IMG/VR virus record: IMGVR_UViG_3300037882_003529
Coordinates: 4,462 to 68,461 of that record
Reading direction: 5' to 3' (one strand)
Length of the DNA stretch: 64,000 nucleotides
Source of the DNA: a virus
Shown here: in pieces, positions 1 through 64,000 of the stretch
How positions within the stretch are numbered: the first letter of the stretch is position 1
Layout of the letters: each line of letters begins with the position of its first letter
Program-made: the position numbers and the translations under genes
Notes under the pieces: model-generated
What the model saw: only the letters and a program-made list of their open reading frames with translations
Told to the model about the DNA's origin: nothing
Databases searched by the model: none

Positions 1-86
1 TCAGCGTCATTATTCATGTGAATTCCTGTGCAATCAAGTAAATGGATATGTGTAACTACATCCAACCAGACTAAGTGTCTTCGCGA

Positions 87-389
87 TCAAACCAGAAACA
101 CTGAAGCAATCTTAAAACCATCACCCCAATAACTTAACCGATCTCTAGCCTTTTCTCTAGTTTTCACGAGAATGACATTGTTTTCTTTTATCGGTCCGCC
201 AGTTGGAATTATAGCCCAGCATACTCTAACATTTGAGCCTTTTCTTTGAGCTCCAAATTTAATTTGAGTTGGAACTCCGACCTTTTTGGCTTTTTTCTTG
301 CTCGTGAAAAAATAAAATCTAATTTGTCCCAATGACCCTATTTTGGGAGATTCGACCAAATAGTAATTTTTGTCTTTCTTTTTTGACAT
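87..389 (-). CDS. hypothetical basic protein
   Basis: ORF 87..422; internal ATG at 389 (MSKKKDKNYY) reduces overlap with the upstream gene. Confidence 0.5.
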   Translation of the reverse strand: MSKKKDKNYYLVESPKIGSLGQIRFYFFTSKKKAKKVGVPTQIKFGAQRKGSNVRVCWAIIPTGGPIKENNVILVKTREKARDRLSYWGDGFKIASVFLV

Positions 390-864
390 ATTCTTTTGCC
401 TCATAGAATTTCTGATAGGCAATTATAACACACTCAAATGTCTGAGCTGACTCCAGAAATTCTTGATAGGCGGCTTCGCCTGCTTCGGTCGAACGAATTG
501 CTAAATCTTGGGCAGTTATAGAAAACCCTTGATTAGGAATTATGTCTCTAAGAGTGCCGCAATGTTCTATGATTGGTAGACTGGCATGCTTTCTACCAAA
601 CATTCTTTCATATCTTTCAGCTAATTCAAGGCCGTGGGCATATAGCCAATCAAAATGCTGTTGAGATTTTCGAACCCACCGCGTCGATGGATGATTTTTG
701 TGACCAGCAGAAAGAGCTTTGTACACAAATTCCGAAGAATGGCCGTAGAAACGAACACAATCCGATAAAAGTTGTGCCGTCTCTAAGACCATTTTAGTTG
801 CTGATTTTTGGACTTGCAAATTTGCTGCTATAATTGGATCATCGTCCAAAAAGAAAATGTTCAA
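319..864 (-). CDS. pyrimidine-dimer DNA glycosylase (DenV/Pyr_excise-like) family protein
   Basis: MNIFFLDDDPIIAA start, KMVLETAQLL and HKNHPSTRWVR motifs typical of this family. Confidence 0.8.
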   Translation of the reverse strand: MNIFFLDDDPIIAANLQVQKSATKMVLETAQLLSDCVRFYGHSSEFVYKALSAGHKNHPSTRWVRKSQQHFDWLYAHGLELAERYERMFGRKHASLPIIEHCGTLRDIIPNQGFSITAQDLAIRSTEAGEAAYQEFLESAQTFECVIIAYQKFYEAKEYVKKERQKLLFGRISQNRVIGTN

Positions 865-1118
865 GCTTTACCCGAAGGAGTGGCTGTGTATGTCACATAA
901 GGATGAGCAGAAATTTCAAACTTATAGACATTTTTGCTTTTGATAGGTCTAACACGAATCATTAATTTTTTACGCGTTATAATCTGCTTAGCAAATTCTG
1001 ATTCATTGTAATACATTTCAGCAAATGCTTTTGCAGCATGTTCCATATTACTTGCAACAACCTCAACTGGAGTATTTGCCGCAGTCCAGACACTAAATTT
1101 CTTTCGAATGAAGCTCAT
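861..1118 (-). CDS. hypothetical protein
   Basis: 85-aa ORF, ATGA-type overlaps on both sides. Confidence 0.65.
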   Translation of the reverse strand: MSFIRKKFSVWTAANTPVEVVASNMEHAAKAFAEMYYNESEFAKQIITRKKLMIRVRPIKSKNVYKFEISAHPYVTYTATPSGKA

Positions 1119-1792
1119 AAAATAATTCCTAACAAAACTCTCATAGATTCTTTCAATGCTTTACGTTGCATTTCTGCACCGGCTTTAGTAAAATGAACAT
1201 TAGGTCCATAAGATGTTTCAGTCGCAGGATCAATACATGCATAAAAGTCCTTGATCTGTCCAAACGAAAATCTCCATCTTTCACCTGGTGGGTCTTTTTC
1301 AGTTGGATTTGCTGGCCATCGAAATGGCTTATTATTGACAATTACGAGAACATCTTCTGGCTTTTTTCTAAAATTAATTTCTTCAGCATTATTCCAATCA
1401 CCAATAAGCGAAATATCGTTCAAAGTAAAGTCGACCCATTTACCATTAATGAGTGTTTCAACTTTATCGCCTAAATTACTGAACCATTGAGGAATGATCA
1501 ATGACTTAAGGCGTTGATCATCATGTTTTAATCGCAGAACAGCTTCACCTTCGGTCAAATACATGCCACCAGCTTCAAATATATTTTCATCAAAATGATT
1601 TGATGAATAAAATCTAGAACAACAAATTTGATGGCTACTTGTCACATACCAATACACCATTCCATCCGATAACTTTGATCGGTCTCTTAATGGCTGAGGA
1701 AATTCGATTTTCATATTTGCTTCCTTGTTTTTGTAAAGAGTGAACAAATCTACTTCGGTTGCTCGACAATATCCTTTTCCAGGACCATTCAT
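1115..1792 (-). CDS. hypothetical protein
   Basis: 225-aa ORF in packed minus-strand run. Confidence 0.65.
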   Translation of the reverse strand: MNGPGKGYCRATEVDLFTLYKNKEANMKIEFPQPLRDRSKLSDGMVYWYVTSSHQICCSRFYSSNHFDENIFEAGGMYLTEGEAVLRLKHDDQRLKSLIIPQWFSNLGDKVETLINGKWVDFTLNDISLIGDWNNAEEINFRKKPEDVLVIVNNKPFRWPANPTEKDPPGERWRFSFGQIKDFYACIDPATETSYGPNVHFTKAGAEMQRKALKESMRVLLGIIL

Positions 1793-1801
1793 TTTATTTC
1801 C

Positions 1802-2122
1802 CTATTGAGGACAATTTACCTGAAGTAATGTGTCGTTATTGCTCTGAACAAATCGACTCAATTCGCAACCATAAAATTCTTGGCCATCAACGATGATTTC
1901 CTCGTAGAAAATACCAATACTATATGTGTAGAATGGCTTCATTGTTGATTGACTTTTACAGCTCGCATAAAGAAAGCTTGTGTCTTCAGGCCCTATTGAA
2001 TTAAATCCAACAGAGCATGAGTTAAACTGAATGGCTGAATTTGGCAGATTCAGTTCGATTGTGGTTGCGGCCATGGATACAGATGAAGCCATGGCCAGTA
2101 AAATGATGATAAAAGTTTTCAT
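1802..2122 (-). CDS. hypothetical secreted/periplasmic protein
   Basis: signal peptide MKTFIIILLAMASSVSMA, four Cys. Confidence 0.65.
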   Translation of the reverse strand: MKTFIIILLAMASSVSMAATTIELNLPNSAIQFNSCSVGFNSIGPEDTSFLYASCKSQSTMKPFYTYSIGIFYEEIIVDGQEFYGCELSRFVQSNNDTLLQVNCPQ

Positions 2123-2419
2123 GAGGTTTTAATCCAACAGAGTTTGTTTCCATTCCATTTGTTATCTAAACTCTGGTCTGCCCAGTTGTAGAGATCATTC
2201 ATTTCACAATCAAAATCATCCTCGTCGTCTGAATTGAAATTTTCAAATACGTCGATAAAGTTTTCGATGTCTTCGATGAATTCTTTTTCTGTGACTGTTT
2301 TGAGAAGATCTTTTAGACGACCTGCGATGCCTTTAGCATATTCGATTGGCGTAATTTCTTCATCTTGAACAGCCTGAGCCAAGTCTACTAGGTTTAGTTC
2401 ATATTTCCATACTGGCATT
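2119..2419 (-). CDS. hypothetical acidic phage protein
   Basis: ORF 2119..2493; likely start MPVWKY near 2418 after AGGAG. Confidence 0.6.
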
Positions 2420-2453
2420 TTAGTTCTCCTTTTCTCTCGGTGGTGTTGGTCTT

Positions 2454-2780
2454 TTAAGCCCAACGAATAACTGCATTTAAATCTAATTCGCACAAATCAA
2501 GAACTTGCGAAACTCTTCCAGAAAGATAACCTTCTGCTCGACCGCAATGTGTCATATTACCATCAATTACGGTTGATAGAGCTTTATCCTTTCCTTTCAC
2601 AGATTCTACCATTTTATATCTACGGCATTTGACTGCTAATTCATGCGAAGACACAGAACCAACCGTTCCATCAGAAGAATTAGGATTTAGGTCTAATGCT
2701 AACCATAAATCTAGAAAATTAGAATTAGAGAGATTAAGATCTTGGTTTTGGTTAGCTGAGGTCATGATGGTTACGGACAT
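2454..2780 (-). CDS. hypothetical protein
   Basis: 108-aa ORF with GAGAG RBS. Confidence 0.65.
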   Translation of the reverse strand: MSVTIMTSANQNQDLNLSNSNFLDLWLALDLNPNSSDGTVGSVSSHELAVKCRRYKMVESVKGKDKALSTVIDGNMTHCGRAEGYLSGRVSQVLDLCELDLNAVIRWA

Positions 2781-2794
2781 GTTAGTTCTCTCGA

Positions 2795-3103
2795 TTAGTT
2801 TTGTTCGGTTTCGGTTTCTGATTGGCCATGATCGACCAATTCATCTAAAGTCGCTTTGATTGCTTTCGCATCAGTTTCATGGTAGATAGCATTAGTAATA
2901 TCGCCAGAAGAATTTGCGATTGCCCAATGAATGTTGTTAAGAATTCTTGAAGCCTTAGAATCTGCATTAGACTCAAGTTCAGCTTTACAGGCATCTAATG
3001 CTCTTTCAAAATGCTTGATTGCCTGTTCTAAAAATTTGTTGGCTTCATTTTTAGATTTTTGGAGATTTTGTTGCAATCTTACTTTTCTTCGTACGTTTAA
3101 CAT
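2795..3103 (-). CDS. hypothetical helical protein (early gene)
   Basis: directly downstream of an early-type promoter. Confidence 0.65.
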   Translation of the reverse strand: MLNVRRKVRLQQNLQKSKNEANKFLEQAIKHFERALDACKAELESNADSKASRILNNIHWAIANSSGDITNAIYHETDAKAIKATLDELVDHGQSETETEQN

Positions 3104-3110
3104 GTTAGTT

Positions 3111-3166
3111 CTCTCGATTGGGTTGTTAGTTTATTCTAACACAATCTTTATCGAAAGTAAACAGTC
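3111..3166 (-). promoter_or_regulatory. T4-type early promoter plus leader, copy 1 of a 56-bp direct repeat
   Basis: minus strand GTTTAC-N17-TAGAAT with TG extension; identical to 44182..44237. Confidence 0.8.
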
Positions 3167-3181
3167 TACGAAAAATAAATT

Positions 3182-3212
3182 TTGAGGGTGCCGAAATCAT
3201 CGGCACCCTCAA
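3182..3212. terminator. hairpin terminator after gp32
   Basis: TTGAGGGTGCCGA-N5-TCGGCACCCTCAA perfect inverted repeat. Confidence 0.75.
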
Positions 3213-3219
3213 TCAGACC

Positions 3220-4161
3220 TTAAAGATCTTCTTCAACTAAAGATTTGAAGTAGTCAATATCTGAATTCTGCGGTTTAGCAGAAGGAGCAGATGGAACGGC
3301 AGCAGAATCGACCTTAGCCTGAATCGAAGCGACTGTTTCTTTAGGCGTTTCTGATGGAGCAGAAGGAACTGGAGCAGAAGGAACAACAACTTGCGTCGGT
3401 TTCTTTCCGATAGCTTTCTCAAACCGAACTTTCAGTTCTTCTTCAGATTTAAAGATTTTTGGATCGACAAATTCACTTAAGTCGTGACACAGTTTCCAAA
3501 TTTCTTCGATAGCTTCGTCAGTCTGAGCCAAAGGTCGACCAACTTGGTCAAAAGATGAAGAATCGTAATTGACATTACCTTCAACGTCTTTGATTCGGAG
3601 GCTAAAATCTGATCCTTTCCAAAGATCAAATACGTGAACTGGAGTTTGATCTGCGAATTTAGGCTTTTCAGCTTCCATCAACATATCAAAGATCTTCTGT
3701 CCAGATTTGAAAATCTTAACTTTGCCTACATTTTCTGGGTTTGCAGGATCAGAAAGAATCAAAGCATTATAGTGGAACGTTACTTTACGTGAACGACCTC
3801 GAACAATCTCTTGATTTGCTTTAATTCCTGTTTCCCAGAGTTCTTTGTTTGATTCACAAACAGGACATGGTAACCCGATCGATGTTGGACAATTTTCCCA
3901 GAACCAAGAACCATTTGCGCTCTTGAATTTATGGATGAACAATTTAGCCCAAGGAAGAACAATTACTCCTGCACCAGCTCGATTGTGCATCGCTTCAGAT
4001 GCTGGAAGAAATCGAATTTTTCCGCTACCAATCTTTTTTTCAAGCTTCGGATACCAAAAACGATCGTCTTCTTTTCCTCCGCCAGTTTTGCTACCAATTT
4101 CACCAGTAGCCATTTTTGTTTGTAGATCTTCTGTTGCTTTTTTTAAATCACTTAATCTCAT
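3220..4161 (-). CDS. 32: single-stranded DNA-binding protein (T4 gp32-like)
   Basis: DDRFWYPK, IRFLPA, WENCPTSIGLPCPVCE zinc motif, NYDSSSF, acidic C-terminal tail. Confidence 0.95.
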   Translation of the reverse strand: MRLSDLKKATEDLQTKMATGEIGSKTGGGKEDDRFWYPKLEKKIGSGKIRFLPASEAMHNRAGAGVIVLPWAKLFIHKFKSANGSWFWENCPTSIGLPCPVCESNKELWETGIKANQEIVRGRSRKVTFHYNALILSDPANPENVGKVKIFKSGQKIFDMLMEAEKPKFADQTPVHVFDLWKGSDFSLRIKDVEGNVNYDSSSFDQVGRPLAQTDEAIEEIWKLCHDLSEFVDPKIFKSEEELKVRFEKAIGKKPTQVVVPSAPVPSAPSETPKETVASIQAKVDSAAVPSAPSAKPQNSDIDYFKSLVEEDL

Positions 4162-4250
4162 TTTTATTTTCCTGTGCTGATGGGATATTCCCTAGATGTA
4201 CACTTGTCTGAATTTATCAGACTTCTAATTATATCAACACAGGAAAACTT

Positions 4251-4721
4251 TCAAGGTAAGAGAAATCCTTTCTTTGGATCAATTTTCATAAAGTATTTCT
4301 GCTGGTGAGGAAAAAATTGATTCATGTCGTCAATAATCAGATAACTTTCAGTCGGATTCTTCTTGAAATAATCTTCAATTTCAATTCCTCGTAAAGTATA
4401 TGGAGAAATAAGTCCATCATATCCTGCAACACCGGTAATACCAACAATATTGATTGGTTCGCGTGTATACAAAGCAAACATCTTTTTGAATGCTTCGACA
4501 TTATGTTCTAAACGCCAAGTCGATGAAATAACGATTCTGTAATTTTCAAATCGACTTAAGAATTCAACGAACTGATAGACATTATGAGGACACCAATTTA
4601 CTCCATTGATCGTTGGTTCACCTTCAAAAAATCCACCATATCCATATTCTTGACCCCAAACCTCGTTATTAAGAACTCCGTCGATGTCTAAAAATATCGT
4701 AATTTCTTCAGTAATTTTCAT
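4251..4721 (-). CDS. HAD-superfamily protein (Swiss-Army-Knife RNA-repair-type HAD)
   Basis: FLDIDGVLN, IVISSTWR, RGIEI, YLIIDD motifs. Confidence 0.8.
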   Translation of the reverse strand: MKITEEITIFLDIDGVLNNEVWGQEYGYGGFFEGEPTINGVNWCPHNVYQFVEFLSRFENYRIVISSTWRLEHNVEAFKKMFALYTREPINIVGITGVAGYDGLISPYTLRGIEIEDYFKKNPTESYLIIDDMNQFFPHQQKYFMKIDPKKGFLLP

Positions 4722-4966
4722 GTGTCACCTTCAATAAAGAACTCTCGATCTGAAAATTCAATCATATTGCTTGAAAATTGAATGCCAAATTTCTTGTTTA
4801 GTGCATGCAATAATTCAGGACTGCCTCGATTTGGACCAAAAATGTCAGCATCAAGAGTTCGAATTTTTGATCGGAGATTCTTAAAATCTTCACGTGTCAT
4901 TTCGATCAATTGATTGATGTCAAAATGGACAGTACCTTTTAATCGAACCTTAACGATGTCTGTCAT
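4718..4966 (-). CDS. hypothetical protein
   Basis: 82-aa ORF with ATGA overlaps. Confidence 0.6.
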   Translation of the reverse strand: MTDIVKVRLKGTVHFDINQLIEMTREDFKNLRSKIRTLDADIFGPNRGSPELLHALNKKFGIQFSSNMIEFSDREFFIEGDT

Positions 4967-5205
4967 TCAACAAATGCTCCTAAACCTTCTGATGTTTTTT
5001 TGATCTTTACGAGACGAAGACGAATTGCTTCTTCTTTGATCAACTTTTTAAGATCTTCAGTCAAATATTCAGCAATTTCGTCTTCTTCAATTCCAAAACT
5101 TGGAGCTAATTCGGCCGCAATCTCAATAAGACCACGGCCTTCAGCAGAAGATCTATCGACCACATTTCTGGAAAACCCAATCATTAGATCTTCTGAATTT
5201 TTCAT
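4963..5205 (-). CDS. 33: late-transcription coactivator (T4 gp33-like)
   Basis: 80 aa, helical pattern GIEEDEIAEYLTEDLKKLIKEEAIRLRLVK, near gp32. Confidence 0.75.
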   Translation of the reverse strand: MKNSEDLMIGFSRNVVDRSSAEGRGLIEIAAELAPSFGIEEDEIAEYLTEDLKKLIKEEAIRLRLVKIKKTSEGLGAFVE

Positions 5206-6014
5206 CTTTGATCTCCATAAAGAGAAAGGACTTGAGCAATCAATGGATGACGCACAATGTCTCGAGAAGTTAAATCAACTCGTTCGATGGCAGCACATTT
5301 TCCATGATCGATTCGATTGATCAAATCTGAAAGTCCATTAATCTGTCCTTGAGGTAGAGTTCTTTTCAGATCGGATTGGTATGGATCTCCTGCAATCACC
5401 AATTTAGAATCTGGACCAAATCGAGTCAAAAGACATTTCATCTGATCGACTGTTGAATTTGACATTTCGTCGGCAAACACAAAGGTTCTGGTGAAAGTAG
5501 ATCCTCGCATAAAAGCGAATGGCCTAATCGAAATAGCTCCACTCTCAAACAGCATTTTAGTAGTTCTTCCTCCAACTAATTCAACGCAGCATTCGATGAT
5601 TGGCATAACGTAAGGAAGCATTTTAGAATCCACTCCTCCTGGAATAAATCCAAGATTTTCATCAGATTCTACAGCCGGTCGAGTGATCACAATTCGATCG
5701 ACTGCTCCTTCAGAAAGTCGCTCAAGAGCAACACCCATCGTCATGAAAGTTTTTCCAGCTCCAGGTGGACCGACAACCATTGTGATCGGAGCTGTCGATC
5801 GAAGAGAACTTAGAAGTGGACGTTGACCAGATGTTCTCGGTTGCAATTTCACTTTCAGATTGAATGAACCTATTTCTGGTGATTCAAAGTATCCCAGATT
5901 GTAGCCGGTTTTCTTGGAAATATCGCCTAGATCAGAGGCTACATTTCGATTTGTTCTTTGTCTGTTGTGTTCAGCATTTTGGGTTGTGCGTCGCTTAGTC
6001 AAAAGATTCTCCAA
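5202..6014 (-). CDS. phoH: PhoH-family ATPase
   Basis: GPPGAGKT, IVITRPAVE, LGFIPG, FMRGSTF, DEMSN, GDPYQSD, DIVRHPLI. Confidence 0.95.
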   Translation of the reverse strand: MENLLTKRRTTQNAEHNRQRTNRNVASDLGDISKKTGYNLGYFESPEIGSFNLKVKLQPRTSGQRPLLSSLRSTAPITMVVGPPGAGKTFMTMGVALERLSEGAVDRIVITRPAVESDENLGFIPGGVDSKMLPYVMPIIECCVELVGGRTTKMLFESGAISIRPFAFMRGSTFTRTFVFADEMSNSTVDQMKCLLTRFGPDSKLVIAGDPYQSDLKRTLPQGQINGLSDLINRIDHGKCAAIERVDLTSRDIVRHPLIAQVLSLYGDQR

Positions 6015-6028
6015 GTGATAGTTGACTA

Positions 6029-6685
6029 TTAATTATGTTGAACTTTCTTCTTCATTTCAGCTAATCTTTTGTAAGCTTCGATGACACAATTGGACTGAAC
6101 AAAGCAGTCATAGAAAGCATCATGCTTTTCTCGGCCTTCAAGAATATCAGTCCAAATATGACGACCTTGTGGAGTCCCTCCAAAATTTCCGTCGATATCA
6201 AACATTCCACAGACTGTTCGAACATCCATTTCTTGCCAAAATTTCCAAGGCGCTTCTTTCTGGTAAAACATACCCCAAAGAGCAGAAATTTTAGAACAAT
6301 CGAAGCTTGGCGACCTTGCCCAAATTTTAGGATTATCACAGCTTCTGATGAAAGTTTCAAAGCATTCTTTAAATTCATTAAGCGGAATTTTTGTATTCTT
6401 CATCAATTGAAGAAACTTATCACTGTTTTTATTCATCCACCAATTTACGGTCTGTGAATTAATATCTGCTCCAGCCGATTCTTGTTCTTCCATCGAAGGA
6501 TAACAATCAAAAGTCGAAACAAGAGTAGCATTTCCAGTTTCTACATCAAGATGAAATGCTACCATTGAAACTTGAAGTAGCATTGGTGTTACTGAGACAC
6601 TTAATGTCTCAAGATCTAGCATGATATTGTTGGCTTTTATCGGCGATGATTGCATTGATGGGACTCCATTAAGAAGTCCCATCAT
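6029..6685 (-). CDS. dexA: DEDDh 3'-5' exonuclease (DexA/RNase AS-like)
   Basis: MLDLETL, TVNWW, SFD, PWKFWQEMDVRT, HDAFYDC. Confidence 0.8.
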   Translation of the reverse strand: MMGLLNGVPSMQSSPIKANNIMLDLETLSVSVTPMLLQVSMVAFHLDVETGNATLVSTFDCYPSMEEQESAGADINSQTVNWWMNKNSDKFLQLMKNTKIPLNEFKECFETFIRSCDNPKIWARSPSFDCSKISALWGMFYQKEAPWKFWQEMDVRTVCGMFDIDGNFGGTPQGRHIWTDILEGREKHDAFYDCFVQSNCVIEAYKRLAEMKKKVQHN

Positions 6686-6713
6686 ATACCAGATTACTCA
6701 AATCTTATCGGGA

Positions 6714-6977
6714 TTAACTATTATCGTAGGTATCAATAATGCTTGGAGTTAATTTTTTGATTTTTAGATTATCTCCGGTAATTCCATTGATTGACATACC
6801 TTTTTTATAACTCTTAGCATCATCAGCAAGTTGGAAAGTTTTGATTAATTCTTTACCACGAAATAAACCAACTGTATCATGCGGACCAATTCTTATTTTT
6901 TGAATTGGTCCGCTTTCTGATTTAGAAGATTTCTCTATTTGGCGAACTGATTCCAAAATTAACTTATCAATATTCAT
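6714..6977 (-). CDS. hypothetical protein
   Basis: 87-aa ORF with GGAA RBS. Confidence 0.6.
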   Translation of the reverse strand: MNIDKLILESVRQIEKSSKSESGPIQKIRIGPHDTVGLFRGKELIKTFQLADDAKSYKKGMSINGITGDNLKIKKLTPSIIDTYDNS

Positions 6978-6985
6978 GTTATTCC

Positions 6986-7774
6986 TTATGAGTATGTAGC
7001 AGTGATCGCAGGTGAATTTGTTGTCACAATCAACTTAGTTAAAGCAATATCATCAAGGTTTAATTTTCGACCATTGATGTAATACTCACAATCAACTGCT
7101 GCTGAGTTTGATGCTGGCATTACAGCTGGCCCGTTTGTTCGATGCAGACGACCATTTTCAAAATATCGTAAACGACCATCTGATAACTTCACAGCAGGAA
7201 GAGATCCAGCTCGATGAATTTCACCATTGTTGTAATAGTATACATCACCAGTAATAGCTCGTGTTGTAAACGTTACTGTTCCTGAAACTGTTGTTGTTGC
7301 GCTCACAGGGAATAAAGGCTCTGATGAACCTGATGTTCCTGCTGTTGTTACGTAATGTTCCCAAACTCCACCTGCATCTTTAGAAATAACAATTTCATTA
7401 AGAACATATGCTTTGGTTGCTTGGAAGAAATTACCTTCCGTAACGATCAATGCAGGACCGTAGTTGTTGTTTGTAACTGTTTCGTCACCGGAAATTGTTG
7501 CTGGTGTAGTTGGTGAGTTTGCGACTGTGTATGTAAAAGTTGTTGTTGTAGGTGCTGCAATAACTAAAAAACGACCGTTGTAATCAGATTCACCAACGCC
7601 TGCGACTGTGACTGAATCTCCAGCTACTAATCCGTGAACTGTGCTTGTTGTTGCTGTTGCTGTTGTAGAAGAACGAGTAATTCCTGAAATTACAATCGCA
7701 GTTCCAGAAGCAGCTCGATGTAAGCGGCCTAATGAATCAATGAATTTAATTCCGAATTGGTCACGTGATGGCAT
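6986..7774 (-). CDS. Thr-rich beta-repeat protein, probable virion/surface protein
   Basis: GRLHR..GPA repeats interrupted by HGLVAGDSVTVAGV..YNG..TTFTY beta-domain. Confidence 0.55.
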   Translation of the reverse strand: MPSRDQFGIKFIDSLGRLHRAASGTAIVISGITRSSTTATATTSTVHGLVAGDSVTVAGVGESDYNGRFLVIAAPTTTTFTYTVANSPTTPATISGDETVTNNNYGPALIVTEGNFFQATKAYVLNEIVISKDAGGVWEHYVTTAGTSGSSEPLFPVSATTTVSGTVTFTTRAITGDVYYYNNGEIHRAGSLPAVKLSDGRLRYFENGRLHRTNGPAVMPASNSAAVDCEYYINGRKLNLDDIALTKLIVTTNSPAITATYS

Positions 7775-7837
7775 TTTGAATCCTTAATGTTTGTAAATGT
7801 CAAATATGTATACGACAGAAATCACCAAAGAAGAAAC

Positions 7838-7865
7838 AAGAAAAGGGCCTTGCGGCCCTTTTCTT
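7838..7865. terminator. intrinsic terminator
   Basis: AAGAAAAGGGCC-TTGC-GGCCCTTTTCTT. Confidence 0.8.
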
Positions 7866-7885
7866 TCGATATATGATTAGATCAA

Positions 7886-9163
7886 TTACCGAGTTCGAGT
7901 TGAATCAAACACTAATACACATGAATTCGCAGGAATCTTTCGGTTCACTGAAGTGGACTGAATAAACACTTGCCATTGACCGTGTTCGCCTGGTTTCATT
8001 TTGATTCGACCAGAAGGAAGACCTAATCGTTGTCGAGCCGTTGAACCACCAAATACCTTACCAGTACGAGGATCACGAATTGCAATTTGCTTGGTTTCGT
8101 GAACTACTTGTTCGCTCTTCACTAATTCGTAGAAAGCATTGCCAACAATATAAGGCTTTTTAGTTTCTTGTTCGACCAATCTTCGAATTTCTTGTTCAGC
8201 ATTCGAATTCAAAATTCGATATTCGGTAATTTCGTGTAGATTTTCTTTTGCCTTTTCTACACTAACATCTTCAAGGTCGATTCCAAAATAGTTTGAACTT
8301 CTTGTGCCTCCAGCAGATAAAGTAGCAGTACGAGCATATTGACTTCTTACTGTTACTGCTGAAGCTGTTTGCAAACCTTCAACTGAAGTAGCATCCCAAA
8401 CTTTAACATTTCCAGGTTCAATTCCATATGCGCTTTGAATGCCTCTTTTAACTCGTTCATCAGGAACCAAAAAAGCAACCGTCAAATTATTTGGACAGTT
8501 TCTCATTAAAGTTCTAAATTGCTGAACGTGCGTAAGTCCTGAAGAGTTTTCTTCTCCGTCGGTCAACACCAAAATCATTTGAATATCATTATTCTTGATT
8601 TTCTCATATGCTTCTACAATTGCTCGAAGCATAGGCGTGCTTCCTGAAGGACTATAATCCTTCATAGCCTCTACAACACCATCAGCGTCTAATTGATCTC
8701 TAAAACACAAATCAGATTTATAAAGATCAGGAGTAACAACGTGAGCAAAAGACTTGTAGTAACCACCAAATCGCATGATTCCGTAAGTTTGATCAATATT
8801 TGCTGAAGCTAAGGAAACCGAAGCGTCTTTCATTTCAGCAATAGTTCTCTCAATAATTCTTGGAACATGTCGTCCTAAACCAGACATAGAGCCAGATTCA
8901 TCGATAGCCAAAATGACTGAGCTTGTTTTACGGACTGGCGGTGGAGATTTGGCTTTTTTCTTCGGAGTTGCTTGAACTTTGAACACTTTAGCCACTGGTT
9001 TTTTCGCAGCTAATTTTGGTTTGATAGTAACACTTGCTTTAGAAACTCGATATTTGTATGCAGTTGTTTCTGAGCAGTTATTTCGAGCTGCGATTTGGCG
9101 GGCACTGAATTTGCCTGAATTCCAGTCAGCTTGAATTTGTTGAATTGAGAATGCCATGTTCAT
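7886..9163 (-). CDS. vWA-domain protein with N-terminal HTH-like segment
   Basis: MIDAS DESGSM, TPMLRAI, VLTDGEENSS. Confidence 0.85.
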   Translation of the reverse strand: MNMAFSIQQIQADWNSGKFSARQIAARNNCSETTAYKYRVSKASVTIKPKLAAKKPVAKVFKVQATPKKKAKSPPPVRKTSSVILAIDESGSMSGLGRHVPRIIERTIAEMKDASVSLASANIDQTYGIMRFGGYYKSFAHVVTPDLYKSDLCFRDQLDADGVVEAMKDYSPSGSTPMLRAIVEAYEKIKNNDIQMILVLTDGEENSSGLTHVQQFRTLMRNCPNNLTVAFLVPDERVKRGIQSAYGIEPGNVKVWDATSVEGLQTASAVTVRSQYARTATLSAGGTRSSNYFGIDLEDVSVEKAKENLHEITEYRILNSNAEQEIRRLVEQETKKPYIVGNAFYELVKSEQVVHETKQIAIRDPRTGKVFGGSTARQRLGLPSGRIKMKPGEHGQWQVFIQSTSVNRKIPANSCVLVFDSTRTR

Positions 9164-9165
9164 CC

Positions 9166-9444
9166 TTAAAGAGTTAATTCAGGGTTTTGCGGATTAATTG
9201 TATCACTTTCAGAAATAAATGGTTGAAGCCATACCACTTCTTGATAAGTTAGTAACAAAGTGCATTGAGGAAGCGTCAGTAGACCTAAAAAGAATTGAAC
9301 TCGCTCGGTAACTCCTGGTGGGTATAATAAGCCAACACATTGCCATCCTTGATTAGAATTCCAAACAAAACTACCTTTATATCTTTCGACAAATTCTGCA
9401 ATTTTCTCGTAGCCTTGATATTCCCATTTGAATTGAATGTTCAT
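9166..9444 (-). CDS. hypothetical protein
   Basis: ORF in packed run. Confidence 0.55.
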   Translation of the reverse strand: MNIQFKWEYQGYEKIAEFVERYKGSFVWNSNQGWQCVGLLYPPGVTERVQFFLGLLTLPQCTLLLTYQEVVWLQPFISESDTINPQNPELTL

Positions 9445-9635
9445 TAGTTAACAAACTCCCCAGTTTCTATAATTCCGATAGTTTCATCTCCAGAAATGTG
9501 AAGTTCAATGAAAGAACCTGGACTAACGACTGGAGTTTCCGCTTCTGAAAGTGCGCTTCCTGATTTTCCTGGTCGAGATTTGACGATTTGAACTTTCTTG
9601 TTGCCTGAAACAGCAATAATAACTTTTGTGGTCAT
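9444..9635 (-). CDS. hypothetical protein
   Basis: ORF with AGGA RBS, TAATG overlap. Confidence 0.6.
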   Translation of the reverse strand: MTTKVIIAVSGNKKVQIVKSRPGKSGSALSEAETPVVSPGSFIELHISGDETIGIIETGEFVN

Positions 9636-9643
9636 ATGTTTCC

Positions 9644-10081
9644 TTAATAGAGATTTTCTGAGAACAGCTTCACGTCATCTCCGCCACAACGTCGAAGAAT
9701 TTGATCTGCCTCTGTGGCAATTTTATGAGCTTCAACTCTATCAACGAATCTGCCTTTATTCGTGATAAATCCTTGTTTTTCTTTTCCGTCTTTTGGAATC
9801 ATTAACCGTCTAATAATATCATGCATAAGACTGTCAAAATGACGAGCTCCAAGAATCGTGATTTCGCCAACTCCAAAATCGTATTTGTTTGCTGCACATA
9901 CAATTCGTTCTTTATTAGGATCAAATTGTTTAGGAAGATTCAGAAGTGTAGACACTTCTTTTAAGAAATTTTCTTTTCCTTTGATTATTGCTTCTGAACT
10001 CCATCCATCAAGATTGATTTCTCCTCGAATATGAGAATCAAATGCGCTTTCGATAAGTCTTAATATAAGGGTTTGGTCCAT
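9644..10081 (-). CDS. conserved phage hypothetical protein
   Basis: IVCAA..GARH..QGFITNKGRFVDRVEA..LFSENLY motif set common in phage hypotheticals. Confidence 0.7.
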   Translation of the reverse strand: MDQTLILRLIESAFDSHIRGEINLDGWSSEAIIKGKENFLKEVSTLLNLPKQFDPNKERIVCAANKYDFGVGEITILGARHFDSLMHDIIRRLMIPKDGKEKQGFITNKGRFVDRVEAHKIATEADQILRRCGGDDVKLFSENLY

Positions 10082-10088
10082 TTTATTC

Positions 10089-10544
10089 TCACTTAGTTAG
10101 TAGCAAAGCGTTTATTTGATTGTCGAGATCACGTTCTATCTGAATAAGTTTATTGATTTTGTCAGGAACAGAAATGACCAATTTGTATGAATCGTCTTCG
10201 AAATAACATACATACCAACTAAGAGTAACCTCGTAGCCGCTTGCTATCAAACAATCAACTAATTTGTCAGTTAGATCCTTACTAAGATCAGGATGCACAA
10301 AATAGGTCGCTGGAAATTTACTGTCTAACAAGAATTTTGATAATTTTTCAAATTCTTTTTTGTAAAGTATCAGTCTATTCGCTTCTTGAGTTGCCAATAT
10401 TTTAGCAGGTCCAGTCAGTTGCGGTGGTGGTGGTGAATTTGTTGTTGGTTCATCTTTAAATGCTAAGTTCGCACATGAACTAAAAATACACAAAACACCG
10501 CCGAACAATCCAACATAAAGAATTATTTCATAAATTATTTGCAT
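10089..10544 (-). CDS. hypothetical membrane-anchored protein
   Basis: N-terminal hydrophobic helix. Confidence 0.6.
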   Translation of the reverse strand: MQIIYEIILYVGLFGGVLCIFSSCANLAFKDEPTTNSPPPPQLTGPAKILATQEANRLILYKKEFEKLSKFLLDSKFPATYFVHPDLSKDLTDKLVDCLIASGYEVTLSWYVCYFEDDSYKLVISVPDKINKLIQIERDLDNQINALLLTK

Positions 10545-10571
10545 CTTACAAATCCCTATTCAAATGTAAAA

Positions 10572-11318
10572 TTAAAGATTCGACATCAGCATCATAAAAC
10601 CGCATGCATTAATCGTATTGATCTCGACGATTTTGATGCCGTCAGGAGTATCGCAAACATCAAGACAGTAGGCTTCATGAGGCGACCAATTAAAAGGTGC
10701 TATGACATAGTTAACGAAACTATCAAATCGTTTATCAATGAATTTTCTGCATGAAATTAATTTAGAACCACGACGATACATCGACTTGGCTGCAATTCTA
10801 TTTCTTACGATCCAATATCGATATTCAGAATAGATTGTTTTGGGATTAGACACTTGAATCATAGTGTCCATTAATCGATATCCGTAATCTTCTTTAAGAT
10901 CGACTACAGAATGTCGCCATTTCGCAAACTCTTCAGGTGTAATTAATTTGCCTCCAAACAGTTTAGAGTCTTCAATCGGCCTGATGAACTTAAGACTATC
11001 GACAACAGCATCTTGAAATTTGCAAACGACCGAATCAGAATTCAACAACAAATCTGACCAATGTTTCATTTGTTCAACAAAGGTGATTGGTCCTAAATCG
11101 TAGACACCAGGAGACCAATTCTTTTGTTTAGCTACATGTCTCATTGAGTATGAACCAAGACATATAACCGGACCTTCAGGGTTGATGTCTGGCAATATCT
11201 CGCCAACAAATGGAATAACTTTGTGGAGTGAATAAGGAATGTTATGCTTCTCAAACACTTTAATACAGTCATCAAATACTGGTTCTTTTGATATGTTATT
11301 TTGGACAACCCAATGCAT
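10572..11318 (-). CDS. ATP-grasp domain protein (R2K/DUF4343-like)
   Basis: FIRPIEDSKLFGG, SEYRYWIV, AYCLDV, KIVEINTINACGF. Confidence 0.8.
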   Translation of the reverse strand: MHWVVQNNISKEPVFDDCIKVFEKHNIPYSLHKVIPFVGEILPDINPEGPVICLGSYSMRHVAKQKNWSPGVYDLGPITFVEQMKHWSDLLLNSDSVVCKFQDAVVDSLKFIRPIEDSKLFGGKLITPEEFAKWRHSVVDLKEDYGYRLMDTMIQVSNPKTIYSEYRYWIVRNRIAAKSMYRRGSKLISCRKFIDKRFDSFVNYVIAPFNWSPHEAYCLDVCDTPDGIKIVEINTINACGFMMLMSNL

Positions 11319-11325
11319 ATGATTC

Positions 11326-11814
11326 CTATCCTAAAATCTCAATTGACCAATGAAGTCTGCCTCTTCGAGCAGGAAAATTTTCCTCTGATTCAGGTTCTTT
11401 CATGTCTAATCCGTACCAAAATCTCCGCCAGGACGAATAGACTTTATGATCCCATTCCCAAATCATAGGACCATATTCAACATCAGCGCTAAACCTAAAA
11501 TGTTGAGCGATGGTAGGAACTGGGTCATTAAGCTTGTTGACGACGTGATTAATGCCAAGTTGATTAAGACTCTCAGAAATGGCCATTGGTCCATTTTTTA
11601 TTTTCTTGTCGACTGTGGTGGCAACTTGCGCTACAGATAATCCAGAAGCGGCAGAAAGAGCCCAACATAAGCTCTGGCCAAATGTTGTATATGATTGAAG
11701 TGAATCGTCGATGAAAGCGCCAGAAGTAAGTTTAAAATCTTTCTTGGCTTTTCTTATACGCTCATTTGTATATGATGATGGATCTAATTTGAGCGTTACT
11801 GAACGTAGAATCAT
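11326..11814 (-). CDS. hypothetical protein
   Basis: 162-aa ORF below an early-type promoter at ~11843-11871. Confidence 0.6.
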   Translation of the reverse strand: MILRSVTLKLDPSSYTNERIRKAKKDFKLTSGAFIDDSLQSYTTFGQSLCWALSAASGLSVAQVATTVDKKIKNGPMAISESLNQLGINHVVNKLNDPVPTIAQHFRFSADVEYGPMIWEWDHKVYSSWRRFWYGLDMKEPESEENFPARRGRLHWSIEILG

Positions 11815-11888
11815 AAGCTACCAAAGTTATACGGAGTAATAATTCTAACATATTTCAGAAATTAATTAAACAATAAGTAAAAAGTCAT

Positions 11889-11962
11889 TGGAAGCCTCTG
11901 AGAGAATCAAACTCCCTTATTTCGGGTCAGAGCCGAAGACATTATCAATATGTTAAGAGGCC
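11889..11962 (-). tRNA. tRNA-Gln(CUG)
   Basis: cloverleaf, TTCGG-CTCTGAC-CCGAA, encoded CCA. Confidence 0.85.
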
Positions 11963-11969
11963 AATCTTA

Positions 11970-12043
11970 TGGTACCCTCTGGCAGAATCGGACTGCCTTT
12001 ACCAACTTGTAAGGATGGAGTTTTACCATTAAACTAAGAGGGC
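11970..12043 (-). tRNA. tRNA-Val(UAC)
   Basis: loop CTTACAA, GCCCTCT/AGAGGGT acceptor, CCA. Confidence 0.85.
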
Positions 12044-12049
12044 ACAAGA

Positions 12050-12142
12050 TTGAAGAGGAAAAAACAAATTCAGCGTCCGCTATGAATGGTTTCCCATTCT
12101 TAGGAATTGAACCTAAGTAACTGAATTTTACGCCATCTTCAA
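12050..12142 (-). ncRNA. YrlA/Y-RNA-like element 1 (T-arm plus capped acceptor-like hairpin)
   Basis: scaffold GAAGATGGCGTAAAATTCAGTTACTT..CTGAATTT..TTCCTCTTC enclosing TTAGGTTCAATTCCTAA and GAATGG-GAAA-CCATTC. Confidence 0.65.
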
Positions 12143-12145
12143 AAG

Positions 12146-12222
12146 TGGTACCGATAGCGAGACTCGAACTCGCAAAATTTAGCGTCTAAAGCTAACACGT
12201 CTTCCAATTCCATCATACCGGC
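12146..12222 (-). tRNA. tRNA-Leu(UAG), short variable arm
   Basis: TTAGC-TTTAGAC-GCTAA, GTTCGAGTC T-loop, CCA. Confidence 0.9.
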
Positions 12223-12225
12223 ATA

Positions 12226-12639
12226 TTATAAAGAAAAATGAATTAAAAAATCACCATTTTCTAGTTCGTCAGCATAACCTCGTTTTACAAGCCCAATCAT
12301 TTGTTTTTTTCCTTCTTTAGAAAAAACTTTTGATGTTCTAATAGGACCCACGTCTAAAACCGCTCGACGCATTAATTCAAATGCTAATCCTCTTCCTCGA
12401 AAATTTTCATCGACATCAATTTGCATGCCGACCCAAATATCTGATATTTTTTTAAGAGATAATTTACCAACAGGAATTTCATAGTCTGTTTTGATTGAAT
12501 TTTTCTTATAGAAATCATAAGCAATATACTCTTTTCTATCATTTCTATCGACTTCTAATTCAATCTTAATTTTAGAAAATTTCGAAGTTACAATCTCTAC
12601 AAATAATTTAAAGAATTTAAAATTATTTACCTCTTTCAT
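12226..12639 (-). CDS. GNAT-fold acetyltransferase-like protein inserted in the tRNA cluster
   Basis: IDVDENFRGRGLAFELM acetyl-CoA-binding motif A, FSKEG. Confidence 0.7.
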   Translation of the reverse strand: MKEVNNFKFFKLFVEIVTSKFSKIKIELEVDRNDRKEYIAYDFYKKNSIKTDYEIPVGKLSLKKISDIWVGMQIDVDENFRGRGLAFELMRRAVLDVGPIRTSKVFSKEGKKQMIGLVKRGYADELENGDFLIHFSL

Positions 12640-12689
12640 ATTAAATTTTATATGGAAAAATTATTTATGAGAATCGAACTCGCAAAAAT

Positions 12690-12829
12690 TGGTTACAATA
12701 CTTCGTGTGTATTTGGTAGCAATTCAAATACATTTTTCACGTATTTCTCGTGACTTCGACCATACACGTACGCCGATTGATTATGCTAGCCTTAAAGAGG
12801 ATAAACAACACCAAAAGGAAGTATTGCAA
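12690..12829 (-). ncRNA. unassigned ~140-nt structured RNA ending in CCA
   Basis: terminal stem TTGCAATACTTC/GAAGTATTGTAA then CCA; internal hairpins TCACG/CGTGA and TGTATTTG/CAAATACA. Confidence 0.55.
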
Positions 12830-12831
12830 AA

Positions 12832-12902
12832 TGGCAGACTAGGTGAGAATCGAACTCACTCTCGGTGGGTCAAAGCCACGTCGGATCCCTGATCTCTAGC
12901 CA
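12832..12902 (-). tRNA. tRNA-Gln(UUG) with shrunken D-arm
   Basis: GTGG-CTTTGAC-CCAC, GTGAG-TTCGATT-CTCAC, GCCA end. Confidence 0.75.
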
Positions 12903-12912
12903 ATTGAAAAGG

Positions 12913-13048
12913 TTTCAACGGAAAATTGAATTCAGTATTTTTCGGGTTTTGCCATTAAACTACGATTCCATAGAATGCGGAATCGGGTGGAGTCGAACCA
13001 CCATCACGTCATTAACAGTGAAGGAACTGAAATCTGCACCAGTTGAAA
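12913..13048 (-). ncRNA. YrlA/Y-RNA-like element 2 with circularly permuted tRNA domain
   Basis: scaffold TTCAACTGGTGCAGATTTCAGTTCCTTC..CTGAATTCAATTTTCCGTTGAA; inside, T-arm GTGGTTCGACTCCAC, then CGATTCC/GGAATCG closed stem, then D-arm GTTTAATGGCAAAAC. Confidence 0.8.
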
Positions 13049-13051
13049 AAG

Positions 13052-13125
13052 TGGAGGGTCCAGAAGGAGTTGAACCTTCGTTCGCAGTTTAACAGACTGC
13101 CGTTCTTCCGTTGAACTATAGACCC
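13052..13125 (-). tRNA. tRNA-Asn(GUU)
   Basis: GCAGT-CTGTTAA-ACTGC, CCA. Confidence 0.9.
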
Positions 13126-13132
13126 TAAAATA

Positions 13133-13207
13133 TGGTAGCGGAGGAGGGAATCGAACCCACAACCTTGAGCTTATGAGACTCACAATCTTCCATTGATCTA
13201 CTCCGCT
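13133..13207 (-). tRNA. tRNA-Met(CAU)
   Basis: TGAGT-CTCATAA-GCTCA, AGCGGAG/CTCCGCT acceptor, ACCA. Confidence 0.85.
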
Positions 13208-13212
13208 GCTTT

Positions 13213-13246
13213 TGGACCGCTTAGCAATATCATTGCTTATAAGCGA
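13213..13246 (-). ncRNA. 34-nt minihelix-like RNA ending in CCA
   Basis: TCGCTTA-TAA-GCAAT-GAT-ATTGC-TAAGCGG-T-CCA. Confidence 0.4.
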
Positions 13247-13251
13247 TAATA

Positions 13252-13327
13252 TGGTACACTATGAGAGAATCGAACTCTCTTCTTCAGAGTGAAAATCTGA
13301 GATCCTTAACCATTAGACGAATAGTGC
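13252..13327 (-). tRNA. tRNA-Glu(UUC)
   Basis: TCAGA-TTTTCAC-TCTGA, GCACTAT/ATAGTGT, ACCA. Confidence 0.9.
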
Positions 13328-13328
13328 A

Positions 13329-13979
13329 TTAATTTCTACCTCTAGTGAAACCAATAGGAATCTCACTGTCGGCCTTTATTCTTGTATTCATAGAACCATT
13401 AGTTATCCAAATTTGCTTATATTTACGCTTATAAGGAATTACTGGTCTATTCATAAGAGATTTTGATATCTTTCGAGAATTTTCCACTCGGTTAAGAGTA
13501 GCAGTTCCTAAAAGGGAACATCTTTTACTACAATAAATTAATTTATTTTTTCTTTTGGAGTCAGAAGAAAATTCACTACTACAATTACAGCACACATAAT
13601 TATATTTTGGCTTATATCCATCATATAATTCATAAATGTTTTTGTATTGGTAGTTACTTTTGACCCAGTCAAATTCGACTTTTAAGTCTTGTTGATACAA
13701 TACTTTGGTTTTATATCCGGCTTGAAGAGCAGCATTAATTTTGATATCCACTAAAGGTGTGTAATACCCCTTTATTTCAATCAAACAACCAAATTCATCA
13801 ACAAAATCCGGAAAATACTTACTGTTTAGAGTTTTAATGAATCCTTCGAATCGTTTCACGAATAAATTATGATCTAATCTAAAAAGAACATAAACTAACT
13901 CATAAGTCGACGCACAATAAATTCCTCTAAAATATCCACTTTTGGATCTACCTGATCCTTTTCTGATTCCGCCTCTCAT
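13329..13979 (-). mobile_element. probable free-standing homing endonuclease (PD-(D/E)XK nuclease, Cys-rich and WITNG-type C-terminal motifs)
   Basis: YFPDF..IEIKG catalytic motif, CCNC..YCSKRC, WITNG..PIGFTRGR; sits inside tRNA cluster. Confidence 0.65.
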
Positions 13980-13984
13980 TAATT

Positions 13985-14014
13985 ATCACGTCCTAGCCAC
14001 TAGACTACAGGTGC
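13985..14014 (-). pseudogene. 5'-half remnant of a tRNA (Glu-like)
   Basis: GCACCTG-TA-GTCT-AGTGGCT-AGGAC-GTGA then breaks off into the endonuclease start. Confidence 0.7.
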
Positions 14015-14023
14015 AAAAATGAA

Positions 14024-14322
14024 TAAGTTGATATAGTGTGCTGTTACGCTTAAGTCTCTACGGATCTTGCATTGCATTAGCAGAACGGGTTTGTACACAC
14101 CCTATGGCCCTTCGTCTTTTACCACTGCTTTAAGTAACAGGCTTCGCCCAAATACGTTCAACCTCAAGTTTTGAATTCTGAAACCCGAATAGTCGATAAC
14201 AATGCAAACTGTACTTGTCCTTCTCCGTCGAACACCTTCCGAAAGGTTGACTAATCTCTCGGTTCGTCGATTTGACACTCATTAAAGATGGCTGCTTCTA
14301 AGCCTACTTCTACATCAACTTA
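14024..14322 (-). ncRNA. ~300-nt structured RNA containing a split 23S rRNA H43-H44 (L11-binding/GTPase-associated centre) mimic
   Basis: 13-bp terminal stem TAAGTTGATGTAG/CTATATCAACTTA; 5' AAGTAGGCTTAGAAGCAGCCATCTTTAATGA and 3' AAGCGTAACAGCACA match 23S nt ~1057-1103. Confidence 0.8.
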
Positions 14323-14325
14323 AAT

Positions 14326-14401
14326 TGGGGTAACTAGAGAGAATCGAACTCTCGACAATGCATTCACAGTGCATTCATTTACCATTAATTGTATAGCTAC
14401 C
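14326..14401 (-). tRNA. tRNA-His(GUG)
   Basis: ATGCA-CTGTGAA-TGCAT, G-1:C73, CCA. Confidence 0.9.
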
Positions 14402-14409
14402 ATTGAATT

Positions 14410-14496
14410 TGGCGGCGACTTGAGTATTCGAAACCCTGGCCTTGCGACCCGAATCGCTTTCCAAGCGATCTCAGTACCCTGACTGATTAAGACGCC
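14410..14496 (-). tRNA. tRNA-Ser(GGA), 8/4 cloverleaf
   Basis: acceptor GGCGTCTT/AAGTCGCC, 4-bp T-stem GGGT/ACTC, long variable arm, G73, CCA. Confidence 0.8.
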
Positions 14497-14502
14497 GATA
14501 AT

Positions 14503-14578
14503 TGGTATAGAGTATCAGAATCGAACTGATTTCCATGGCTCTTCAGGCCAGTGCAATAACCATACTTGCTCACTCTAT
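14503..14578 (-). tRNA. tRNA-Phe(GAA)
   Basis: TGGC-CTGAAGA-GCCA, ATAGAGT/ACTCTAT, ACCA. Confidence 0.85.
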
Positions 14579-14584
14579 ATTATT

Positions 14585-14675
14585 TGGCGGGTGATTAAAT
14601 AGTCGAAATCCAACCGCTTTCACGATCAATCTGCTTTCAAGGCAGTTCCGGCATCGCCTGTCCGGTTAATCACCC
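14585..14675 (-). tRNA. tRNA-Ser(UGA), 8/4 cloverleaf
   Basis: acceptor GGGTGATT/AATCACCC, 4-bp T-stem GGAT/ATTT, loop CTTGAAA, long variable arm, GCCA. Confidence 0.8.
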
Positions 14676-14684
14676 ATTTAAAAC

Positions 14685-14759
14685 TGGAGCTCCGACAAGG
14701 ACTCGAACCCTGCTCGATGGAGTACAAAACCATTGCCTCGCCATCTAGGCTTCCGGAGC
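14685..14759 (-). tRNA. tRNA-Thr(UGU)
   Basis: loop TTTGTAC, CAGGGTTCGAGTCCTTG, CCA. Confidence 0.85.
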
Positions 14760-14766
14760 AAAAAAG

Positions 14767-14823
14767 AACTTTGAAATCTACTAGCAGAGGCATTGTAATT
14801 TCTTCATAGATGATTTCAAAGTT
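14767..14823 (-). ncRNA. unassigned hairpin RNA
   Basis: 12-bp inverted repeat AACTTTGAAATC/GATTTCAAAGTT fills the spacer between RNA genes. Confidence 0.4.
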
Positions 14824-14826
14824 TAA

Positions 14827-15002
14827 AGGAGAACCATGCAGTTTCGACCTGCAACATCCAATTAAGGAGAGCGGAATCTAAGGCAAATAGCGCCAACTCC
14901 GGGTACACTTAATTGGTCGGGTAGTCAAAGCAACTACTAATAGGGTGCGAATAAAAACTTACCCGAGAAACATCCGCTTGCTATTTTCGTTCTTTATGGT
15001 TC
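14827..15002 (-). ncRNA. ~175-nt RNA with tRNA-like acceptor and T-arm and a possible pseudoknot
   Basis: GAACCAT/ATGGTTC acceptor, GCAG-GTCGAAA-CTGC, helices TCGGGTA/TACCCGA and CCAATTAAG/CTTAATTGG, loop GCTATTT complementary to upstream AAATAGC. Confidence 0.65.
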
Positions 15003-15010
15003 ATTGAAAC

Positions 15011-15086
15011 TGGAGCCCTATAGAGGAATTGAACCCCTGACCTGTTGGTTCGAAGCCAACTGCTCTATCCACTGAGCTAATAAGGC
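15011..15086 (-). tRNA. tRNA-Arg(UCG)
   Basis: GTTGG-CTTCGAA-CCAAC, A20, CCA. Confidence 0.9.
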
Positions 15087-15092
15087 AATATT

Positions 15093-15241
15093 AGGTTTCC
15101 ATCCGCAGAGGCGATAGATTTCTAATCTACCGGAACCTTCACTTTTCTACAATAATTAAATCCTACGTAATTAATGTAAAACGCAAATAAACTGTCCAAA
15201 ATTGCTATCCATTGGATTCAATAAATCTGACGGCATGGAAA
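15093..15241 (-). ncRNA. unassigned ~150-nt multi-hairpin RNA
   Basis: terminal pairing TTTCCATGCCGTCAGA/TCTGCGGATGGAAA plus three internal hairpins. Confidence 0.5.
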
Positions 15242-15243
15242 TA

Positions 15244-15317
15244 TGGTCCTCAGAGAAAGAATCGAACTTTCGTCAATGGATTATCGGTCCATCGTTTTAC
15301 CATTAAACTATCCGAGG
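15244..15317 (-). tRNA. tRNA-Ile(GAU)
   Basis: ATGGA-CCGATAA-TCCAT (C33), ACCA. Confidence 0.85.
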
Positions 15318-15321
15318 AAAC

Positions 15322-15397
15322 TGGAGTCTTCGCTTAGGGACCCTAATCCCTGATTCTGATATCAAGAATCTGCTCTTTCCTGGGGAGCTACGAAGAC
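15322..15397 (-). ncRNA. non-canonical tRNA-like RNA (aberrant anticodon and T arms)
   Basis: GTCTTCG/CGAAGAC-T-CCA, D-arm GCTC/GAGC, GATTCT/AGAATC arm, no TTC T-loop. Confidence 0.6.
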
Positions 15398-15402
15398 ATA
15401 AT

Positions 15403-15477
15403 TGGCAGGTCATAGAGGATTCGAACCTCTGCCGCAAGGTTTTGGAGACCTGCATGCTGCCGTTACACTAACGACCT
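15403..15477 (-). tRNA. tRNA-Trp(CCA)
   Basis: AGGT-CTCCAAA-ACCT, GCCA. Confidence 0.9.
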
Positions 15478-15483
15478 ATTAAT

Positions 15484-15557
15484 TGGAGCAGATAATCGGA
15501 ATCAAACCGATTTCGCCTGGTTGGAAGCCAGGGGCACAATCAATATACCATACCTGC
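15484..15557 (-). tRNA. tRNA-Gly(UCC)
   Basis: CCTGG-CTTCCAA-CCAGG, TCCA. Confidence 0.9.
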
Positions 15558-15564
15558 ATAAAAT

Positions 15565-15639
15565 TGGCGTTCTCTGATGGAATCTAACCACCGACCTCGC
15601 AACCGCAGTTACGTGCTCTATCCACTGAGCTAAGAGAAC
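15565..15639 (-). tRNA. tRNA-Arg(GCG)-like with 6-nt anticodon loop
   Basis: CGTAA-CTGCGG-TTGCG, A20 D-loop, GCCA. Confidence 0.65.
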
Positions 15640-15643
15640 AAAA

Positions 15644-15718
15644 TGGTGGGACCGCAGAGAATCGAACTCTGATCGACCGGTTAAAAGCCGGCTGCTCTAG
15701 CCGTTGAGCTACGATCCC
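15644..15718 (-). tRNA. tRNA-Lys(UUU)
   Basis: GCCGG-CTTTTAA-CCGGT, ACCA. Confidence 0.95.
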
Positions 15719-15723
15719 GAAAT

Positions 15724-15799
15724 TGGTACCGATACCGGGACTCGAACCCGGAAAATTCAGATTTTAAGTCTGACACGTATACCTTTCCATCATACCGGC
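15724..15799 (-). tRNA. tRNA-Leu(UAA), short variable arm
   Basis: TCAGA-CTTAAAA-TCTGA, ACCA. Confidence 0.9.
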
Positions 15800-15895
15800 A
15801 TAAAAGGGCTGGGGAGCTCGTGATTTACCACTTTCTTCTAGATTGATCATTTCTAGGAGCCTTTTAATAAGGCGCAACCCATTGAGATCATTAAT

Positions 15896-15979
15896 TGGTG
15901 GGTACCCAGAGAATCGAACTCTGTCGGCCGAAGCATCGCATTTACAGTGCGACCCATGTCCATAATGGTCTATGTACCC
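15896..15979 (-). tRNA. tRNA-Tyr(GUA)
   Basis: TCGCA-CTGTAAA-TGCGA, long variable arm, ACCA. Confidence 0.85.
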
Positions 15980-15985
15980 CCAAAT

Positions 15986-16102
15986 TGGCGCTTCTCGATG
16001 GATTCTAACCACCGTTCTCCTATTCAGAGTTTAAGCTCTACAAGGCGCATTTGCTGACACTAATAAGGCGACCGCCAGTCAGACTACAAAATGCTAAGAA
16101 GC
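15986..16102 (-). ncRNA. 117-nt tRNA-like RNA with greatly extended D-arm
   Basis: GCTTCTT/GAGAAGC-G-CCA, GGTGG-TTAGAAT-CCATC, D-arm GCATTT..CTGAC..GTCAG..AAATGC. Confidence 0.65.
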
Positions 16103-16107
16103 AAAAA

Positions 16108-16244
16108 TGGTGTCTCTCTAAGGATTTAAACCTTAGATTTCTTCCTTTCGGGGAAGCGTCGTTAATCAAACACTGCGGCTAGCACCGCTGCTTGAGAACT
16201 TGCTAGAATTCTCATATTTGATTTTAATCATTGGACCAAGAGAC
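16108..16244 (-). ncRNA. 137-nt tRNA-like RNA with a kissing-loop domain inserted in the D-loop
   Basis: GTCTCTT/GAGAGAC-A-CCA, TAAGG-TTTAAAT-CCTTA, inserted hairpin loops CTAGCA and TGCTAG are complementary. Confidence 0.75.
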
Positions 16245-16248
16245 AAAT

Positions 16249-16338
16249 TGGCGGAATCTAAGAGATTCGAACTCTTACTCCCTTTCGAGAGGCTGGTTTA
16301 GCAAACCAGTGCGACTGCACCGTCTTCGCGGAGATTCC
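16249..16338 (-). tRNA. tRNA-Ser(GCU)
   Basis: CTGGT-TTGCTAA-ACCAG, long variable arm, GCCA. Confidence 0.9.
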
Positions 16339-16344
16339 ATAAAT

Positions 16345-16419
16345 TGGAGGCTAGGGTCGGAATCAAACCGACTTGAAATGGATTTGCAATCCACTGCATA
16401 ATCATTCTGCCACCTAGCC
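16345..16419 (-). tRNA. tRNA-Cys(GCA)
   Basis: GTGGA-TTGCAAA-TCCAT, U73, CCA. Confidence 0.9.
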
Positions 16420-16428
16420 AAAAGAAAA

Positions 16429-16517
16429 TCTCGAAAGAATAAATGAATTCAAAGGACAGTCCAATAGGCGGACCGTATCAGTCTCAATGAAGTATTTGAA
16501 CTCTACACTATTCGAGA
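16429..16517 (-). ncRNA. YrlA/Y-RNA-like element 3 (no tRNA domain)
   Basis: TCTCGAATAGTGTAGAGTTCAAATACTTC..TTTGAATTCATTTATTCTTTCGAGA. Confidence 0.6.
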
Positions 16518-16521
16518 AAAC

Positions 16522-16608
16522 TGGCGCTCTTTTGAGGACTCGAACCTCAATTGTGATTATTTTTAACCTGCGCATCAGAATAATCATGCTTGCCGTAAGC
16601 TAAAGAGC
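16522..16608 (-). ncRNA. tRNA-like RNA with 8-bp anticodon stem and 17-nt loop
   Basis: GCTCTTT/AAAGAGC-G-CCA, D-arm GCTT/AAGC, TGATTATT-N17-AATAATCA, TGAGGTTCGAGTCCTCA. Confidence 0.7.
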
Positions 16609-16618
16609 AATAAAAATG

Positions 16619-16686
16619 TAAGGAAGGAAAAAATGAACTCAGAGTTTTTCTCACATTGAAGTATCTGAATTCTACGCCATTCCTTA
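16619..16686 (-). ncRNA. YrlA/Y-RNA-like element 4 (minimal)
   Basis: TAAGGAATGGCGTAGAATTCAGATACTTC..TCTGAGTTCATTTTTTCCTTCCTTA. Confidence 0.6.
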
Positions 16687-16690
16687 AAAC

Positions 16691-16765
16691 TGGTGGACCA
16701 GAGGGGAATCGAACCCCTAACATCAACTTGCAAGGCTGACATTTTCCCAATTAAACTACAGGCCC
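16691..16765 (-). tRNA. tRNA-Ala(UGC)
   Basis: TCAGC-CTTGCAA-GTTGA, G3:U70, ACCA. Confidence 0.9.
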
Positions 16766-16772
16766 ATTAAAA

Positions 16773-16849
16773 TGGTCGACTAGATGAGATTTGAACTCAT
16801 AACCCCTCGGTCCCAAACCGAGTGCTCTACCAAGTTGAGCTTCTAATCG
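16773..16849 (-). tRNA. tRNA-Pro(UGG)
   Basis: CTCGG-TTTGGGA-CCGAG, ACCA. Confidence 0.9.
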
Positions 16850-16869
16850 TTAATTTCTTCTATCAAATA

Positions 16870-16944
16870 TGGCGACTCGTACGAGATTCGAACTCGTGTA
16901 TCCTAATAGACAGTCAGGAATCGTTACCACTAGATCAACGAGCC
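16870..16944 (-). tRNA. tRNA-Asp(GUC)
   Basis: CCTGA-CTGTCTA-TTAGG, GCCA. Confidence 0.9.
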
Positions 16945-16952
16945 AAGTAAGG

Positions 16953-17022
16953 TCTTAGAGGAAAAATTGATTTCGGATTGGCACTTTTCAAAAGAAGTAA
17001 CCGAAATCTTCACCATCTAAGA
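16953..17022 (-). ncRNA. YrlA/Y-RNA-like element 5 (minimal)
   Basis: TCTTAGATGGTGAAGATTTCGGTTACTTC..CCGAAATCAATTTTTCCTCTAAGA. Confidence 0.6.
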
Positions 17023-17028
17023 AAAAGG

Positions 17029-17162
17029 TTTCAGCAGAAAAACGAACTCAGAGTTTGGCGACGGACTCGAACCTTTAATCTCCTAGTTTCCTAGGTGTTT
17101 TAACCAGTTAAACTACGCTTCCGAATGGTGGAAGAAGTATCTGAACTCTGCACTAGCTGAAA
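17029..17162 (-). ncRNA. YrlA/Y-RNA-like element 6 with non-permuted tRNA domain
   Basis: scaffold TTTCAGCTAGTGCAGAGTTCAGATACTTC..TCTGAGTTCGTTTTTCTGCTGAAA; inside, D-arm, CCTAG-GAAA-CTAGG, then GGTTCGAGTCC. Confidence 0.7.
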
Positions 17163-17170
17163 TAAAAAGT

Positions 17171-17306
17171 TGAAGAGGAATTATGCGAATCCAAAATCTT
17201 GGAGCCCTGGTTCTACCGTTAAACTACAAGTCTATTCAGACTCGGAGGGATTCGAACCACTCATTGAGGGCTTGGAATGAAGTATTTGAATTCTACGCCA
17301 TCTTCA
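17171..17306 (-). ncRNA. YrlA/Y-RNA-like element 7 with circularly permuted tRNA domain
   Basis: GCCCT..T-arm GGTTCGAATCC, CGAGTCT-GAAT-AGACTTG closed acceptor, D-arm GTTTAACGGTAGAAC..AGGGC inside the conserved scaffold. Confidence 0.8.
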
Positions 17307-17492
17307 CCCAAATACACTCGAAAATTTATTTGGGTGAAGATTCCCTAAAGGGAATCTTCAAATGACTTTTTACAAATTGTGAAGGAACTTTGCAACTCCA
17401 CTGATTCTATCGAATCTAAGGAGAGTGCATTTCGCTTCTCTCCGTGGTCTTATGTACTCATCTGCTTATGTTTTAGCAGATTTGATGGAGTG

Positions 17493-17523
17493 ATTCTATA
17501 CTGACTCCATGAGTTTGTAAACA
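17493..17523 (-). promoter_or_regulatory. early-type promoter heading the RNA island
   Basis: minus strand GTTTACA..TATAGAAT. Confidence 0.65.
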
Positions 17524-17636
17524 GCTTTTTTGTTGTTTTCATGAATTATTTATCTGCAGAAATCTTCAACTGTCAGTTTGATCTGGAGTCACTTTTTACT
17601 GCTAGACATATGAAACTACACCACATCAGTTCAGAT

Positions 17637-18197
17637 TCAACCAGTGGTTGCCTGTTTCAATGCCGCTTCGCGCGTGACGTGTCTGAGGGTTTTACCTTTT
17701 TCTGTATCTGCCAGAAGTTCCTTCATGGTGACGTCATGATCCAAAAGATGATAGCCAACACAGAAACTTCTATCTTCAAAAGTCAACACACAAACAACAA
17801 TATGTCGAAGCAAATGACCAGAAGGAATCGGAAGTTGAAATTCGTATGTTGGAAAATTTACTTCTCCAAGAACGAAGAACCATTCTGTTAGAATTTTCAT
17901 TCGTTCATTTCGTGGATTCATAGCTTTATAGTGTTCATAGTAAGAATCTAACCAAGCATCTAATAGACGCCAACCTTCTTCTCTGTCCTTTTTTAAAGGA
18001 CAACCAAGCAATTCTTGATATAGAGCAACAATACTACCCTTTTCTTTGAATGCACTGCTTTGATAAACACAATAAGACCAAATGTCATCTATCTCAAGTT
18101 TCTTACAAAGAGAATCAAGTTCAATTTTAGCCCGATCTCTAAAAAACGCAGCTCTTTCAAACCAAGCCAAAAATTCAAAATCAAATTTCATATCGAT
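17637..18197 (-). CDS. hypothetical protein
   Basis: ORF 17637..18203, start uncertain. Confidence 0.55.
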   Translation of the reverse strand: MDMKFDFEFLAWFERAAFFRDRAKIELDSLCKKLEIDDIWSYCVYQSSAFKEKGSIVALYQELLGCPLKKDREEGWRLLDAWLDSYYEHYKAMNPRNERMKILTEWFFVLGEVNFPTYEFQLPIPSGHLLRHIVVCVLTFEDRSFCVGYHLLDHDVTMKELLADTEKGKTLRHVTREAALKQATTG

Positions 18198-18216
18198 ATC
18201 CACCCAGAGGTTACAA

Positions 18217-18243
18217 AGAAAGCCGACAATATGTCGGCTTTCT
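18217..18243. terminator. intrinsic terminator
   Basis: AGAAAGCCGACA-ATA-TGTCGGCTTTCT. Confidence 0.7.
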
Positions 18244-18266
18244 GATTCAATAGTTCAAAATTTCAA

Positions 18267-18770
18267 TTAGTCAGCGCGATGATCGCTCATTTTCAAACCA
18301 GCTCGAGGATTTTCTGCAATATGACTATAGTTCTTCGTAATCCAAGATTTGAAAACCTTTTCAGCATCTTCGTATGTTGGATAATTGGAAGGAGCTAATG
18401 GATAAACTAGTGGAGCCAGAACACCAGTTTTACCTAATTTCAAATCTTGGATAGCTTGGAAATAAGTCCGACGAGCTTTGCTTCGACCATATCGACGGGA
18501 AAAACTATCTTTTGGATATTTTACCGCAGCAGACGCCTTCCATTCACCAGTAGAAGTTTCAAGCCGAAAGAAGACTGTACCCTCTCGACCAAGAACCCGT
18601 GGCGCTCGAATATGGAAGAAAATTTCAACATGAGTTGTGCTTCGATGTAATCGTGCATCTAAAGGATTTTGCGGTAGAATTTTGACTGGTGTTGCTACTG
18701 CATTAGCGACTAGATTTTCTGGGACTGGTGTTCCCATGTTACTCTCCTCTTTTGAGTGGATTGCTGCCAT
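18267..18770 (-). CDS. hypothetical protein
   Basis: 167-aa ORF; alternative start MGTPV after GAGGAG. Confidence 0.6.
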   Translation of the reverse strand: MAAIHSKEESNMGTPVPENLVANAVATPVKILPQNPLDARLHRSTTHVEIFFHIRAPRVLGREGTVFFRLETSTGEWKASAAVKYPKDSFSRRYGRSKARRTYFQAIQDLKLGKTGVLAPLVYPLAPSNYPTYEDAEKVFKSWITKNYSHIAENPRAGLKMSDHRAD

Positions 18771-18776
18771 TAAATG

Positions 18777-20132
18777 TTACAAGATGGACTTCTTTTCTAC
18801 ATTAACATCTGCAGCCAGGTCTCGAGCTGATTTTGCTAACATAATCGACATGAAAGATGAAATTTCAGACTGACGACCTACTCCACCTTCACCTGCTCCA
18901 AAGAAAACTGAAGGAACTGGTGCATTTTTAGCCGCTTCTGCCCAATGTTGGTTGATTGCTACCAAAGCATCAAGTTTTGCTTGTAGACCATTGTCGGATT
19001 TAATTGCTTGTTCTTTTGCAAAAGATTCAGCTTCTGCAAGAATTTTCTTAGATTGTGCATCAATTTCAGCTTTTTCGAATAAAAGTTGCGCAGTTTGTTT
19101 GTCTAATTCAGCTTGCTCTTTGCGTTGATTTGCTGCGGTGATAGCCAATTGTTTTGTGGTTTCGGCGTTTGTGGTTTGAACGGCTTGTTCCATCAAGGCA
19201 CCTTGTCGCTTTTCTTCGCGCTCTCGTTCACCATTTGCAATTGTAAAGAGCTTCAATTCTTCTTGTTTTAGACGGTCTTGGCGAGCAATGGCAAGTCCTG
19301 CCATACCTTCTTGGACTTTTTTCATACGAGCTAAAAAGTCTGCGTTTGGTACAATATTCGTCACGCGAGCTTCGATAAGTGTGATTCCATAATTTGTGTA
19401 CGTCTGCTTCTTAACTAATGGTACACCTTTTGTGTCGGTGATTTTTTCAATTTTAAACGAACTACGGGTGTTATCACCATATTGGCCTTGTTCTGTCCCT
19501 TGTTGAGCAATAGCTGTCTTTGAGGCAAGATGCCCAGCGTCGTCTTGGCGCTCTTCTACACGACGAACTACAAAACTACCATTACGCATTTGGGTTTCAA
19601 AATCATTCGAAAACTGACTGCGTCCACCGCCGTAATAATCATCTGCAGTCATCAAAGATCCAGTAGACTGAATCGTGTCTTTAAGGGCTGGAACCAGAGC
19701 CGTAGATAATAAATTTGCCGGAGTTCGATATTCTCTGACAAATTTCAAGAAAGCAACTTCGTCTTCAGGAATTCGAAATCGAGATGTAACTTCGACCTTA
19801 GCATCCACATTTCCTAAGAATACGATCGATACTCCATCAATTGTTCGAGAAGACGATTCATCTTCGGTCTCGGCTTCTGGGTCTTTGGCGATGACAGTCT
19901 GAACAGTAATTGCCTTTTTCCATTCCGTTACTCGACCAAACCATTTACCAGCATAGCCTGTATCATTAACCATTTTCTCTGTTCCAGTTAATGTTCGAAC
20001 GTGATAGAGATATCCCGGTTCGGCATAGAAGAAACACATTGTGAACAAAATATAAATTAGGATAGATGCAATTACTCCTAAAAGAATTTTTGTTTGATTC
20101 GTAAGTTCGCTGAACATAGTATTGTTTTCCAT
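18777..20132 (-). CDS. SPFH/band-7 family membrane protein
   Basis: N-terminal TM, SPFH-like domain, long Ala/Glu/Gln coiled coil, VPSVFFG tail. Confidence 0.8.
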   Translation of the reverse strand: MENNTMFSELTNQTKILLGVIASILIYILFTMCFFYAEPGYLYHVRTLTGTEKMVNDTGYAGKWFGRVTEWKKAITVQTVIAKDPEAETEDESSSRTIDGVSIVFLGNVDAKVEVTSRFRIPEDEVAFLKFVREYRTPANLLSTALVPALKDTIQSTGSLMTADDYYGGGRSQFSNDFETQMRNGSFVVRRVEERQDDAGHLASKTAIAQQGTEQGQYGDNTRSSFKIEKITDTKGVPLVKKQTYTNYGITLIEARVTNIVPNADFLARMKKVQEGMAGLAIARQDRLKQEELKLFTIANGEREREEKRQGALMEQAVQTTNAETTKQLAITAANQRKEQAELDKQTAQLLFEKAEIDAQSKKILAEAESFAKEQAIKSDNGLQAKLDALVAINQHWAEAAKNAPVPSVFFGAGEGGVGRQSEISSFMSIMLAKSARDLAADVNVEKKSIL

Positions 20133-20306
20133 TTAATTGTTCTGTTGATGGGCTGGGTTGGTGCGAGAATTAGTCGACGCAGTAAGAAGGAACATCAACC
20201 TTCTGACATGCTGCATAACGTGTTGGAGAAGTCATCCAATAAAGAATCAAAAGAGTAATGGATAGAGAAACAGCTACAATTTTGAATCTATTCAACGATT
20301 GAGTGT

Positions 20307-20822
20307 TCATAATGGAACAATAATTCCTTTATAGTTTGCCGAAAAGAACTGACCTCGATTTTCTGACCAGTCCACTGAAAGTCTTTTGCTTGCTGCAGAA
20401 TGAAGATCAGTTTCAACTGGTTTACCAGAATGAAGATGCCAAGATCCAAATCTTTGCATATCCCATCGAACCAATGGCCAAAAATGCATGATCACTTTGT
20501 CCTTAGTTCCAGCATGATGACCCGCAAGAGTGTAGTAAGGACCGAGAATTTTTAGCTTCTCTGGATTAGTGAGTCGCTTAACAATTCCGCTAAGCTGAGT
20601 TCTTAAATCCTGAGGTCCAAAAACTAATCGAATTTGTCCATTTAGGCGATGAAGAACTTTGATAAACTCGCCAGGGTCTGAATCCAAATTAAATCCGCCT
20701 ACCACGTAGATTGTATCTGTAGGCTGAGCTTGGTGATTCCACTTGTTGATTGTTTCTTCAAAATCATCATCAGTCATTGTCTGAAGCTGAATATTTGAAG
20801 TGAATAAAGGATTTCGTTTCAT
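20307..20822 (-). CDS. degenerate calcineurin-like metallophosphoesterase
   Basis: aligns by eye to 34116..34688 but metal ligands replaced. Confidence 0.65.
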   Translation of the reverse strand: MKRNPLFTSNIQLQTMTDDDFEETINKWNHQAQPTDTIYVVGGFNLDSDPGEFIKVLHRLNGQIRLVFGPQDLRTQLSGIVKRLTNPEKLKILGPYYTLAGHHAGTKDKVIMHFWPLVRWDMQRFGSWHLHSGKPVETDLHSAASKRLSVDWSENRGQFFSANYKGIIVPL

Positions 20823-21113
20823 TTAAATTCTCTCAATTTCCCAAAGGAGTAACTGCGTAAGATCGCTCGTAATGCTATTGATTTCAACTTGATGTTTAAG
20901 GATTTCATCTCGAAGTTGTTTGTGACTAAAAGTGTTCTTTTTCTCTGCTGTCCAAGATTGGAGATTGTGTCTTTCGTAAGCACCAATTATAATTCTGGTG
21001 AGTTCTTTTATAGCGATATTGAATTTCGGTGTTGAAGTTGCAACATGGTTGATAATAGCATGTAGATCCTTTTTAGCTACTACAGAACTTTTGCGAATCT
21101 TCTTAGGTACCAT
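20823..21113 (-). CDS. hypothetical protein (early)
   Basis: downstream of promoter at 21143..21171. Confidence 0.6.
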   Translation of the reverse strand: MVPKKIRKSSVVAKKDLHAIINHVATSTPKFNIAIKELTRIIIGAYERHNLQSWTAEKKNTFSHKQLRDEILKHQVEINSITSDLTQLLLWEIERI

Positions 21114-21142
21114 TTTCTTCTCTCGGTTGTTGTTCTTGGTTA

Positions 21143-21171
21143 ATTATAACACGATTCTACCGAAAGTAAAC
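21143..21171 (-). promoter_or_regulatory. T4-type early promoter
   Basis: minus strand GTTTAC-N17-TATAAT with TG extension. Confidence 0.8.
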
Positions 21172-21813
21172 AATTTCTTTCCATCGAGTTTCGAGCATTT
21201 GGGCATATAGTTTTGAGTCCATTCCTTTATAGAATCCTAAAGCCCAAGCATCAGTAAGCTCTACAATCGCTAAACCAACTCCCTCGATCCAACCTACGTC
21301 AATTGCATAAGCCGAAGGTTTATTTTTCCAAGCTTCGATGACTTGTTGACAGAAGGATTCTATTTCATTTTTAGAAATATCTTCTTCGTCTAAATCATCA
21401 TATCGACCCATGCCAAGAATGCTATTGCCTTGACAATAAACTCGCCATTCTTGAGAAAAGTTAACTACGTCAGAATAGATGTACTTCTGGTCGTAGAATT
21501 TGCATCGTTTTGCTATGTGTGTATCGAATGCCTTATAAACCCATGGCTTAAAGAAATACTTTTTAGGCGACCATGGATCAAAACCAGCAGGTAAACCCCA
21601 ATGAACCACTCCGACATTTCTTTTGTAAAATGTCGAATGATCTAAACCGACACCTAAACCTAAAGGCTCTGGAATTTGAATTTGATTCTTATCCCAAATT
21701 CCTTTAATCCATTTGATAGAACCTACATGAAGCGGAAGAGTTTCTTGTCGAATAGGCTCAAATGCAAAAGTTTCAATTGTGCCATAACCAGGTTCAATTA
21801 CAGCTTTAATCAT
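21157..21813 (-). CDS. ATP-grasp domain protein (R2K/DUF4343-like)
   Basis: FFKP..KAF, SQEWRVY, AYAIDVG, IVELTDAWALGFY. Confidence 0.8.
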   Translation of the reverse strand: MIKAVIEPGYGTIETFAFEPIRQETLPLHVGSIKWIKGIWDKNQIQIPEPLGLGVGLDHSTFYKRNVGVVHWGLPAGFDPWSPKKYFFKPWVYKAFDTHIAKRCKFYDQKYIYSDVVNFSQEWRVYCQGNSILGMGRYDDLDEEDISKNEIESFCQQVIEAWKNKPSAYAIDVGWIEGVGLAIVELTDAWALGFYKGMDSKLYAQMLETRWKEIVYFR

Positions 21814-22010
21814 TTTGATTTTTCTAATTGCTTATTTCTGGTGGTCAATTCGTAATTGACTTCTTCAAGAACTTTTTTCTCGCTTTTAAGTTCTTCGATC
21901 TGTTTTTTATTGTTTTCGATTATCTTGTTGATCGTTTTATTCTTTGGATTCCATTCAATTACCACCAAAACAAAGAAACAAACGAAACCAAGCAAAAATA
22001 ATAAACTCAT
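21810..22010 (-). CDS. small membrane-anchored coiled-coil protein
   Basis: N-terminal TM then heptads. Confidence 0.6.
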   Translation of the reverse strand: MSLLFLLGFVCFFVLVVIEWNPKNKTINKIIENNKKQIEELKSEKKVLEEVNYELTTRNKQLEKSK

Positions 22011-22294
22011 TTTTTAGGTCCTTCTAATCCTAAAACTCTTCTTTCAAATTCTTTCATTTCTTCTATTCGAAGAGTTTTCTTTCGAATTCTTTCATTTTCC
22101 GAATCTCTAAAATTTTTAAAAGCAATTTTCATTTCTTCTTGAGCAATTTTAGATTTTTGTTTGTATGAATCAATCCTTTTAGACTGAAGTCCGTAGGCCA
22201 TCACAGCGTTCAATAATCTTAATTGAGCATTAAGAAAATCAACTCCTGTTTTATAAGCAATTCTTTTTAGTTCAGCATTTTTAGTCGTAGCCAT
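22007..22294 (-). CDS. hypothetical protein
   Basis: 95-aa ORF. Confidence 0.6.
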   Translation of the reverse strand: MATTKNAELKRIAYKTGVDFLNAQLRLLNAVMAYGLQSKRIDSYKQKSKIAQEEMKIAFKNFRDSENERIRKKTLRIEEMKEFERRVLGLEGPKK

Positions 22295-22298
22295 TTGA

Positions 22299-23096
22299 TT
22301 ATACTAAGTCGATTACGTATTGAACTGCTGCTTCCCACAATTGACGATTTATATCAATTAATTGAGCAACTCCGGTGATTGGTTTTACTTTGACGGTTTT
22401 TCTTCGACGAATCGATTCATCCATACGAACAACCATTCCGCCTTTCATGACATTTTCTTGAAGGCGATTGAAAACATACCATAAATCATCGCCTTCGTCT
22501 TCTGCTCTTCGATGAGCTAAAAGTAAAGAAGAATTTACAGCTTTACCTAATTCACTCAAATTTCCAAATCTAATTTTATGAGCAATTGAGCTCAAGTCTT
22601 CTTTCTCAGATTCAGAAAGTCTCCTATTCATCATTAGTTTGATTGTTTTTCCTGCATTTTCCGAATGCTTGATTATTCGGTGAGCGGCTTCTACAGCATC
22701 AGCCATTGCAGTTCGTCGACTATGCCGAATGGTTTCTTGACCAAAAGAAGCTGTCGCAATGATCAATCCATTCTCACAAACGGTTCGATAAAGACCAGAC
22801 ATCAAATTAACTGAAGATGATCCATCGTGAGCATTAATCAAAATAACTTCTGGATAAACTGAACCGACGATTTCAATTTGACGAGATCGACGGAACCGGA
22901 TCATATGTCGAGCATAAAGTCGTTTTTCTTCAAGGCGCGACACTCTTTGCTTCGCCCAAACTGGAACTAATCCACTTTCAATAAATTGATGAATCAATTC
23001 TGTCGTCTGGACAACCGAATAGTTCTTTCCACGAATTGGAGATTTTTGATTCGTGAAAATAGATGGTGTAGAGTCTTGATTATATGCCGGTTCCAT
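22299..23096 (-). CDS. DUF932/DUF945-family protein
   Basis: HMIRFR, PEVILINAHDGSSS, GLYRTVCENGL, DLWYVFNRLQENVMKGG. Confidence 0.85.
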   Translation of the reverse strand: MEPAYNQDSTPSIFTNQKSPIRGKNYSVVQTTELIHQFIESGLVPVWAKQRVSRLEEKRLYARHMIRFRRSRQIEIVGSVYPEVILINAHDGSSSVNLMSGLYRTVCENGLIIATASFGQETIRHSRRTAMADAVEAAHRIIKHSENAGKTIKLMMNRRLSESEKEDLSSIAHKIRFGNLSELGKAVNSSLLLAHRRAEDEGDDLWYVFNRLQENVMKGGMVVRMDESIRRRKTVKVKPITGVAQLIDINRQLWEAAVQYVIDLV

Positions 23097-23104
23097 AAAT
23101 TTCC

Positions 23105-23506
23105 TTAAGTTAAATCAATTACCAATCCCATAGCACGTTCGATCGTTTCAGCCGTAAGCGATGGATCGCCGAGCTTAGCAATAATAGCACTAGTGATAAG
23201 ATTTTTTTCTTTGATTAATTCTTCTCCAACCGCTTTTTTCGCAATGTTTAAAAGCTCTGGATTACTCTTAAGACATTCGAACATTTCAGGATTTGATTCT
23301 TTATAGAAATTCAAAATGTGAGTATCGCTTCCTGAAATTTTCAGAATTCTTTCTTCTGCGGGCTTCATTATGCTATCCAAATAATCATGAAGCTCATCAT
23401 CTGTTGTTTTTGTTCGCTCAAGATAAGAACTAATTGCGGTTTCAAAAGCAATTAAAGCACTACGAGATTTAAGTTGATTAACTAACGCTTCTATTGACAT
23501 GATCAT
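23105..23506 (-). CDS. hypothetical protein
   Basis: 133-aa ORF. Confidence 0.6.
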   Translation of the reverse strand: MIMSIEALVNQLKSRSALIAFETAISSYLERTKTTDDELHDYLDSIMKPAEERILKISGSDTHILNFYKESNPEMFECLKSNPELLNIAKKAVGEELIKEKNLITSAIIAKLGDPSLTAETIERAMGLVIDLT

Positions 23507-23510
23507 TTTC

Positions 23511-24884
23511 CTAAAGAGATTTTAGTTCTTTCTCAAACATTTTTGAGGGTTCGGTCGTACTCCAAGTTTCGATATCTTTCTCGAGACCTTGAATTTCTTT
23601 CATTGTATCATTAATCCATGAATCACTGAAATGCCAAATTCGCATTTCAACTAATTCATCAATATGTTTAGAAGGATATCCTCGATTAATCAGTTCGGAT
23701 TTAAGAAGCGATTTCGATTCTCGAAATTCAGCAAGAATGAAATCCAAATCTAAAACAGATTGAACAAACGTCAGTTTTGATTTTAGGAGATCAAGACGAT
23801 CTTGATCTCGAGAAATCCAAGCTTTTAGACGACGAGGATAAATCGATAAACGATATCGACAAAATTCGATCAACAATTCATTAGCGGTCGAAAATGTTCT
23901 TAAAGATCCATTTTCGTTAATTACTCTAATGGTTTCTCCTAAACCACTATCAAGCTTCAACAATTTGATGATAGCTTCATCATTTTTTTGAGCGACGCCT
24001 GGAATCTTTACAGTGAAATCAAAGTTGCCTTTAGAACATTGCTCACTGTAGTCGGAGATTTTTTCTTCCGATAATAACTTTTGAAGAAAAGCGATATATT
24101 TTTCTCGCTCAATTCCAATCGGAAGTTCTGTGATTCGAACTGAAATTCGACCTTCACGATTAAATTTACCTCGGCATCTCCATCTACCATTTGGATCTTT
24201 GTAGACTTTACCAGTGAAGTCAGCAAAATATGGAGGTAAATCCATATTCAAAATTTCTTCTTCAGTCTTTCTGCCTGAAATAAAATCAGCACACACTGAA
24301 GCCAGTAATTTAGGATCTCTTGGTAAAATGTCAGTTGCGTAACCAATAGCTACACCTGAAGCTCCATTTACCAAAACCCATGGAATAAGCGGAAGAAGAA
24401 ATTTTGGCTCTTTGTCTTCAGGATCAGGCGATTCTTCAAGAACATCCGAATCTACGAAGTATTTGTCATATTGAGGAGACAATTTAACAAACGTGTAACG
24501 AGGAGCTGAGGCTTCATTCACTACACGCGATCCAAAATTTCCTTCACCGTCAAGAATTGGCAAATTATTTCGCCATGTTCCGGCCATTAAGGTTGCGGCA
24601 TCACTAAGACTTCCATCTCCATGATGGAATCCAGCATAAAGAACAGTTGCGCCTGCTAATGCGGCAGTTTTGATCTTTTTTGTCTTTGCGAGATTTGACG
24701 CGACCCAAACGAGTTTTCTTTGACTTGGCTTAAAGCCATCGATCATCGAAGGAATAGCACGAGAATACAAAACGTATAAAGCGTAATCTCGATACGCCGT
24801 ATTCAAAAAATCTGAAACAGAAATTTCAGAATCTTTGATTTGCGGCTTTAACTCTTCAGTCCCAAAAAATTCTTTAATACTCAC
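23511..24884 (-). CDS. 52: type II topoisomerase, DNA-cleavage subunit (T4 gp52-like)
   Basis: RAIPSMIDGFKPSQRK, HHGDGSL, GNFGSR, SAPRY catalytic Tyr. Confidence 0.95.
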   Translation of the reverse strand: MSIKEFFGTEELKPQIKDSEISVSDFLNTAYRDYALYVLYSRAIPSMIDGFKPSQRKLVWVASNLAKTKKIKTAALAGATVLYAGFHHGDGSLSDAATLMAGTWRNNLPILDGEGNFGSRVVNEASAPRYTFVKLSPQYDKYFVDSDVLEESPDPEDKEPKFLLPLIPWVLVNGASGVAIGYATDILPRDPKLLASVCADFISGRKTEEEILNMDLPPYFADFTGKVYKDPNGRWRCRGKFNREGRISVRITELPIGIEREKYIAFLQKLLSEEKISDYSEQCSKGNFDFTVKIPGVAQKNDEAIIKLLKLDSGLGETIRVINENGSLRTFSTANELLIEFCRYRLSIYPRRLKAWISRDQDRLDLLKSKLTFVQSVLDLDFILAEFRESKSLLKSELINRGYPSKHIDELVEMRIWHFSDSWINDTMKEIQGLEKDIETWSTTEPSKMFEKELKSL

Positions 24885-25014
24885 AAAAATGGCTCGAAGA
24901 AAAGAATAAGCAATGTAAATCCTACAATCAAACCAATAAATGTAATCGTTAACCGAAAGAACAAACCTTGTCTACCGTCATCTTCGCACATATGGATCCT
25001 TTTGTATGATTTCG

Positions 25015-25043
25015 ATTATAACAACCAGGAACAGAAAGTAAAC
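25015..25043 (-). promoter_or_regulatory. T4-type early promoter
   Basis: minus strand GTTTAC-N17-TATAAT. Confidence 0.75.
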
Positions 25044-25300
25044 AGGACTATCACAGAAATAACAAGAACAAGCCATTTGGCTAAATCTTGATAATGCTCC
25101 GTATACAATTGTTCTTCTTCAGGTTCTTCATTGTTTTCCATACGTTATTCAGCTGTTTGTGATGGAAAAGGCTGTCTTGCGTTGATCTCGTACTCTCTAA
25201 CACGATCTTCAACTTCTTTTTGAGTTGGAGCTTTCCCAGGAGGAGGAAGATAGACCACTCTTCCGTCTGTTAATGTAATCGCTATCATTGCGTAATTTCC

Positions 25301-25921
25301 TTACATGTAGTTGTCGACAAGTTCTTGTTCAGTCATGATTCTAAATTCTACTTTTTGGCGCCAAAAATCAGCTGCTCTAATAACTGCTTGATGATCAGTT
25401 TCGCCACCTTTCACATCACAAATTACAAAAGGATTTCCATTCTCTATTCCATAGACAGTTCTTGTAGGAGAGCTCAAGAATAATGGATCGCAAATCTCAA
25501 GAGTTTTATTCGTATTATAAAGATAGAGAGTCGTATTAATTTTACTAAAAGCTTTCAGGATTTCTTTACGAACTTCATGATATCGAAGTTTTCCTAGACC
25601 GCAACCAAGAGCTGGAATTGCAATACTTTGAATTCCCATAAACTCTACTTTGTCTCTAAGAGAAACTAAACCTTTTTTGATCCATATAATGCTCGAAGAC
25701 GATTCCCAATGATTCTTTGTAGGAAAATTAAAAATCAACTTTGAATCAAAGAAAGAATGGACAACACCCATATACAGTTGATTTTCTAAACAGAATTTTC
25801 GATAGCTATGATAATTTTTAGGAAATCGTTCTTTGAATTCTTTTGCTAATCCTGCTCCTGAGACTCCTTTGCAATTCACAGGATTTACTAAAGCTTCTGC
25901 TGGTGATTCAAATATGCTCAT
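25301..25921 (-). CDS. macrodomain ADP-ribosylglycohydrolase (DarG/TARG1-like)
   Basis: ALVNPVNCKGVSGAGLA, NFPTKNHW, SIAIPALGCGLG. Confidence 0.9.
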   Translation of the reverse strand: MSIFESPAEALVNPVNCKGVSGAGLAKEFKERFPKNYHSYRKFCLENQLYMGVVHSFFDSKLIFNFPTKNHWESSSSIIWIKKGLVSLRDKVEFMGIQSIAIPALGCGLGKLRYHEVRKEILKAFSKINTTLYLYNTNKTLEICDPLFLSSPTRTVYGIENGNPFVICDVKGGETDHQAVIRAADFWRQKVEFRIMTEQELVDNYM

Positions 25922-27792
25922 AAAGCTTCTTTGTATAAATTTGCTGCGTCAGAGAGCCAATCTTTTCGAAGATCAGCATCGTCGCCAAAAATGAGTTCCA
26001 ATGAATTTTTCCAAGCCATATCGGCTCGAACTACTTGAACCACAGGTTCATTAATCATTGCGCTGTATTCTGATTGAGTAAGAGAGCCCAACCCTTTAAG
26101 ATAGGTGATTTCTGCGCCAGAAGGAATGGATTTCTGAGACGACATGTAATCATCCATCGTATAGAACAAACCTTTCTTTTTGCCTTTTTCCCATTTGACG
26201 ATTGGACTCTTCCAAATCACTACTCGTCCAGACTCAATTAAATTCGGCCAAAGAGAGAAAATGTTGATCAATAATCCAACAATAGAACTTCCGTCATGGT
26301 CAGCATCGGCCATCAAAGCAATGATACCGTAATTTAGAGCTCCTAAATCTGCTGGTTGTCCAGGCTGAAGTCCAATAATGTCAATCAAAGCTGAAATCTC
26401 AGGATTCGCCAGAATTTCAGACCATTTCAAACCATGAATGTTTCGACATTTTCCTCTAAGAGGATATCCACCATGCAAATCTGCGTTTCGAACATCAGCT
26501 AAAGCGCCAATTGCTGACATCCCTTCAGCCAAAAATAAAATTGTTTTAGATCGGTCACGAGAGTTCGCAGGCATGTGAGCTGGAACTGTCTTTTTACCTC
26601 TCTTTCGACTTGAAATTGCTGATCTTTCTTTTGCTTCTTCTTTAAGTCGATATGCTTCAATGATCGGATCTACTAGACCTGGAGTTGAAGAAATCGACTT
26701 AGCAATTTTTTCTGCGTCGATGCCTTCGAAGAATGGAGACAATGAAGACGCTGAGTTTGTAAGATATTCTTTTGCTTGGCTTCTAAATTTAACATTGGTT
26801 ACACCATTAAGCATAACCACAAAGCCAAGTTTATTGCGAGCATCTTTTGGTTTGATTTCCAGCTTGTGTTGCTTCTTAATTCTTTCTACTAAATGCTGAA
26901 CCACAAGCTCTCGAATGTAATCAACATGGCCGCCACCTTCGTAGGTGTCGATGCCATTCACAAATGAAATTTGCTTTGGCTCTTCAGAAGAAAATATAGC
27001 AACTCGAGTTCCAGTCTTTTGAGAAATTTGAATTTCAACATCTCTGCCTGGAGAATGAGATCGAGCATATGACGCAAAATCTCGACCTTTAATTTCGGTA
27101 CCATTGAAAGTAAAAATGATTTGAGGTAGAGCAACAGACAGATCGATCACCCGTTTCATCATCAGGTCACTATGATCTTGGTCAATAGAATCTACATCTT
27201 TAAACAAAGACCAATCTGGTGTGAAACCGATTGATGTTCCTGATTCAACTAGAGCTGATGCTCTTTTTCTTTTTTCTGTTACACCTTTCGATGACTCTAA
27301 CCAAAATTGGTTTTGGCCATCAAAAGTAATGAGAACAAATTGAGAGGAAAGCATATTGACTAAAGCTGCCCCTAATCCATGAGTTCCCATCGACGCATAA
27401 TCTTTTTCTTTGAAATTAGAACCAGTTCTTAAGCATGTAACAGCAGCTTCAGCTTGAAGCATATCTGGATCATCGGCCATAGGAATCTGAGGAATTCCTC
27501 TGCCATTATCAGCTACGCTAATAAGATCCTGTTTCAAGTCGACATTGATTCGAAATTGTCGACCTTTTGTTGTTAGATGATTTGTTCTAAACGATTCGTC
27601 GATCGAGTTTGAAATAATTTCATCAAACATTTTTAGGATCGCTGGAGAAAAATCAACTTTCTTTTCTACAAATCCTTGAGGAGAAACCGTCCAACGAGTA
27701 TGAGATTCTCGTTCAGTGGATCCAACATACATGCCAGGTTTTTGTCTAACATGTTCGATTTCGCTAAGTCTCTCGATTACATTGTTTGTCAT
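25918..27792 (-). CDS. 39: type II topoisomerase ATPase/TOPRIM subunit (T4 gp39+60-like, unsplit)
   Basis: EHVRQKPGMYVGS, DEIISNSIDE, DNGRGIP, EGMSA, PLRGK, DADHDG, YLKGLGS; start at MTNNVIE. Confidence 0.95.
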   Translation of the reverse strand: MTNNVIERLSEIEHVRQKPGMYVGSTERESHTRWTVSPQGFVEKKVDFSPAILKMFDEIISNSIDESFRTNHLTTKGRQFRINVDLKQDLISVADNGRGIPQIPMADDPDMLQAEAAVTCLRTGSNFKEKDYASMGTHGLGAALVNMLSSQFVLITFDGQNQFWLESSKGVTEKRKRASALVESGTSIGFTPDWSLFKDVDSIDQDHSDLMMKRVIDLSVALPQIIFTFNGTEIKGRDFASYARSHSPGRDVEIQISQKTGTRVAIFSSEEPKQISFVNGIDTYEGGGHVDYIRELVVQHLVERIKKQHKLEIKPKDARNKLGFVVMLNGVTNVKFRSQAKEYLTNSASSLSPFFEGIDAEKIAKSISSTPGLVDPIIEAYRLKEEAKERSAISSRKRGKKTVPAHMPANSRDRSKTILFLAEGMSAIGALADVRNADLHGGYPLRGKCRNIHGLKWSEILANPEISALIDIIGLQPGQPADLGALNYGIIALMADADHDGSSIVGLLINIFSLWPNLIESGRVVIWKSPIVKWEKGKKKGLFYTMDDYMSSQKSIPSGAEITYLKGLGSLTQSEYSAMINEPVVQVVRADMAWKNSLELIFGDDADLRKDWLSDAANLYKEAL

Positions 27793-27998
27793 TCTGAAAC
27801 CTTTTCTGCTGTCTGAGGAATAGGATGTTGTGGAGAACAACTTGAGACCATTTGCCAGACTATCGAAGCAACCGCAATCCAAAAGAAAATTATAACACTA
27901 GAAGCAATTCGGCTAATAAATTGGTTTGCTTCAGCTTCATTCAATGTGGCGCCAGATGGTTCATCAAGCCAATGTTTTTTATTTTCGCATTCGCACAT
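27789..27998 (-). CDS. small hypothetical membrane protein
   Basis: one TM helix, ATGA overlap with gene 39. Confidence 0.5.
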   Translation of the reverse strand: MCECENKKHWLDEPSGATLNEAEANQFISRIASSVIIFFWIAVASIVWQMVSSCSPQHPIPQTAEKVSE

Positions 27999-28012
27999 AT
28001 CAACAACTCCAG

Positions 28013-28378
28013 TTAAGGTTGTAGTTTTGAATCATAATCGCCATCAAATTGTACCCCAAAATAGCCTGATCCGGTATATCCAGTTAAATCTTGAGAAAGT
28101 TGAACGCGGTCACCGAATAAATCTGATTGAATCATACTTAAAATTTCGTTTTCTTCCTCAAGATATGGTTCAATTCCACAAGCGACAATGTGACAATTTT
28201 TCTTAAACTGTTCATGCTCATCTGAAGAAATCGTAATTTCATCGTGAAAGCCGATATTTTTGTTTTCTAGCAAAGGTCGAAAAATCTTGTGAATTCTTCT
28301 TAGCTTCACTTGCCCATTACCCAATCTTTTGAATTGCATTGTTTCATAAGCACGTATTGCCCAACTTGGCGCACTCAT
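28013..28378 (-). CDS. hypothetical protein (early)
   Basis: GGAG RBS; promoter GTTTAC..TATGAT upstream. Confidence 0.6.
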   Translation of the reverse strand: MSAPSWAIRAYETMQFKRLGNGQVKLRRIHKIFRPLLENKNIGFHDEITISSDEHEQFKKNCHIVACGIEPYLEEENEILSMIQSDLFGDRVQLSQDLTGYTGSGYFGVQFDGDYDSKLQP

Positions 28379-28414
28379 AAATGGACTCCATATTTTCAGA
28401 TATCATATACTATT

Positions 28415-28444
28415 CTGGGCTGTAGTAAACTTTCTACAGCCCAG
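28415..28444. promoter_or_regulatory. 11-bp inverted repeat overlapping the -35 box of an early promoter
   Basis: CTGGGCTGTAG-TAAACTTT-CTACAGCCCAG. Confidence 0.55.
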
Positions 28445-28450
28445 TAAGTC

Positions 28451-28762
28451 TTATTTCTCGTCGTGTAATTTGTCTATGGCTTGACGAGTAGAAAGTTCAG
28501 TGTCAGTAATGCTATCGCTTTCGATACGACGGCCATTCAACTTATCTCTCATATTTGGCGACATCATATCAATAAGAGATTTATTTGTTTCACGTAAAGG
28601 ATTAGGTCTTTCTGTGTTTAGTTGATCTGCGGCTTTTGCGATCACCGGATCAGTTCTAAATTTCAAATACAACCTAATAGAAAGAACAACAACAAATAAA
28701 AAAACAATTAAGACCGAAACCCAATCAAAGGTAAAAAACCAAATCAACCAATCATTCATCAT
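28451..28762 (-). CDS. hypothetical membrane protein
   Basis: N-terminal TM. Confidence 0.6.
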   Translation of the reverse strand: MMNDWLIWFFTFDWVSVLIVFLFVVVLSIRLYLKFRTDPVIAKAADQLNTERPNPLRETNKSLIDMMSPNMRDKLNGRRIESDSITDTELSTRQAIDKLHDEK

Positions 28763-29075
28763 CTGAGCTATCCTGGGAAATGTTCTCGTGTGGAACGATC
28801 GATCCTGGGAAAAGACTTTCTACAGCAGTCTGATAAGTTTCCGAAGCTGCTGCTCGTTTTCTTACCTCATCTCTAAACCGATCTTTTGCGATCAAATAAG
28901 ATAGACTTTTTGGCATTTCATATTTTTCTTCAAGATCTTCACGAATTGCCTTAATATGATCTTGCTGTCCTGCAATAAGAGTAAGAGCATTCACGATTTC
29001 TTCGATTGCTCCTGCGATTTTCTTTTTATCTTCAGGACTACTTGGAGCTACCCAATCTGGATCTACTGATGACAT
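28752..29075 (-). CDS. dsbA: dsDNA-binding protein (T4 DsbA-like)
   Basis: KKIAGAIEE..DHIKAIREDLEEKYEMPK..IAK helical pattern, size ~100 aa. Confidence 0.65.
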   Translation of the reverse strand: MSSVDPDWVAPSSPEDKKKIAGAIEEIVNALTLIAGQQDHIKAIREDLEEKYEMPKSLSYLIAKDRFRDEVRKRAAASETYQTAVESLFPGSIVPHENISQDSSDDE

Positions 29076-29084
29076 ACACTTTCC

Positions 29085-30317
29085 TTATATTGATGAAACT
29101 GTTGATCGTCTTTCGGCTACCGATTGACGAGTTTTTCCAGTCGAAATATATCGAATAGGAATTGATATTTTATCTCCTGGAAAGTTAAAATCTTGGGAAT
29201 CAGCCCATGTTACTGCTAAAACAGGATCCCAATATGTTTGTTTTTGGGACATGGTCGTAAAAAGGTCACTGCAAATTCGAATTCGCATATCACCTAGATC
29301 AAGTTTGCCTCGCCTTTGATCTCCTTGCCATTGATTTGGTTTATTTGTGTCATCATCGAACTTAACCCAATCTTGGCTCTGGCTTGAATACATTTGACCT
29401 GTTCCGTGACGAGTCAAATAAGTTCTAGTCACATAGATCGGCTGAATTTCGACCGATTTAGTAAGATTTCCTTTAAAAATCTCACCAGAAAGATCATTAA
29501 TTGCTTCGGAAGCTGACTCTATTCCAGGATCAGAAGGAGTTAAATGCGGACTCCAAGTGGGCTGACCGATTAATTTTTCAGAAAGGCCAAGTCCTTGTGC
29601 ACCTTCAACGATGATTTGAAAATGTTCGCCTAATAATACCTTTTGATGCTCAGAAATTGAATTGTCGTTAAATTCTTTTACTTTGTATAGTGATTCAGTA
29701 AAAAGTGACAATAATTCAGATGAACAATATAAAGAAACATCAAATAATCCTTTTGACTTCTCGTTTAGATTTTCTAAACCATAGTTTCGATGTTTAGCTA
29801 TACGAGTAGGATTAATGTATTTTAATCGAAGTGCTTCTTCTTTGAATGATTTAGATCTTTTGAAACATTCAAAAATTCCGTGGCCACAAGATCCATGCCG
29901 GCCACTACCTCGATTTGTTTCATGGATTTGATTTGTTGCCATATCCCAAGGCGTAACAATTCGACAAGATGGTGATATCATAATAATTGGAGTCCATCCA
30001 AAAAAATCCTTGAACTTTTCCAATTCTTTGAGAAGAGCTAAAGGATTTAGATAGAAGTTAGAACCCAAATATCCAATTACATTACGGCCAACACCACATC
30101 CAGAAGGAATTGAATTAAAGACGAAAGATCTACCATCTGGATAATTCACTGTATGTCCAGCTTGAGCGCCTCCATTATGACGAATACATATCACATAATG
30201 GAGATTTCTGTTCGTTTCGACATCATATTGAAGCGCTTTGTTAGTAAGATAATCGGTCATTAAACCTTTACCTTCGTCGCCGAAATTTGCTCCAATCACA
30301 ACTGGAATGGTTATCAT
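29085..30317 (-). CDS. adenylosuccinate synthetase-like protein (divergent PurA clade)
   Basis: GANFGDEGKG, RHNGGAQAGHT, HGSCGHGI, EGAQGLGL, VTRTYLTRHG. Confidence 0.85.
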   Translation of the reverse strand: MITIPVVIGANFGDEGKGLMTDYLTNKALQYDVETNRNLHYVICIRHNGGAQAGHTVNYPDGRSFVFNSIPSGCGVGRNVIGYLGSNFYLNPLALLKELEKFKDFFGWTPIIMISPSCRIVTPWDMATNQIHETNRGSGRHGSCGHGIFECFKRSKSFKEEALRLKYINPTRIAKHRNYGLENLNEKSKGLFDVSLYCSSELLSLFTESLYKVKEFNDNSISEHQKVLLGEHFQIIVEGAQGLGLSEKLIGQPTWSPHLTPSDPGIESASEAINDLSGEIFKGNLTKSVEIQPIYVTRTYLTRHGTGQMYSSQSQDWVKFDDDTNKPNQWQGDQRRGKLDLGDMRIRICSDLFTTMSQKQTYWDPVLAVTWADSQDFNFPGDKISIPIRYISTGKTRQSVAERRSTVSSI

Positions 30318-31237
30318 TATTTTACTCGAGTCATTCCAGAGTTTTTAGGAGCGACCGTCAAACCTTGAAGAGCATTTGCAATCACTAAAGATTTGTCTCC
30401 AGACCAGCTTGCCGCTACTGAGGCAACTGAAGAACCTTCGACCACTTGGATGGTCGATACAACCAACTCAGAAAGACTTTCTGAATTAGACAATCGAAGA
30501 TAGCGTTGACCTAATAAAGCTTTCCAAGATTTGTCGACCTCCTGGCCATAATATCGATAATGGCTTCCTTCTTCAACAGCAATATGAAAAACTTCATATT
30601 GACTTTGGGCTAAAGCTAATAAATCTTCAGCTGAATAATCTACCTCAGAATCAATACCCAAAAATTCTTTAGCTCTATTTTTTGGTATGCCTGCTGGAGC
30701 TTGCTCATCACCAACCGTAAAGAGATATCCTTTTTTGCCTCGTTTAGAAAAAGAATCAGTTTTGGTCATTAATCCTGCGACAGCCCAAGCGGCGTCGTAA
30801 GATTCTGTTAAATTACCACCACCGCCACCTTCGATATAAATCTTATGAAGCTGTTCAACGATTGAATTATTGGCCTCAAATTGGCTAACTTGAATTGGAG
30901 CTCTGTCGCAGCGAACATCACCAATAGCAATAAACATCAAATGAGGATTAGTGACTGGTTTTCGGTCAAGGATTTCTTGGAACAAAATTCCAAGTCCTTT
31001 AATTGCCATACTTTGAGCAAGAGAACCCATTGAACCGGTAACATCGAGTGCCACAATGATTGGAGTTGACAAAGGATTATCAGGAGAATCTACTGATTCG
31101 CGAATTCCATTTGTAAAATTTAGAGGATCTAGAGAAGGATCTAGATAAACAGATGTAAAATTTTCGTGAATCGGTTTGGTTGCAGCTACTGCCGCTGAAG
31201 CCAAATATGCTGATGGATTAAATGCACCATGTCCCAT
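30317..31237 (-). CDS. vWA-domain protein
   Basis: LDVTGSMG MIDAS, EGGGGGN..ESY, FTVGDE. Confidence 0.85.
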   Translation of the reverse strand: MGHGAFNPSAYLASAAVAATKPIHENFTSVYLDPSLDPLNFTNGIRESVDSPDNPLSTPIIVALDVTGSMGSLAQSMAIKGLGILFQEILDRKPVTNPHLMFIAIGDVRCDRAPIQVSQFEANNSIVEQLHKIYIEGGGGGNLTESYDAAWAVAGLMTKTDSFSKRGKKGYLFTVGDEQAPAGIPKNRAKEFLGIDSEVDYSAEDLLALAQSQYEVFHIAVEEGSHYRYYGQEVDKSWKALLGQRYLRLSNSESLSELVVSTIQVVEGSSVASVAASWSGDKSLVIANALQGLTVAPKNSGMTRVK

Positions 31238-31248
31238 GGTAGTTCTCC

Positions 31249-32232
31249 TTACGTTGATGATGGATATACTTGATCGAAAGTTAAGGGTGTTTCCGTAAAT
31301 CTGATTTCGCCAAATTCTTTCTTGACGCCATCATACCATATCCGGAGATCATCTATTGCTGTTGATTGATGTTTAGAAAACCAAGGCAATAAATTCTTCG
31401 GAATTTTAGGATAGAACAACTTTAGAGCTATTGTTCTGGCTTGAAGGCGATGTAAATCAAATCCAGCTTTATCAGAAGATTTTCCTAGTCGATTTGGAGG
31501 AAATTCAATTTCTTTCGGAAACAAATCGACTTTATTGCCTAAAGAATACAGACATTCATTGCCGCCTAAGCAAAACACATCATGTGTTTTAGGATCTATA
31601 AATGACGAAGAAATTAATGAAAGATTAACTAAATCTACCGTCTCTAATGTACAAATCATGGTCAAAATTCTTGTGATAATCCAAGCTTTAGTTTTTGGAT
31701 CAAAAGAATTAAGCAGATTATAGGAGTCAGTTAGCTTAACAATATCTTTTGGCTTATCAAATAAGAGAATGAATCCGTCATCTGGTGCAGCCCAACAAGT
31801 ATGATGAAATTTAAAAGCCCATAAAGCTTTTGCTACATCTTCGTTTGGGAATTTTTTCTTGTTTGTCGTAATTCGATTTTTGAGGAGCTTATCGGCATTC
31901 TCAATACGATCACCAAGATCATTCCAGTCTTTTGAAAATTCGAGCCATCGATATTTTGGAGTGATATGCTCTATGATTCCTTCACAAATCAATCGAGAAA
32001 TTCTAACATTTTCGATGATGATTCGACTGTTTGAAGTTTTAATTACGACAGAATTTGATTTGGTAGCTTCTCCATTCCAAACCTTAGTCAAATGAACAAA
32101 AACATCACTCGAACCATTTGGTTTATCAGGGTGCCATTTTCTTCGAAGTCGATCAAATTCTTTCTGATCGTTGTTAAACAAAATACTCCGATCACTGATT
32201 GATAAAATTTCTTTTGAAGAAAGATCGCTCAT
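31249..32232 (-). CDS. J-domain-like (WHPD) fused to degenerate kinase-like domain
   Basis: LRRKWHPDK; C-terminal AWIITRIL..FIDPKTH..LGG kinase-like remnants; start MSDLSS. Confidence 0.6.
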   Translation of the reverse strand: MSDLSSKEILSISDRSILFNNDQKEFDRLRRKWHPDKPNGSSDVFVHLTKVWNGEATKSNSVVIKTSNSRIIIENVRISRLICEGIIEHITPKYRWLEFSKDWNDLGDRIENADKLLKNRITTNKKKFPNEDVAKALWAFKFHHTCWAAPDDGFILLFDKPKDIVKLTDSYNLLNSFDPKTKAWIITRILTMICTLETVDLVNLSLISSSFIDPKTHDVFCLGGNECLYSLGNKVDLFPKEIEFPPNRLGKSSDKAGFDLHRLQARTIALKLFYPKIPKNLLPWFSKHQSTAIDDLRIWYDGVKKEFGEIRFTETPLTFDQVYPSST

Positions 32233-32236
32233 ATAT

Positions 32237-32437
32237 TCATTGCTTTTTGAGATGACGTCTGTAACCGATAGACTTAGAAACGGGGTGCCTATTTCTAGCA
32301 TGATAGTGTCGTACACTGTACGCGGAATTTTCGTCTAGAGTTTCGGCAATTACTCTACCAGCAAAGCTTACTTGCCAAATTCCATCGACTTCTTCAATTT
32401 TGTATTCTCGATATTTTTCTTCAATGCCGGCGATCAT
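32237..32437 (-). CDS. hypothetical protein
   Basis: 66-aa ORF, AGGA RBS. Confidence 0.55.
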   Translation of the reverse strand: MIAGIEEKYREYKIEEVDGIWQVSFAGRVIAETLDENSAYSVRHYHARNRHPVSKSIGYRRHLKKQ

Positions 32438-32518
32438 CGTATTTGTCCTTGTATCCCAAGAATCGTTTCAAATGATACCACCAAGCCATATGAATAGGCT
32501 GAAGTTGTCATATATTTC

Positions 32519-32956
32519 CTAAACGTGTTTTAGAATTTCTCTTTGGGTCATTAGTAATTTCCCAAGATGATTAAGTCCGGTTCCATTGCAAACTCCCCAA
32601 AAGGTATCATTCCACCAGTTTCCTTCAATCAATTCTTCGTCTCCAGTTTTTAGAAGACGGTCTGCAAGTTCAGTGCCAAAAGAAAATTTGATCTCGATGA
32701 TTTCTTGCATGACACTTAATTTCTTAAGATCCCAACCAGCTATTGGAGTAACTCGACGGCCTCGTGATTTTGCGAATGCCGGAGTAGGTGCTCGTCGAAT
32801 ATGATCGTGATCCTTAATGTCTAAAGCTTTGGCTGCTTGATAGGCATGTTCGGCGCTTGCGTAATTGTACGTTTGAGCACCTATGGATCGAACGATATTA
32901 CAGAGATAGAAATTGCTAAGAAATCCATACTCTCCTTTAAAGCTATTGATTGCCAT
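32519..32956 (-). CDS. NADAR (YbiA-like) family protein
   Basis: FLSNFY, SAEHAYQAAK, LLKTG..LIEGNWWNDTFWG, NHLGKLLM. Confidence 0.95.
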   Translation of the reverse strand: MAINSFKGEYGFLSNFYLCNIVRSIGAQTYNYASAEHAYQAAKALDIKDHDHIRRAPTPAFAKSRGRRVTPIAGWDLKKLSVMQEIIEIKFSFGTELADRLLKTGDEELIEGNWWNDTFWGVCNGTGLNHLGKLLMTQREILKHV

Positions 32957-33274
32957 AATGAATCCATATAAGTCGTAATAACATTATAACATATTCATTA
33001 CCCGAAGTAAATTAATGAATAGCCACATCCTAAACACTTCATCACTTCAACTAATTTACTAACAGGAGCTACAGCAGGAATGTCTATTGGTGTTATGGCT
33101 ATAATAGGAACAAAAGCTATGCCAGAAGTAAGTTCTATTGCACAACGAGGGCAAATCATTTATCTTCTTCAAGATCTTCAAAATCTTCAAGATAACACCA
33201 ACATACCTCGCAATATAATTCACCCAACTTAATGGTGTTATTGCAATGCCAACAAGTTTCGGTTTTAGTTTCGG

Positions 33275-33595
33275 TCATCGAAAGTAATCCTCTTCATCTT
33301 CGTCGTCATCTTCAAAATCTAAATAACGAGAACCTGTTCCAAAGTTTCCTCCAGGAAAGAGAGTAGTCAAAACTTCAACTTGAGTGTCATTAAGTTCGAT
33401 ATATTTAGCCAGACGACTAAAGTCATCTGATGAATACTGTATAAACTCATTAGCGCCAAAATAAATTTCTTTATTTTCGAGCTTTTTAGCTTTTTTGGTC
33501 AAACTTTCTTTAAGAGATTCTATAGAATCTGCTTCGAAAATTCTGAACATTTCGCAATCAAATTCATCTTTGTTTAACTTGACTAAAATTTTCAT
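33275..33595 (-). CDS. hypothetical acidic protein
   Basis: AGGAG RBS. Confidence 0.6.
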   Translation of the reverse strand: MKILVKLNKDEFDCEMFRIFEADSIESLKESLTKKAKKLENKEIYFGANEFIQYSSDDFSRLAKYIELNDTQVEVLTTLFPGGNFGTGSRYLDFEDDDEDEEDYFR

Positions 33596-33613
33596 TGTTT
33601 TCTCCTATGAATT

Positions 33614-33919
33614 CTAGTATGAAATGAAACGCAATGGACTAAACATAACCGATAGCCAACCAAATAAAGCACTTTCAAAACTGTTAGTGCCGCCGGCGTA
33701 CCTATACCTGATCTCAAAGAGATCTTCTTCTCCTGGGAAGTGCAGCCACCAATTGTTATTGGAGTCTAATACCCAATCCTCGTCACTTCCTTGATTTTGC
33801 ATATAAGGTACAAAGCCTGAAGCCGGATCAGCTTCTATAATGGCCGACAACTTAGCTGCAAATCTTGCTCGTAAAGAACGGTCAGTTGTAAATTTAGCAT
33901 GTAATAACTGTAGCTTCAT
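33614..33919 (-). CDS. hypothetical protein
   Basis: ATGA overlap. Confidence 0.6.
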   Translation of the reverse strand: MKLQLLHAKFTTDRSLRARFAAKLSAIIEADPASGFVPYMQNQGSDEDWVLDSNNNWWLHFPGEEDLFEIRYRYAGGTNSFESALFGWLSVMFSPLRFISY

Positions 33920-34119
33920 AGTTTTCCTCGATTCTCATAAGGTTTCTCCGTTTCTTTTTGTTTTGGAGGTTCAAAGCTCATTAATGAAATTCCAACAGTA
34001 ATTCCTAAACAAAAAATAATAATACATGCTGCAGTCATATGAACATAGTCTTCTTTTTCTGAAAAATGAATAGCAGCATAAATTGATATTGCTGTCGCAA
34101 TTAATGCAATTGGTATCAT
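33916..34119 (-). CDS. small two-TM membrane protein
   Basis: two hydrophobic helices. Confidence 0.6.
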   Translation of the reverse strand: MIPIALIATAISIYAAIHFSEKEDYVHMTAACIIIFCLGITVGISLMSFEPPKQKETEKPYENRGKL

Positions 34120-34688
34120 TCTCTTTCCTTATGACCATCTGAATAAGAAATCGATTGCTTGTCCATAAAAGATTTTATTTCATCGAAGGAAAACGGTCGA
34201 TATTCTGCTTTGCCTGTTATCCAAGTAGAATCAACTCCTACATCAACACTTTTTCCGTGTGGCGGCAATGAAGAATGGCTATGACCGTAAAGCAACCAAG
34301 ATCCTCGATGCGATTTGTTCCACACTCGACAGCCGTAATGAAACAAGCATATAGTTTCATTTTGGTATTTGACTTCTTCGTAGGTACTAATCGATTTCAC
34401 CGAAGGAACATTCGACAAAATTCGTTTAGAGTATTTTTTGATCTCTTTGCAATGATTGCCTAATAACAAAATTTTAGTACCATTGAGTCGAGTAAGAATC
34501 TTCTCAATTTTGTCAACACGACAGAAAGCAAAATCGCCTAAAGAATAGCAAGTATCTGTAGGCTTTACGACAGCATTCCAATTTGCTATTAGAGTTTCGT
34601 TCATTTCATCAGCAGATGAAAACGGTCTATGAGAATATTTGATTACATTCGCATGGTCAAAATGAATGTCTGAAGTGAAGTGAATCAT
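34116..34688 (-). CDS. calcineurin-like metallophosphoesterase
   Basis: SDIHF, LGDF, GNH, FHY, GHSH motifs. Confidence 0.9.
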   Translation of the reverse strand: MIHFTSDIHFDHANVIKYSHRPFSSADEMNETLIANWNAVVKPTDTCYSLGDFAFCRVDKIEKILTRLNGTKILLLGNHCKEIKKYSKRILSNVPSVKSISTYEEVKYQNETICLFHYGCRVWNKSHRGSWLLYGHSHSSLPPHGKSVDVGVDSTWITGKAEYRPFSFDEIKSFMDKQSISYSDGHKERE

Positions 34689-34926
34689 TAGGATTCCTGG
34701 GTTATCGCTGGTTGAATGAGAAACAAAGATGATGTTTCATACATTATCACAAATAAAGTTCCTTGAAACCAATCAGGATAACCAGAATTGTTAAGCTGTC
34801 CATGCGTGTATAAATGGCTTAATCCATTCCCAAATCCATGGAATAACAACGTAAATAATTCCACCTCCTACAATAGACAAAAACGCAACCATTCCTACCC
34901 AATCATACCATTCCGTGTCAAACATC

Positions 34927-35337
34927 TTAAGGCTCCTTTGGAGGCGGATTTACAGGTTTATCTTTAGTCGATTCTTTTGGATAACGATAGACAGTTTTTG
35001 TCTTTGTTTTCCAAGTGTAGTCAGGAAGTGAAGGCGTCCACGACGGAGATTTAAAGTCTGATTTTCGAAACAAAATCAATGCCAATAAAGAAAAATATCC
35101 AATGATAATGAGAAAAAGAAGAATATCTTGCGATGATTTTTCTAAAGGAGGACACTGATATGAATAGTTAGATGGCGTACCAGAACCAGTGCTTCCTCCA
35201 CTTTCTGGATAAGACGCGCTTCCTCCATTCTCTACGGAAAATGCAGTTCCGCCACCGCTAGAAGGTGTTGCAACTCCAAAATTATGTCCACCTAAAGAGC
35301 TTGGATCAATTCGACCTTGATCTATATTATTATCCAT
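34927..35337 (-). CDS. hypothetical single-TM protein, Gly/Ser-rich N-terminus
   Basis: composition and TM helix. Confidence 0.55.
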   Translation of the reverse strand: MDNNIDQGRIDPSSLGGHNFGVATPSSGGGTAFSVENGGSASYPESGGSTGSGTPSNYSYQCPPLEKSSQDILLFLIIIGYFSLLALILFRKSDFKSPSWTPSLPDYTWKTKTKTVYRYPKESTKDKPVNPPPKEP

Positions 35338-35861
35338 TACGCTTTATCCAGTATAAATTGAGACCGTCTTTGCGCTGCTGTTTGTGGCGTTGGTTTGATT
35401 CTGTATTTCAATAGCGCTTCAGCTCCATCACAAGCTTTAATTTGACAACCCAAAGTGGTCAAATATGCAACTGCTTTACCAACTCCCCAAGCATGAACAG
35501 AAGTTTCGTCTTTAGTGACATCATCTTCTGTAATGATGGTTCTTATGTTAGTTTTAGACCAATCGATTGAGATTACTCTCTTTCGCCATCCGATAACAAT
35601 TGGTCCTGCGAGAGTGAAAACTAACCACCAAGAATTTTCAACACAAAGCTGAAAATATGTTCGAGGCCAATATTGGTTTGCCAATTCATAAATTTCAATT
35701 GGCTCAATTTGAGAAAGTTTTAATAAAGCGTCAAGAGTCTCGCGATCAATAGTATCATCGTTATTGTAATAAGCAGTTTCAAGGATTTCACGAACGCCGT
35801 CTGGAAGTGTCGAACCCTCTAAGACGGCGTAAACAGCTTTTCTTAAGGTACTATCATTCAT
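35337..35861 (-). CDS. conserved phage hypothetical protein
   Basis: GPIVIGWRKRVISIDW..EDVTK..HAWG motif. Confidence 0.65.
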   Translation of the reverse strand: MNDSTLRKAVYAVLEGSTLPDGVREILETAYYNNDDTIDRETLDALLKLSQIEPIEIYELANQYWPRTYFQLCVENSWWLVFTLAGPIVIGWRKRVISIDWSKTNIRTIITEDDVTKDETSVHAWGVGKAVAYLTTLGCQIKACDGAEALLKYRIKPTPQTAAQRRSQFILDKA

Positions 35862-36754
35862 ACCGCAACCTCGCCTTTGATGTGTGGATGTGGATCATAT
35901 TGTGTAAGCTTAATCACTGAATGATCATATTGTTCAATGTCTCTTTTTTGAGTGATTTCTAATTTAGGAAGAGTTAGTTTTGGATCTCTTCCTAATTGAG
36001 TCACAACTTGTAGAATATGATTTGAATAGATGTGAGCATCACCTAAAGAAATGATCAAATCACCAACCTGCAGATCACAAGTTTTTGCGACCAAATGAGT
36101 CAATAAAGCGTATGAAGCGATATTGAAAGGAACACCAAGAAAACAGTCTGCAGACCGTTGGTACATATGACAGGATAATCGACCATCTTCTACATAAAAT
36201 TGGTAGAGAATGTGACATGGCATTAATGCCATATACGGAAGATCAGCTACGTTCCATGCGCTTACGACAATTCTTCGACTTGTCGGATCAGTTTTGATTA
36301 ATCGAATCGCTTCTTGGAGCTGATTTGTTGATTTACCATTTCTGGTTTCCCATTTCATCCATTGATGACCATAGATTGGACCTAATGAACCATCCATTCT
36401 TGTCCATTCATCCCAAATAGTACAACCATGGTCATGAAGAAATTTTACGTCGGTATCACCTCTAATGAACCAAAGCAATTCAGTAATAACTGATTTAAAG
36501 GCAACCTTTTTTGTCGTAATTAAAGGAAATGACTCACTTAGATCAAATCGCAACTGGTGACCAAAAATTCCGATTGTGCCTACTCCAGTTCGATCCTGGC
36601 GAGGTTTACCTTCAGAAAGAATTTTCGCCAACAGATTTCCATAGACATAATCAGTTGCTGTAGGAAAAACTTTACAAACTTCTTTAAAATGAGCAGCAAA
36701 TTGTTGAATGCTCTCAACTAATGATTTATTTTCTGTAAACATGCAAGATCTCAC
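35858..36754 (-). CDS. thyA: thymidylate synthase
   Basis: DRTGVGT, FPLITTKK, SRR, ALMPCH, YQRSAD, GVPFNIASY (Asn = dUMP specificity), HIYSNH. Confidence 0.97.
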   Translation of the reverse strand: MRSCMFTENKSLVESIQQFAAHFKEVCKVFPTATDYVYGNLLAKILSEGKPRQDRTGVGTIGIFGHQLRFDLSESFPLITTKKVAFKSVITELLWFIRGDTDVKFLHDHGCTIWDEWTRMDGSLGPIYGHQWMKWETRNGKSTNQLQEAIRLIKTDPTSRRIVVSAWNVADLPYMALMPCHILYQFYVEDGRLSCHMYQRSADCFLGVPFNIASYALLTHLVAKTCDLQVGDLIISLGDAHIYSNHILQVVTQLGRDPKLTLPKLEITQKRDIEQYDHSVIKLTQYDPHPHIKGEVAV

Positions 36755-36963
36755 TTATAAAGATTTTTGTGGAATGATTTAAACCAGTTGTGTTCCAGAT
36801 ATTCATACCACTCTTTTCTAGTTAACATTTCTACAAGAGTGGTCACTATAGTCGCAGGAATTATAAAGACTAACAAGAATCCGACCAAAAAAGTGAATAG
36901 AAAATTATTAATAGAAGAAAAACTTGCTAAAAATCCTGCGTACATTCGATTCATAATGGTCAT
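36751..36963 (-). CDS. small membrane protein
   Basis: one TM. Confidence 0.5.
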   Translation of the reverse strand: MTIMNRMYAGFLASFSSINNFLFTFLVGFLLVFIIPATIVTTLVEMLTRKEWYEYLEHNWFKSFHKNLYK

Positions 36964-36984
36964 CCTTATCGGAATTACATTATA

Positions 36985-37686
36985 TCACTTTTGCATTTCC
37001 CAGTATTGTCTCACTCGAGCTCTTGCTTTCATTTTGATTCCTTCAGAAAAAGGAATCACCTCGCATCCCGAAGATTTTTCTGATCCGTAGATAACGCATA
37101 ATTGCTCTACACCTTCAACTTGATCGGACAGAGAATAAAGAGCACATTGAATGAAGGCAGAATCAAGATCTTCAATCGATTTCTGTCGACCGTAAGATTT
37201 GAAATCAATGAGTGTAGTTTTTCCTCTAAATTTTGCGAGGCAATCAAGAGTCCCAGCATACTTAAGTCTTTTAGAGAATACAGCAGATTCTAGCATTTGA
37301 ACTTCAGAAATCTCTTCAAGATATTTCCAAGTAGCTAAGAAAGAAAACCAAGCTGCTCCGACACATGGGTCAAATTTTTCGCCCATCAGATAAGAAGCAC
37401 AAAGAGTATGAAAATTTGTTCCACGTAATGAAGCTTGCAATCCGATTTTATCGGCTTCTTCTTTGCCTACACGATTAACCCAAGAATCAAGCCAATCTGA
37501 ATTTGAAGTGAGGCCTAAAACAGATGTTACAGACGGAAAATGTCCAGCTTCAGTTGCGTAAAATCTTCCTCGATCAGTTTCGACACGAGGAAGATTGAAA
37601 TTGCATATTGCGTTTAGAGCTAATCGAGATTCACATTGAATCTCTCTGGTTAATGGAGAATAACTAAGACGATTTCGACAGATCAC
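36985..37686 (-). CDS. PD-(D/E)XK exonuclease (lambda-exo/Cas4-like)
   Basis: PSVTSVL, RGTNFH, YAGTLDC, IDFKS, QCALY. Confidence 0.85.
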   Translation of the reverse strand: MICRNRLSYSPLTREIQCESRLALNAICNFNLPRVETDRGRFYATEAGHFPSVTSVLGLTSNSDWLDSWVNRVGKEEADKIGLQASLRGTNFHTLCASYLMGEKFDPCVGAAWFSFLATWKYLEEISEVQMLESAVFSKRLKYAGTLDCLAKFRGKTTLIDFKSYGRQKSIEDLDSAFIQCALYSLSDQVEGVEQLCVIYGSEKSSGCEVIPFSEGIKMKARARVRQYWEMQK

Positions 37687-37910
37687 AAATTGTTTCTATT
37701 GTCTTCAGATTGAATTTCATATTCCATCTCCTCAATAACAATATTCTCTAATGTCCAAGCATCTTCACGCTCAAAATTAGCTCTTACTTCGTCACGATTC
37801 TTACCACCAAAAGAGCTTAAAGATTTACCAAGACGATCTAAACGATCGAATGCTCTCATTGCTCGATCTACCAGTTCAGGACTTGGTTTATTTTCTGGTT
37901 CTCTTGACAT
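37683..37910 (-). CDS. hypothetical protein
   Basis: 75-aa ORF. Confidence 0.55.
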   Translation of the reverse strand: MSREPENKPSPELVDRAMRAFDRLDRLGKSLSSFGGKNRDEVRANFEREDAWTLENIVIEEMEYEIQSEDNRNNL

Positions 37911-37919
37911 ATGAATATC

Positions 37920-38132
37920 CTAAGGCGGTTTCGGTAAATCACGTAAAATTTTCCAAACCTCTGGTCCAATTAATATTGAAGATTTTTGGATTTGAAGTAA
38001 TTGATCTAATTTTTCTTCGATTCTGTCCAGTTGAACCTTCGAAGGTTCAACTGGACATTCTTCTTTGGTAGAATTAAAGAATTTCATTAGCAGTTCTGGT
38101 GGAGCTGAAGAGTGATGAGAAAATTTAGACAA
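37920..38132 (-). CDS. hypothetical protein
   Basis: 70-aa ORF. Confidence 0.5.
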   Translation of the reverse strand: MSKFSHHSSAPPELLMKFFNSTKEECPVEPSKVQLDRIEEKLDQLLQIQKSSILIGPEVWKILRDLPKPP

Positions 38133-38622
38133 ATTCTTTATCGATCACCGATTTAACATCAGCTCGCTTCCAGCCTGGTGGCTTAACGACATCTAAAGTT
38201 GACCCTCTTTTGCTTTGATCAGAAGATGTAGCTCTAACTTTTGACATATTTGCTCGTTGGACTTCATCCCAAACTTTACCAATTGGAATGCCCATTTGAT
38301 ATGCTGTTCCAAATGCAATATAAAGAACATCGCATAATTCGTGTGCAGCCTTTACGATATCGCCTTGATCCACAGCTTCATTGAATTCATCAACTTCTTC
38401 TTGAAGAAATTTCTTTCGAAATTCTGCCAATTCTGGACTCAGAAATCCTGGCTTTTCATTACCAATAAGTCCAAATTTTTCATGGAATGCTTTAATATCA
38501 GCTTGATAATCAGGATTTAATTCAGCAGCTTCAACAACAGCGTCAATAAGTTCTTTAAAATAATCAGGATCAATTGATGGATGTCTTAAATTATTAAACA
38601 TTAATTCAGATAGTTTGCTCAT
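38125..38622 (-). CDS. MazG-like NTP pyrophosphohydrolase (PRA-PH type)
   Basis: FHEKFG, EEVDE, ELCDVLY, EVQRANMSK, KPPGW; probable start MSKLSE. Confidence 0.85.
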   Translation of the reverse strand: MSKLSELMFNNLRHPSIDPDYFKELIDAVVEAAELNPDYQADIKAFHEKFGLIGNEKPGFLSPELAEFRKKFLQEEVDEFNEAVDQGDIVKAAHELCDVLYIAFGTAYQMGIPIGKVWDEVQRANMSKVRATSSDQSKRGSTLDVVKPPGWKRADVKSVIDKEFV

Positions 38623-38676
38623 ATGATAAGTTTTGTTGATAGAAACAATTACTATATCATTATTAAACAACCAATC

Positions 38677-38751
38677 TGGTAGGCCTGCTAGGAATCGAAC
38701 CTAGACCGATGGATTATGAGTCCACTGCTCTTACCAATGAGCTACAGGCCC
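38677..38751 (-). tRNA. tRNA-Ile2(CAU) (lysidine type) or Met
   Basis: GTGGA-CTCATAA-TCCAT, C4/C5 acceptor pairs, ACCA. Confidence 0.85.
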
Positions 38752-39141
38752 TAAAAGAATTGATTGATAATACACAATAGTTAATCCGATTGGAATCTTT
38801 TTAGCTTGATTAATCATATCAGCAGTTCCTCTAGATTTACCATCCCAAAACACAATGCAATGATCAGCTACCTTTGCCATTTCGCGATTTCTGATAAATC
38901 CAGCTGATTTTCCGTATTTATTCCAATCGGCAGGCATCAAAAGTAATTTATGGCCATTTTCTCCAGCATATGTTTCTCCAAGCGAATCAGCTCCAGGAGC
39001 GGTACCAGAAATAATGGTCAAATCATCATCAAAAGGTAATTCTCTTTTTAATAAATCAACTTCATGCTTCAGGACAGTGTAATCAAAGAAATCTCTCGAA
39101 CCAGCGATAATCAATTTCTTTAATTTCTTCTGCCCTTGCAT
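38731..39141 (-). CDS. SLOG/YspA-like (DUF2493) protein
   Basis: IIAGSRDF, ISGTAPGADSLGE, ADWNKYGKSAGFIRN, FWDGKSRGT. Confidence 0.9.
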   Translation of the reverse strand: MQGQKKLKKLIIAGSRDFFDYTVLKHEVDLLKRELPFDDDLTIISGTAPGADSLGETYAGENGHKLLLMPADWNKYGKSAGFIRNREMAKVADHCIVFWDGKSRGTADMINQAKKIPIGLTIVYYQSILLGPVAHW

Positions 39142-39144
39142 TGA

Positions 39145-40101
39145 TTAACCTTTGAAATTTAGAGAAATGACTTTGAATGACCAACTTTGATCTTTAGCCC
39201 TAAACACAACACCTTCAGCTTGTTTTCCATTTTTATATCTTACATTGTCTGCGATATCTCTCAAATCATCAACAGATTCTGGTTTTGGAACATAAACAAA
39301 ATCAACAAGCGGAAGAGAAGTTTCTTCAGAGAAACGAAGCAATTCACTCAAAGGTTGTTTTTCCCAAACATTTCTGCGACCTTCAGCTTTCTTTAGAAGA
39401 GTAAAAATTTTGATCGATTTTTCACGTAATCCAGATTGATTATCATGGATTCCAGGACCAATGATTTCATATTGAATACCAAATCCATCAGGAATCAACT
39501 TCTCTAAATTAAACTTTTTAGCCAATTGAGTATAAAAATTATCAGCATCTGGCTTTACGGTTAATGTTCGAGAACAAATAGTCAGCTTTCCGTCTTCTTT
39601 GAACGCAGTAGAAGAAGTTCCATCTTCTTTCACTGTGACATAATATGGTTCTTCTAATTTCTCGACCCATCTTGGAAACATTTGATAGTTGAGTTCAGAA
39701 GTTTTCGAAATGAAATGAGGAAATCCTGCGATGAAATCATCGGTATTTTCGATCGATTTCTCGTATTTTGCTACTCGATAAAATCCAGTAAGATCTTCAC
39801 CGATAAACTTTAATGACTCCTCAATAGATTCCAAAGGAATAATCAAGCATTCAGAAGGAGACCCTTTAAATCGACAGAGTTTAATCCGATAAGAGTGCTT
39901 TTCCATGAAAGCAAAACGCTGAATTGCAGGCAAAATCGCATCTGGAAGAAAAACGGCAACATCATCAAGAAGATTAATCGTTTTTTGAATAACTCCGGTC
40001 CAAATTCCTGCTTCGCCACAATCAACTGTCGCTTCTTGAATAAAATCAGCGCCTATGATCGATCTAATCGAAACAACCTTTCCTTTTGTAGCTAAAATCA
40101 T
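39145..40101 (-). CDS. RNA ligase (DRB0094/Rnl2-like)
   Basis: N-terminal OB-like domain, motif I KEDGTS, QYEIIGPGI, EGVVF, SFKVIS. Confidence 0.85.
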   Translation of the reverse strand: MILATKGKVVSIRSIIGADFIQEATVDCGEAGIWTGVIQKTINLLDDVAVFLPDAILPAIQRFAFMEKHSYRIKLCRFKGSPSECLIIPLESIEESLKFIGEDLTGFYRVAKYEKSIENTDDFIAGFPHFISKTSELNYQMFPRWVEKLEEPYYVTVKEDGTSSTAFKEDGKLTICSRTLTVKPDADNFYTQLAKKFNLEKLIPDGFGIQYEIIGPGIHDNQSGLREKSIKIFTLLKKAEGRRNVWEKQPLSELLRFSEETSLPLVDFVYVPKPESVDDLRDIADNVRYKNGKQAEGVVFRAKDQSWSFKVISLNFKG

Positions 40102-40316
40102 TTTTGGATCTCTGGTTTAATGCATGTAAAGCGGTTTAAGGTATATTCAACCCATTGGCTGCCAGATTGAACACATTTAATGGCAGCTTGTTCAGCTGAT
40201 TTTTCATTATCTTCTACTGCGTTTAGGAGCATAAGAAACATCAATAGAACACAGAAAGTTAAAACAAGAAAAAGTACTATTTTGACAATCGGAAAATTTC
40301 CCACATTATACTCCAT
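40098..40316 (-). CDS. small membrane protein
   Basis: TM plus two Cys. Confidence 0.55.
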   Translation of the reverse strand: MEYNVGNFPIVKIVLFLVLTFCVLLMFLMLLNAVEDNEKSAEQAAIKCVQSGSQWVEYTLNRFTCIKPEIQK

Positions 40317-40399
40317 GGTCGTCGTTTAGGAATCGAACCTAATCTTTAAGAGAAAAATTACCCAACCCATTCTCAAATATGCCCATACATCAAACGACG
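40316..40399 (-). ncRNA. non-canonical tRNA-like element
   Basis: CGTCGTT/AACGACG-A-CCA, TAGG-TTCGATT-CCTA, tiny D-arm ATG/CAT, extended GAGAA/TTCTC arm. Confidence 0.55.
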
Positions 40400-40483
40400 A
40401 ATACAAGAAACAACCAAATTATTAGGAGAAATATGCCAATCAAAATTGCTGGCATAAAAACCCTAATCAAAGCGTAAAATAAA

Positions 40484-41833
40484 TTAAAGATCAACTCGCA
40501 ATTCAACAAATACTGGAAGATAGAGAGAACGTTTTGTGCCAGAAGAAATGACACAGTTATACTGAACGGTAATGATCTTTCCAATCAATTCACTTTGTCG
40601 CTTCCAATAATCTTCACGTTGAGCATCAGAAAAACCAGATCCTACTTCAAATTCGATGTCTCTCTGGTCTGCAACTCGACATTTAAATCCACCAAGCATT
40701 CCAACATATTTTCCATTGCCTTCGTAGCTCGAAATAATTTCAGCTTCGGTGTTAACTTCGGCTTTCAGTTTAAGACAATAATTTTGGCGACCATTTCTCC
40801 AAGCACCATTCAAAGATTTAAGAACAGCTCCTTCCATATTTTCTGCTAATCGGTCTTGAAAATATGTTTTGGCTGAATCAGTGCTGTAGACCAATTCAGT
40901 TTTGATTAAACGAATTTTCTCAAGCCACTTTAGTGATTGAAACGCAACTCGCAAACTAGCCAATCGATTATCATAAACGATTGGAGAATAACCTTTCCAG
41001 AAATCATCCAAAGAAATAACATCCCAACAGGTAAATCGAACTCGATTAATTTCAAATATGTCTGCCGTTCCCCGAATTAATCGAGTTAAAATTCCATTTC
41101 CAACTTTTCTTTCTTCGTCAGTTCCATCTTCTTTTGCGACAGTTAATTCACCATCTAGTGCAACTGATCCACCAGCAAAATGCTTTGCAATATTAGAACA
41201 TTCAGTTGATAATTCAGTAGGACAATCAAATGAATTTCCGTTTCGAAGAAAAAGATCAACAGCACCGGTTTTGGAATTGATCGTAATAGTACATCGCATT
41301 CCATCCATTTTTGGCTGAATCAATGCAGGAAACGAGAAGTTTTGAAGAGCCTTTTCATCGAAGGCTGCACACAACTGAACCGGAAATACTGGAATCAAGT
41401 TTGGAGAAACTTTATTGATTGTGCTAACCGAAACTCCACAGTCTAAATCTCGATTAATGACCAACTCAACAAAACGAGCAGTCATTTCATCGCTACTTTC
41501 CAGCAAATTCTTCAAATATTGAATTGCTGCATTTCCAGTGACTTCACGTTGATATAAAGGCCGCAAAAGATCAATAACTTTATGAGGACTATATGCACTT
41601 GCACGAATTGGAGTATACTCAGGAATCTTACGAATAAAAAACTTAATTCGAGGGTTGTAGCACAGATTAACGCCGGCATAAAATGCGTCATTTTCAAGTG
41701 CTCGACGCATCACATCAGTTTTATCATTTCGCCCATCAAATGATCGTAGCTCTTTAACAATTTCTAAAGGATTACGTTTTTTATAAGAAAGGTGAGCAAT
41801 TTTGGAAAGATCAATGTTGTCTTCGATTGGCAT
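40484..41833 (-). CDS. 30: ATP-dependent DNA ligase (T4 gp30-like)
   Basis: KMDGMR, LDGEL, EGAVLK, KLK, VGSGFSD, SLYLPVF. Confidence 0.95.
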   Translation of the reverse strand: MPIEDNIDLSKIAHLSYKKRNPLEIVKELRSFDGRNDKTDVMRRALENDAFYAGVNLCYNPRIKFFIRKIPEYTPIRASAYSPHKVIDLLRPLYQREVTGNAAIQYLKNLLESSDEMTARFVELVINRDLDCGVSVSTINKVSPNLIPVFPVQLCAAFDEKALQNFSFPALIQPKMDGMRCTITINSKTGAVDLFLRNGNSFDCPTELSTECSNIAKHFAGGSVALDGELTVAKEDGTDEERKVGNGILTRLIRGTADIFEINRVRFTCWDVISLDDFWKGYSPIVYDNRLASLRVAFQSLKWLEKIRLIKTELVYSTDSAKTYFQDRLAENMEGAVLKSLNGAWRNGRQNYCLKLKAEVNTEAEIISSYEGNGKYVGMLGGFKCRVADQRDIEFEVGSGFSDAQREDYWKRQSELIGKIITVQYNCVISSGTKRSLYLPVFVELRVDL

Positions 41834-41841
41834 ATGAATCC

Positions 41842-42807
41842 TTAGAATAAGTGAGCTCGTCCAAGAAGATGTTTTAATCCTTTGGACATCAGGTACGAAA
41901 CAAATTTATTAGATGCCATTGTATCACTTCTAGTCAATTTGTTATTCAGTTCAGAAATAATAGCAGATTCAACAATTTCAGGAATTTCTGCTAAGTCAAT
42001 CATTTTTAGATTTCGTTTGTATCTGGACAAAGTCTTTTCATCCATGACCGATGACAAAGAGGTTCGAGAATTCCACCAAGTGTTAATCATTTTAGAAGAA
42101 ATTGCTTTTTGACGAATCTTTACTGGCCAAAAAGTTTCATTCGGAGACAGAATGTTTGGGACTCCATCGCCTCCATCTCCTCTACAGATCTTTTCAAAAA
42201 GATCTCTTTCCTTTTCGATTTGAGGAGGAACTTGATAGAATCCTCCTTTCGGAGGAATAGAAGGAGAAAATAGTTGGATGCTTCGCTGAGGCGTAAAAGT
42301 AGTGAGTTGTTGAAAATCTCTGTCAGCAGAAACAATGATCGCCTTTTTACTTTCTTTGACGACAATAGCAATCACGTCATCAGCTTCTGCTCCAGCAACA
42401 CAAATACACGGATACGGAAGATTCTCAATCAATTCATCACGAATTTTAGAGAACGCTTCCATAACCTGTTTTCCTTGAGCTGCCACCATTTCAGCTTCTT
42501 CAGGATTATCAATTTTTTCGAGTTTAAGAGAGATGTCACGATTTTTCTTGTATTCTTTAAATTCTTTTCGACGCCAAAGTTCAGGACCGTCAAAAGCACA
42601 AACAAGATATGGATAATCTTCTCGTGCAAATTTAGTTCGATATTTTAGAACCTGAGATACTGCCAAATGGCGAAACATTTCTTCGCTCGTATCGTCTCGG
42701 TTAGCATCAGCATATAGAGCTCGAAATATCAGATTTGACATGTCAAGGACAATGGTTCCCGCTGGAGCAGGTCCAATTTGTCCATCGCAAAAATTAAGAA
42801 GGCTCAT
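41842..42807 (-). CDS. rnh: RNase H / 5'-3' exonuclease (T4 rnh-like)
   Basis: WRRKEFKEYKKNR, EADDVIA, SADRDFQQL, GDGGDGVPN. Confidence 0.9.
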   Translation of the reverse strand: MSLLNFCDGQIGPAPAGTIVLDMSNLIFRALYADANRDDTSEEMFRHLAVSQVLKYRTKFAREDYPYLVCAFDGPELWRRKEFKEYKKNRDISLKLEKIDNPEEAEMVAAQGKQVMEAFSKIRDELIENLPYPCICVAGAEADDVIAIVVKESKKAIIVSADRDFQQLTTFTPQRSIQLFSPSIPPKGGFYQVPPQIEKERDLFEKICRGDGGDGVPNILSPNETFWPVKIRQKAISSKMINTWWNSRTSLSSVMDEKTLSRYKRNLKMIDLAEIPEIVESAIISELNNKLTRSDTMASNKFVSYLMSKGLKHLLGRAHLF

Positions 42808-43421
42808 TTATAGTATTTGTGGTGTTGGATGACGATTGTTTGATTATACACAGAAGCCCAACTCGGATTCACGCGAACATTATGAAAAAACACTGCGCCA
42901 TTCGTTAGATCTGGAACTTTAATTTGTCCTGAAGAAAATTCTTTTGCAATTTTTTGAATTTTCGACATTGCAATCTGGTCTGCTTTATTTCGAATTACGG
43001 GCTGATCAGATTTTCCGTCGCAATACCACGAAAACTCACAGTATTTTTCTTTCGTTTCTTTTACCACACCACAAATGGTAGTTGGGAATCTACCATCGGT
43101 CATTCTATTTTTTACTACCCAAGCCACTGCGTACATTTCTTTTAGTTGAGTTCCTCGAGCCTCAAACCAAAGATTTTGAACCATACATTCATACTCTTTA
43201 GCTTCTGCTTCTTTTCTAAGATTTTTTTCTCGTAAAATTTCTTCAGTTCGATCGATCACTTCTTCCTTGTTAGTTGGGTCTACAGATGCTTGAATTGGCT
43301 CGAAAGAAGTTGAAAAAAGAACCGTCATTTCTAGAGTGAATACACAACCTGCCAGAAAATAGAAAATTTTGGTTAACCCAGATGTCATAGGAGACACTCC
43401 ATGTTGTTGTTGATATAACAT
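42804..43421 (-). CDS. SleB/Hydrolase_2 cell-wall hydrolase
   Basis: NLWFEARG, VVKNR, FPTTICGVV, CEFSWYCDGK, GAVFFH. Confidence 0.9.
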   Translation of the reverse strand: MLYQQQHGVSPMTSGLTKIFYFLAGCVFTLEMTVLFSTSFEPIQASVDPTNKEEVIDRTEEILREKNLRKEAEAKEYECMVQNLWFEARGTQLKEMYAVAWVVKNRMTDGRFPTTICGVVKETKEKYCEFSWYCDGKSDQPVIRNKADQIAMSKIQKIAKEFSSGQIKVPDLTNGAVFFHNVRVNPSWASVYNQTIVIQHHKYYK

Positions 43422-43470
43422 ATATCTCTGGAGTTCTGATTTAACCTAAGTCAAGCCAGAACACCAGAAA

Positions 43471-43698
43471 TTATGCCCAGCGCCAACCAATCTTCAGCAT
43501 GTTATCAGGAATGCTACCATGCTGAAGTGAATCAATGTTTTTAAAAATGATTTTGGCTACTCTTGAAGTTGATAGCATTAATTTACCATCTTTAGTTCGA
43601 GTAATGGTGTCCAACATTCCATGTTCATCCCACTTTAATGAATAAACGTCTTCATTTTTATGTTTGATGGTTTTTGTCATAGTTCGCTCAGAGTTCAA
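43471..43698 (-). CDS. hypothetical protein
   Basis: ORF in early-type cassette. Confidence 0.55.
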   Translation of the reverse strand: MNSERTMTKTIKHKNEDVYSLKWDEHGMLDTITRTKDGKLMLSTSRVAKIIFKNIDSLQHGSIPDNMLKIGWRWA

Positions 43699-43930
43699 CT
43701 GCGAAAAATCGATGCGTACGAAGATCGATTGATGATGAAATCGGTGTGGTTATACGACGACGAATGATTCGTTCGTTTAAATCTGCTGCTAAGTCTTCAG
43801 CTATATCTGGATTGCTGTATTGACTTGCAGCTAATTTTTCAGTAAGACAAAGAGATCGATCTCTCTGAACTGAAATGTATGCAACTGGTAATCCATGTGA
43901 ATTTTTAAGTTCAACAGCATATTCGCCCAT
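43688..43930 (-). CDS. hypothetical protein
   Basis: AGGAG RBS. Confidence 0.6.
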   Translation of the reverse strand: MGEYAVELKNSHGLPVAYISVQRDRSLCLTEKLAASQYSNPDIAEDLAADLNERIIRRRITTPISSSIDLRTHRFFAVEL

Positions 43931-43942
43931 GATGCTTACTCC

Positions 43943-44167
43943 TTAATTAACTTCTGGATAAACAGAATCGATTTCATCTTGATCCCAGCCACCCCAGTCA
44001 AGCATCCAAGCTTTGAGTTTGGCTTTGTGTGCAGGATCAGTGATGTCGACAACAATTTCATCATCAAGATCTGGATTTTCTTTAACATCCAAACCTTCAG
44101 ATCGTAGATGAGCGATACAAATTTCAGTCTCTATAACTTGAATACTAACAAATGTTGCGGTGTTCAT
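43943..44167 (-). CDS. hypothetical acidic protein (early)
   Basis: AGGAG RBS, first gene after promoter. Confidence 0.65.
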   Translation of the reverse strand: MNTATFVSIQVIETEICIAHLRSEGLDVKENPDLDDEIVVDITDPAHKAKLKAWMLDWGGWDQDEIDSVYPEVN

Positions 44168-44181
44168 ACTATTCTCCTTCG

Positions 44182-44237
44182 CTCTCGATTGGGTTGTTAG
44201 TTTATTCTAACACAATCTTTATCGAAAGTAAACAGTC
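44182..44237 (-). promoter_or_regulatory. T4-type early promoter plus leader, copy 2 of a 56-bp direct repeat
   Basis: identical to 3111..3166. Confidence 0.8.
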
Positions 44238-44343
44238 ATCAAAACAATAACGCCGCCGACATGGTCAAACCGATGTGATAGTTTCTAGGAACCCCTCCCA
44301 GTGGTGCCAAAAACACAGTAGCCGGCCAGGAAACTTTATTGTT

Positions 44344-44865
44344 TCAGAGAGATTCGGTTTGAGATTTTAGCCATTTAGCTGTCCAATATGCATCAGCGAT
44401 ATCGGTATATGGCGAAGTAAGAGGAAGAAGCTTGCATCCAATAGCATTACAGAAAGCCTCAAGCATTTGAGCTTTGTCAGCATTTCCTTTATCAGTCGCA
44501 AATTTCTTTATTTGAGCAGGACTTGGTCGCTCGATTTTAGATTGGTAGTTTAGAATTTTAGAAATCAAAATTCCAGTGTTTTCGCCGATTTGGAATACTC
44601 GACCTTTTGCGCCAAAAGCGTAACCTTCAATAGCAACTGCAGTTGCCTCTTTAGAGAGTTTAGAAAAAATCTCTGCAATTGCCATATATCGTGGAATGTC
44701 TTTAAGACCAGGATCAGAAAAGCAGATTAATTTGATGTTTGGGATTGTGTCATTCCAAAAATTCAAAATCTTTTGAGGCTTTTTAGACAAGCAATAAGCT
44801 GTTGAGTTCTCCAGATTAAATGCTGCTGGAGAACTCATTGAATAATCGTAGCCTATGCAACTCAT
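44344..44865 (-). CDS. RuvC-like Holliday junction resolvase
   Basis: GYDYSMSSP, IEGYAFG, IGENTG, IKKFATDKGNADK, DIADAY. Confidence 0.85.
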   Translation of the reverse strand: MSCIGYDYSMSSPAAFNLENSTAYCLSKKPQKILNFWNDTIPNIKLICFSDPGLKDIPRYMAIAEIFSKLSKEATAVAIEGYAFGAKGRVFQIGENTGILISKILNYQSKIERPSPAQIKKFATDKGNADKAQMLEAFCNAIGCKLLPLTSPYTDIADAYWTAKWLKSQTESL

Positions 44866-45038
44866 TCAGATTCTTCGTCTTCTTCTGCACCACAAATCAA
44901 ATCAATCGCTTCTTCGATGATCTCGTCTAAAGGAGGAGTAGGCGGTTCTGGAAATTTCGCAGGTGCCGATAATTCGTTTCTTTTACGAGCATGTCGAAAA
45001 TGAGTAGTTGATTTTCTTTTTGAAGACATAAAAACCTT

Positions 45039-45497
45039 TTATTGAGAAACGATCCAATCAAATACTTCAGAAGCATGCTTATCAGTTGGCATAGCTGAAA
45101 TACCAGAAGGACGAATACCAAATTCTGAAATTCCATTATAGCCTCGTGGATCCTTTAATTCCGGTCTTTCAGAATTATTCTTGAAGGCTAATTTGACTTG
45201 TAATTGGTTTTTGGTTATTGTGATAAAAGGCGAAATACCATTGGCTTTCAGTTTTGTTAGCCCTTTCACTAACAAATTTAGATCTTTTTGTGCTTTATCA
45301 TTAAGCTCAACTGCATTCTTAAGAGTAAAACTTGGCTTTTTCTGATCTCCGCCAAAATCAGCTGCCCCAGTATAAGTTTTTCCGTTTGGGCCATCTTTAA
45401 CTTTTAGAGGTTTCCCAAATGTACCAAAAACTCCTGGAACATATTCAATTTCTTCTGGTTTGTTAGCTTCGGATTTAAGATATTTGAGAAATGACAT
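45039..45497 (-). CDS. hypothetical protein, possible internal head protein
   Basis: N-terminus MSFLKYLKSE resembles T4-type FxxYLxE leaders. Confidence 0.55.
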   Translation of the reverse strand: MSFLKYLKSEANKPEEIEYVPGVFGTFGKPLKVKDGPNGKTYTGAADFGGDQKKPSFTLKNAVELNDKAQKDLNLLVKGLTKLKANGISPFITITKNQLQVKLAFKNNSERPELKDPRGYNGISEFGIRPSGISAMPTDKHASEVFDWIVSQ

Positions 45498-45681
45498 TTG
45501 TTTGTTTCCGTATGAATTGTCTATTTAATGACTTCCAGAATAGATAATGAATTAAAGGAGAAGAAATATGATCACATTCGTGTTTGGAGTTATCGTTGGA
45601 TGGACTCTTATTCCGCAACCAGAATCAATTGGTGGTTCTTTGCGAGCATTATGGAACAAAATTAAACCGAAAGGATAAAAT

Positions 45682-46122
45682 ATGGATGAAACCGGATTAG
45701 TGATTGAAAATGTTCGAAGAGGTGATACTCTTCGCAGAACATTTATTTTCATCGATAAAGTAACAAAGTTAAGAATTCCTATTCAAGACAAATTGTTTCA
45801 ATGGACATTCAAAACAAATAAAAGCTTAGACGATGAACATCCAAGTGTTATCAAACTTGTAGTTGATCTAAGTCAGCCTGATCCTCTTGGAATAAAATAT
45901 CATGACCTAAATTCAGCTTTAGGTAAAGTGACATTGCGTCTTTCACCAGAATTAACCAAGAAATTCACAGAAGTTGAATACTTCTGGGATCTTCAAGAAG
46001 TTATTCCTCTATATGACGGCGAAGATTTAAAAGATCATGATGTTATTTCACATCTTTCAGGTGTTTGTTATCCTGTGCTGGATGTAACAAAGAATTATTC
46101 ACAAGGGACTTTAGTTCCGTAA
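45682..46122 (+). CDS. probable virion structural protein (BppU-N-like Ig fold)
   Basis: RRGDT..GKVTLRLSPELT..YFWDLQ pattern. Confidence 0.55.
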   Translation: MDETGLVIENVRRGDTLRRTFIFIDKVTKLRIPIQDKLFQWTFKTNKSLDDEHPSVIKLVVDLSQPDPLGIKYHDLNSALGKVTLRLSPELTKKFTEVEYFWDLQEVIPLYDGEDLKDHDVISHLSGVCYPVLDVTKNYSQGTLVP

Positions 46123-46141
46123 TCGATCATAAAGGAAAATC

Positions 46142-46807
46142 ATGGCTAAATATCTACAAGGTGCTTCTTCTACAGCACCAAACGCTTTTCTATCAAGCAC
46201 CGTTAATGCTATATCGGTAAATGGAGATTCTTTAGAAACTAGCGAAGAAGTTCAACGTATTGTTGTTTCTTATCCATTTCCTGACGGAGAAGGAGGAGTA
46301 GGAGTTCAAGACATTACACCAGAAGGTGTAGTCTGGTCAGTGAATATTCGAATGAATGGAGATGATGTCAGTCCTAGTAATCCAGTGCCAACTGAAATAA
46401 CATTTAGAACTGAATTCAATGGATCGACTTTTTATCCAATTTCTTACGATACTCCTTTACCAACACTTCCAGTTTCTGCTTTATCTGCAAATCAAAGCGC
46501 AGAACAAGACATTTCTGTGATAACTGGCAATCATAGATTAGCGTATTTTGGTGGAGTTAACCAAGATCCTAGACGTGATTATTCTTATTTAGAAGCGCTA
46601 ATAAAAAACGACACTGATTCTGAGGTTATAATTCGACTAGACAATTGGACTTTTGGGTTCTCAAATCCAGTAGTTTTATCAGAATACTTAATTCCAGCCG
46701 GAAATTCTGAGTTTATTAGAACTAGAATAGCTCGTGGTGCTCATGAATTACTTCTTACATCTTACGGTTCAAGCGGAACTTTACGCTATTCAGTGTATTT
46801 GAGTTAA
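46142..46807 (+). CDS. hypothetical beta-rich protein, probable virion component
   Basis: plus-strand operon, AGGA RBS. Confidence 0.55.
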   Translation: MAKYLQGASSTAPNAFLSSTVNAISVNGDSLETSEEVQRIVVSYPFPDGEGGVGVQDITPEGVVWSVNIRMNGDDVSPSNPVPTEITFRTEFNGSTFYPISYDTPLPTLPVSALSANQSAEQDISVITGNHRLAYFGGVNQDPRRDYSYLEALIKNDTDSEVIIRLDNWTFGFSNPVVLSEYLIPAGNSEFIRTRIARGAHELLLTSYGSSGTLRYSVYLS

Positions 46808-46989
46808 GATGCTGCATCATTTCGCCACCACAACTCCTCCATATGTACCGGAAAATCAAGTAGCAAAGATATATCCTACGATTTTTGTTACAGTGGAAAC
46901 TGTTTCTACAATTGAAGTTTACGTTAATCCGACTTCAGTTATAGAAATTCAAGTGCCCTCAGTTCCGGTGTCTTTCGTTCAACTTTAAT

Positions 46990-47016
46990 TTCAGAGGAGA
47001 CAATGTCTCCTCTGAA
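46990..47016. terminator. bidirectional terminator between convergent genes
   Basis: TTCAGAGGAGACA-A-TGTCTCCTCTGAA. Confidence 0.7.
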
Positions 47017-47024
47017 CCTTTTAG

Positions 47025-48932
47025 TTATAGAATTTCGCAAACATCTCCACTACACGCCATTGTTTGTGTAGCTACAGTTTGATCTACTCCATTTTCATAA
47101 AGTCCTAATTTACTCCAATCAGAGTTTTTAGGCATTTTAGCTTCAAGTTCAATCAATTCAGCTTCAGTCACTTCTTGATAAGGAGCTTGACGATATGAAT
47201 GATCACTATGTGGTAAGAAACTTACTCCACCAATTTGATCAAAATGATCATAAACCCATGCACCAACAGACAACCACTCATGTTCTTTAACGTATACAGT
47301 GATTGATGGATTGTGTTCACACCAGTTTTCTTTAAAGATCAAATAGTGTTCAAGTTGATCTATCGCAGAAATATCATTTCTAAAAACAGAGGTTGCAGGA
47401 GCTCTAATTGGAAATGAGAACACATACGTCATATCTGGCTTCATGACGTCGTCTTCATGAGGAAATCCTTCATCGACCATCAGTAAAGCAAGTGGATCTT
47501 TTTTGTCTGCTCGAACTGTTCGAATATAGAATTTAGAGTATCGTGGATGTATACCAGAAGCAGAATCTACAAGAGTGGAAACTGTTCCGCTTGGTTTTAC
47601 TGTCGTGATCGCTGCAGAAGGATTAATTCCGAGTTTATTAGCCCATTCTTCGTTGGTTTCTACAGTCAATTCTCTTAATGATGTAAGAATTGTAGACAAA
47701 CCAGATTCATAAGAATCTTCACGTCCTGAAAGGATAGGGTGATCCATAATTCCAGTCATCGAAACACCAAGCAATCTTTCTTCTTCGGCGTTTTTCTTCC
47801 ATATCGGTCTAAGATATTTGAAGTTAGTTAATGTAGATTGGAATGTGCCCATAATAGAAGCAATTCGAACCTTTCGCTTTAAATCTTCCAAGGTATCAGT
47901 TGATCTTACGACTGCTTCAGTAAGATTACAAAATCCATTCGGTCGTAAAATGATTTCACCGCATGGATTTGTACCATATTCGAAATTAGGATTTCTACGA
48001 CCGTATTCTTTTGCTTTTTTAACTGCACTTAATCTTGAGAAAATGCCACGCTCTCCAGACTTTGACTCATAAAGAGAAAGCCATTCTTTCATGAAGATAC
48101 CAATTTCAGGTCGATCAGCATAAACGGCAGAATTATTCGCAAGAGCTCGTTGAGCGTTGGTTTCCCACCATTGTCCTGATTTTGCTGTTCGCATTCGATC
48201 ATCACTCAAATTAGAGAGACTAATCAGAGCAGAACGACGAACTCCACCTACAACAACAATATCACCGATTTTGCAAACAATATCATGACATTCAATGCTT
48301 TTTAATTTTCGACCTACAGCGCCTTCGAAAGTTTTAATTGTGAATTGGAATAAATCGACCAACGGTTCAGGACCTGACGCTCGACCTCCAAAAACTTTTA
48401 AGCGAGCTCCTTTTGGACGGACTTTTGAAACATCCCATTTAGGAATTTTTCCACTCCAAAGAAGACTTAACAATTCACGATATGCTGAAGCCCATCCAAT
48501 TTTAGAATCAGCAACAACAATCGTTGTATCAGATCGATGTAATTCTTCAGGAACTTCAGGTAATTTAGCAATATTCTGTCGCTCAACAGAAAAACCAACT
48601 CCAGTTCCTAACATCAGAATATAGAGAATTTCGTCAAATGCTCGAGGATGATCGATTGGAGTATAAGAACAATTATATCCTGCTACTTCATCTCGGTCTA
48701 AAGCTTGTCCTGCAACCATCAAACATCTCATTGATGGCATCACATCACAATTTAAGATTGCTGTTCTAATCTCTTCTTTTGGATATGTGTCTGGAAATCT
48801 TCCAGCGAAAAAGTTGACATATCGATCAACAGTTTCTTCCCAATTTTCACGACGTCCTAGATCATCTCTCCATCTAGCATAACGGCTTGCGTGAACATAT
48901 CTTTGTAATTCAGTGCTTAATACTTCTGACAT
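47025..48932 (-). CDS. nrdJ: class II (B12-dependent) ribonucleotide reductase, monomeric type
   Basis: MPSMR, YNCS, GGVRRSALI, TNPCGEI, FCNLTE, KPSGTVS, EHNPSITV, C-terminal CSGDVCE. Confidence 0.93.
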   Translation of the reverse strand: MSEVLSTELQRYVHASRYARWRDDLGRRENWEETVDRYVNFFAGRFPDTYPKEEIRTAILNCDVMPSMRCLMVAGQALDRDEVAGYNCSYTPIDHPRAFDEILYILMLGTGVGFSVERQNIAKLPEVPEELHRSDTTIVVADSKIGWASAYRELLSLLWSGKIPKWDVSKVRPKGARLKVFGGRASGPEPLVDLFQFTIKTFEGAVGRKLKSIECHDIVCKIGDIVVVGGVRRSALISLSNLSDDRMRTAKSGQWWETNAQRALANNSAVYADRPEIGIFMKEWLSLYESKSGERGIFSRLSAVKKAKEYGRRNPNFEYGTNPCGEIILRPNGFCNLTEAVVRSTDTLEDLKRKVRIASIMGTFQSTLTNFKYLRPIWKKNAEEERLLGVSMTGIMDHPILSGREDSYESGLSTILTSLRELTVETNEEWANKLGINPSAAITTVKPSGTVSTLVDSASGIHPRYSKFYIRTVRADKKDPLALLMVDEGFPHEDDVMKPDMTYVFSFPIRAPATSVFRNDISAIDQLEHYLIFKENWCEHNPSITVYVKEHEWLSVGAWVYDHFDQIGGVSFLPHSDHSYRQAPYQEVTEAELIELEAKMPKNSDWSKLGLYENGVDQTVATQTMACSGDVCEIL

Positions 48933-48945
48933 CTATTGCTCCTAG

Positions 48946-49965
48946 TTAACGACATCTTTTCCACTCTGTTAATTTTAAAAGGGCTCCCATGCCTTGATAT
49001 GAATGGCGTATAGCCAATGCTGTAATTTCTGAACGGCTTAGTTTTAATTCAAGGTTAAGTTCATTGGGATCTTTTTCTTGGTACTTCTCTGGCATCAATG
49101 TAACTCGTGCTCCGGATTCGGCGAGTGCTTTGATTTTTCTGACCACTTGTGGATTTCTTGGCTCTTGGTCAAGATACCATATACAATTTGTGAAATCTTT
49201 TTCTGAGGCGTTTTGGGCTCCACAGATTGCAATTGAATTTTCGACAAAAAAGGTATCAAATGGACCTTCCAAAATAACTACAGGATGGTCTGTAATTATG
49301 TTGTCTCGGCCGAATATCATTTTTCCTGGCTTAAATTGAATTGTTGCATATCGAAGCTTAGATTTATTGATTGCTCGACCTTGAACTCCGATTATTCCAT
49401 TAATTGGATCAATTAATGGAATAATAATTCTTCCTTCTTTTTGTTTGACTTCAATTGGTGCCATGGACAAAGTTTTACAAGTTGTCCAAAAATCTTCTGA
49501 CCACCAGAGTCTATTCAACATTTCTTCTGGAATTCCGCGATTATCGCAGTAAATTCGAGCTGGATGAGACCAATGAATTACAGATAAAGGTTCGAAATGA
49601 TCAGACAGTTTAAGAACTTTCTTGAATTCTGGTCGATCATAGAATGTCTTTTTGTTATTCCAAAAATCAACATCAATTTCTTTTGGAGCTTTTCCAGAGA
49701 ATTTTTCGAAAATGTATTTTCGATATGTGTCAGGAAAATGATCTTTTAGTAACGTAGAAAAAAGACAATGCTTTCCACAATTGAAACAGCGATAAGAAAG
49801 CTCACCGGGGTTCTTTATAGATCTCTTAAGGTTTCCTCTTGCTTTAGTTTTGTCTTTATCAGAATCTCCGCAATAAGGACACCGAAAATTGTATCGGTCT
49901 GGTCCTGGTCTTGAAAATCTGAGCAGACTCGACGAAATTTCGAAAACGTAATGAGAATCAATCAA
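48946..49965 (-). CDS. 61: DNA primase (T4 gp61-like)
   Basis: NFRCPYCGDS, CFNCG zinc ribbon, QGRA, EGPFD, DQEPRN, KDPNE. Confidence 0.95.
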   Translation of the reverse strand: MIDSHYVFEISSSLLRFSRPGPDRYNFRCPYCGDSDKDKTKARGNLKRSIKNPGELSYRCFNCGKHCLFSTLLKDHFPDTYRKYIFEKFSGKAPKEIDVDFWNNKKTFYDRPEFKKVLKLSDHFEPLSVIHWSHPARIYCDNRGIPEEMLNRLWWSEDFWTTCKTLSMAPIEVKQKEGRIIIPLIDPINGIIGVQGRAINKSKLRYATIQFKPGKMIFGRDNIITDHPVVILEGPFDTFFVENSIAICGAQNASEKDFTNCIWYLDQEPRNPQVVRKIKALAESGARVTLMPEKYQEKDPNELNLELKLSRSEITALAIRHSYQGMGALLKLTEWKRCR

Positions 49966-50358
49966 GTGAAATTTACCGTACTAACAAAACAAAATTTCTT
50001 AATGTATGCAATTAAAGCATATGAATGCCCAACCGCAAAATCAAACGACGATTTCAAAAAAGACATGAAAGCTTTTCCTTATATTGGAAAATTCTTAAAT
50101 CGAATGAAACGTCTAGACAATGATGAACCCAAATGGAGATTGTTGATTAACCATATCATAAATCTGCTTAATATCTTCAGACCTGTTGCTACAACTAGAA
50201 TGCTATTATTCTATTTCCCGAAATTAGAAGACCGAGCAATCATATTGGCAATTCTAGATGGATTGAAAAGTACACCAGCTCCTGAAAAAATCAAGGAAGT
50301 CGATATTCTTGAAATTAAACGGGATAAGCGGGTCGAAATTTATATGCGCAGTCTCTGA
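49966..50358 (+). CDS. conserved T4-like hypothetical protein
   Basis: LTKQNFLMYAIKAY..RLLINHIINLLNIF motif; GTG start abuts primase start. Confidence 0.7.
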   Translation: MKFTVLTKQNFLMYAIKAYECPTAKSNDDFKKDMKAFPYIGKFLNRMKRLDNDEPKWRLLINHIINLLNIFRPVATTRMLLFYFPKLEDRAIILAILDGLKSTPAPEKIKEVDILEIKRDKRVEIYMRSL

Positions 50359-50522
50359 TAGATAATCCATCATAAATCTTGAGACAATGCTATGAAACCA
50401 ACAAAGCCTTTAAGCGGCCTATCAAGAAAACGTGAGGCAACTACAACAGCAAACATTCCTTCTGTTCCAGTTCCAGTGTTTAAGAAACCAATGTCCAATC
50501 CTCCACCAAAGAGGAAGAAGTA

Positions 50523-51113
50523 ATGCCAATTGCGATGGGGGAAGCTGTAATCATTGCAGCTTTAATAGGATTGTTTGGTTCAATTTTGATCTTTTTTCTA
50601 AATGCTTGGAAAGAAAGACGTAAATTGAAATTATCAAACGACGTAATTGAAGGCATGAGAAAAAGCCAGATTATCTACTCAATTGTAGAAGAAATTGTTT
50701 CGACTTCTTCCACAGAAAGAGGAATAATTTTTGCTGGTCATAATTCAGGCGGAATTCCACGACCAAGTTCTTCTTTTTGGGTTTCTTCGATTTATTGGCA
50801 TGCTAGAACACCTCAACAAGAGAAACAATTATCAGAATATCAAAAACTTGAAGTTGATTCTCATTACATTTCAAATTTGTTAGATTGCGAACGAAGAGGT
50901 ATGGTAGTTCTTTCTACAGAAAAAATGCCTTCATGTCTTTTGAAGAGATATTACGAAGCTGAAGGCGTTCAGCATTCTATTGTTTTCTTTTTGAAAATCG
51001 TTGAAAACAAATTTTTGTATCTGTCGGTCGCTAAATATGATGCAACGCCATACGACGAAAAAGAAATCACAAAGATCGACATGAAAGTCGGAATGATTCG
51101 TTCTCTAATTTGA
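50523..51113 (+). CDS. single-TM protein with GAF-like C-terminal domain (holin T-like architecture)
   Basis: N-terminal TM then HNSGG..LLKRYYEAEGV alpha/beta domain. Confidence 0.5.
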   Translation: MPIAMGEAVIIAALIGLFGSILIFFLNAWKERRKLKLSNDVIEGMRKSQIIYSIVEEIVSTSSTERGIIFAGHNSGGIPRPSSSFWVSSIYWHARTPQQEKQLSEYQKLEVDSHYISNLLDCERRGMVVLSTEKMPSCLLKRYYEAEGVQHSIVFFLKIVENKFLYLSVAKYDATPYDEKEITKIDMKVGMIRSLI

Positions 51114-51116
51114 CAA

Positions 51117-51932
51117 CTAAACCATTTTCTTAAAATTCAGAGATTTTGAACTACTCTGAATAAATCCTTCTTCTACAGATTTGCCTTTCTCGATAGAATA
51201 AACTAACTTGAGATTAGATGGCAAATCTGTAGGGGTAAGAGAAACCCAATCGAATTTAATTTCAATACCAATCTTAGGATCGTAGTGAAATCCTCTAAAT
51301 TTGATTGCTGTGACATCTCTCATTAGATTTTTAGCTAAAGCATCTGTTACTGTAGCATTTGTAGATTCTCTAAATTTTCCTTTGTAATCCACATACTTAA
51401 ATCCAGTGGATTTTATTTTGGATTTAAGCCGATCAATGAATTCTTTTGGTGGCGAAAATCGAAGATAAGGTTCTAAATTAGAAAGAATCTGAACTGAAGT
51501 CGAATTGACCCACAAATATTTGACTCCTTGCTCAACCGAGACTGAAACGTTATTGACATTATTGATGTTGTCGATTCGTTTAGTTCGGTTCACTCCTGTT
51601 ATCAACAGGGAACAAGAACCAAGAGACATTATAGTTACATCAATCAAGTTCTTGATGTACTCTGTGGTGTCTCTGGTGATCACGGGTGCCTTGAATTTTT
51701 CAGCAACCAAGGTGACTGTATGACCTTGAATTTGAATTTCATACAGTGGTCTAAATTTATTTCTATCGACTGCTTTGGCAGTTGGATCTATTTGTCGAAC
51801 TTGATCTAAAACTTCCAACAAAGTTTTCTTTGCTGAATGATCTGATACAATCACAATGATTCGATTTGATCGATCAATGGCAGCGTCTAATTTGATTCGA
51901 AGTAAAGAGGTCAGTAATTCTTTAGAAGTCAT
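51117..51932 (-). CDS. hypothetical protein
   Basis: ORF 51117..51944, TGATG-coupled start MTSKE. Confidence 0.6.
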   Translation of the reverse strand: MTSKELLTSLLRIKLDAAIDRSNRIIVIVSDHSAKKTLLEVLDQVRQIDPTAKAVDRNKFRPLYEIQIQGHTVTLVAEKFKAPVITRDTTEYIKNLIDVTIMSLGSCSLLITGVNRTKRIDNINNVNNVSVSVEQGVKYLWVNSTSVQILSNLEPYLRFSPPKEFIDRLKSKIKSTGFKYVDYKGKFRESTNATVTDALAKNLMRDVTAIKFRGFHYDPKIGIEIKFDWVSLTPTDLPSNLKLVYSIEKGKSVEEGFIQSSSKSLNFKKMV

Positions 51933-53329
51933 CAAAATTTCCAAGTATCAAATGATTTTTCAGGAGGCTTTTCGTGAGTTAATTTCTTCACGGCTTCAGC
52001 CTTCTCTCTATTTTCTTTGAATTGCTCTCTTGGGTCTTCAGTCGACAAATCATGAAGTCTCATCTGAGCTTTATGAATACCCATTGGAAATTTGATATTC
52101 TTTTCAGTGATTGGGCCATATCGATTTTTAAGTTGTTTGAACATAATCAAACCACGAGCATCCATTTCTACGCTTGTAATAATCCCAAGGAATAAATCAA
52201 GAGAATTTGGCAAACCAAAAGATTCAGAAGTGTCATCAATATTGATGTCTTCTCCGCTAGAAAAACCACCTCTATTAGACTGGGTAGACGACCACATCAC
52301 TGCATTCCATTCAACAGCAAGTCCTCTTAATTCTTCGCCGATAGCTTTAATTAAGAAGAATGATCCAGCATCGGATTTCAGTCTTTGACTTGCGCAGATA
52401 TTCACATAATCGACAATGATGACGTCAGGAACAAATCCATCCTGAGCTTTCCATTGCTTTAACAAGAATCTCATGTGACCAACATGAGTACTTGAAGTTG
52501 GGAACTGCTTGATCTTCAGATTCCCATGAGTTAATTCTTTGAGCTTTGAAATTCTAGAAAGATAAGCATCTTTCGGTAAACTTTCTAGATTATCGATATC
52601 GATTTTAAGAAGATTTGCATCAATTCGTTCTCGAATTTTCTGTTCGCTCATTTCCATACTGAAGTAGGCAACATTTTTGCCTGCCATCAGATAGTTTGCC
52701 GACATATGGCATTTCGTTCCAGTTTTAAATCCACCAGTCTGAGTAGACATGAAAATGTTAAAAGTTCCTCGAGATGGACCACCTTTGGTGATCAAATCGA
52801 ACATTTTTATTCCAGTGGGAAGTCTTACTTCATCAGAATGATAATACTCATATTGTTCTTCGGCATCTCTAAAATAATCGTGACCAATCGATTGGTCAAG
52901 AGATACACTTAGAGAATTTTCAAACAACTGCGGCAATGAATCAATTGTTTGCTTCTTGTCATGGCCTTCTAGAATAAAAATGGCATCTTTAACGGCCATA
53001 AACACTGATCGATTTTTTAACCAAGCTTGAGTTGAATCGATCAGCCACTCAGAATCTACTTCAAATCTTTGTTCTCTCAAATGTTCTAATTTGTCATTGA
53101 TTTGTTTGTTGACTTCTTCAGAAACGTGCAAAGCTGCCGCTTCAACAAACAAAGAATCCCATGTAGGTTTTCTACTAAATCGAGCCCAATGATTTTTGAT
53201 CAATTGACAAATTCGTCTTTCATCTTCGCCTGAAAAGAATCTTTCTTGTATGACTTCGATAGCTCTATTTGAATATGTCTCGTCAGTGATCAACTTTTCA
53301 AGAATCATATCCTCCATTCGTTCTGACAT
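51932..53329 (-). CDS. 41: replicative DNA helicase (T4 gp41-like)
   Basis: IGHDYF, variant Walker A QTGGFKT, SMEMSE, IVDYVNI, EELRGLAVE, SESFGLP, KQLKNRY. Confidence 0.95.
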   Translation of the reverse strand: MSERMEDMILEKLITDETYSNRAIEVIQERFFSGEDERRICQLIKNHWARFSRKPTWDSLFVEAAALHVSEEVNKQINDKLEHLREQRFEVDSEWLIDSTQAWLKNRSVFMAVKDAIFILEGHDKKQTIDSLPQLFENSLSVSLDQSIGHDYFRDAEEQYEYYHSDEVRLPTGIKMFDLITKGGPSRGTFNIFMSTQTGGFKTGTKCHMSANYLMAGKNVAYFSMEMSEQKIRERIDANLLKIDIDNLESLPKDAYLSRISKLKELTHGNLKIKQFPTSSTHVGHMRFLLKQWKAQDGFVPDVIIVDYVNICASQRLKSDAGSFFLIKAIGEELRGLAVEWNAVMWSSTQSNRGGFSSGEDINIDDTSESFGLPNSLDLFLGIITSVEMDARGLIMFKQLKNRYGPITEKNIKFPMGIHKAQMRLHDLSTEDPREQFKENREKAEAVKKLTHEKPPEKSFDTWKF

Positions 53330-53778
53330 TAGTTTAGAGCCTTTTTTGCTTTTTCTTTTTGAAATCGAATTTCCATTTCTTTTAGCTTGAACGCTGCCAC
53401 TACATGCATAGCAAGATTTTCAAGATATTCAGAGACGGGTTTATCATATTTTAATAGACATCTTTTGATTTTTGCTGGCATATAAGGAGATTCACCTCCA
53501 ACTATATCGCCTAATTCAACAGAATTGACTATTAAAAATAATGGATTTCCTACAATATCAAGCCGATAAATCTCGATTCTCGGTTCATATTGAACAACTA
53601 ATTTAGAAGCAGATTGAAGTCTAGCAACGTCTAATTCTTTAGGAGTTATATTGCCTGACCATTCTACATGGTAAAATTTTTCTAGAATCATGAACTCCAA
53701 AATGTCAGAAAAATCTGATGGGCTATGAGTATGACCAGCAATAAGATTTTGAATTTGATGTAGATGAATTGATGACAT
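53329..53778 (-). CDS. hypothetical protein
   Basis: AGGAG RBS, between uvsX and 41. Confidence 0.6.
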   Translation of the reverse strand: MSSIHLHQIQNLIAGHTHSPSDFSDILEFMILEKFYHVEWSGNITPKELDVARLQSASKLVVQYEPRIEIYRLDIVGNPLFLIVNSVELGDIVGGESPYMPAKIKRCLLKYDKPVSEYLENLAMHVVAAFKLKEMEIRFQKEKAKKALN

Positions 53779-53794
53779 ACATGCTCCTTAAATG

Positions 53795-53821
53795 AGAAAT
53801 CCTGGATATTCCAGGATTTCT
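53795..53821. terminator. hairpin after uvsX
   Basis: AGAAATCCTGGA-TAT-TCCAGGATTTCT. Confidence 0.65.
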
Positions 53822-53842
53822 TGATCTACCAAAAGAAAATTA

Positions 53843-54958
53843 TTATTCTTCTTCCACTTTAACTCCTTCTTCTGCATCAAGTTCAGCATCAATAGCCTCT
53901 AATTCAGGAATTGGGAGTGGTTTTTCTCCAACTTGATACAAGAATAATTTTCCACAAGCTTTATCGATCGCATCTAGAAGTTCTTTCGTGTAAAAAGCCT
54001 CAGGAGTCGCCTTGATTTTTGCTTCGATTCGATTCGAAAATTCCTTAGTACCATCAGGTAATTTCCATTTTATTCCTTCTTTTACGAATACTCCGCATCG
54101 ACATCCAATTTCAAAGAGACCAGCATAACGATCAAGACCATTGTCGAAATTCAAAACAGTTTCGACAACTTGCTGCTCTTTAGTAAATCGAGCTTTTGCA
54201 GTCTTAACAGAGATGATCGCACCAGTTACGCCATTTTCGTCTTTTTCTCTTTTCTTTGTCAAATCAAGAATAGTCGTACACGCATAAATTAAGCCACCAC
54301 CGCCAGAAGATGTAGTGGTTGGACCATACCCACCAGTTCCCGTATAGATGTGATTGGTAATGAGCATCGGAACATTGTTGATTCCTTGAGCAATGTTGAG
54401 AACACGAAATGCGCCACGAATTAGCTTCGCTTTAGTCATATCGTTCTTGTCATTGCCATCAGTGATGTCAGTAGTTTCCTTAATAGTAGACAATTGACCC
54501 AATGAATCTAATCCCAGAAACAATCTGGGTGTTTTCCTCTGCTCTGGTGTAGTAGACTCAGCATAACCATTAATGATTTGAATCGCTAAAGTTCTGAATT
54601 GTTCAACAGTAGAAACAGCTAAAAACGATACTCGAGAAATATCAATGCCTCTTGATTTTAGAGTATCGGTGGTGATTGCTGTTTCGGCATCAAAAATCAC
54701 AGCAACATTTTCTGGATGAGCTTTAATGAAATACTCTAAAGCTTGAAGTAAGTACCAGGTCTTACCAACTCCTGATGCTCCATTTAAGCCGGTAATTTTA
54801 TTTGAATGAAATCCACCATAGATAGATCCAGACAATAAAGCATTCATGGCATATGAACCAGTGTCGATATAACCCGTCAAATCACCAACACATCCAACTT
54901 TTTCTACTGTGGGCAGCTTAAGCTTTGCTGCAGTAGCAATCGCTGAAAGCAAACTCAT
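53843..54958 (-). CDS. uvsX: RecA-like recombinase UvsX
   Basis: DTGSYAMNALLSGS, GASGVGKT, LDSLGQL, DMTKAK, TNH, SGGGGLIY. Confidence 0.95.
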   Translation of the reverse strand: MSLLSAIATAAKLKLPTVEKVGCVGDLTGYIDTGSYAMNALLSGSIYGGFHSNKITGLNGASGVGKTWYLLQALEYFIKAHPENVAVIFDAETAITTDTLKSRGIDISRVSFLAVSTVEQFRTLAIQIINGYAESTTPEQRKTPRLFLGLDSLGQLSTIKETTDITDGNDKNDMTKAKLIRGAFRVLNIAQGINNVPMLITNHIYTGTGGYGPTTTSSGGGGLIYACTTILDLTKKREKDENGVTGAIISVKTAKARFTKEQQVVETVLNFDNGLDRYAGLFEIGCRCGVFVKEGIKWKLPDGTKEFSNRIEAKIKATPEAFYTKELLDAIDKACGKLFLYQVGEKPLPIPELEAIDAELDAEEGVKVEEE

Positions 54959-55188
54959 TAGACTCTCTTCTTAACAAAAGAATCTACAATATCATAGATT
55001 CGCCCATCAAAAGATATTTCAAGAGTACCATCAGGAAGAGGGACACATTCAACATCACCTAAATTTGATCCGTCAATAAATTGACTTGCGGTTTCAGCAG
55101 TCTCTAAAGAAACAGCTGTATTGCCAGAGGATTCCCAAGAAGATCCTGCTTGACATGATTCGTAAACAGTTTGAACTTGTTTATTCAT
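54958..55188 (-). CDS. hypothetical protein
   Basis: AGGAG RBS, TAATG overlap with uvsX. Confidence 0.6.
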   Translation of the reverse strand: MNKQVQTVYESCQAGSSWESSGNTAVSLETAETASQFIDGSNLGDVECVPLPDGTLEISFDGRIYDIVDSFVKKRV

Positions 55189-55218
55189 TTATTACTCCTT
55201 AAATTAAGTTAAATTCTA

Positions 55219-56247
55219 TCATGAAAAGAATTGAGCCAATCCCGATTTATCGGATTCTTTTTCTTTGATTAATCGAGGATCAAGAATTTTTCTTTTTGAT
55301 ATTAATCCCGGATTTGAAACAAATCTCTGAAATACAGAAAATTGACAACAAGCAATTTCAACACCAAATGTGGTTAATCGATATGCGTCAGGATCTGGAT
55401 TTAGCTTATTCTTTTCAAATGCTGGGATCCATTTAACATCATATTCCAGCAGTGATTCTTGGTCTTTCTTGATCTCTAAAATAGCATCCATGTATTTTTT
55501 AGGAGAAAGACCAGGATATAATTGACCTAACGTTTGGCATGCTCCTGGACCAGGTACACAAAAATCTTCATTTTCATCCATTTGAAGATCTTCGCATCGA
55601 GACAAATTACATGTAAAGTGATAGCCGTAATAAGCACCAATCCCAGGTCGCTTGGTTAATTCTCGATACGATTCTTCAATTGTCGGTTGATTTTGAAAAA
55701 ATTCGATTAATCCTTTGTCTTCAAAAGAAGAAACCCAAGACAAAATATCAGAAGCATGCATCTTTCGATTCATATCTCCTGTTTGATATCTCATATAGTT
55801 TCGAGCAGCAGTTTGGAGAGAAGTTCGTAATTCTGTTTTACCCCAAATAGATTTCTTCGTTGTATTCAGATTATGAAGACATCTTTCTCTATAATCTGAA
55901 TCGACGCGAAATTTCATGAAATCTACGTATGAATCTTTTTGGCCAGCTGCAACTTCAACAGCTTCTGATGGACCATAAAACTTCACGACAGCAGAATTTA
56001 AGACTTTGTCTCGAAATTCAACTCTATCATTAAAGACTACACGATTTAACCACATCACTTCATCATGATGTGATCGATTTGGATGCCAATACATCACTTC
56101 AATATCAAGAGCTCGCTTTTCATCTTCGTTAAAATGATCAGCAGGGACATAAGAATATCCTTTTCCCTGCTGTTTAAGAAGCTCACGCTCATTTATTGCA
56201 TTAACGAATCTACCAAATTCTTTAAGAACAGATTCGTTAATCGGCAT
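55219..56247 (-). CDS. aGPT-Pplase-like (amino-acid:DNA transferase superfamily) DNA-modification enzyme
   Basis: HhH-like PGIGAYYGYHFTCNL, DENEDFCVPGPGA, VEIACCQFSVF resemble the GxG..GPGA..ExxxCE motifs. Confidence 0.7.
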   Translation of the reverse strand: MPINESVLKEFGRFVNAINERELLKQQGKGYSYVPADHFNEDEKRALDIEVMYWHPNRSHHDEVMWLNRVVFNDRVEFRDKVLNSAVVKFYGPSEAVEVAAGQKDSYVDFMKFRVDSDYRERCLHNLNTTKKSIWGKTELRTSLQTAARNYMRYQTGDMNRKMHASDILSWVSSFEDKGLIEFFQNQPTIEESYRELTKRPGIGAYYGYHFTCNLSRCEDLQMDENEDFCVPGPGACQTLGQLYPGLSPKKYMDAILEIKKDQESLLEYDVKWIPAFEKNKLNPDPDAYRLTTFGVEIACCQFSVFQRFVSNPGLISKRKILDPRLIKEKESDKSGLAQFFS

Positions 56248-56596
56248 TATTGAATCTCAATGTTAATCTTGTCTGTTCGATGCGATTAAGTTCCTGTTCC
56301 CACATAGAAGGATCTATATTGTCATGCAACTCCTGAAGCGATGATATAAATTCAGAATAAGCTTCAGGTACAAACTCTTCTCCAACAAGATCAAGCCAAC
56401 TAAGTTCCATGAATGGCTGATATTCACTATCTGCAATTAGACAACCTGCTGCACATTTTAGTCCATTGATTCCACGATATAAACAACGATCTCCAGAACG
56501 ATCTTTAGATCGTTCTTTTTGTTTAAGTAAATGAGCTTTGACTTGCTCAAACACTTCTCTTTCTGTTGCATTAGCTAATGTGCTAAGAGTAATCAT
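56237..56596 (-). CDS. conserved phage hypothetical protein
   Basis: CLYRGINGLKCAAGCLIAD..LQELHD. Confidence 0.65.
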   Translation of the reverse strand: MITLSTLANATEREVFEQVKAHLLKQKERSKDRSGDRCLYRGINGLKCAAGCLIADSEYQPFMELSWLDLVGEEFVPEAYSEFISSLQELHDNIDPSMWEQELNRIEQTRLTLRFNNAD

Positions 56597-56597
56597 G

Positions 56598-57335
56598 TCA
56601 TTCTCGAGAAAATACACCAGAACAGCAACCTAATCGATTAGAATCAATTACTCGATTAGCCATCATGAATTTATCGCCACTTACTACTTTAAACCCTTGG
56701 GCATAAAGTAATGGCATGAAAGTTTCTTGAATCCATGATTTTGGATTATCTTTTGTCCAATGTACTTCCATGCCAAGCTGTTTTACTTGAGGTGGTAAAT
56801 TAGACAATTCATCAACCATAGTCCATTCTCCTCCTTCAATATCGACCTTGAGGTAGGTAGGATTAAATTGATCAAGCAAATCTTTCAACTTAACTGTTTG
56901 TACGGTTACTGAAGATCTTCCTCGACGAGGAACCAATGAGCCTTGACCGTGACCCTTTAATCCATGCCGAGGTGTGAGCCAAAATTCAACAAACGAAGGA
57001 ATAATTTCGCCACCCATAGCAGCAGCATTAAACAACACTGATCGATCGGTGTTTCCGTCTTTTTCTAGACGATGCTCAACATTTCTTTTTAGGTATTGGA
57101 AGTTATCAGATGCAGCTTCTACTGAAATGACTTTTTTCGCTCCTTGGTCTAAGGCCCAACAAGTCAACCCTCCTGTATGAGCACCAAGATCAAGGACAAC
57201 TTGATCTTTCAGGTTGCTACCTCGATATTCTGACTTTGGCCCATATCCTTGGCCAAATGTTCCTAAATGATCTCTATCTGGATCATGATAGACACCGTTA
57301 AATTTTTCGCTGAATTTCATTGGATATTCTGACAT
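56598..57335 (-). CDS. FkbM-family SAM-dependent methyltransferase
   Basis: VLDLGAHTG, SVEA..NF, YLKVDIEGGE, MEVH. Confidence 0.9.
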   Translation of the reverse strand: MSEYPMKFSEKFNGVYHDPDRDHLGTFGQGYGPKSEYRGSNLKDQVVLDLGAHTGGLTCWALDQGAKKVISVEAASDNFQYLKRNVEHRLEKDGNTDRSVLFNAAAMGGEIIPSFVEFWLTPRHGLKGHGQGSLVPRRGRSSVTVQTVKLKDLLDQFNPTYLKVDIEGGEWTMVDELSNLPPQVKQLGMEVHWTKDNPKSWIQETFMPLLYAQGFKVVSGDKFMMANRVIDSNRLGCCSGVFSRE

Positions 57336-57347
57336 GTTAACTCCTTA

Positions 57348-58625
57348 TTAATTTTTAATTCCGTCGTTTAATTCATGAACATCGAAAGCGTAGTATCTGG
57401 ATACTTCACCATCAGTATGATCTATATCAAGAACTTCACGATAATATCCTGGTATTCCTCTTTTAGCTAAAACCAAGCATTCTTTTCGAGCTGTATCGGT
57501 TGGAAGATCATATGGTGGAGTTTTCTGAGTCCAAGCTGATGGTCCAATTAGTGGTCCAATCAATTTAAGCTCACGAGCAACCTTAAGAAGTCTAATTGCA
57601 TCGCATACTACGCCAGCAGAATTTGGCGAATCTTCTACAGACAGATCAGCAGTAAATTCGATAGGTGCTCCTCCCCAAGCTTTTGCTTTGATTAACCAGT
57701 GAGCTCGTTTATTATCTTTAAGAGCAGGAAAATAAGCAGCTGGTCCAGCTTTCACGGAGTTTGGTTTGACTTCATTGCCAGCAAGTAAAATCTGATTTTT
57801 GATCACATTTTCTTTAGACTGTTTCTTAGATTTCAGTCTATCTGGATTTTGCATATTAGAAAAGTCTGTATTTCCTCCAATATTGTCCTGATAATGCATG
57901 AGAACATCACATCCTCGAGCTTGAAAAAGCTCTTGAAGAACTGCCGACACGATGCTTGCACCAAGTGCTGATCGCATATCATCTCCGATCATCGCAATTC
58001 GCTTATCTACGAATTTTTGGGCCCATTCTGGATCAGATCCAATGAACACAGGAATACAATTAAGAAAACTAATTCCAGTTTGAAGACAAATATCTGCCCA
58101 AAATTCAGTAGCAATTTGAGAACCTACTGGCAAATAGTTGATAATGATGTCAACCTTTTTTTCCTTTAGGTATTTGATGATTTCAGTCTTTGAAATGCTT
58201 CTTTCGATATGTGCAAGCTGATCACTATCGATTAATCCTCGTTCATATGCCCAACGATAATCTCTAAATGATTCATCATGCGGATAATCATACATGTGCT
58301 TAGAAACTCCGTCCATAATAGGAGCGGGCTGAACTATTGGGTTGTTCAAAAGTTCTTCTTTCAGTGTATCTTGATCGATAAATTGAAGAGTGCAGTTTGG
58401 GTTTTCGAAAATTGCTTCAGATAATGGCTTAAAGATTTTTCGATAATCGATGTCATATGCAGCAACAACTTCAATGTCTGTAGCATAATATCCACCGATA
58501 TTCTTTTCCATAATTCCTGGAATACCAGAATCAGAATTACTTTCTTGTTTGTAATAACCAAATCCTTGAACTAGCGACGAAGCGCAGTTTCCAATTCCAA
58601 CGATTGCGACTTTAATAAGTTCCAT
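57348..58625 (-). CDS. ino1: myo-inositol-1-phosphate synthase
   Basis: VGIGNCASSLVQG, NYLPVGS, NCIPVFI, GDDMRS, NIGGNTDF, SKKQSK, DNK, VEDSPNSAG. Confidence 0.95.
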   Translation of the reverse strand: MELIKVAIVGIGNCASSLVQGFGYYKQESNSDSGIPGIMEKNIGGYYATDIEVVAAYDIDYRKIFKPLSEAIFENPNCTLQFIDQDTLKEELLNNPIVQPAPIMDGVSKHMYDYPHDESFRDYRWAYERGLIDSDQLAHIERSISKTEIIKYLKEKKVDIIINYLPVGSQIATEFWADICLQTGISFLNCIPVFIGSDPEWAQKFVDKRIAMIGDDMRSALGASIVSAVLQELFQARGCDVLMHYQDNIGGNTDFSNMQNPDRLKSKKQSKENVIKNQILLAGNEVKPNSVKAGPAAYFPALKDNKRAHWLIKAKAWGGAPIEFTADLSVEDSPNSAGVVCDAIRLLKVARELKLIGPLIGPSAWTQKTPPYDLPTDTARKECLVLAKRGIPGYYREVLDIDHTDGEVSRYYAFDVHELNDGIKN

Positions 58626-58675
58626 TTTGTTCCTTGATTGTGGAGTGTACCGTAGATATACAAGCTGATTTTACA

Positions 58676-59128
58676 TCATTTGTCTTGTCTATATGTCAAC
58701 ACTGGTACGATATGAAATTCTTTTAGGATTTCTAATTCGGTTTTTTCGTCTTCGGACAAAGATTCATTTGAATTGAGCTGCTTTTTTCTTTCTTCGATAA
58801 TGTCTAAAATCGTACTAATCTGAAGAGGATCATCTTCAAAATGATTCCAGAGTTTTACGCCTTTCTTTATCAAAGAGAGTATAACTTTTGCTTTATGTTC
58901 ACCTGAGTCTTCTCTTGTTCGACCCATTTTCTTAGTTTTTGCGTTCAAACAAATAACTGGATCCACAATTCCTAATCTATTGCAGACAGAACGAACTAGC
59001 TCTTCTTCATCGACTCCACGACCGGTAATGATTATGTCTTGTGCTCTTGGAATTAAACCAACAGTAATAACTCCATCGAAGTCGTAGCTATTAACATAAT
59101 CAGGTTTTATGACGTTTGGATTACCCAA
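58676..59128 (-). CDS. HAD-superfamily phosphatase
   Basis: YDFDGVI, IITGR, SGEHKAK, HFEDD; TTG start at 59128 after AGGA. Confidence 0.8.
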   Translation of the reverse strand: MGNPNVIKPDYVNSYDFDGVITVGLIPRAQDIIITGRGVDEEELVRSVCNRLGIVDPVICLNAKTKKMGRTREDSGEHKAKVILSLIKKGVKLWNHFEDDPLQISTILDIIEERKKQLNSNESLSEDEKTELEILKEFHIVPVLTYRQDK

Positions 59129-59426
59129 TTGATGTTCCTTTTTGAGATAAATCAACCAAAGGGCAGATTGAAACGGTTGAAAGGAAAAAGGTTGATGTAG
59201 CGATAGAATTGAATGTAAAAATTGTTTGATAAACAAAAATTTCAGAGCTACCAACTAATCGATATTCTACTACGTGTTCATCATTTTGTCCTTTTTTGGT
59301 GACGAAATAAAGAACACCTTTTTCTCCTAAATCATCAAGCAATGGCTTGATTAATTCATTTGGTACTTTAATCCAATCTGTTGTGACTAAAGCATTGGCA
59401 TGCTGAACTGGAGAATGCAACATCAT
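59121..59426 (-). CDS. hypothetical protein
   Basis: 101-aa ORF in operon. Confidence 0.55.
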   Translation of the reverse strand: MMLHSPVQHANALVTTDWIKVPNELIKPLLDDLGEKGVLYFVTKKGQNDEHVVEYRLVGSSEIFVYQTIFTFNSIATSTFFLSTVSICPLVDLSQKGTSIG

Positions 59427-59428
59427 GA

Positions 59429-59650
59429 TTATTCGTCCTTCGAAAGTTTGATTTCTTCTAATTCTATACCAGGAAAATTATCTCTGGCGTAGTCTCTACC
59501 TTTTCCTTTTGCGACCTCAAATTTCAATGAAGGATTTTCTGTCCATGGATATACAGATGGAGGTAGTTTTGTATGGAGAAGAACAGTATCGCATCCTTGA
59601 CCTCCACTCATTAACAAAATCTTTACAATTTCGATCATTTTGATCACCAT
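59429..59650 (-). CDS. hypothetical protein
   Basis: 73-aa ORF in operon. Confidence 0.55.
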   Translation of the reverse strand: MVIKMIEIVKILLMSGGQGCDTVLLHTKLPPSVYPWTENPSLKFEVAKGKGRDYARDNFPGIELEEIKLSKDE

Positions 59651-60765
59651 TCAAAAAATTGATTAGCAGGAGTTGGTTCTACGTTTGGCATTGGAGTCAA
59701 ATAATAAGCAGGAGATAAATGGATTGACCGTGGTTTTTCCATCATATGTTCAGGTAAATAGCCTTCAGTCTTTACGACATCAATTAACCTCCATTGATTC
59801 TTTTTGGCCATTGCTGATAATTGATTGCAATAGATGTCTCGAATTTGCTTACGCTGTTCAAATGTTCCGGTCGCTGGAACTCCTTTATACCAAACAGACT
59901 TTGGAACTTTAGCAGTTCTTTCGGGAGTTTCGATCGGATATGGAACGACTAATTCAATAATCGTGTCATATTTTTTCTGCATGTCTAGCAGTTGAGCTTC
60001 AAGCCTATTCAGGAGTTCCTGGCTTGCTTCAGGTGGATTGTTTTGTCTGAGGATGTGGAATCTTATATCAATGTTTCCATAATTGATTCTGATCACTTTA
60101 GGAAGTGGATTGATATGGGTCACACGAGAAAAACACCAATCTTTGATTTTTTCTATTAATCCACGATTTAGAGCTCCATGTAGAGTTTCAGCATCATTTC
60201 TATAAACGGCAAATCCAGGTTCCCATGATGCTCCCGAATGAGAATCTCCAATGATTAATTTTCCAGTTTTCTCGAATTGATTGACCATAGGATTGACAAC
60301 AGGCTCGACCATTGAATCCGCTATTCCAAATTCAAGACCTAAATCATCAAATTTCAGATCATTAATTCTGTCGGCGAATTTGAGTTGTGTTTTTACACGA
60401 TTTTTTAAAGAATAGAGTGACTCACTCCATGGAAGACGATATTCAAGACCACAAAGACCTGAATTAAGGATAGTTCTGCTTTCCTTAATTTTTTCCATTT
60501 CCTTTATTGGTTGTTCAAGACCAGCTTCACCGCCAAAAAGATTAAGAGCAAATCCTTCTTTAAGATCTCCGTAATAATACAAACCAGAATGAACATAAAG
60601 AGTTTGACATTGCTTCATTTCTTCTAATGTTCTAACGATTCGATATTGTTTATCGTTTGATTGTTCAACCAAAACTCTTTTAAGCAATTCCATCCATCCG
60701 CGATAATGAGAAGCCTCAATCTTCGGAATAGATTGATGAAGTCCACAAAGTCCAATTATGTCCAT
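59644..60765 (-). CDS. protein with SGNH/GDSL-like C-terminal domain
   Basis: IIGDSHS, YGNIDIRFH, EKPRSIHLSP; translationally coupled to polymerase. Confidence 0.6.
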   Translation of the reverse strand: MDIIGLCGLHQSIPKIEASHYRGWMELLKRVLVEQSNDKQYRIVRTLEEMKQCQTLYVHSGLYYYGDLKEGFALNLFGGEAGLEQPIKEMEKIKESRTILNSGLCGLEYRLPWSESLYSLKNRVKTQLKFADRINDLKFDDLGLEFGIADSMVEPVVNPMVNQFEKTGKLIIGDSHSGASWEPGFAVYRNDAETLHGALNRGLIEKIKDWCFSRVTHINPLPKVIRINYGNIDIRFHILRQNNPPEASQELLNRLEAQLLDMQKKYDTIIELVVPYPIETPERTAKVPKSVWYKGVPATGTFEQRKQIRDIYCNQLSAMAKKNQWRLIDVVKTEGYLPEHMMEKPRSIHLSPAYYLTPMPNVEPTPANQFFEW

Positions 60766-61877
60766 TAGTAATCCCAGAAATTCTGAAGCGCAGGTTTTAC
60801 GGTGTGTCGAACTGAAATTCTATCACAGATTAATTCCAAAGGTTTGACAAAATAATCAGCAAACATCCTGTTTCGATCTGCCCATTCTTCAAGGTTTAAC
60901 TCAGGTGGAATTAAATCGGGAACTGCGATCGCATCAGAATAAAATGGATTTGGAAGTCTAAGTGCGATGAATCTGACTTTATCTCCAGGTTTAATTGGGC
61001 GATATTTGGCCTCAAGTCCACTTCCTGGCCCAATGGCTTTGTTGTAGATCAATGCACATCTTGAGTTGTACGGAGTTCCTTTGATTGGTTCTCCTTTAGG
61101 TCCACGATATTTGTCTAGTTGGTTGATAGAACCAGGACGAGACATTTCAATTAATGGAAGATCTTTGAATTGATCTTTTACGGTTTGGATGAATTCGACA
61201 ATTCTGTCATCAGAATCTCCTCGTATGATCAGCTCTAGAGCTAGCTCAAGGGATTCTCGACAGAATTTAGGAGTCGAAGATTTAATGACGTCTAAACCAG
61301 TAACTTTAAGTTCAGGAGTAGCATATCGAACTCCTTCCATATCAATCACATCGATAGCATATTTTTTGGCAGCTACCCAAAATCCACCTGAAGCTATGGC
61401 TTCTCTCTTCATCGCCATTGTATGATTTGGACAATTCAAATAAAGAGCCATCGATTCAAGAGCGGGATTAATGGCTTCTTCTTGAATTTTAGAGCAAATC
61501 GCATCGATTAAATCTGTAGTTCTTTCAACTGAAAGAGTTTTATCTCCAACGATTTTCTTTCTCAATGGATCTAGCGACAAATACAATGAATCAGTATCGA
61601 TTGCAATACACCAATCTTTGTCTTCTCCAATTTTATCAGAAATCCATTTATTGCATGCTTTCTCTAAAGACAAAATGATCATTCGACCAGTTCGAGTAAT
61701 TCCTTCAGCCAAGCGAATATCATAAAACCTAAAGAATCGATTGCCCAATGCTCCGTAAAGAGAATTCAATGTAACTTTGATTGCTTCTTGGAGCGTATTC
61801 TTTGAACTGATTAAAGATTTTAATCGATCGTTTTCAGCTAAAAGATCTTCAGTGCTTAAAGTTTTAACATCAGTCAT
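60765..61877 (-). CDS. 43B: family B DNA polymerase, C-terminal half (gp43B)
   Basis: KVTLNSLYGALGN, IDTDS, KKYA, KSSTP. Confidence 0.95.
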   Translation of the reverse strand: MTDVKTLSTEDLLAENDRLKSLISSKNTLQEAIKVTLNSLYGALGNRFFRFYDIRLAEGITRTGRMIILSLEKACNKWISDKIGEDKDWCIAIDTDSLYLSLDPLRKKIVGDKTLSVERTTDLIDAICSKIQEEAINPALESMALYLNCPNHTMAMKREAIASGGFWVAAKKYAIDVIDMEGVRYATPELKVTGLDVIKSSTPKFCRESLELALELIIRGDSDDRIVEFIQTVKDQFKDLPLIEMSRPGSINQLDKYRGPKGEPIKGTPYNSRCALIYNKAIGPGSGLEAKYRPIKPGDKVRFIALRLPNPFYSDAIAVPDLIPPELNLEEWADRNRMFADYFVKPLELICDRISVRHTVKPALQNFWDY

Positions 61878-63402
61878 TTGCGTCTACCTCTATTTCGCGC
61901 GATTTTAACTCAGCAATCACTAACTGTCGACGCTTTTTCAATTCAAGCATTTCTTTTTTGACCGATTTTCTCTTTTTTAGTAGTGTATCAACAAGTTCAG
62001 GTAATACACCTTTTCGATTTGTCTCAAATGCGACTCCATTTGCTGCTATAGAAATTTGTTTATTTGGAAGACCAGAAAAATCAAGAGTCTTATTGATAAT
62101 GTCGTCTACATAATCTCCATAACTAAACGATTCGATAGAAGAAATCGTCGATGGACACATATTCCATTGATGAATAATCGAAGGATACAGAGAAGCTAAG
62201 TCAAATGAGGCAATCCATTTTAAAAGAGATGCTTTAACTTCTTTAACAAACGCTCCTTCAAATGATTTCTTAAAGGATGGTTCCATTACCTGAGCGACTC
62301 GATTCGATTCAGCAAGGAAGTTGCAAACAATAGCATCCCAAGTCTTTACTGGGCCATAGACGTCTGTAAAGTTGATTTTTGCTGTTTGAGCTATGAAAGC
62401 AGCAAGGTCAATAAGCAGACGTTTCTGGTCTATCGCTAGGGTCAACCAAACATCTTTGATGTTGTAATCTACATATCGACTTGGATTCAATCTCTTGAGC
62501 TCCGCGTGTGACAAGGAGTCTTCACCAAAATCTAACTTGTCTTCGCCTATCTCTACCTTTCCGATATAGCCAAGCTTGTAGCTTTCTCGAGGCTTAAAGG
62601 TGAATTTACGGTAAAGATCAAGCAAGTCAAGAATTGAAACTCCGTAAATGTCGATTTCTACGGCTTCGTTTCCAAAGTCATCAATGTAGTTTTTAGATCG
62701 AACTACTGAAAATGGAGATAAAGCTTTGGTTGGCGTTTCGCCAAGAACTTTAAGGCATCGATTATAGAGGTATGGCATATCAAATCCTGCCACATGCCAA
62801 CCACTTAGGATAGCTGGAGGGTTTGCTTTCCAATGAGCAAGCCAAGCAACTAATAACTCTCTTTCGGTATTAAACTTAGTATAGACTATTGATTTTAGAT
62901 CGAAATCACTCGGCATCGATCCAGGTAATACAGAATGAGATGGAGACCAATCGCAAAGCGTGAAAACATGAAACTTTTTCGAGACTGAATCCCATTGGCA
63001 TAAGCAATCAACTTCATAGTTAGCTTCTGCGGGCTCAGGAAATCCTGAACTTGAATCGACTTCGATATCGATAAAAGAGATTCGACATAAAGGGTGAAGT
63101 CCAGGCTCTAATTTAGGATATCGAGAATATAGAAATTGAAGTTCAAAATTAGGTTGGCCGTAAAGAATTCCAGATTTTGAATATGAACTAAGTTGATCGC
63201 CAGATTTCTTCATTTCTTCCAAGATTAATGGACTCACTGGAATCGTTCCAGTCATATCGGTCCATCCTGTGCTTTTTCCCGTTTCGTCTCGAATATAAAG
63301 AGTTGGTTTGTAATTCACCTCTTCGACATGATCTCCTTTATCATCAACATATCGATGAAGCATTGAATTACCCCATTTACGGGCAGAAATAAAATGGGCC
63401 AT
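61870..63402 (-). CDS. 43A: family B DNA polymerase, N-terminal half with 3'-5' exonuclease (gp43A)
   Basis: DIEV, FDMPYL, YNIKDV, SFDLASLYPSII; probable start MAHFIS. Confidence 0.95.
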   Translation of the reverse strand: MAHFISARKWGNSMLHRYVDDKGDHVEEVNYKPTLYIRDETGKSTGWTDMTGTIPVSPLILEEMKKSGDQLSSYSKSGILYGQPNFELQFLYSRYPKLEPGLHPLCRISFIDIEVDSSSGFPEPAEANYEVDCLCQWDSVSKKFHVFTLCDWSPSHSVLPGSMPSDFDLKSIVYTKFNTERELLVAWLAHWKANPPAILSGWHVAGFDMPYLYNRCLKVLGETPTKALSPFSVVRSKNYIDDFGNEAVEIDIYGVSILDLLDLYRKFTFKPRESYKLGYIGKVEIGEDKLDFGEDSLSHAELKRLNPSRYVDYNIKDVWLTLAIDQKRLLIDLAAFIAQTAKINFTDVYGPVKTWDAIVCNFLAESNRVAQVMEPSFKKSFEGAFVKEVKASLLKWIASFDLASLYPSIIHQWNMCPSTISSIESFSYGDYVDDIINKTLDFSGLPNKQISIAANGVAFETNRKGVLPELVDTLLKKRKSVKKEMLELKKRRQLVIAELKSREIEVDAND

Positions 63403-63442
63403 GAGATCTCCTGACAATAATGCTTTATTGTATCACTGAAAA

Positions 63443-63470
63443 ACGAAAGGACCTCTAAGAGGTCCTCCGT
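63443..63470. terminator. hairpin upstream of gene 43A
   Basis: GGACCTC-TAA-GAGGTCC core. Confidence 0.5.
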
Positions 63471-63529
63471 AGTCCCATTCAGTTTCCTCTGGACCGGCCA
63501 GAACCTATAAGGCTGATTTATTTCTTGGG

Positions 63530-64000
63530 CTATAAGTACTCAAGCAATTCCTTCCAGTTTGGTACTCCACCTTCAACTAATTTAATTGCTTTGGTGAATT
63601 CACGAAGAGTGATTGTTGCCATTTTTCTTTCGCGATATAGAGATTCCAGATAATCCATAATCTCGATCTTTTTATTCATAGGGACATTTCGTCCACCAAG
63701 ATCTTCTAAAATAGATCTCATTCGTTCAAACACTTGATCTTGTGTCAAAGTCATATCGATTTTAGCAGATCGAGACAAAATCGCTGTATCAAATTTTTTG
63801 AATTCAAGGTTCGAAATAAAAATTACGCGACCTTCGAAAGGAAACATAGCAGGATATTTGATTTTAGAAGAAGTTGGATCTTCATCGATAGCTTGATCTA
63901 CTTCATCGTAAAAATCTTCTCGTTTATCTCTTGGCATTTTAGATACGTCGACTGTTCTACCAGTCAACCAAGTGATTGATCGTTCATCGTAAAAATCTTC
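63530..64000 (-). CDS. C-terminal part of an AAA+ ATPase-like protein (runs off window)
   Basis: FEGRVIFISN, AILSRS, TLR motifs; frame open to window edge. Confidence 0.7.
   Translation of the reverse strand, partial: EDFYDERSITWLTGRTVDVSKMPRDKREDFYDEVDQAIDEDPTSSKIKYPAMFPFEGRVIFISNLEFKKFDTAILSRSAKIDMTLTQDQVFERMRSILEDLGGRNVPMNKKIEIMDYLESLYRERKMATITLREFTKAIKLVEGGVPNWKELLEYL

Follow-up and report, generated by a model that had tools for sequence, protein, structure and literature searches.

What occupies the spaces between the tRNA genes of a large phage tRNA array? The array considered here lies in a 64-kb window (the whole stretch of DNA that was analyzed) drawn from a 68-kb record with an estimated completeness of only 38%, and its owner is a distant, uncultured T4-like phage. 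The tRNA cluster of T4 carries two extra stable RNAs, and homing endonuclease genes are found in it. An earlier note on the window held that almost every spacer is itself a structured RNA and read these RNAs as a battery of translation-apparatus mimics; our analysis confirms the observation in part and lends partial support to the interpretation. That much of the spacer DNA appears to encode small RNAs predicted to imitate parts of the translation machinery largely holds.

With default settings, ARAGORN called 23 tRNA genes, all on the minus strand of 11889-16944. A relaxed threshold gave 26 on that strand, 25 good and 1 weak, the additions being Ser-GGA (14410-14496), Ser-UGA (14585-14675), and the weak Gln-UUG (12832-12902). 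The set spans all 20 amino acids, and the CCA end is encoded in each of the 26 genes; the earlier note had counted 25 tRNAs. In an Rfam scan, one of the checks that the note had proposed, 20 of the 26 reached the gathering score of the tRNA model. The YrlA match of the element that we call Y1 stayed below threshold at 19.7 bits (gathering score, 69). Interleaved with the tRNAs are about 17 other elements, namely, seven Y-type RNAs, a 23S-like RNA, B1, B2, C, D, E, F, H, I, and a leader of five hairpins (Table 1). This tally matches the earlier one, though the elements are unevenly supported: covariation together with relatives elsewhere gives strong comparative support to eight, the seven Y RNAs and the 23S-like RNA.

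Table 1. Features of the tRNA array and its flanks, in window coordinates
Feature	Position	Strand	Evidence
Sigma-70-like promoter candidate, 10/12	17493..17521	minus	Consensus match only
Leader, five hairpins, between promoter-like site and Y1	17310..17500	minus	Fold z -5.7; no homologue
Y1, long form, YrlA-type tRNA-like domain (T arm, closed acceptor hairpin, D arm)	17169..17309	minus	R1 74.5 bits
Y2, apical degenerate tRNA in normal order, GAAA-capped anticodon arm	17028..17164	minus	R1 75.3 bits
Y3, short form, small apical hairpin	16952..17024	minus	R1 60.4 bits, E 8e-13; left out of model
tRNA array, 25 tRNAs and 1 weak candidate	11889..16944	minus	ARAGORN, Rfam tRNA
Y4, short form	16618..16688	minus	R1 73.8 bits; predicted fold
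tRNA-like RNA, 8-bp anticodon stem and ~17-nt loop	16522..16608	minus	ARAGORN; under Rfam gathering score
Y5, intermediate form, 7-bp apical hairpin	16428..16519	minus	R1 81.3 bits; predicted fold
B1, 137-nt tRNA-shaped RNA	16108..16244	minus	Top-half scan; fold z -4.9
B2, 117-nt tRNA-shaped RNA, aberrant interior	15986..16102	minus	Top-half scan; fold z -0.2
tRNA with 6-nt anticodon loop	15565..15639	minus	ARAGORN (2-nt "anticodon"); Rfam tRNA 50.2 bits
D, 76-nt cloverleaf, TCCA end, noncanonical 6-nt T loop, 6-bp anticodon stem	15322..15397	minus	Predicted fold; z -2.6
F, 176-nt RNA, tRNA-like acceptor and T-arm top half, no CCA	14827..15002	minus	Read from fold and sequence
23S GTPase-associated-center copy, 299 nt	14024..14322	minus	blastn, alignments, Rfam LSU, R2
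216-aa ORF	13329..13979	minus	Weak PHROGs matches labeled HNH endonuclease, E 4e-4, 9e-4
Y6, long form, YrlA-type domain, closed acceptor hairpin 7 bp	12912..13050	minus	R1 82.4 bits; predicted fold
137-aa ORF	12226..12639	minus	GNAT acetyltransferase match, Pfam PF00583, 19.5 bits, cutoff 20.7
Y7, intermediate form, T-arm-like hairpin and GAAA-capped hairpin	12049..12144	minus	R1 89.9 bits; predicted fold

The seven Y elements share one predicted fold. Each is built on a handle in which a basal helix of 7 bp leads through a bulged U, 2 further bp, and an asymmetric internal loop into a 9-bp helix followed by UACUUC. What the handle carries differs: YrlA-type tRNA elbows in two copies, a pseudo-tRNA in one, a T arm with a hairpin in another, and simple hairpins in the remaining three. 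The alignment of Y1 to Rfam YrlA extends over the T arm, the closed acceptor hairpin, and the D arm; the apical domain of Y2 (17056-17122) scores 23.8 bits with the Rfam tRNA model, under its cutoff of 29. According to the available text of Chen et al. (2014, PMC4201824), bacterial Y RNAs carry the Ro60-recognition motif GNCGAAN0-1G, several are found per species, and both a tRNA-like and a simple-hairpin form occur. [quoted passage not shown] A covariance model, R1, trained on six of the elements with Y3 withheld, was run over the window with filters off and returned exactly seven matches at 60 to 90 bits; the runner-up scored 13.7 bits.

The family extends well beyond this phage. A pattern scan of viral contigs, with a search pattern that fixes part of the 5' arm, yielded 40 loci, 27 of which have R1 matches at an E value of ≤0.001, often in tandem arrays. 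R1 had no match in unrelated metagenome loci totaling 550 kb, nor in any of five other viral records. Among 54 aligned Y copies, all 18 stem pairs have changed on both sides, as tallied on an alignment that was fitted to the R1 model; paired cells in these copies amount to 94.2%, compared with 63.6% after shuffling and no more than 57.4% with the partners slid. The internal loop holds conserved unpaired motifs. Long-form members in other phages match Rfam YrlA itself at R1 sites (eight matches, 27.6 to 54.7 bits, E values of 1e-9 to 0.1). The family also keeps company with Ro60: a TROVE/Ro60 domain (PF05731) is encoded in 26 of the 27 other viral records that carry the family, often directly adjacent, and in all 9 of those with a completeness of 90% or more. 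Among 40 control viral records, selected via a different RNA, TROVE matched at an E value of ≤0.001 in 2 and above the cutoff in 1. Within the 68-kb record, a Ro60 gene was not found with Pfam TROVE, with one phage Ro60 protein, or with a profile of 12 phage Ro60 sequences. The R1 model, the covariation, the family's association with Ro60, and the transitive link to Rfam YrlA are the grounds on which we identify these seven spacers as a paralogous set of YrlA/YrlB-type Y RNAs; they support the earlier note's call of Y RNAs. As described in the available part of their paper, Chen et al. dropped matches overlapping tandem tRNA genes and kept only those within 4 kb of Ro60 (PMC4201824), and arrays like that of the window would therefore have been excluded.

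An rRNA-domain mimic had also been postulated, and the call is supported for one spacer. The 23S-like RNA consists of a 13-bp closing helix, a copy of helix 43 (14304-14287), an insert of about 237 nt, and a copy of helix 44 (14049-14040). It matches E. coli 23S rRNA by blastn, with collinear alignments to positions 1055-1089 and approximately 1085-1107; 18 nt are identical to helix 43, loop included, and the Rfam LSU model gives a local match (E = 0.045). At least 117 viral contigs contain the exact helix-43 18-mer. None of the 80 18-mer loci that were examined had a 23S alignment longer than 300 nt, and in 71 of the 96 other distinct copies the helix-44 10-mer follows within 500 nt downstream with no more than one mismatch. 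In an alignment not fitted to the structure, both sides have changed at 11 of 11 closing-helix pairs and at 4 of 4 pairs of the insert's basal helix. R2, a model built without the window's copy, scores that copy at 43.9 bits in its 5' part and 13.4 bits in its 3' part; two cultured phages hold unannotated copies of their own, which score 78 bits (pf16) and 75 bits (GAP32). The element belongs to a covarying phage RNA family, present in at least 117 viral contigs and located for the most part in tRNA arrays, that was found neither in Rfam 15 nor in the literature searched.

Two long spacers are mostly protein coding. The ORF of 216 aa, which has no match in Pfam, is probably a free-standing homing endonuclease; the 137-aa ORF has no PHROG match. 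Beside the former, 14014-13980 reads as the truncated 5' half of a tRNA. As to the claim that the array lies behind one early-type promoter, the best minus-strand sigma-70-like site is upstream of the array, an equally good one is inside it (14819-14792), and promoter-like sites number 16, compared with 14.8 (standard deviation, 4.4) in shuffled sequences. Given the equal internal site and a frequency no higher than in shuffles, a single early-type promoter is not established.

The remaining elements are of a different standing. Fold energy is clearly below that of shuffled sequences only for the leader and B1; D, E, F, H, and I (z of -2.1 to -2.8, with the whole spacer that holds F at -2.8) fall within what coding controls span (+1.5 to -2.8), and z is near 0 for B2, C, and the entire 346-nt stretch 13980-14325. 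Homologues of B1, B2, C, D, E, F, H, I, and the leader were sought in 2.08 Mb of fetched phage loci, many of them tRNA arrays and none from a close relative of the source phage, and none were detected, so that predicted folds are what points to these elements as RNA genes. The proposal that nearly all spacers are structured goes too far: two spacers are ORFs, and for about seven elements the structure is a predicted fold.

Several of these elements resemble tRNAs. B1 has a 7-bp acceptor stem, a T arm, a long variable arm, and an ACCA end (acceptor pairs 7/7 and T-stem pairs 5/5 in a top-half scan), and its additional branched domain has two 6-nt loops that are complementary to each other. B2 has a 7-bp acceptor stem, a T arm, and a GCCA end, and ARAGORN calls it a tRNA only when a 34-nt "intron" is allowed. 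D was called a tRNA by neither ARAGORN nor Rfam. As far as shape goes, the term "tRNA decoys" is fair for B1, B2, D, F, and the two tRNAs with odd anticodon loops; as to action, they would be putative decoys.

It is conceivable that B2, C, D, E, F, H, and I, perhaps with B1 and the two odd tRNAs, are nonfunctional: decaying tRNA genes, scars left by homing endonucleases, or processing spacers. Phage tRNA arrays are known to turn over, the endonuclease-like ORF in this array adjoins the apparent half-tRNA, and the fold scores from 0 to -2.8 and lack of homologues noted above also count in its favor. On the other hand, B1 has a low fold energy and an intact 7-bp acceptor stem, T arm, and CCA, while B2 and D keep a perfect acceptor stem and CCA, both of which random decay would erode; and the missing homologues are weak evidence for decay because the comparison set contains no close relative. 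We give this explanation of these elements serious weight, somewhat short of an even chance.

For the locus as a whole, we consider it probable that the tRNA array of a T4-like phage has received, on the same strand, at least three other kinds of small-RNA genes. The first is the seven paralogous Y RNAs, with a constant handle and differing apical modules; the second, the 299-nt RNA, which rebuilds part of the 23S GTPase-associated center (helix 43, helix 44, and the closing helix) around an inserted domain; and the third, several tRNA-shaped RNAs ending in CCA, with aberrant D or anticodon regions. Gene identities, family memberships, and conserved structures are what the analysis shows; what follows goes beyond them. 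Transcription of the array would yield one or a few precursors, and host tRNA-processing enzymes, by cutting at the tRNAs, could release each of the RNAs between them as a stable species of its own. The Y RNAs may then load onto a Ro60 ring, either of host origin or encoded in the 62% of the phage genome that the record lacks, and their differing apical modules may gate the ring or link it to different partners, of which PNPase is an example. The 23S-like RNA might act off the ribosome, binding the usual recognizer of the GTPase-center site, for example, uL11.

The same parts could be read, as they were in the earlier note, as a counterdefense battery, in which tRNA-like RNAs and odd-loop tRNAs would lure anticodon nucleases or stand in as substitutes resistant to them, the 23S-like RNA would be a decoy for ribosome-targeting toxins or for RelA and uL11, and the Y RNAs, together with Ro60, the RNA ligase, and a HAD phosphatase, would repair or clear damaged RNA. 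Two related systems speak for it. In the available accounts, Ro60 of Thermus phage phiLo forms a complex with two Y-like RNAs (Yrl1 and Yrl2) and host PNPase, for which a role in defense evasion is proposed (PMC12135203), and gp130 of phage Bas63, a Ro60-like protein encoded directly upstream of a tRNA stretch, counters the ppl defense system, its authors suggesting as a proposal that some of the phage's "tRNAs" are Y RNAs (10.1101/2024.10.10.617714). The window also encodes an RNA ligase, and two array tRNAs have abnormal anticodon loops. However, a distance of 22 kb separates the ligase gene (39145-40101) from the array, and ordinary takeover of host RNA turnover and translation is another role that these RNAs could have; we regard counterdefense as rather unlikely. 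That the seven Y elements are instead a mobile or regulatory repeat (miniature inverted-repeat elements, terminator or processing cassettes, or RNase III sites) flanking tRNA-like inserts by chance is very improbable and largely refuted: seven copies in 5 kb with long inverted-repeat arms would fit it, but the arms diverge in sequence while compensatory changes keep their pairing, which argues for selection on the RNA, and the conserved unpaired loop motifs, the travel with Ro60 genes, and the YrlA matches of the long forms also stand against it.

Set beside known systems, a T4-like tRNA array with interleaved Y RNAs, a 23S-like RNA, and tRNA-shaped RNAs shares features with several. Like the T4 cluster, it belongs to a T4-type phage and places small, putatively stable RNAs and a probable homing endonuclease gene beside tRNA genes; it differs in having far more tRNAs (25 to 26) and about 17 extra elements, the T4 RNAs being compared by description. 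With the YrlA/YrlB systems that accompany Ro60/Rsr (PMC4201824, RF02553, phiLo), as far as the available sources describe them, it shares a terminal stem in which the 5' end pairs with the 3' end, a GNCGAA-type motif on the 5' strand, several paralogues per genome, and the pairing of a form with T arm, acceptor hairpin, and D arm with a simple hairpin form; the wider Y family also adjoins Ro60 genes on the same strand. The window differs in that its seven copies lie among tRNA genes rather than beside Ro60, which is absent from the 68-kb fragment, that scores are far under the Rfam gathering score and the motif's first A is mostly replaced, and that the tRNA-like domain of Y2 is in normal, not permuted, order. 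In Bas63, "tRNA" genes beside a Ro60-like gene are likewise proposed as Y RNAs in the text available; here the RNAs are defined and the protein is absent from the fragment, whereas there the Y RNA identity is a proposal.

GOLLD and ROOL, described in the available text as large, ornate noncoding RNAs near phage tRNA islands (PMC12286853), resemble the window's RNAs in their location in or beside such arrays; the latter are smaller and imitate known cellular RNAs, and an Rfam scan of the window gave no match to either. One related locus carries both GOLLD and the 23S-like RNA. Compared with the GTPase-associated center of 23S rRNA (helices 42 to 44, E. coli approximately 1051-1108), the window's copy keeps helix 43 identical over 18 nt and a recognizable, collinear junction and helix-44 hairpin, with the closing helix replacing helix 42. 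It differs in being a free-standing phage RNA gene outside any rRNA, as are its relatives (0 of 80 related loci are rRNA genes), in which the long insert parts helix 43 from helix 44.

A recurring 5' arm marks seven of the spacers in the minus-strand tRNA array at 11889-17500. A fuzzy search for this arm returned seven minus-strand copies, all within the array (Y1 to Y7, listed in the table), and one further chance match with 6 mismatches in a coding region. The seven elements share a handle consisting of a 7-bp basal helix, a bulged U, 2 bp, an asymmetric internal loop (4 nt versus 6-8 nt), a 9-bp helix and the sequence UACUUC, while the apical part ranges in length between 11 and 82 nt. Six of the copies were used to build a covariance model (R1), which recovered the left-out seventh at 60.4 bits; with filters off, it picked out of the entire window precisely Y1 to Y7 at 60-90 bits, everything else scoring at most 13.7 bits. 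According to the available part of Chen et al. 2014 (PMC4201824), Y RNAs carry the 5' motif GNCGAAN0-1G, a presumed contact site for Ro60, and each species has at least two of them, one tRNA-like and one a simple hairpin. The corresponding positions in an alignment of 54 Y copies read R-G-Y-G-N-A-G. Y3 keeps GAA at motif positions four to six with U in place of C, and in the six remaining elements position five is U or C, so that the motif is present in Y1 to Y7 in variant form throughout. The T arm, closed acceptor hairpin and D arm of Rfam YrlA can all be aligned with Y1, a weak match whose 19.7 bits fall below the RF02553 gathering score (69 bits), and Y6 folds with the same order of arms (T arm, closed acceptor stem, D arm); these two supply the tRNA-like domain expected of a genome with Y RNAs. 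In Y6 the closed acceptor stem measures 7 bp, a property that, according to Chen et al. 2014, makes the YrlA of M. smegmatis cleavable by RNase P. We conclude that Y1 to Y7 are Y RNAs, with Y1 and Y6 YrlA-like, Y3 and Y4 YrlB-like, and Y2, Y5 and Y7 carrying other modules.

The same family occurs in other phages. A degenerate 22-nt pattern of the 5' arm matched 40 viral contigs, 27 of which were confirmed by R1 at E <= 0.001, with 64 matches in total at E <= 1. The contigs range from 35 to 66% G+C, and the RNAs often form tandem arrays of two to five. Among the 54 aligned copies (E <= 1e-4), 18 of 18 stem pairs had changed on both sides. Paired cells amounted to 94.2%, versus 63.6% in shuffled alignments and at most 57.4% with the partners slid; fitting the alignment to the model favours structure, but the margin is nonetheless large. 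At R1 sites, long-form Y RNAs of other phages matched Rfam YrlA at 27.6-54.7 bits, with E values down to 1e-9. R1 found nothing in 550 kb of unrelated metagenome loci or in 5 other viral records; in a further 100 viral loci (909 kb), many lying in tRNA arrays, it matched once. Loci anchored by a neighbouring SPFH protein (6 viral and 47 metagenome), used solely as negative controls, held no Y element; the SPFH protein is mostly bacterial.

Decisive for the family is its association with Ro60. A TROVE-domain protein scored above the Pfam cut-off in 26 of 27 Y-family viral records, among them 9 of 9 with a completeness of 90% or more; the sole miss is a 4.4-kb fragment. Among 40 control records picked via an unrelated RNA, TROVE was detected in 2 at E <= 0.001 and in 1 above the cut-off. 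In many Y-family records the Ro60 gene and the RNA array are immediate neighbours on one strand, and in one (G009) the gene directly abuts four Y RNAs that continue into a tRNA array; the phage Ro60 at locus L047 is a 526-aa protein. A Ro60 gene within ~4 kb on the same strand is a family-wide feature, seen in 26 of 27 records, but is not seen in the ~38%-complete record from which the window comes. Searches of that 68-kb record with Pfam TROVE, one phage Ro60 protein and a 12-member phage Ro60 profile (E 2e-149 on its positive control) found no Ro60/TROVE gene. Because 62% of the genome lies outside the record, Ro60 is missing from the record only and is not proven absent from the phage. A 425-aa vWA protein (7886-9163) was considered as a Ro60 candidate and rejected, as BLASTP shows a match to the metal-site motif alone. 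A possible precedent comes from a 178-kb, 91%-complete viral record (G072), in which a clear YrlA-type RNA (locus L175, 6225-6354) follows directly after a tRNA-Met within a tRNA array, and neither Pfam TROVE nor the phage Ro60 profile found a Ro60 gene; it may be another phage that has a Y RNA but no Ro60 of its own. The tRNA array of this record also contains an RNA of the 23S-like family described below.

The source record (68,461 bases in IMG/VR, classed as linear, with a completeness estimate of 38%) belongs to a distant uncultured T4-type phage, as judged from its protein set and from a topoisomerase II that is ~35% identical to its best cultured relatives, the T4-like phages. The window encodes gp32, both topoisomerase II subunits, a T4-type RNase H, a DnaB-like helicase, a RecA/UvsX-like protein, DNA ligase, RNA ligase and a family B polymerase. 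Viral contigs scanned with single proteins (topoisomerase II and the products of the two flanking ORFs) yielded no close relatives. The 515-aa ORF at 61870-63417 (-) holds the exonuclease domain of the family B DNA polymerase and only the start of its polymerase domain; the adjoining ORF at 60765-61877 (-) may hold the remainder, as in a split polymerase gene. An adenylosuccinate synthetase homologue (29085-30317, -; PF00709, E 2e-32), conceivably a PurZ-type enzyme for 2-aminoadenine DNA, is present with no other purine genes seen in the phage, and a myo-inositol-1-phosphate synthase homologue (57348-58625, -; PF01658, E 4e-25), unusual for a phage, lies amid replication genes. Two R2K-clade ATP-grasp paralogues sit on either side of the array region (10572-11318 and 21157-21813, -). 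Next to the RNA ligase gene (39145-40101, -) lie, on one side, a second tRNA-Met (38677-38751; Rfam 73 bits) and, on the other, a "tRNA-His (ATG)" called by ARAGORN only (40317-40400), without an Rfam call.

The spacer at 14024-14322 is of a different kind. A blastn search against E. coli genomes matched it exclusively to 23S rRNA genes, at 23S positions 1056-1089. Pairwise alignment to E. coli 23S showed that 18 identical bases correspond to helix 43 and its loop, and that a second, collinear match at ~1085-1107 (22 of 26 aligned columns, with a 3-nt gap) has helix 44 as its core. The helix-43 and helix-44 copies are ~237 nt apart, and a 13-bp helix closes the whole element; the Rfam bacterial LSU model gave a local helix-43 match (E 0.045 in a 381-nt search). 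The helix-43 18-mer is present in at least 117 viral contigs. These loci are not rRNA genes, since in none of the 80 examined does an alignment to 23S exceed 300 nt, and in 71 of 96 other distinct copies a helix-44 10-mer (at most 1 mismatch) follows 11-349 nt downstream. In an Rfam scan of 19 loci, the 23S-like elements lay amid tRNA genes and were covered by no Rfam family.

The members share an ordered layout: closing helix, helix-43 copy, conserved junction, variable insert with a covarying basal helix, helix-44 copy, conserved ACAC, and the 3' strand of the closing helix. All of these are present, in order, in the window copy, in which the basal helix of the insert is just ~3 bp. Across 47 members aligned by MAFFT without structure fitting, changes on both sides were seen at 11 of 11 pairs of the closing helix, 3 pairs of the lower helix-43 stem and 4 of 4 pairs of the insert basal helix, with a covariation score of 0.54 as opposed to 0.15 when shuffled and at most 0.21 when slid. 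A second covariance model (R2), made from nine short members and leaving out the window copy, matched that copy in a 5' part at 43.9 bits (E 2e-11) and a 3' part at 13.4 bits, the match being split by the long insert. The insert itself gave one weak similarity (E 0.009) in two loci when searched by nhmmer against 2.08 Mb of fetched loci. A sarcin-ricin-loop copy was sought in the insert, with no match within the array and 3 chance-level matches elsewhere in the window. An rRNA-like context beside an endonuclease ORF raised the possibility of a group I intron at 14278-14057, which was rejected; the Rfam group I intron core (RF00028) had no match at E <= 10 in a 381-nt search or at E <= 5 in a 6.4-kb search.

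The family also occurs in cultured phages. In Pseudomonas phage pf16 (L224, 2485-2685), R2 scored 78 bits in an unannotated sequence that takes up the whole interval from tRNA-Asn to tRNA-Pro, and in Cronobacter phage GAP32 (L225, 2488-2743) it scored 75 bits in an unannotated intergenic stretch. Matches by blastn to unannotated stretches were also seen in phages CBB, XacN1, Aeromonas phage 4_4572, Astolliot and others. In another phage tRNA array, a GOLLD RNA (L127, 685-1176; Rfam 164.8 bits) accompanies a 23S-like RNA, so that a single array can house several RNAs of the large or mimic type. Our literature search found no description of a phage RNA copying the GTPase-associated centre; the window element belongs to a phage RNA family for which no published description was found. 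The earlier note had named Y RNAs and an rRNA-domain mimic among the spacers. The first identity is borne out for seven elements by the R1 model, covariation, the Ro60 association of the family and the YrlA matches, and the second by the collinear 23S matches and the covarying phage family.

ARAGORN with default settings called 23 tRNA genes on the minus strand (11889-16944), and relaxed settings added Ser-GGA, Ser-UGA and a weak Gln-UUG (12832-12902), giving 26, of which 20 exceed the Rfam tRNA gathering score. The earlier count of 25 is thereby reproduced, as is its statement that all 20 amino acids are covered and CCA is encoded, the CCA end being present in 26 of 26. Two of the 26 depart from a 7-nt anticodon loop (see the table). 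No other family exceeded its Rfam gathering score in the window, GOLLD, ROOL and tmRNA included, and the additional matches of a permissive Rfam search were all sub-threshold.

Structured elements, aberrant tRNAs and open reading frames of the tRNA array
Feature	Position	Strand	Description
Leader	17500-17310	-	Five hairpins, z -5.7
Y1	17169-17309	-	Y RNA
Y2	17028-17164	-	Y RNA
Y3	16952-17024	-	Y RNA
Y4	16618-16688	-	Y RNA
Aberrant tRNA	16522-16608	-	Extended stem, loop ~17 nt
Y5	16428-16519	-	Y RNA
B1	16108-16244	-	Perfect 7-bp acceptor stem, 5-bp T stem, near-canonical T loop, NCCA end; interior aberrant
B2	15986-16102	-	Perfect 7-bp acceptor stem, 5-bp T stem, near-canonical T loop, NCCA end; interior aberrant
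Aberrant tRNA	15565-15639	-	Anticodon loop 6 nt
D	15322-15397	-	Cloverleaf, CCA end, 6-nt T loop
F	14827-15002	-	tRNA-like top half, without CCA
23S-like RNA	14322-14024	-	Copies of 23S helices 43 and 44
216-aa ORF	13329-13979	-	Occupies a spacer; weak matches to PHROGs labelled HNH endonuclease
Y6	12912-13050	-	Y RNA
Y7	12049-12144	-	Y RNA
137-aa ORF			In a spacer; sub-threshold GNAT match

The remaining spacer elements are less uniform. B1 folds far better than shuffled sequences (z -4.9), and the loops of two of its neighbouring hairpins are exact 6-nt complements, so that the two could kiss, either inside one molecule or from one molecule to another. For B2, C, E, H and I, folding is no better than in coding controls. 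The earlier note had taken almost all spacers to be structured RNAs; at least 8 spacers are indeed conserved RNA genes, but two are coding and these five do not outdo the coding controls in folding. Covariance modelling with a phage search, the check suggested there, yielded covarying Y and 23S-like families, but no homologue of B1, B2, C, D, E, F, H, I or the leader was found by nhmmer in the 2.08 Mb of fetched loci. The original observation is largely real and its identity calls good, with its claim on the spacers too broad. Between the endonuclease-like ORF and the 23S-like RNA, a 35-nt segment (13980-14014, -) looks like a truncated tRNA of which the 5' half is left, comprising acceptor strand, D arm and the first part of the anticodon stem; it resembles the intact tRNA-Glu at 13252-13327 and ends just before the ORF. 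It may be the scar of a homing event.

Building on the observed gene identities, family membership and conserved structures, we propose that the array would be transcribed from a promoter-like sequence at 17521-17493, and perhaps also from one at 14819-14792, both recognized by consensus match. Cuts by RNase P and 3'-end tRNA-processing enzymes at the 26 tRNAs would then free the interleaved RNAs. The Y RNAs would bind a Ro60 ring via their common handle, and their differing apical modules could tether partners or gate the ring, as the available parts of Chen et al. 2014 and PMC12135203 describe for the bacterial Rsr/Y RNA/PNPase complex. The 23S-like RNA could bind a ligand of the GTPase-associated centre off the ribosome. 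The purpose may be take-over of host RNA metabolism or counter-defence. The latter is close to the earlier note's reading of the array as RNA mimics that counter anticodon nucleases, ribotoxins and the stringent response, with the RNA ligase and a HAD protein as repair partners; this may be so and is plausible. The RNA ligase gene lies 22 kb from the array. A more elaborate scheme joins the proposed steps: a phage without its own Ro60 would flood the cell with seven Y RNAs that have a common Ro60 handle but differing cargo modules and so capture or neutralize host Ro60/Rsr, the same transcript yielding a free copy of the GTPase-associated centre and CCA-ended tRNA shells, so that the array acts as a "mimic RNA" organ. 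We consider this joint scheme unlikely. If true, PNPase or tRNA-handling enzymes would be reached through the captured ring for phage purposes, and host translation and RNA surveillance would be re-wired or shielded by RNA alone.

Phage tRNA arrays are usually annotated as tRNAs plus junk or small ORFs; here, at least eight of the apparent spacers are conserved RNA genes. The 23S-like family, which copies the binding site of uL11 and translation factors in 23S rRNA, is widespread in phages, and its presence in cultured pf16 and GAP32 opens its function to ordinary genetics. The role of the extra stable RNAs in T4-type tRNA clusters, an old question, is now experimentally approachable. The array also raises the question of whether phages use host Ro60.

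In its available text, the survey of Chen et al. 2014 (PMC4201824) reports Y RNA candidates in 254 bacteria and 22 phages, having dropped matches that overlap tandem tRNA genes and kept only those at most 4 kb from Ro60. On that description, these two filters place Y RNAs of tRNA arrays outside its net; arrays of this kind may be found among the 22 phages. Phage Y RNAs are probably undercounted, since this classic survey left out the tRNA-array arrangement by design. The accessible part of a preprint on phage Bas63 (10.1101/2024.10.10.617714) places a Ro60-like protein gene, gp130, which counters the ppl defence, just upstream of a tRNA stretch, and suggests that some of the "tRNAs" there are Y RNAs. 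Y RNAs can sit dispersed in a tRNA array, away from any visible Ro60 gene. Those of the window add to a known kind of RNA, and what is unusual is how they are arranged: unlike the Y RNAs described, and with no Ro60 in 68 kb, they form a set of seven copies dispersed amid tRNA genes.

What the first reader, a model, noticed from the sequence alone, without database searches (positions are those of the whole stretch)
16108..16244. tRNA chassis with a kissing-loop domain inserted into the D-loop
Seen: within the D-loop, helix AATCAAATA/TGTTTGATT opens into two hairpins (TGAGAATT/AGTTCTCA and GCGG/CCGC). Their 6-nt loops CTAGCA and TGCTAG are exact complements. The anticodon arm is CTTCC-CCGAAA-GGAAG and the RNA ends ACCA. 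Such complete pairing is unlikely by chance. Inference: a compact tertiary or self-multimerising RNA of unknown function.
Basis: partly seen in the sequence, partly recalled or inferred. Interest (0 to 1): 0.7.

Follow-up and report, generated by a model that had tools for sequence, protein, structure and literature searches.

The report
Phage tRNA-like RNA with complementary loops
Inside a phage's transfer-RNA gene cluster lies a 137-base gene for an RNA that keeps the two ends of a tRNA but cannot read codons and carries an extra branched domain whose two loops could pair with each other; it resembles the long-unexplained small RNAs of phage T4, and whether the loop pairing matters could not be tested.

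Summary

It lies in a 23-tRNA cluster of a distant T4-like phage contig. It sits 4 nt after tRNA-Ser and 5 nt before a second tRNA-like gene, and like its neighbours it ends in an encoded CCA.

It is not a decoding tRNA. ARAGORN and Rfam do not call it, and the stem-loop in the anticodon position has a 6-nt loop.

The "D-loop" placement is uncertain. The closing GUC/GAC helix has 2% ensemble probability, and a class-II-like reading fits better.

Exact complementarity of the two 6-nt loops has P of about 0.003-0.004 given this RNA's four loops. However, 26% of shuffled windows hold such a hairpin pair somewhere.

No homologue was found in any collection I could search, so loop covariation is untestable here.

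The closest known analogue is T4 rnaC, which shares layout and context but is not detectably homologous.

Verdict: a real tRNA-like stable-RNA gene and a new variant of a known, unexplained kind. The kissing loops remain unproven.

The parts
16108..16244 (-). RNA-1: the 137-nt tRNA-like RNA gene (the finding)
   Evidence: MFE -43.0, z -5.06. All helices verified. Not called by ARAGORN or Rfam.
16238..16244 (-). Acceptor stem, 5' strand (nt 1-7, GUCUCUU)
   Evidence: Pairs with nt 127-133. The first 5 pairs have about 1.0 ensemble probability; the last two have 0.2 and 0.0.
16108..16118 (-). Acceptor stem 3' strand GAGAGAC (nt 127-133), then discriminator A and encoded CCA (nt 134-137)
16224..16239 (-). 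Alternative small hairpin, nt 6-21 (UUGGUC-CAAU-GAUUAA), a possible miniature D arm
   Evidence: Pair probabilities 0.6-0.95. Present in the MFE structure.
16164..16223 (-). Three-way-junction domain, nt 22-81: a 9-bp helix carrying hairpins 1 and 2
   Evidence: z -3.32, 1 of 200 shuffles. Pair probabilities 0.73-0.93 for the 9-bp helix.
16193..16214 (-). Hairpin 1: 8-bp stem; loop CUAGCA at 16201-16206
   Evidence: Loop unpaired probability 0.99-1.0.
16175..16188 (-). Hairpin 2: 4-bp G/C stem; loop UGCUAG at 16179-16184. GCUAGC, formed with the first stem C, is a palindrome.
   Evidence: Stem probability 1.0. The outer two loop bases tend to form a fifth U-G pair (unpaired probability 0.03).
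16141..16156 (-).
   Evidence: Pair probabilities 0.96-0.99.
16119..16135 (-). T arm UAAGG-UUUAAAU-CCUUA (U where tRNAs have C56)
   Evidence: Pair probability 1.0.
15986..16102 (-). RNA-2: a second tRNA-like gene, 117 nt, starting 5 nt downstream. It has a 7-bp acceptor stem, T arm GGUGG-UUAGAAU-CCAUC and GCCA.
   Evidence: Overall fold is not better than shuffles (z -0.66).
16249..16338 (-). tRNA-Ser(GCU), 4 nt upstream of RNA-1
15896..15979 (-). tRNA-Tyr(GUA), 6 nt downstream of RNA-2

Best explanation
RNA-1 is a tRNA-derived, non-decoding stable RNA gene of a distant T4-like phage.

Shown: it lies on the tRNA strand inside a tightly packed block of tRNA genes. It has an intact 7-bp acceptor stem, a 5-bp T stem with a T-like loop, a U at position -1 and an encoded ACCA.

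Inferred: it is transcribed within the polycistronic tRNA precursor, cut at G1 by host RNase P and trimmed to its CCA end like its neighbours.

Shown: it has no 7-nt anticodon loop and no GG in the D region, so it cannot work as an adaptor on the ribosome.

Inferred, and the weakest step: it acts as a tRNA mimic. The acceptor/T minihelix with CCA would engage a protein that recognises tRNA ends or the tRNA elbow, such as a host tRNA-targeting defence or toxin or a processing or modifying enzyme. The 60-nt three-way-junction domain would supply a specific handle.

If the two complementary 6-nt loops are used, I judge pairing between two molecules more likely than pairing within one. In that case hairpin 1 of one copy pairs with hairpin 2 of another. 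The reason is geometric: the hairpins (8 and 4 bp) are joined by only 4 and 2 nt, which is short for closing a 6-bp loop-loop helix in cis.

Rough odds: real processed tRNA-like RNA 0.8; tRNA-mimic role 0.4; loop complementarity functional in any form 0.4.
For: - Position and spacing. There are 23 tRNA genes at 11889-16944, all on the minus strand. RNA-1 starts 4 nt after tRNA-Ser and ends 5 nt before RNA-2, which ends 6 nt before tRNA-Tyr. Neighbouring tRNAs in this block are 4-7 nt apart (coordinates).
- Encoded CCA. My scan with a strict T-arm/acceptor/CCA rule recovered 19 cluster tRNAs (plus tRNA-Met at 38677-38751 outside the cluster), RNA-1 and RNA-2, all ending NCCA.
- Structure. 41 of 41 standard pairs. 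z -5.06 for the whole RNA and z -3.32 for the branched domain.
- Strand. Three G-U pairs, and the minus strand folds better: -43.0 against -32.7.
- Not a tRNA. Not called by ARAGORN or by Rfam at gathering or at E up to 10.
- Not a repeated or mobile segment. Each hairpin occurs once in the window, even allowing 2-3 mismatches.
- Precedent. T4 rnaC is a stable RNA in the T4 tRNA cluster with an interrupted acceptor-like stem, a long arm, a hairpin with a 6-nt loop and a T arm. 18 of its 47 consensus pairs show compensatory change in 5 sequences. In Karamvirus phages it lies between tRNA-Trp and tRNA-Gly with spacers of a few nt.
- Context of a conflict over tRNA. The window encodes an RNA ligase beside further tRNA genes. 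An HNH endonuclease ORF lies inside the cluster, as segB does in T4.
- Loop complementarity. P 0.0032-0.0041 given this RNA's four loops; the loop-loop duplex is -6.4 kcal/mol.
Against: - No homologue was found anywhere I could search, so there is no conservation or covariation evidence for any helix or for the loops.
- There are no expression data.
- Odd tRNA-like genes are common in large-phage tRNA clusters and are often annotated as pseudo or 'OTHER'. RNA-1 could therefore be one more decaying copy.
- RNA-2 next door does not fold better than shuffles (z -0.66).
- The strict complementary-loop motif turns up by chance somewhere in 26% of shuffled windows. A second instance lies inside a coding region at 49395-49421.
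- The decoy role is inferred only from analogy. The function of the closest analogue, T4 rnaC, is itself unknown (passages in PMC3014915 and PMC9697503).
- The geometric argument against pairing in cis is my inference from recalled structural rules, not a computation.
Confidence: 0.5

Rival explanations
1. Decaying tRNA gene. A former tRNA, possibly of the long-variable-arm class, lost its anticodon loop to an insertion or rearrangement. It persists without function, and the loop complementarity is chance.
For: At least three more abnormal tRNA-like genes lie in the same cluster (15565-15639, 15986-16102, 16522-16608). Similar 'tRNA-OTHER' or pseudo genes occur in Pseudomonas phage Milchi and Stenotrophomonas phage DLP_6, and expanded tRNA-likes occur in IMG/VR relatives. 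No homologue shows conservation. The strict loop motif arises by chance in 26% of shuffled windows.
Against: A decaying gene should accumulate mismatches, yet 41 of 41 pairs are standard, including a 60-nt extra domain with z -3.32. G-U pairs and the energy difference favour the transcribed strand. Acceptor stem, T arm, CCA and spacing are all intact. The inserted segment is not a repeat.
Confidence: 0.2
2. Self-multimerising RNA. The two loops pair between identical molecules, hand in hand as in phi29 pRNA, giving dimers or rings of a tRNA-like RNA.
For: The topology matches the pRNA multimerisation domain: a helix, a three-way junction and two loops that are complementary within one molecule. 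The linkers of 0, 4 and 2 nt look too short for closure in cis (inference). The CUAG core and GCUAGC are palindromic, so homotypic pairing is also possible (sequence). [quoted passage not shown]
Against: No experimental or comparative support. No Rfam pRNA match at E up to 10. T4-like packaging motors are not known to use an RNA (recalled). The complementarity may be chance. In the ensemble the two outer bases of loop 2 tend to pair with each other.
Confidence: 0.15
3. Intramolecular kissing. The two loops pair within one molecule to lock the three-way junction into a compact, rigid domain.
For: Exact 6-nt complementarity, duplex -6.4 kcal/mol. Both hairpins are stable and loop 1 is fully exposed. 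Junction strand lengths of 0, 4 and 2 nt are of the type in which the third helix can lean towards the stacked hairpin (recalled rule for three-way junctions).
Against: The stems are unequal (8 and 4 bp) and the linkers are 4 and 2 nt. A fully paired 6-bp loop-loop helix stacked between the stems would have to bend back sharply (inference). Known cis loop-loop contacts in small junctions use fewer pairs or longer arms (recalled). No covariation test was possible.
Confidence: 0.12
4. Conformational switch. CUAGCA and UGCUAG form an ordinary helix in an alternative secondary structure that competes with the two hairpins.
For: A fold forced to contain this helix is still stable at -37.8 kcal/mol.
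Against: It is 5.2 kcal/mol worse than the MFE, and it destroys an 8-bp and a 4-bp G/C hairpin that have about 1.0 probability. No ligand-binding or regulatory context is apparent. It lies within a tRNA block, not in a leader.
Confidence: 0.05
5. Intron-containing tRNA. The extra domain is removed to give a working tRNA.
For: Other phages hold tRNA genes with inserts.
Against: With the domain taken out, the remaining stem-loop still has a 6-nt loop CCGAAA without U33. If the 9-bp helix is read as the anticodon stem instead, no 7-nt loop with U33 can be made from its inner bases (read directly from the sequence). At 60 nt the domain is far below group I intron size (recalled). Rfam finds no intron or ribozyme.
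Confidence: 0.02

Closest known systems
Phage T4 rnaC (species 1 RNA), with rnaD the small stable RNAs of the T4 tRNA cluster
   Same: Both are encoded on the tRNA strand inside the tRNA cluster of a T4-type phage, a few nt from tRNA genes. Sizes are similar: 139 against 137 nt. The order of parts is the same: terminal acceptor-like stem, long structured arm of about 60 nt, short hairpin with a 6-nt loop, T arm. A second small RNA gene lies directly beside each. A homing-endonuclease gene lies in each cluster. Function is unknown in both.
   Different: No detectable homology. My model of RNA-1 does not find rnaC in T4. My rnaC model gives RNA-1 only 3.3 bits, over the T arm. The long arm of rnaC is a single hairpin, not a three-way junction, and has no complementary loop pair. 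The rnaC acceptor-like stem is interrupted and its CCA is not encoded. Its invariant loop is CGUCAA; here the loop is CCGAAA.
phi29-family packaging RNA (pRNA)
   Same: A helix opens at a three-way junction into elements bearing two loops that are complementary within one molecule. In pRNA these pair between molecules (PMC4201828: abstract and passages).
   Different: No Rfam pRNA match. pRNA has no tRNA-like part. It belongs to small phages that package with a terminal protein. Its tested kissing interactions have 2-5 potential pairs, whereas this RNA offers 6. Multimerisation here is untested.
tRNA (Rfam RF00005)
   Same: 7-bp acceptor stem, 5-bp T stem with G53-C61 and a 7-nt UU..A loop, discriminator plus CCA, and a 5-nt stretch before the T stem.
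   Different: The loop is 6 nt instead of 7 and has no U33. There is no G18G19, and U stands in place of C56. An extra 60-nt branched domain is present. It is not called by ARAGORN or by Rfam's tRNA model.
tmRNA tRNA-like domain and bacterial Y-RNA (YrlA) tRNA-like domain
   Same: Both are non-decoding RNAs that keep an acceptor/T-arm mimic joined to other structure (recalled).
   Different: ARAGORN finds no tmRNA. Rfam gives no tmRNA or Y-RNA match at E up to 10. At 137 nt there is no tag reading frame or pseudoknots. In YrlA the RNA ends lie in the Ro-binding stem, not in the acceptor stem (recalled).
Other expanded tRNA-like genes in large-phage tRNA clusters (uncharacterised)
   Same: L015:8043-8150 and L008:12073-12176 are cloverleaves with a hairpin inserted in the D loop. 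The first also has a capped, non-anticodon loop.
   Different: Their inserts are single hairpins of about 13-35 nt. They have no three-way junction and no complementary loops, and their scores against the RNA-1 model are no higher than those of ordinary tRNAs (26 bits).

Membership tests
tRNA (RF00005 / ARAGORN) | Called by tRNA-specific models | tested here: not met
   Absent from ARAGORN's 25 calls. Absent from Rfam at gathering score and at E up to 10.
tRNA (RF00005 / ARAGORN) | 7-bp acceptor stem stacked on a 5-bp T stem with a 7-nt T loop, and a 3' NCCA | tested here: met
   The T loop is UUUAAAU, with U at position 56.
tRNA (RF00005 / ARAGORN) | 7-nt anticodon loop with U33 | tested here: not met
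   The loop is CCGAAA, 6 nt.
tRNA (RF00005 / ARAGORN) | D arm with G18G19 for the elbow | tested here: not met
   No GG in the unpaired D-region stretches CAAUGAUUAA and AAC. The 3-bp closing helix has 0.02 probability.
T4 rnaC family | Sequence and structure similarity to a covariance model of rnaC (5 sequences, 47 pairs) | tested here: not met
   Model R2 with filters off over 11500-17500 gave only a 3.3-bit local match to the T arm at 16119-16135. The best hit was tRNA-Cys at 28.6 bits.
T4 rnaC family | Gene within the phage tRNA cluster, on the same strand, a few nt from tRNA genes | tested here: met
T4 rnaC family | Layout: terminal stem, long arm, hairpin with 6-nt loop, T arm | tested here: met
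   for RNA-1; for rnaC.
T4 rnaC family | Invariant hairpin loop CGUCAA | tested here: not met
   CGUCAA is identical in 5 of 5 rnaC sequences. RNA-1 has CCGAAA.
T4 rnaC family | Accumulates as a stable processed RNA in infection | not testable with these tools
   No sequencing run was listed for this DNA.
phi29 pRNA (Rfam pRNA family) | Match to the Rfam model | tested here: not met
   No pRNA match at E up to 10 in 15980-16700.
phi29 pRNA (Rfam pRNA family) | Three-way junction presenting two mutually complementary loops | tested here: met
   (sequence level only).
phi29 pRNA (Rfam pRNA family) | Forms multimers by intermolecular loop-loop pairing | not testable with these tools
   Needs native gels, SEC-MALS or cryo-EM.
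tmRNA | tRNA-like domain plus tag reading frame | tested here: not met
   ARAGORN reports no tmRNA in the window. No Rfam tmRNA match.

The most novel reading that the evidence does not exclude
RNA-1 is a natural self-associating tRNA mimic. It would then present several acceptor/T-arm ends at once, for example as a multivalent trap for a host tRNA-targeting defence protein. A 2014 paper states that phi29-family pRNA is the only natural RNA known to form a functional multimer by pairing of identical molecules (passage in PMC4201828). This would be a second case, built on a tRNA scaffold.
Probability: 0.12. Interest if true: 0.8.

Novelty: new variant of a known kind. Interest (0 to 1): 0.45.

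Why it matters
Phage tRNA clusters are now seen as part of the conflict with host tRNA-cleaving defences (PMC10264068 and PMC11455837, seen only as search listings and abstract openings). The non-tRNA small RNAs in these clusters, known in T4 since the 1970s, still have no function (passages in PMC3014915 and PMC9697503).

This window shows that a very distant T4-type phage also carries two tRNA-like, non-decoding RNA genes in tandem in its cluster. They are not homologous to rnaC in any way I could detect, yet they have the same layout. This suggests that the layout is repeatedly selected: a tRNA-end mimic joined to a large extra arm and a hairpin with a 6-nt loop.

RNA-1 is a compact, perfectly paired example with a testable feature, the complementary loops. 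It could therefore serve as a tractable model for asking what this class of RNA does.

Tried and rejected
Searches for homologues, all negative:
- blastn (distant) of 15980-16260 against 50,697 phage records gave no match.
- The whole 5.2-kb cluster matched 216 records, each over no more than 3% of the query and only over tRNA genes.
- Exact or degenerate DNA patterns in IMG/VR: the 3' end (0 hits); the CCGAAA loop plus T loop plus CCA (14 loci); both loops plus the T loop (34 loci); stems fixed with loops free; the RNA-2 T arm.
- The same kind of pattern in metagenome contigs and in genome contigs.
- Relatives fetched through neighbouring proteins. The SPFH protein alone found none. The SPFH alignment found 6 IMG/VR loci and 47 metagenome loci. 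Topoisomerase II found 3 loci.
- All of these, together with Milchi, DLP_6 and T4, were searched with the single-sequence model R1. The best non-self scores were 15-31.5 bits. Those whose alignments or coordinates I checked were ordinary tRNAs or tRNA-related, except L015:8043-8150 (an expanded tRNA-like gene, 26 bits), a 119-nt expanded tRNA-like stretch in Milchi (15.2 bits) and a 124-nt stretch with no T arm (16.7 bits).
- The nearest relatives by protein identity are only 41-57% identical, so the phage is isolated in the collections open to me. Records very near the window's own may be hidden by the tools.

Other steps:
- Sequencing runs: none was listed and no RNA holder was listed.
- Repeated or mobile-element origin of the insert: rejected, since each hairpin occurs once in the window.
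- CTAG content: 86 observed against 143 expected in the window. This mild depletion supports no inference.
- Promoter and terminator scan of the cluster: no more sites than in shuffles. Hairpin 2 is flagged as terminator-like, but its tail is weak and it lies inside the structure.
- Known ribozyme, riboswitch, tmRNA, Y RNA or pRNA: no Rfam match. T4 rnaC and rnaD themselves have no Rfam family, so an Rfam blank says nothing about likeness to rnaC.
- Intron reading: rejected from the sequence (see rival explanations).
No supplementary files were opened.
- No RNA 3-D modelling tool was available, so the cis-versus-trans argument is inference.

Literature: searches turned up no paper describing a phage tRNA-like RNA with kissing loops or a D-region three-way junction. 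This holds only for the held library and for those search terms.
Full report
WHAT IS THERE

The window is part of a 68,461-bp IMG/VR virus contig judged 38% complete. Its genes mark a distant T4-type phage:
- a gp43-like DNA polymerase, about 35-37% identical to Straboviridae and related phages;
- a two-subunit topoisomerase II, ribonucleotide reductase, ligase and helicase.

The nearest cultured relatives by a neighbouring SPFH protein are Pseudomonas phages Milchi and Astolliot, at 39% identity, with the same order of topoisomerase followed by SPFH.

ARAGORN finds 25 tRNA genes in the window. 23 of them lie in one minus-strand cluster at 11889-16944. Rfam confirms 21 tRNAs in the window.

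The finding lies on the minus strand between tRNA-Ser (16249-16338) and tRNA-Tyr (15896-15979).

CHECKING THE OBSERVATION

- acceptor stem GUCUCUU/GAGAGAC (7 bp);
- a 9-bp helix that opens into hairpin 1 (8 bp, loop CUAGCA) and hairpin 2 (GCGG/CCGC, loop UGCUAG);
- a 5-bp hairpin with loop CCGAAA;
- a T arm UAAGG-UUUAAAU-CCUUA;
- a 3' ACCA.

All 41 proposed pairs are standard, and three are G-U. The RNA folds to -43.0 kcal/mol against -26.3 +/- 3.3 for 200 dinucleotide shuffles (z -5.06, none as good). The 60-nt branched domain alone gives z -3.32 (1 of 200). The same DNA read on the other strand gives z -1.76, and the whole region gives -32.7 on that strand. The structure is therefore real and belongs to the tRNA strand.

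WHERE THE EXTRA DOMAIN SITS

That needs a 3-bp GUC/GAC helix to close the D arm.

In the Boltzmann ensemble this helix has probability 0.02. Nt 6-21 instead form a small hairpin with probability 0.6-0.95. The acceptor stem shortens to 5 bp and the T stem lengthens to 7 bp, so the stacked length stays at 12 bp.

In this second reading the order is: acceptor stem, miniature D hairpin, long arm in the anticodon position carrying the junction, short hairpin in the variable-arm position, T arm. That is the plan of a long-variable-arm tRNA. The tRNA-Ser just upstream has a similar GAAA-capped variable arm.

Nearest-neighbour energies often mis-rank cloverleaves, so I leave both readings open. In either reading there is no 7-nt anticodon loop, no U33 and no GG for the elbow, and position 56 of the T loop is U. 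ARAGORN and Rfam do not call it a tRNA, even at E up to 10.

IS THE LOOP COMPLEMENTARITY MORE THAN CHANCE?

Given the four terminal loops of this RNA, the chance that any two hold a 6-nt Watson-Crick complement is:
- 0.0032 when loops are drawn from the strand's base composition;
- 0.0041 when the pooled loop letters are permuted.

Across the whole window the picture is weaker. Under strict rules (two hairpins of at least 4 bp, both loops exactly 6 nt and fully complementary, at most 10 nt apart), the real window has 3 hits at 2 loci. One is this element. The other is at 49395-49421, inside an ORF, and is seen on both strands. Shuffled windows average 0.31 hits, and 26% of 200 have at least one. 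Under loose rules such pairs are commonplace: 206 in the real window against 143 +/- 27 in shuffles.

The complementarity is therefore notable because it sits in an independently well-supported structured RNA. It is not proof on its own.

The CUAG core is palindromic, and GCUAGC (hairpin 2 loop plus the first stem C) is a 6-nt palindrome, so like-with-like pairing is also possible. CTAG is only mildly depleted in the window, 86 against 143 expected. A fold that pairs the two loops as an ordinary helix reaches -37.8, which is 5 kcal/mol worse than the MFE.

CONTEXT

A scan for a T arm, a perfect 7-bp acceptor stem and NCCA recovers 19 of the cluster's tRNAs and tRNA-Met at 38677-38751. It also finds two longer genes.
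- RNA-1 is the finding, at 137 nt.
- RNA-2 is at 15986-16102, 117 nt, with acceptor GCUUCUU/GAGAAGC, T arm GGUGG-UUAGAAU-CCAUC and GCCA.

The spacers are 4 nt (tRNA-Ser to RNA-1), 5 nt (RNA-1 to RNA-2) and 6 nt (RNA-2 to tRNA-Tyr). These match the 4-7 nt between neighbouring tRNAs in this block. The base before G1 is U.

This packing, the intact ends and the encoded CCA are what one expects of genes matured with the tRNAs by RNase P and 3' trimming. The processing itself is inferred, not shown.

With acceptor stem and T arm constrained, RNA-2 also shows a long arm followed by a hairpin with a 6-nt loop, CUUAAA. Overall, though, it folds no better than shuffles (z -0.66).

Two further cluster genes are abnormal:
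- 15565-15639 has a normal cloverleaf, but its anticodon arm is a 6-bp stem capped by UGCG;
- 16522-16608 has an 8-bp anticodon stem with a 17-nt loop.

An HNH endonuclease-like ORF lies inside the cluster. An RNA ligase lies beside another tRNA gene further on.

SEARCH FOR RELATIVES

Nothing similar was found. The searches were:
- blastn against phage genomes;
- five pattern scans of IMG/VR;
- one pattern scan each of metagenome contigs and genome contigs;
- a covariance model built from the single sequence (R1), run over the window, T4, Milchi, DLP_6, 9 related IMG/VR records, 48 pattern-hit loci and 47 metagenome loci.

Self scores 175 bits. Everything else scores 31.5 bits or less. The hits I checked by alignment or coordinates are ordinary tRNAs or tRNA-related, apart from the expanded tRNA-like L015:8043-8150 (26 bits), a 119-nt expanded tRNA-like stretch in Milchi (15.2 bits) and a 124-nt stretch with no T arm (16.7 bits).

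The closest proteins anywhere are 41-57% identical. No sequencing run was listed.

COMPARISON WITH T4 rnaC AND rnaD

In T4 the two small stable RNAs lie at the end of the tRNA cluster, next to tRNA-Arg and the homing-endonuclease gene segB. They have no Rfam family.

rnaC occurs in 740 of 50,697 phage records, most of them at least 95% identical. I aligned T4 rnaC with four diverged copies, from Karamvirus and Kanagawavirus phages and an Erwinia phage. This gives a consensus of 47 pairs, 18 of them with compensatory changes. The consensus consists of:
- an interrupted acceptor-like stem;
- a roughly 60-nt hairpin arm;
- a 10-bp hairpin whose stem covaries while its 6-nt loop CGUCAA is invariant;
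- an invariant T arm.

In the Karamvirus copies the gene sits between tRNA-Trp and tRNA-Gly with spacers of a few nt.

RNA-1 has the same order of parts, the same size and the same kind of location. A covariance model of rnaC (R2) run without filters over the cluster gives RNA-1 only a 3.3-bit local match at the T arm; its best hit is tRNA-Cys at 28.6 bits. R1 does not find rnaC either.

RNA-1 therefore works on the same plan as rnaC but is not a demonstrable member of its family. Reviews and a 2022 transcriptome paper state that the roles of RNAC and RNAD are unknown and that they accumulate late in infection (passages in PMC3014915 and PMC9697503).

OTHER ANALOGUES

Expanded tRNA-like genes turn out to be frequent in large-phage clusters:
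- Milchi has a 194-nt 'tRNA-OTHER' and others;
- L015:8043-8150 and L008:12073-12176 are cloverleaves with a hairpin inserted in the D loop.

None has a three-way junction with complementary loops.

The branched domain has the topology of the multimerisation domain of phi29 pRNA, whose loops pair between molecules (PMC4201828). There is no Rfam pRNA match.

HOW IT MOST LIKELY WORKS

I take RNA-1 to be a processed, stable, non-decoding tRNA mimic (about 0.8 that it is a real processed RNA).

The most economical role, given current views of phage tRNA clusters as counter-defence (papers seen only as listings) and the RNA ligase in the window, is binding or diverting a protein that recognises tRNA ends or the tRNA shape (about 0.4, inferred by analogy).

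I give about 0.4 that the loop complementarity is used at all. If it is, pairing in trans seems likelier than in cis, because 8-bp and 4-bp hairpins joined by 4-nt and 2-nt linkers leave little slack for a stacked 6-bp loop-loop helix. This is my inference from recalled structural rules, not a computation.

The main rival is a decaying tRNA copy (0.2). The flawless pairing of a 60-nt extra domain and the intact ends argue against it.

VERDICT

- The tRNA-chassis reading is supported.
- The D-loop placement and the kissing interaction remain open.
- The element is a new variant of the rnaC kind of phage tRNA-cluster RNA.
- It is of moderate interest now, and of high interest if the self-association reading proves true.

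Noticed in passing
window 15986-16102 (-): A second tRNA-like, non-tRNA gene (117 nt) lies 5 nt downstream of the finding. It has a perfect 7-bp acceptor stem, T arm GGUGG-UUAGAAU-CCAUC and an encoded GCCA. With those arms constrained it shows a long arm and a hairpin with 6-nt loop CUUAAA. Its overall fold is not better than shuffles (z -0.66).
   Followed up: partly
window 15565-15639 (-): ARAGORN calls this 'tRNA-???'. It is a normal cloverleaf (Rfam tRNA 50.2 bits), but its anticodon arm is 16 nt: either a 6-bp stem capped by UGCG or 5 bp with a 6-nt loop. Its T loop is UUAGAUU, and the T arm is nearly identical to that of the 117-nt RNA.
   Followed up: partly
window 16522-16608 (-): A tRNA-like gene (Rfam tRNA 27.1 bits, below gathering score) with an 8-bp anticodon stem, a 17-nt loop and an encoded GCCA.
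   Followed up: partly
window 16420-16521 (-): A 102-nt spacer inside the tRNA block. It has a long-range stem (UCUCGAA.../...UUCGAGA) and a terminator-like hairpin at 16456-16476. It may be another small RNA or an internal terminator.
   Followed up: no
window 13329-13979 (-): A 216-aa ORF inside the tRNA cluster with weak HNH endonuclease matches (PHROG E 4e-4). This parallels segB in the T4 tRNA cluster and the several homing or HNH endonuclease genes in Milchi's cluster.
   Followed up: partly
window 29085-30317 (-): An adenylosuccinate-synthetase family protein. The best PHROG is named '2-aminooxy adenylosuccinate synthetase' (E 4.5e-48), and Pfam Adenylsucc_synt matches at 2e-32. It could be a PurZ-type enzyme for a modified adenine in the DNA. 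I did not look for the companion genes.
   Followed up: no
window 25301-25921 (-): A Macro-domain protein encoded between the two topoisomerase II subunit genes.
   Followed up: no
window 57348-58625 (-): A myo-inositol-1-phosphate synthase-like gene, 53% identical to that of Caulobacter phage Cr30 and 46-47% identical to those of Stenotrophomonas phages.
   Followed up: no
window 49395-49421 (both strands): The only other place in the window with two adjacent hairpins whose 6-nt loops (UUCCAU/AUGGAA) are fully complementary. It lies inside the ORF at 48946-49965, so it serves as an example of the chance background.
   Followed up: partly
window 39145-40400 (-): An RNA ligase gene (Pfam RNA_ligase) flanked by tRNA-Met (38677-38751) and a poor 'tRNA-His(aug)' call at 40317-40400 that looks like a degenerate tRNA-like hairpin.
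   Followed up: no
L015:8043-8150 (-); L008:12073-12176 (+); L109:9655-9848 (-): Unrelated large phages carry tRNA-like genes with inserts. Two are cloverleaves with a hairpin inserted in the D loop, and one of these has its anticodon arm capped by a tetraloop. Pseudomonas phage Milchi has a 194-nt 'tRNA-OTHER' with about 110 nt inserted after the anticodon-stem region. Expanded tRNA-like genes seem a recurrent and little-described feature of phage tRNA clusters.
   Followed up: partly
L013:1909-2047 (-) and alignment A3: T4 rnaC has a covariation-supported structure: 18 of 47 pairs show compensatory change in 5 sequences. The 6-nt loop CGUCAA and the T arm are invariant. The rnaC model's best hit in this window is tRNA-Cys (28.6 bits), with the rnaC hairpin aligned to the anticodon arm. 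This hints that rnaC itself descends from a tRNA.
   Followed up: partly
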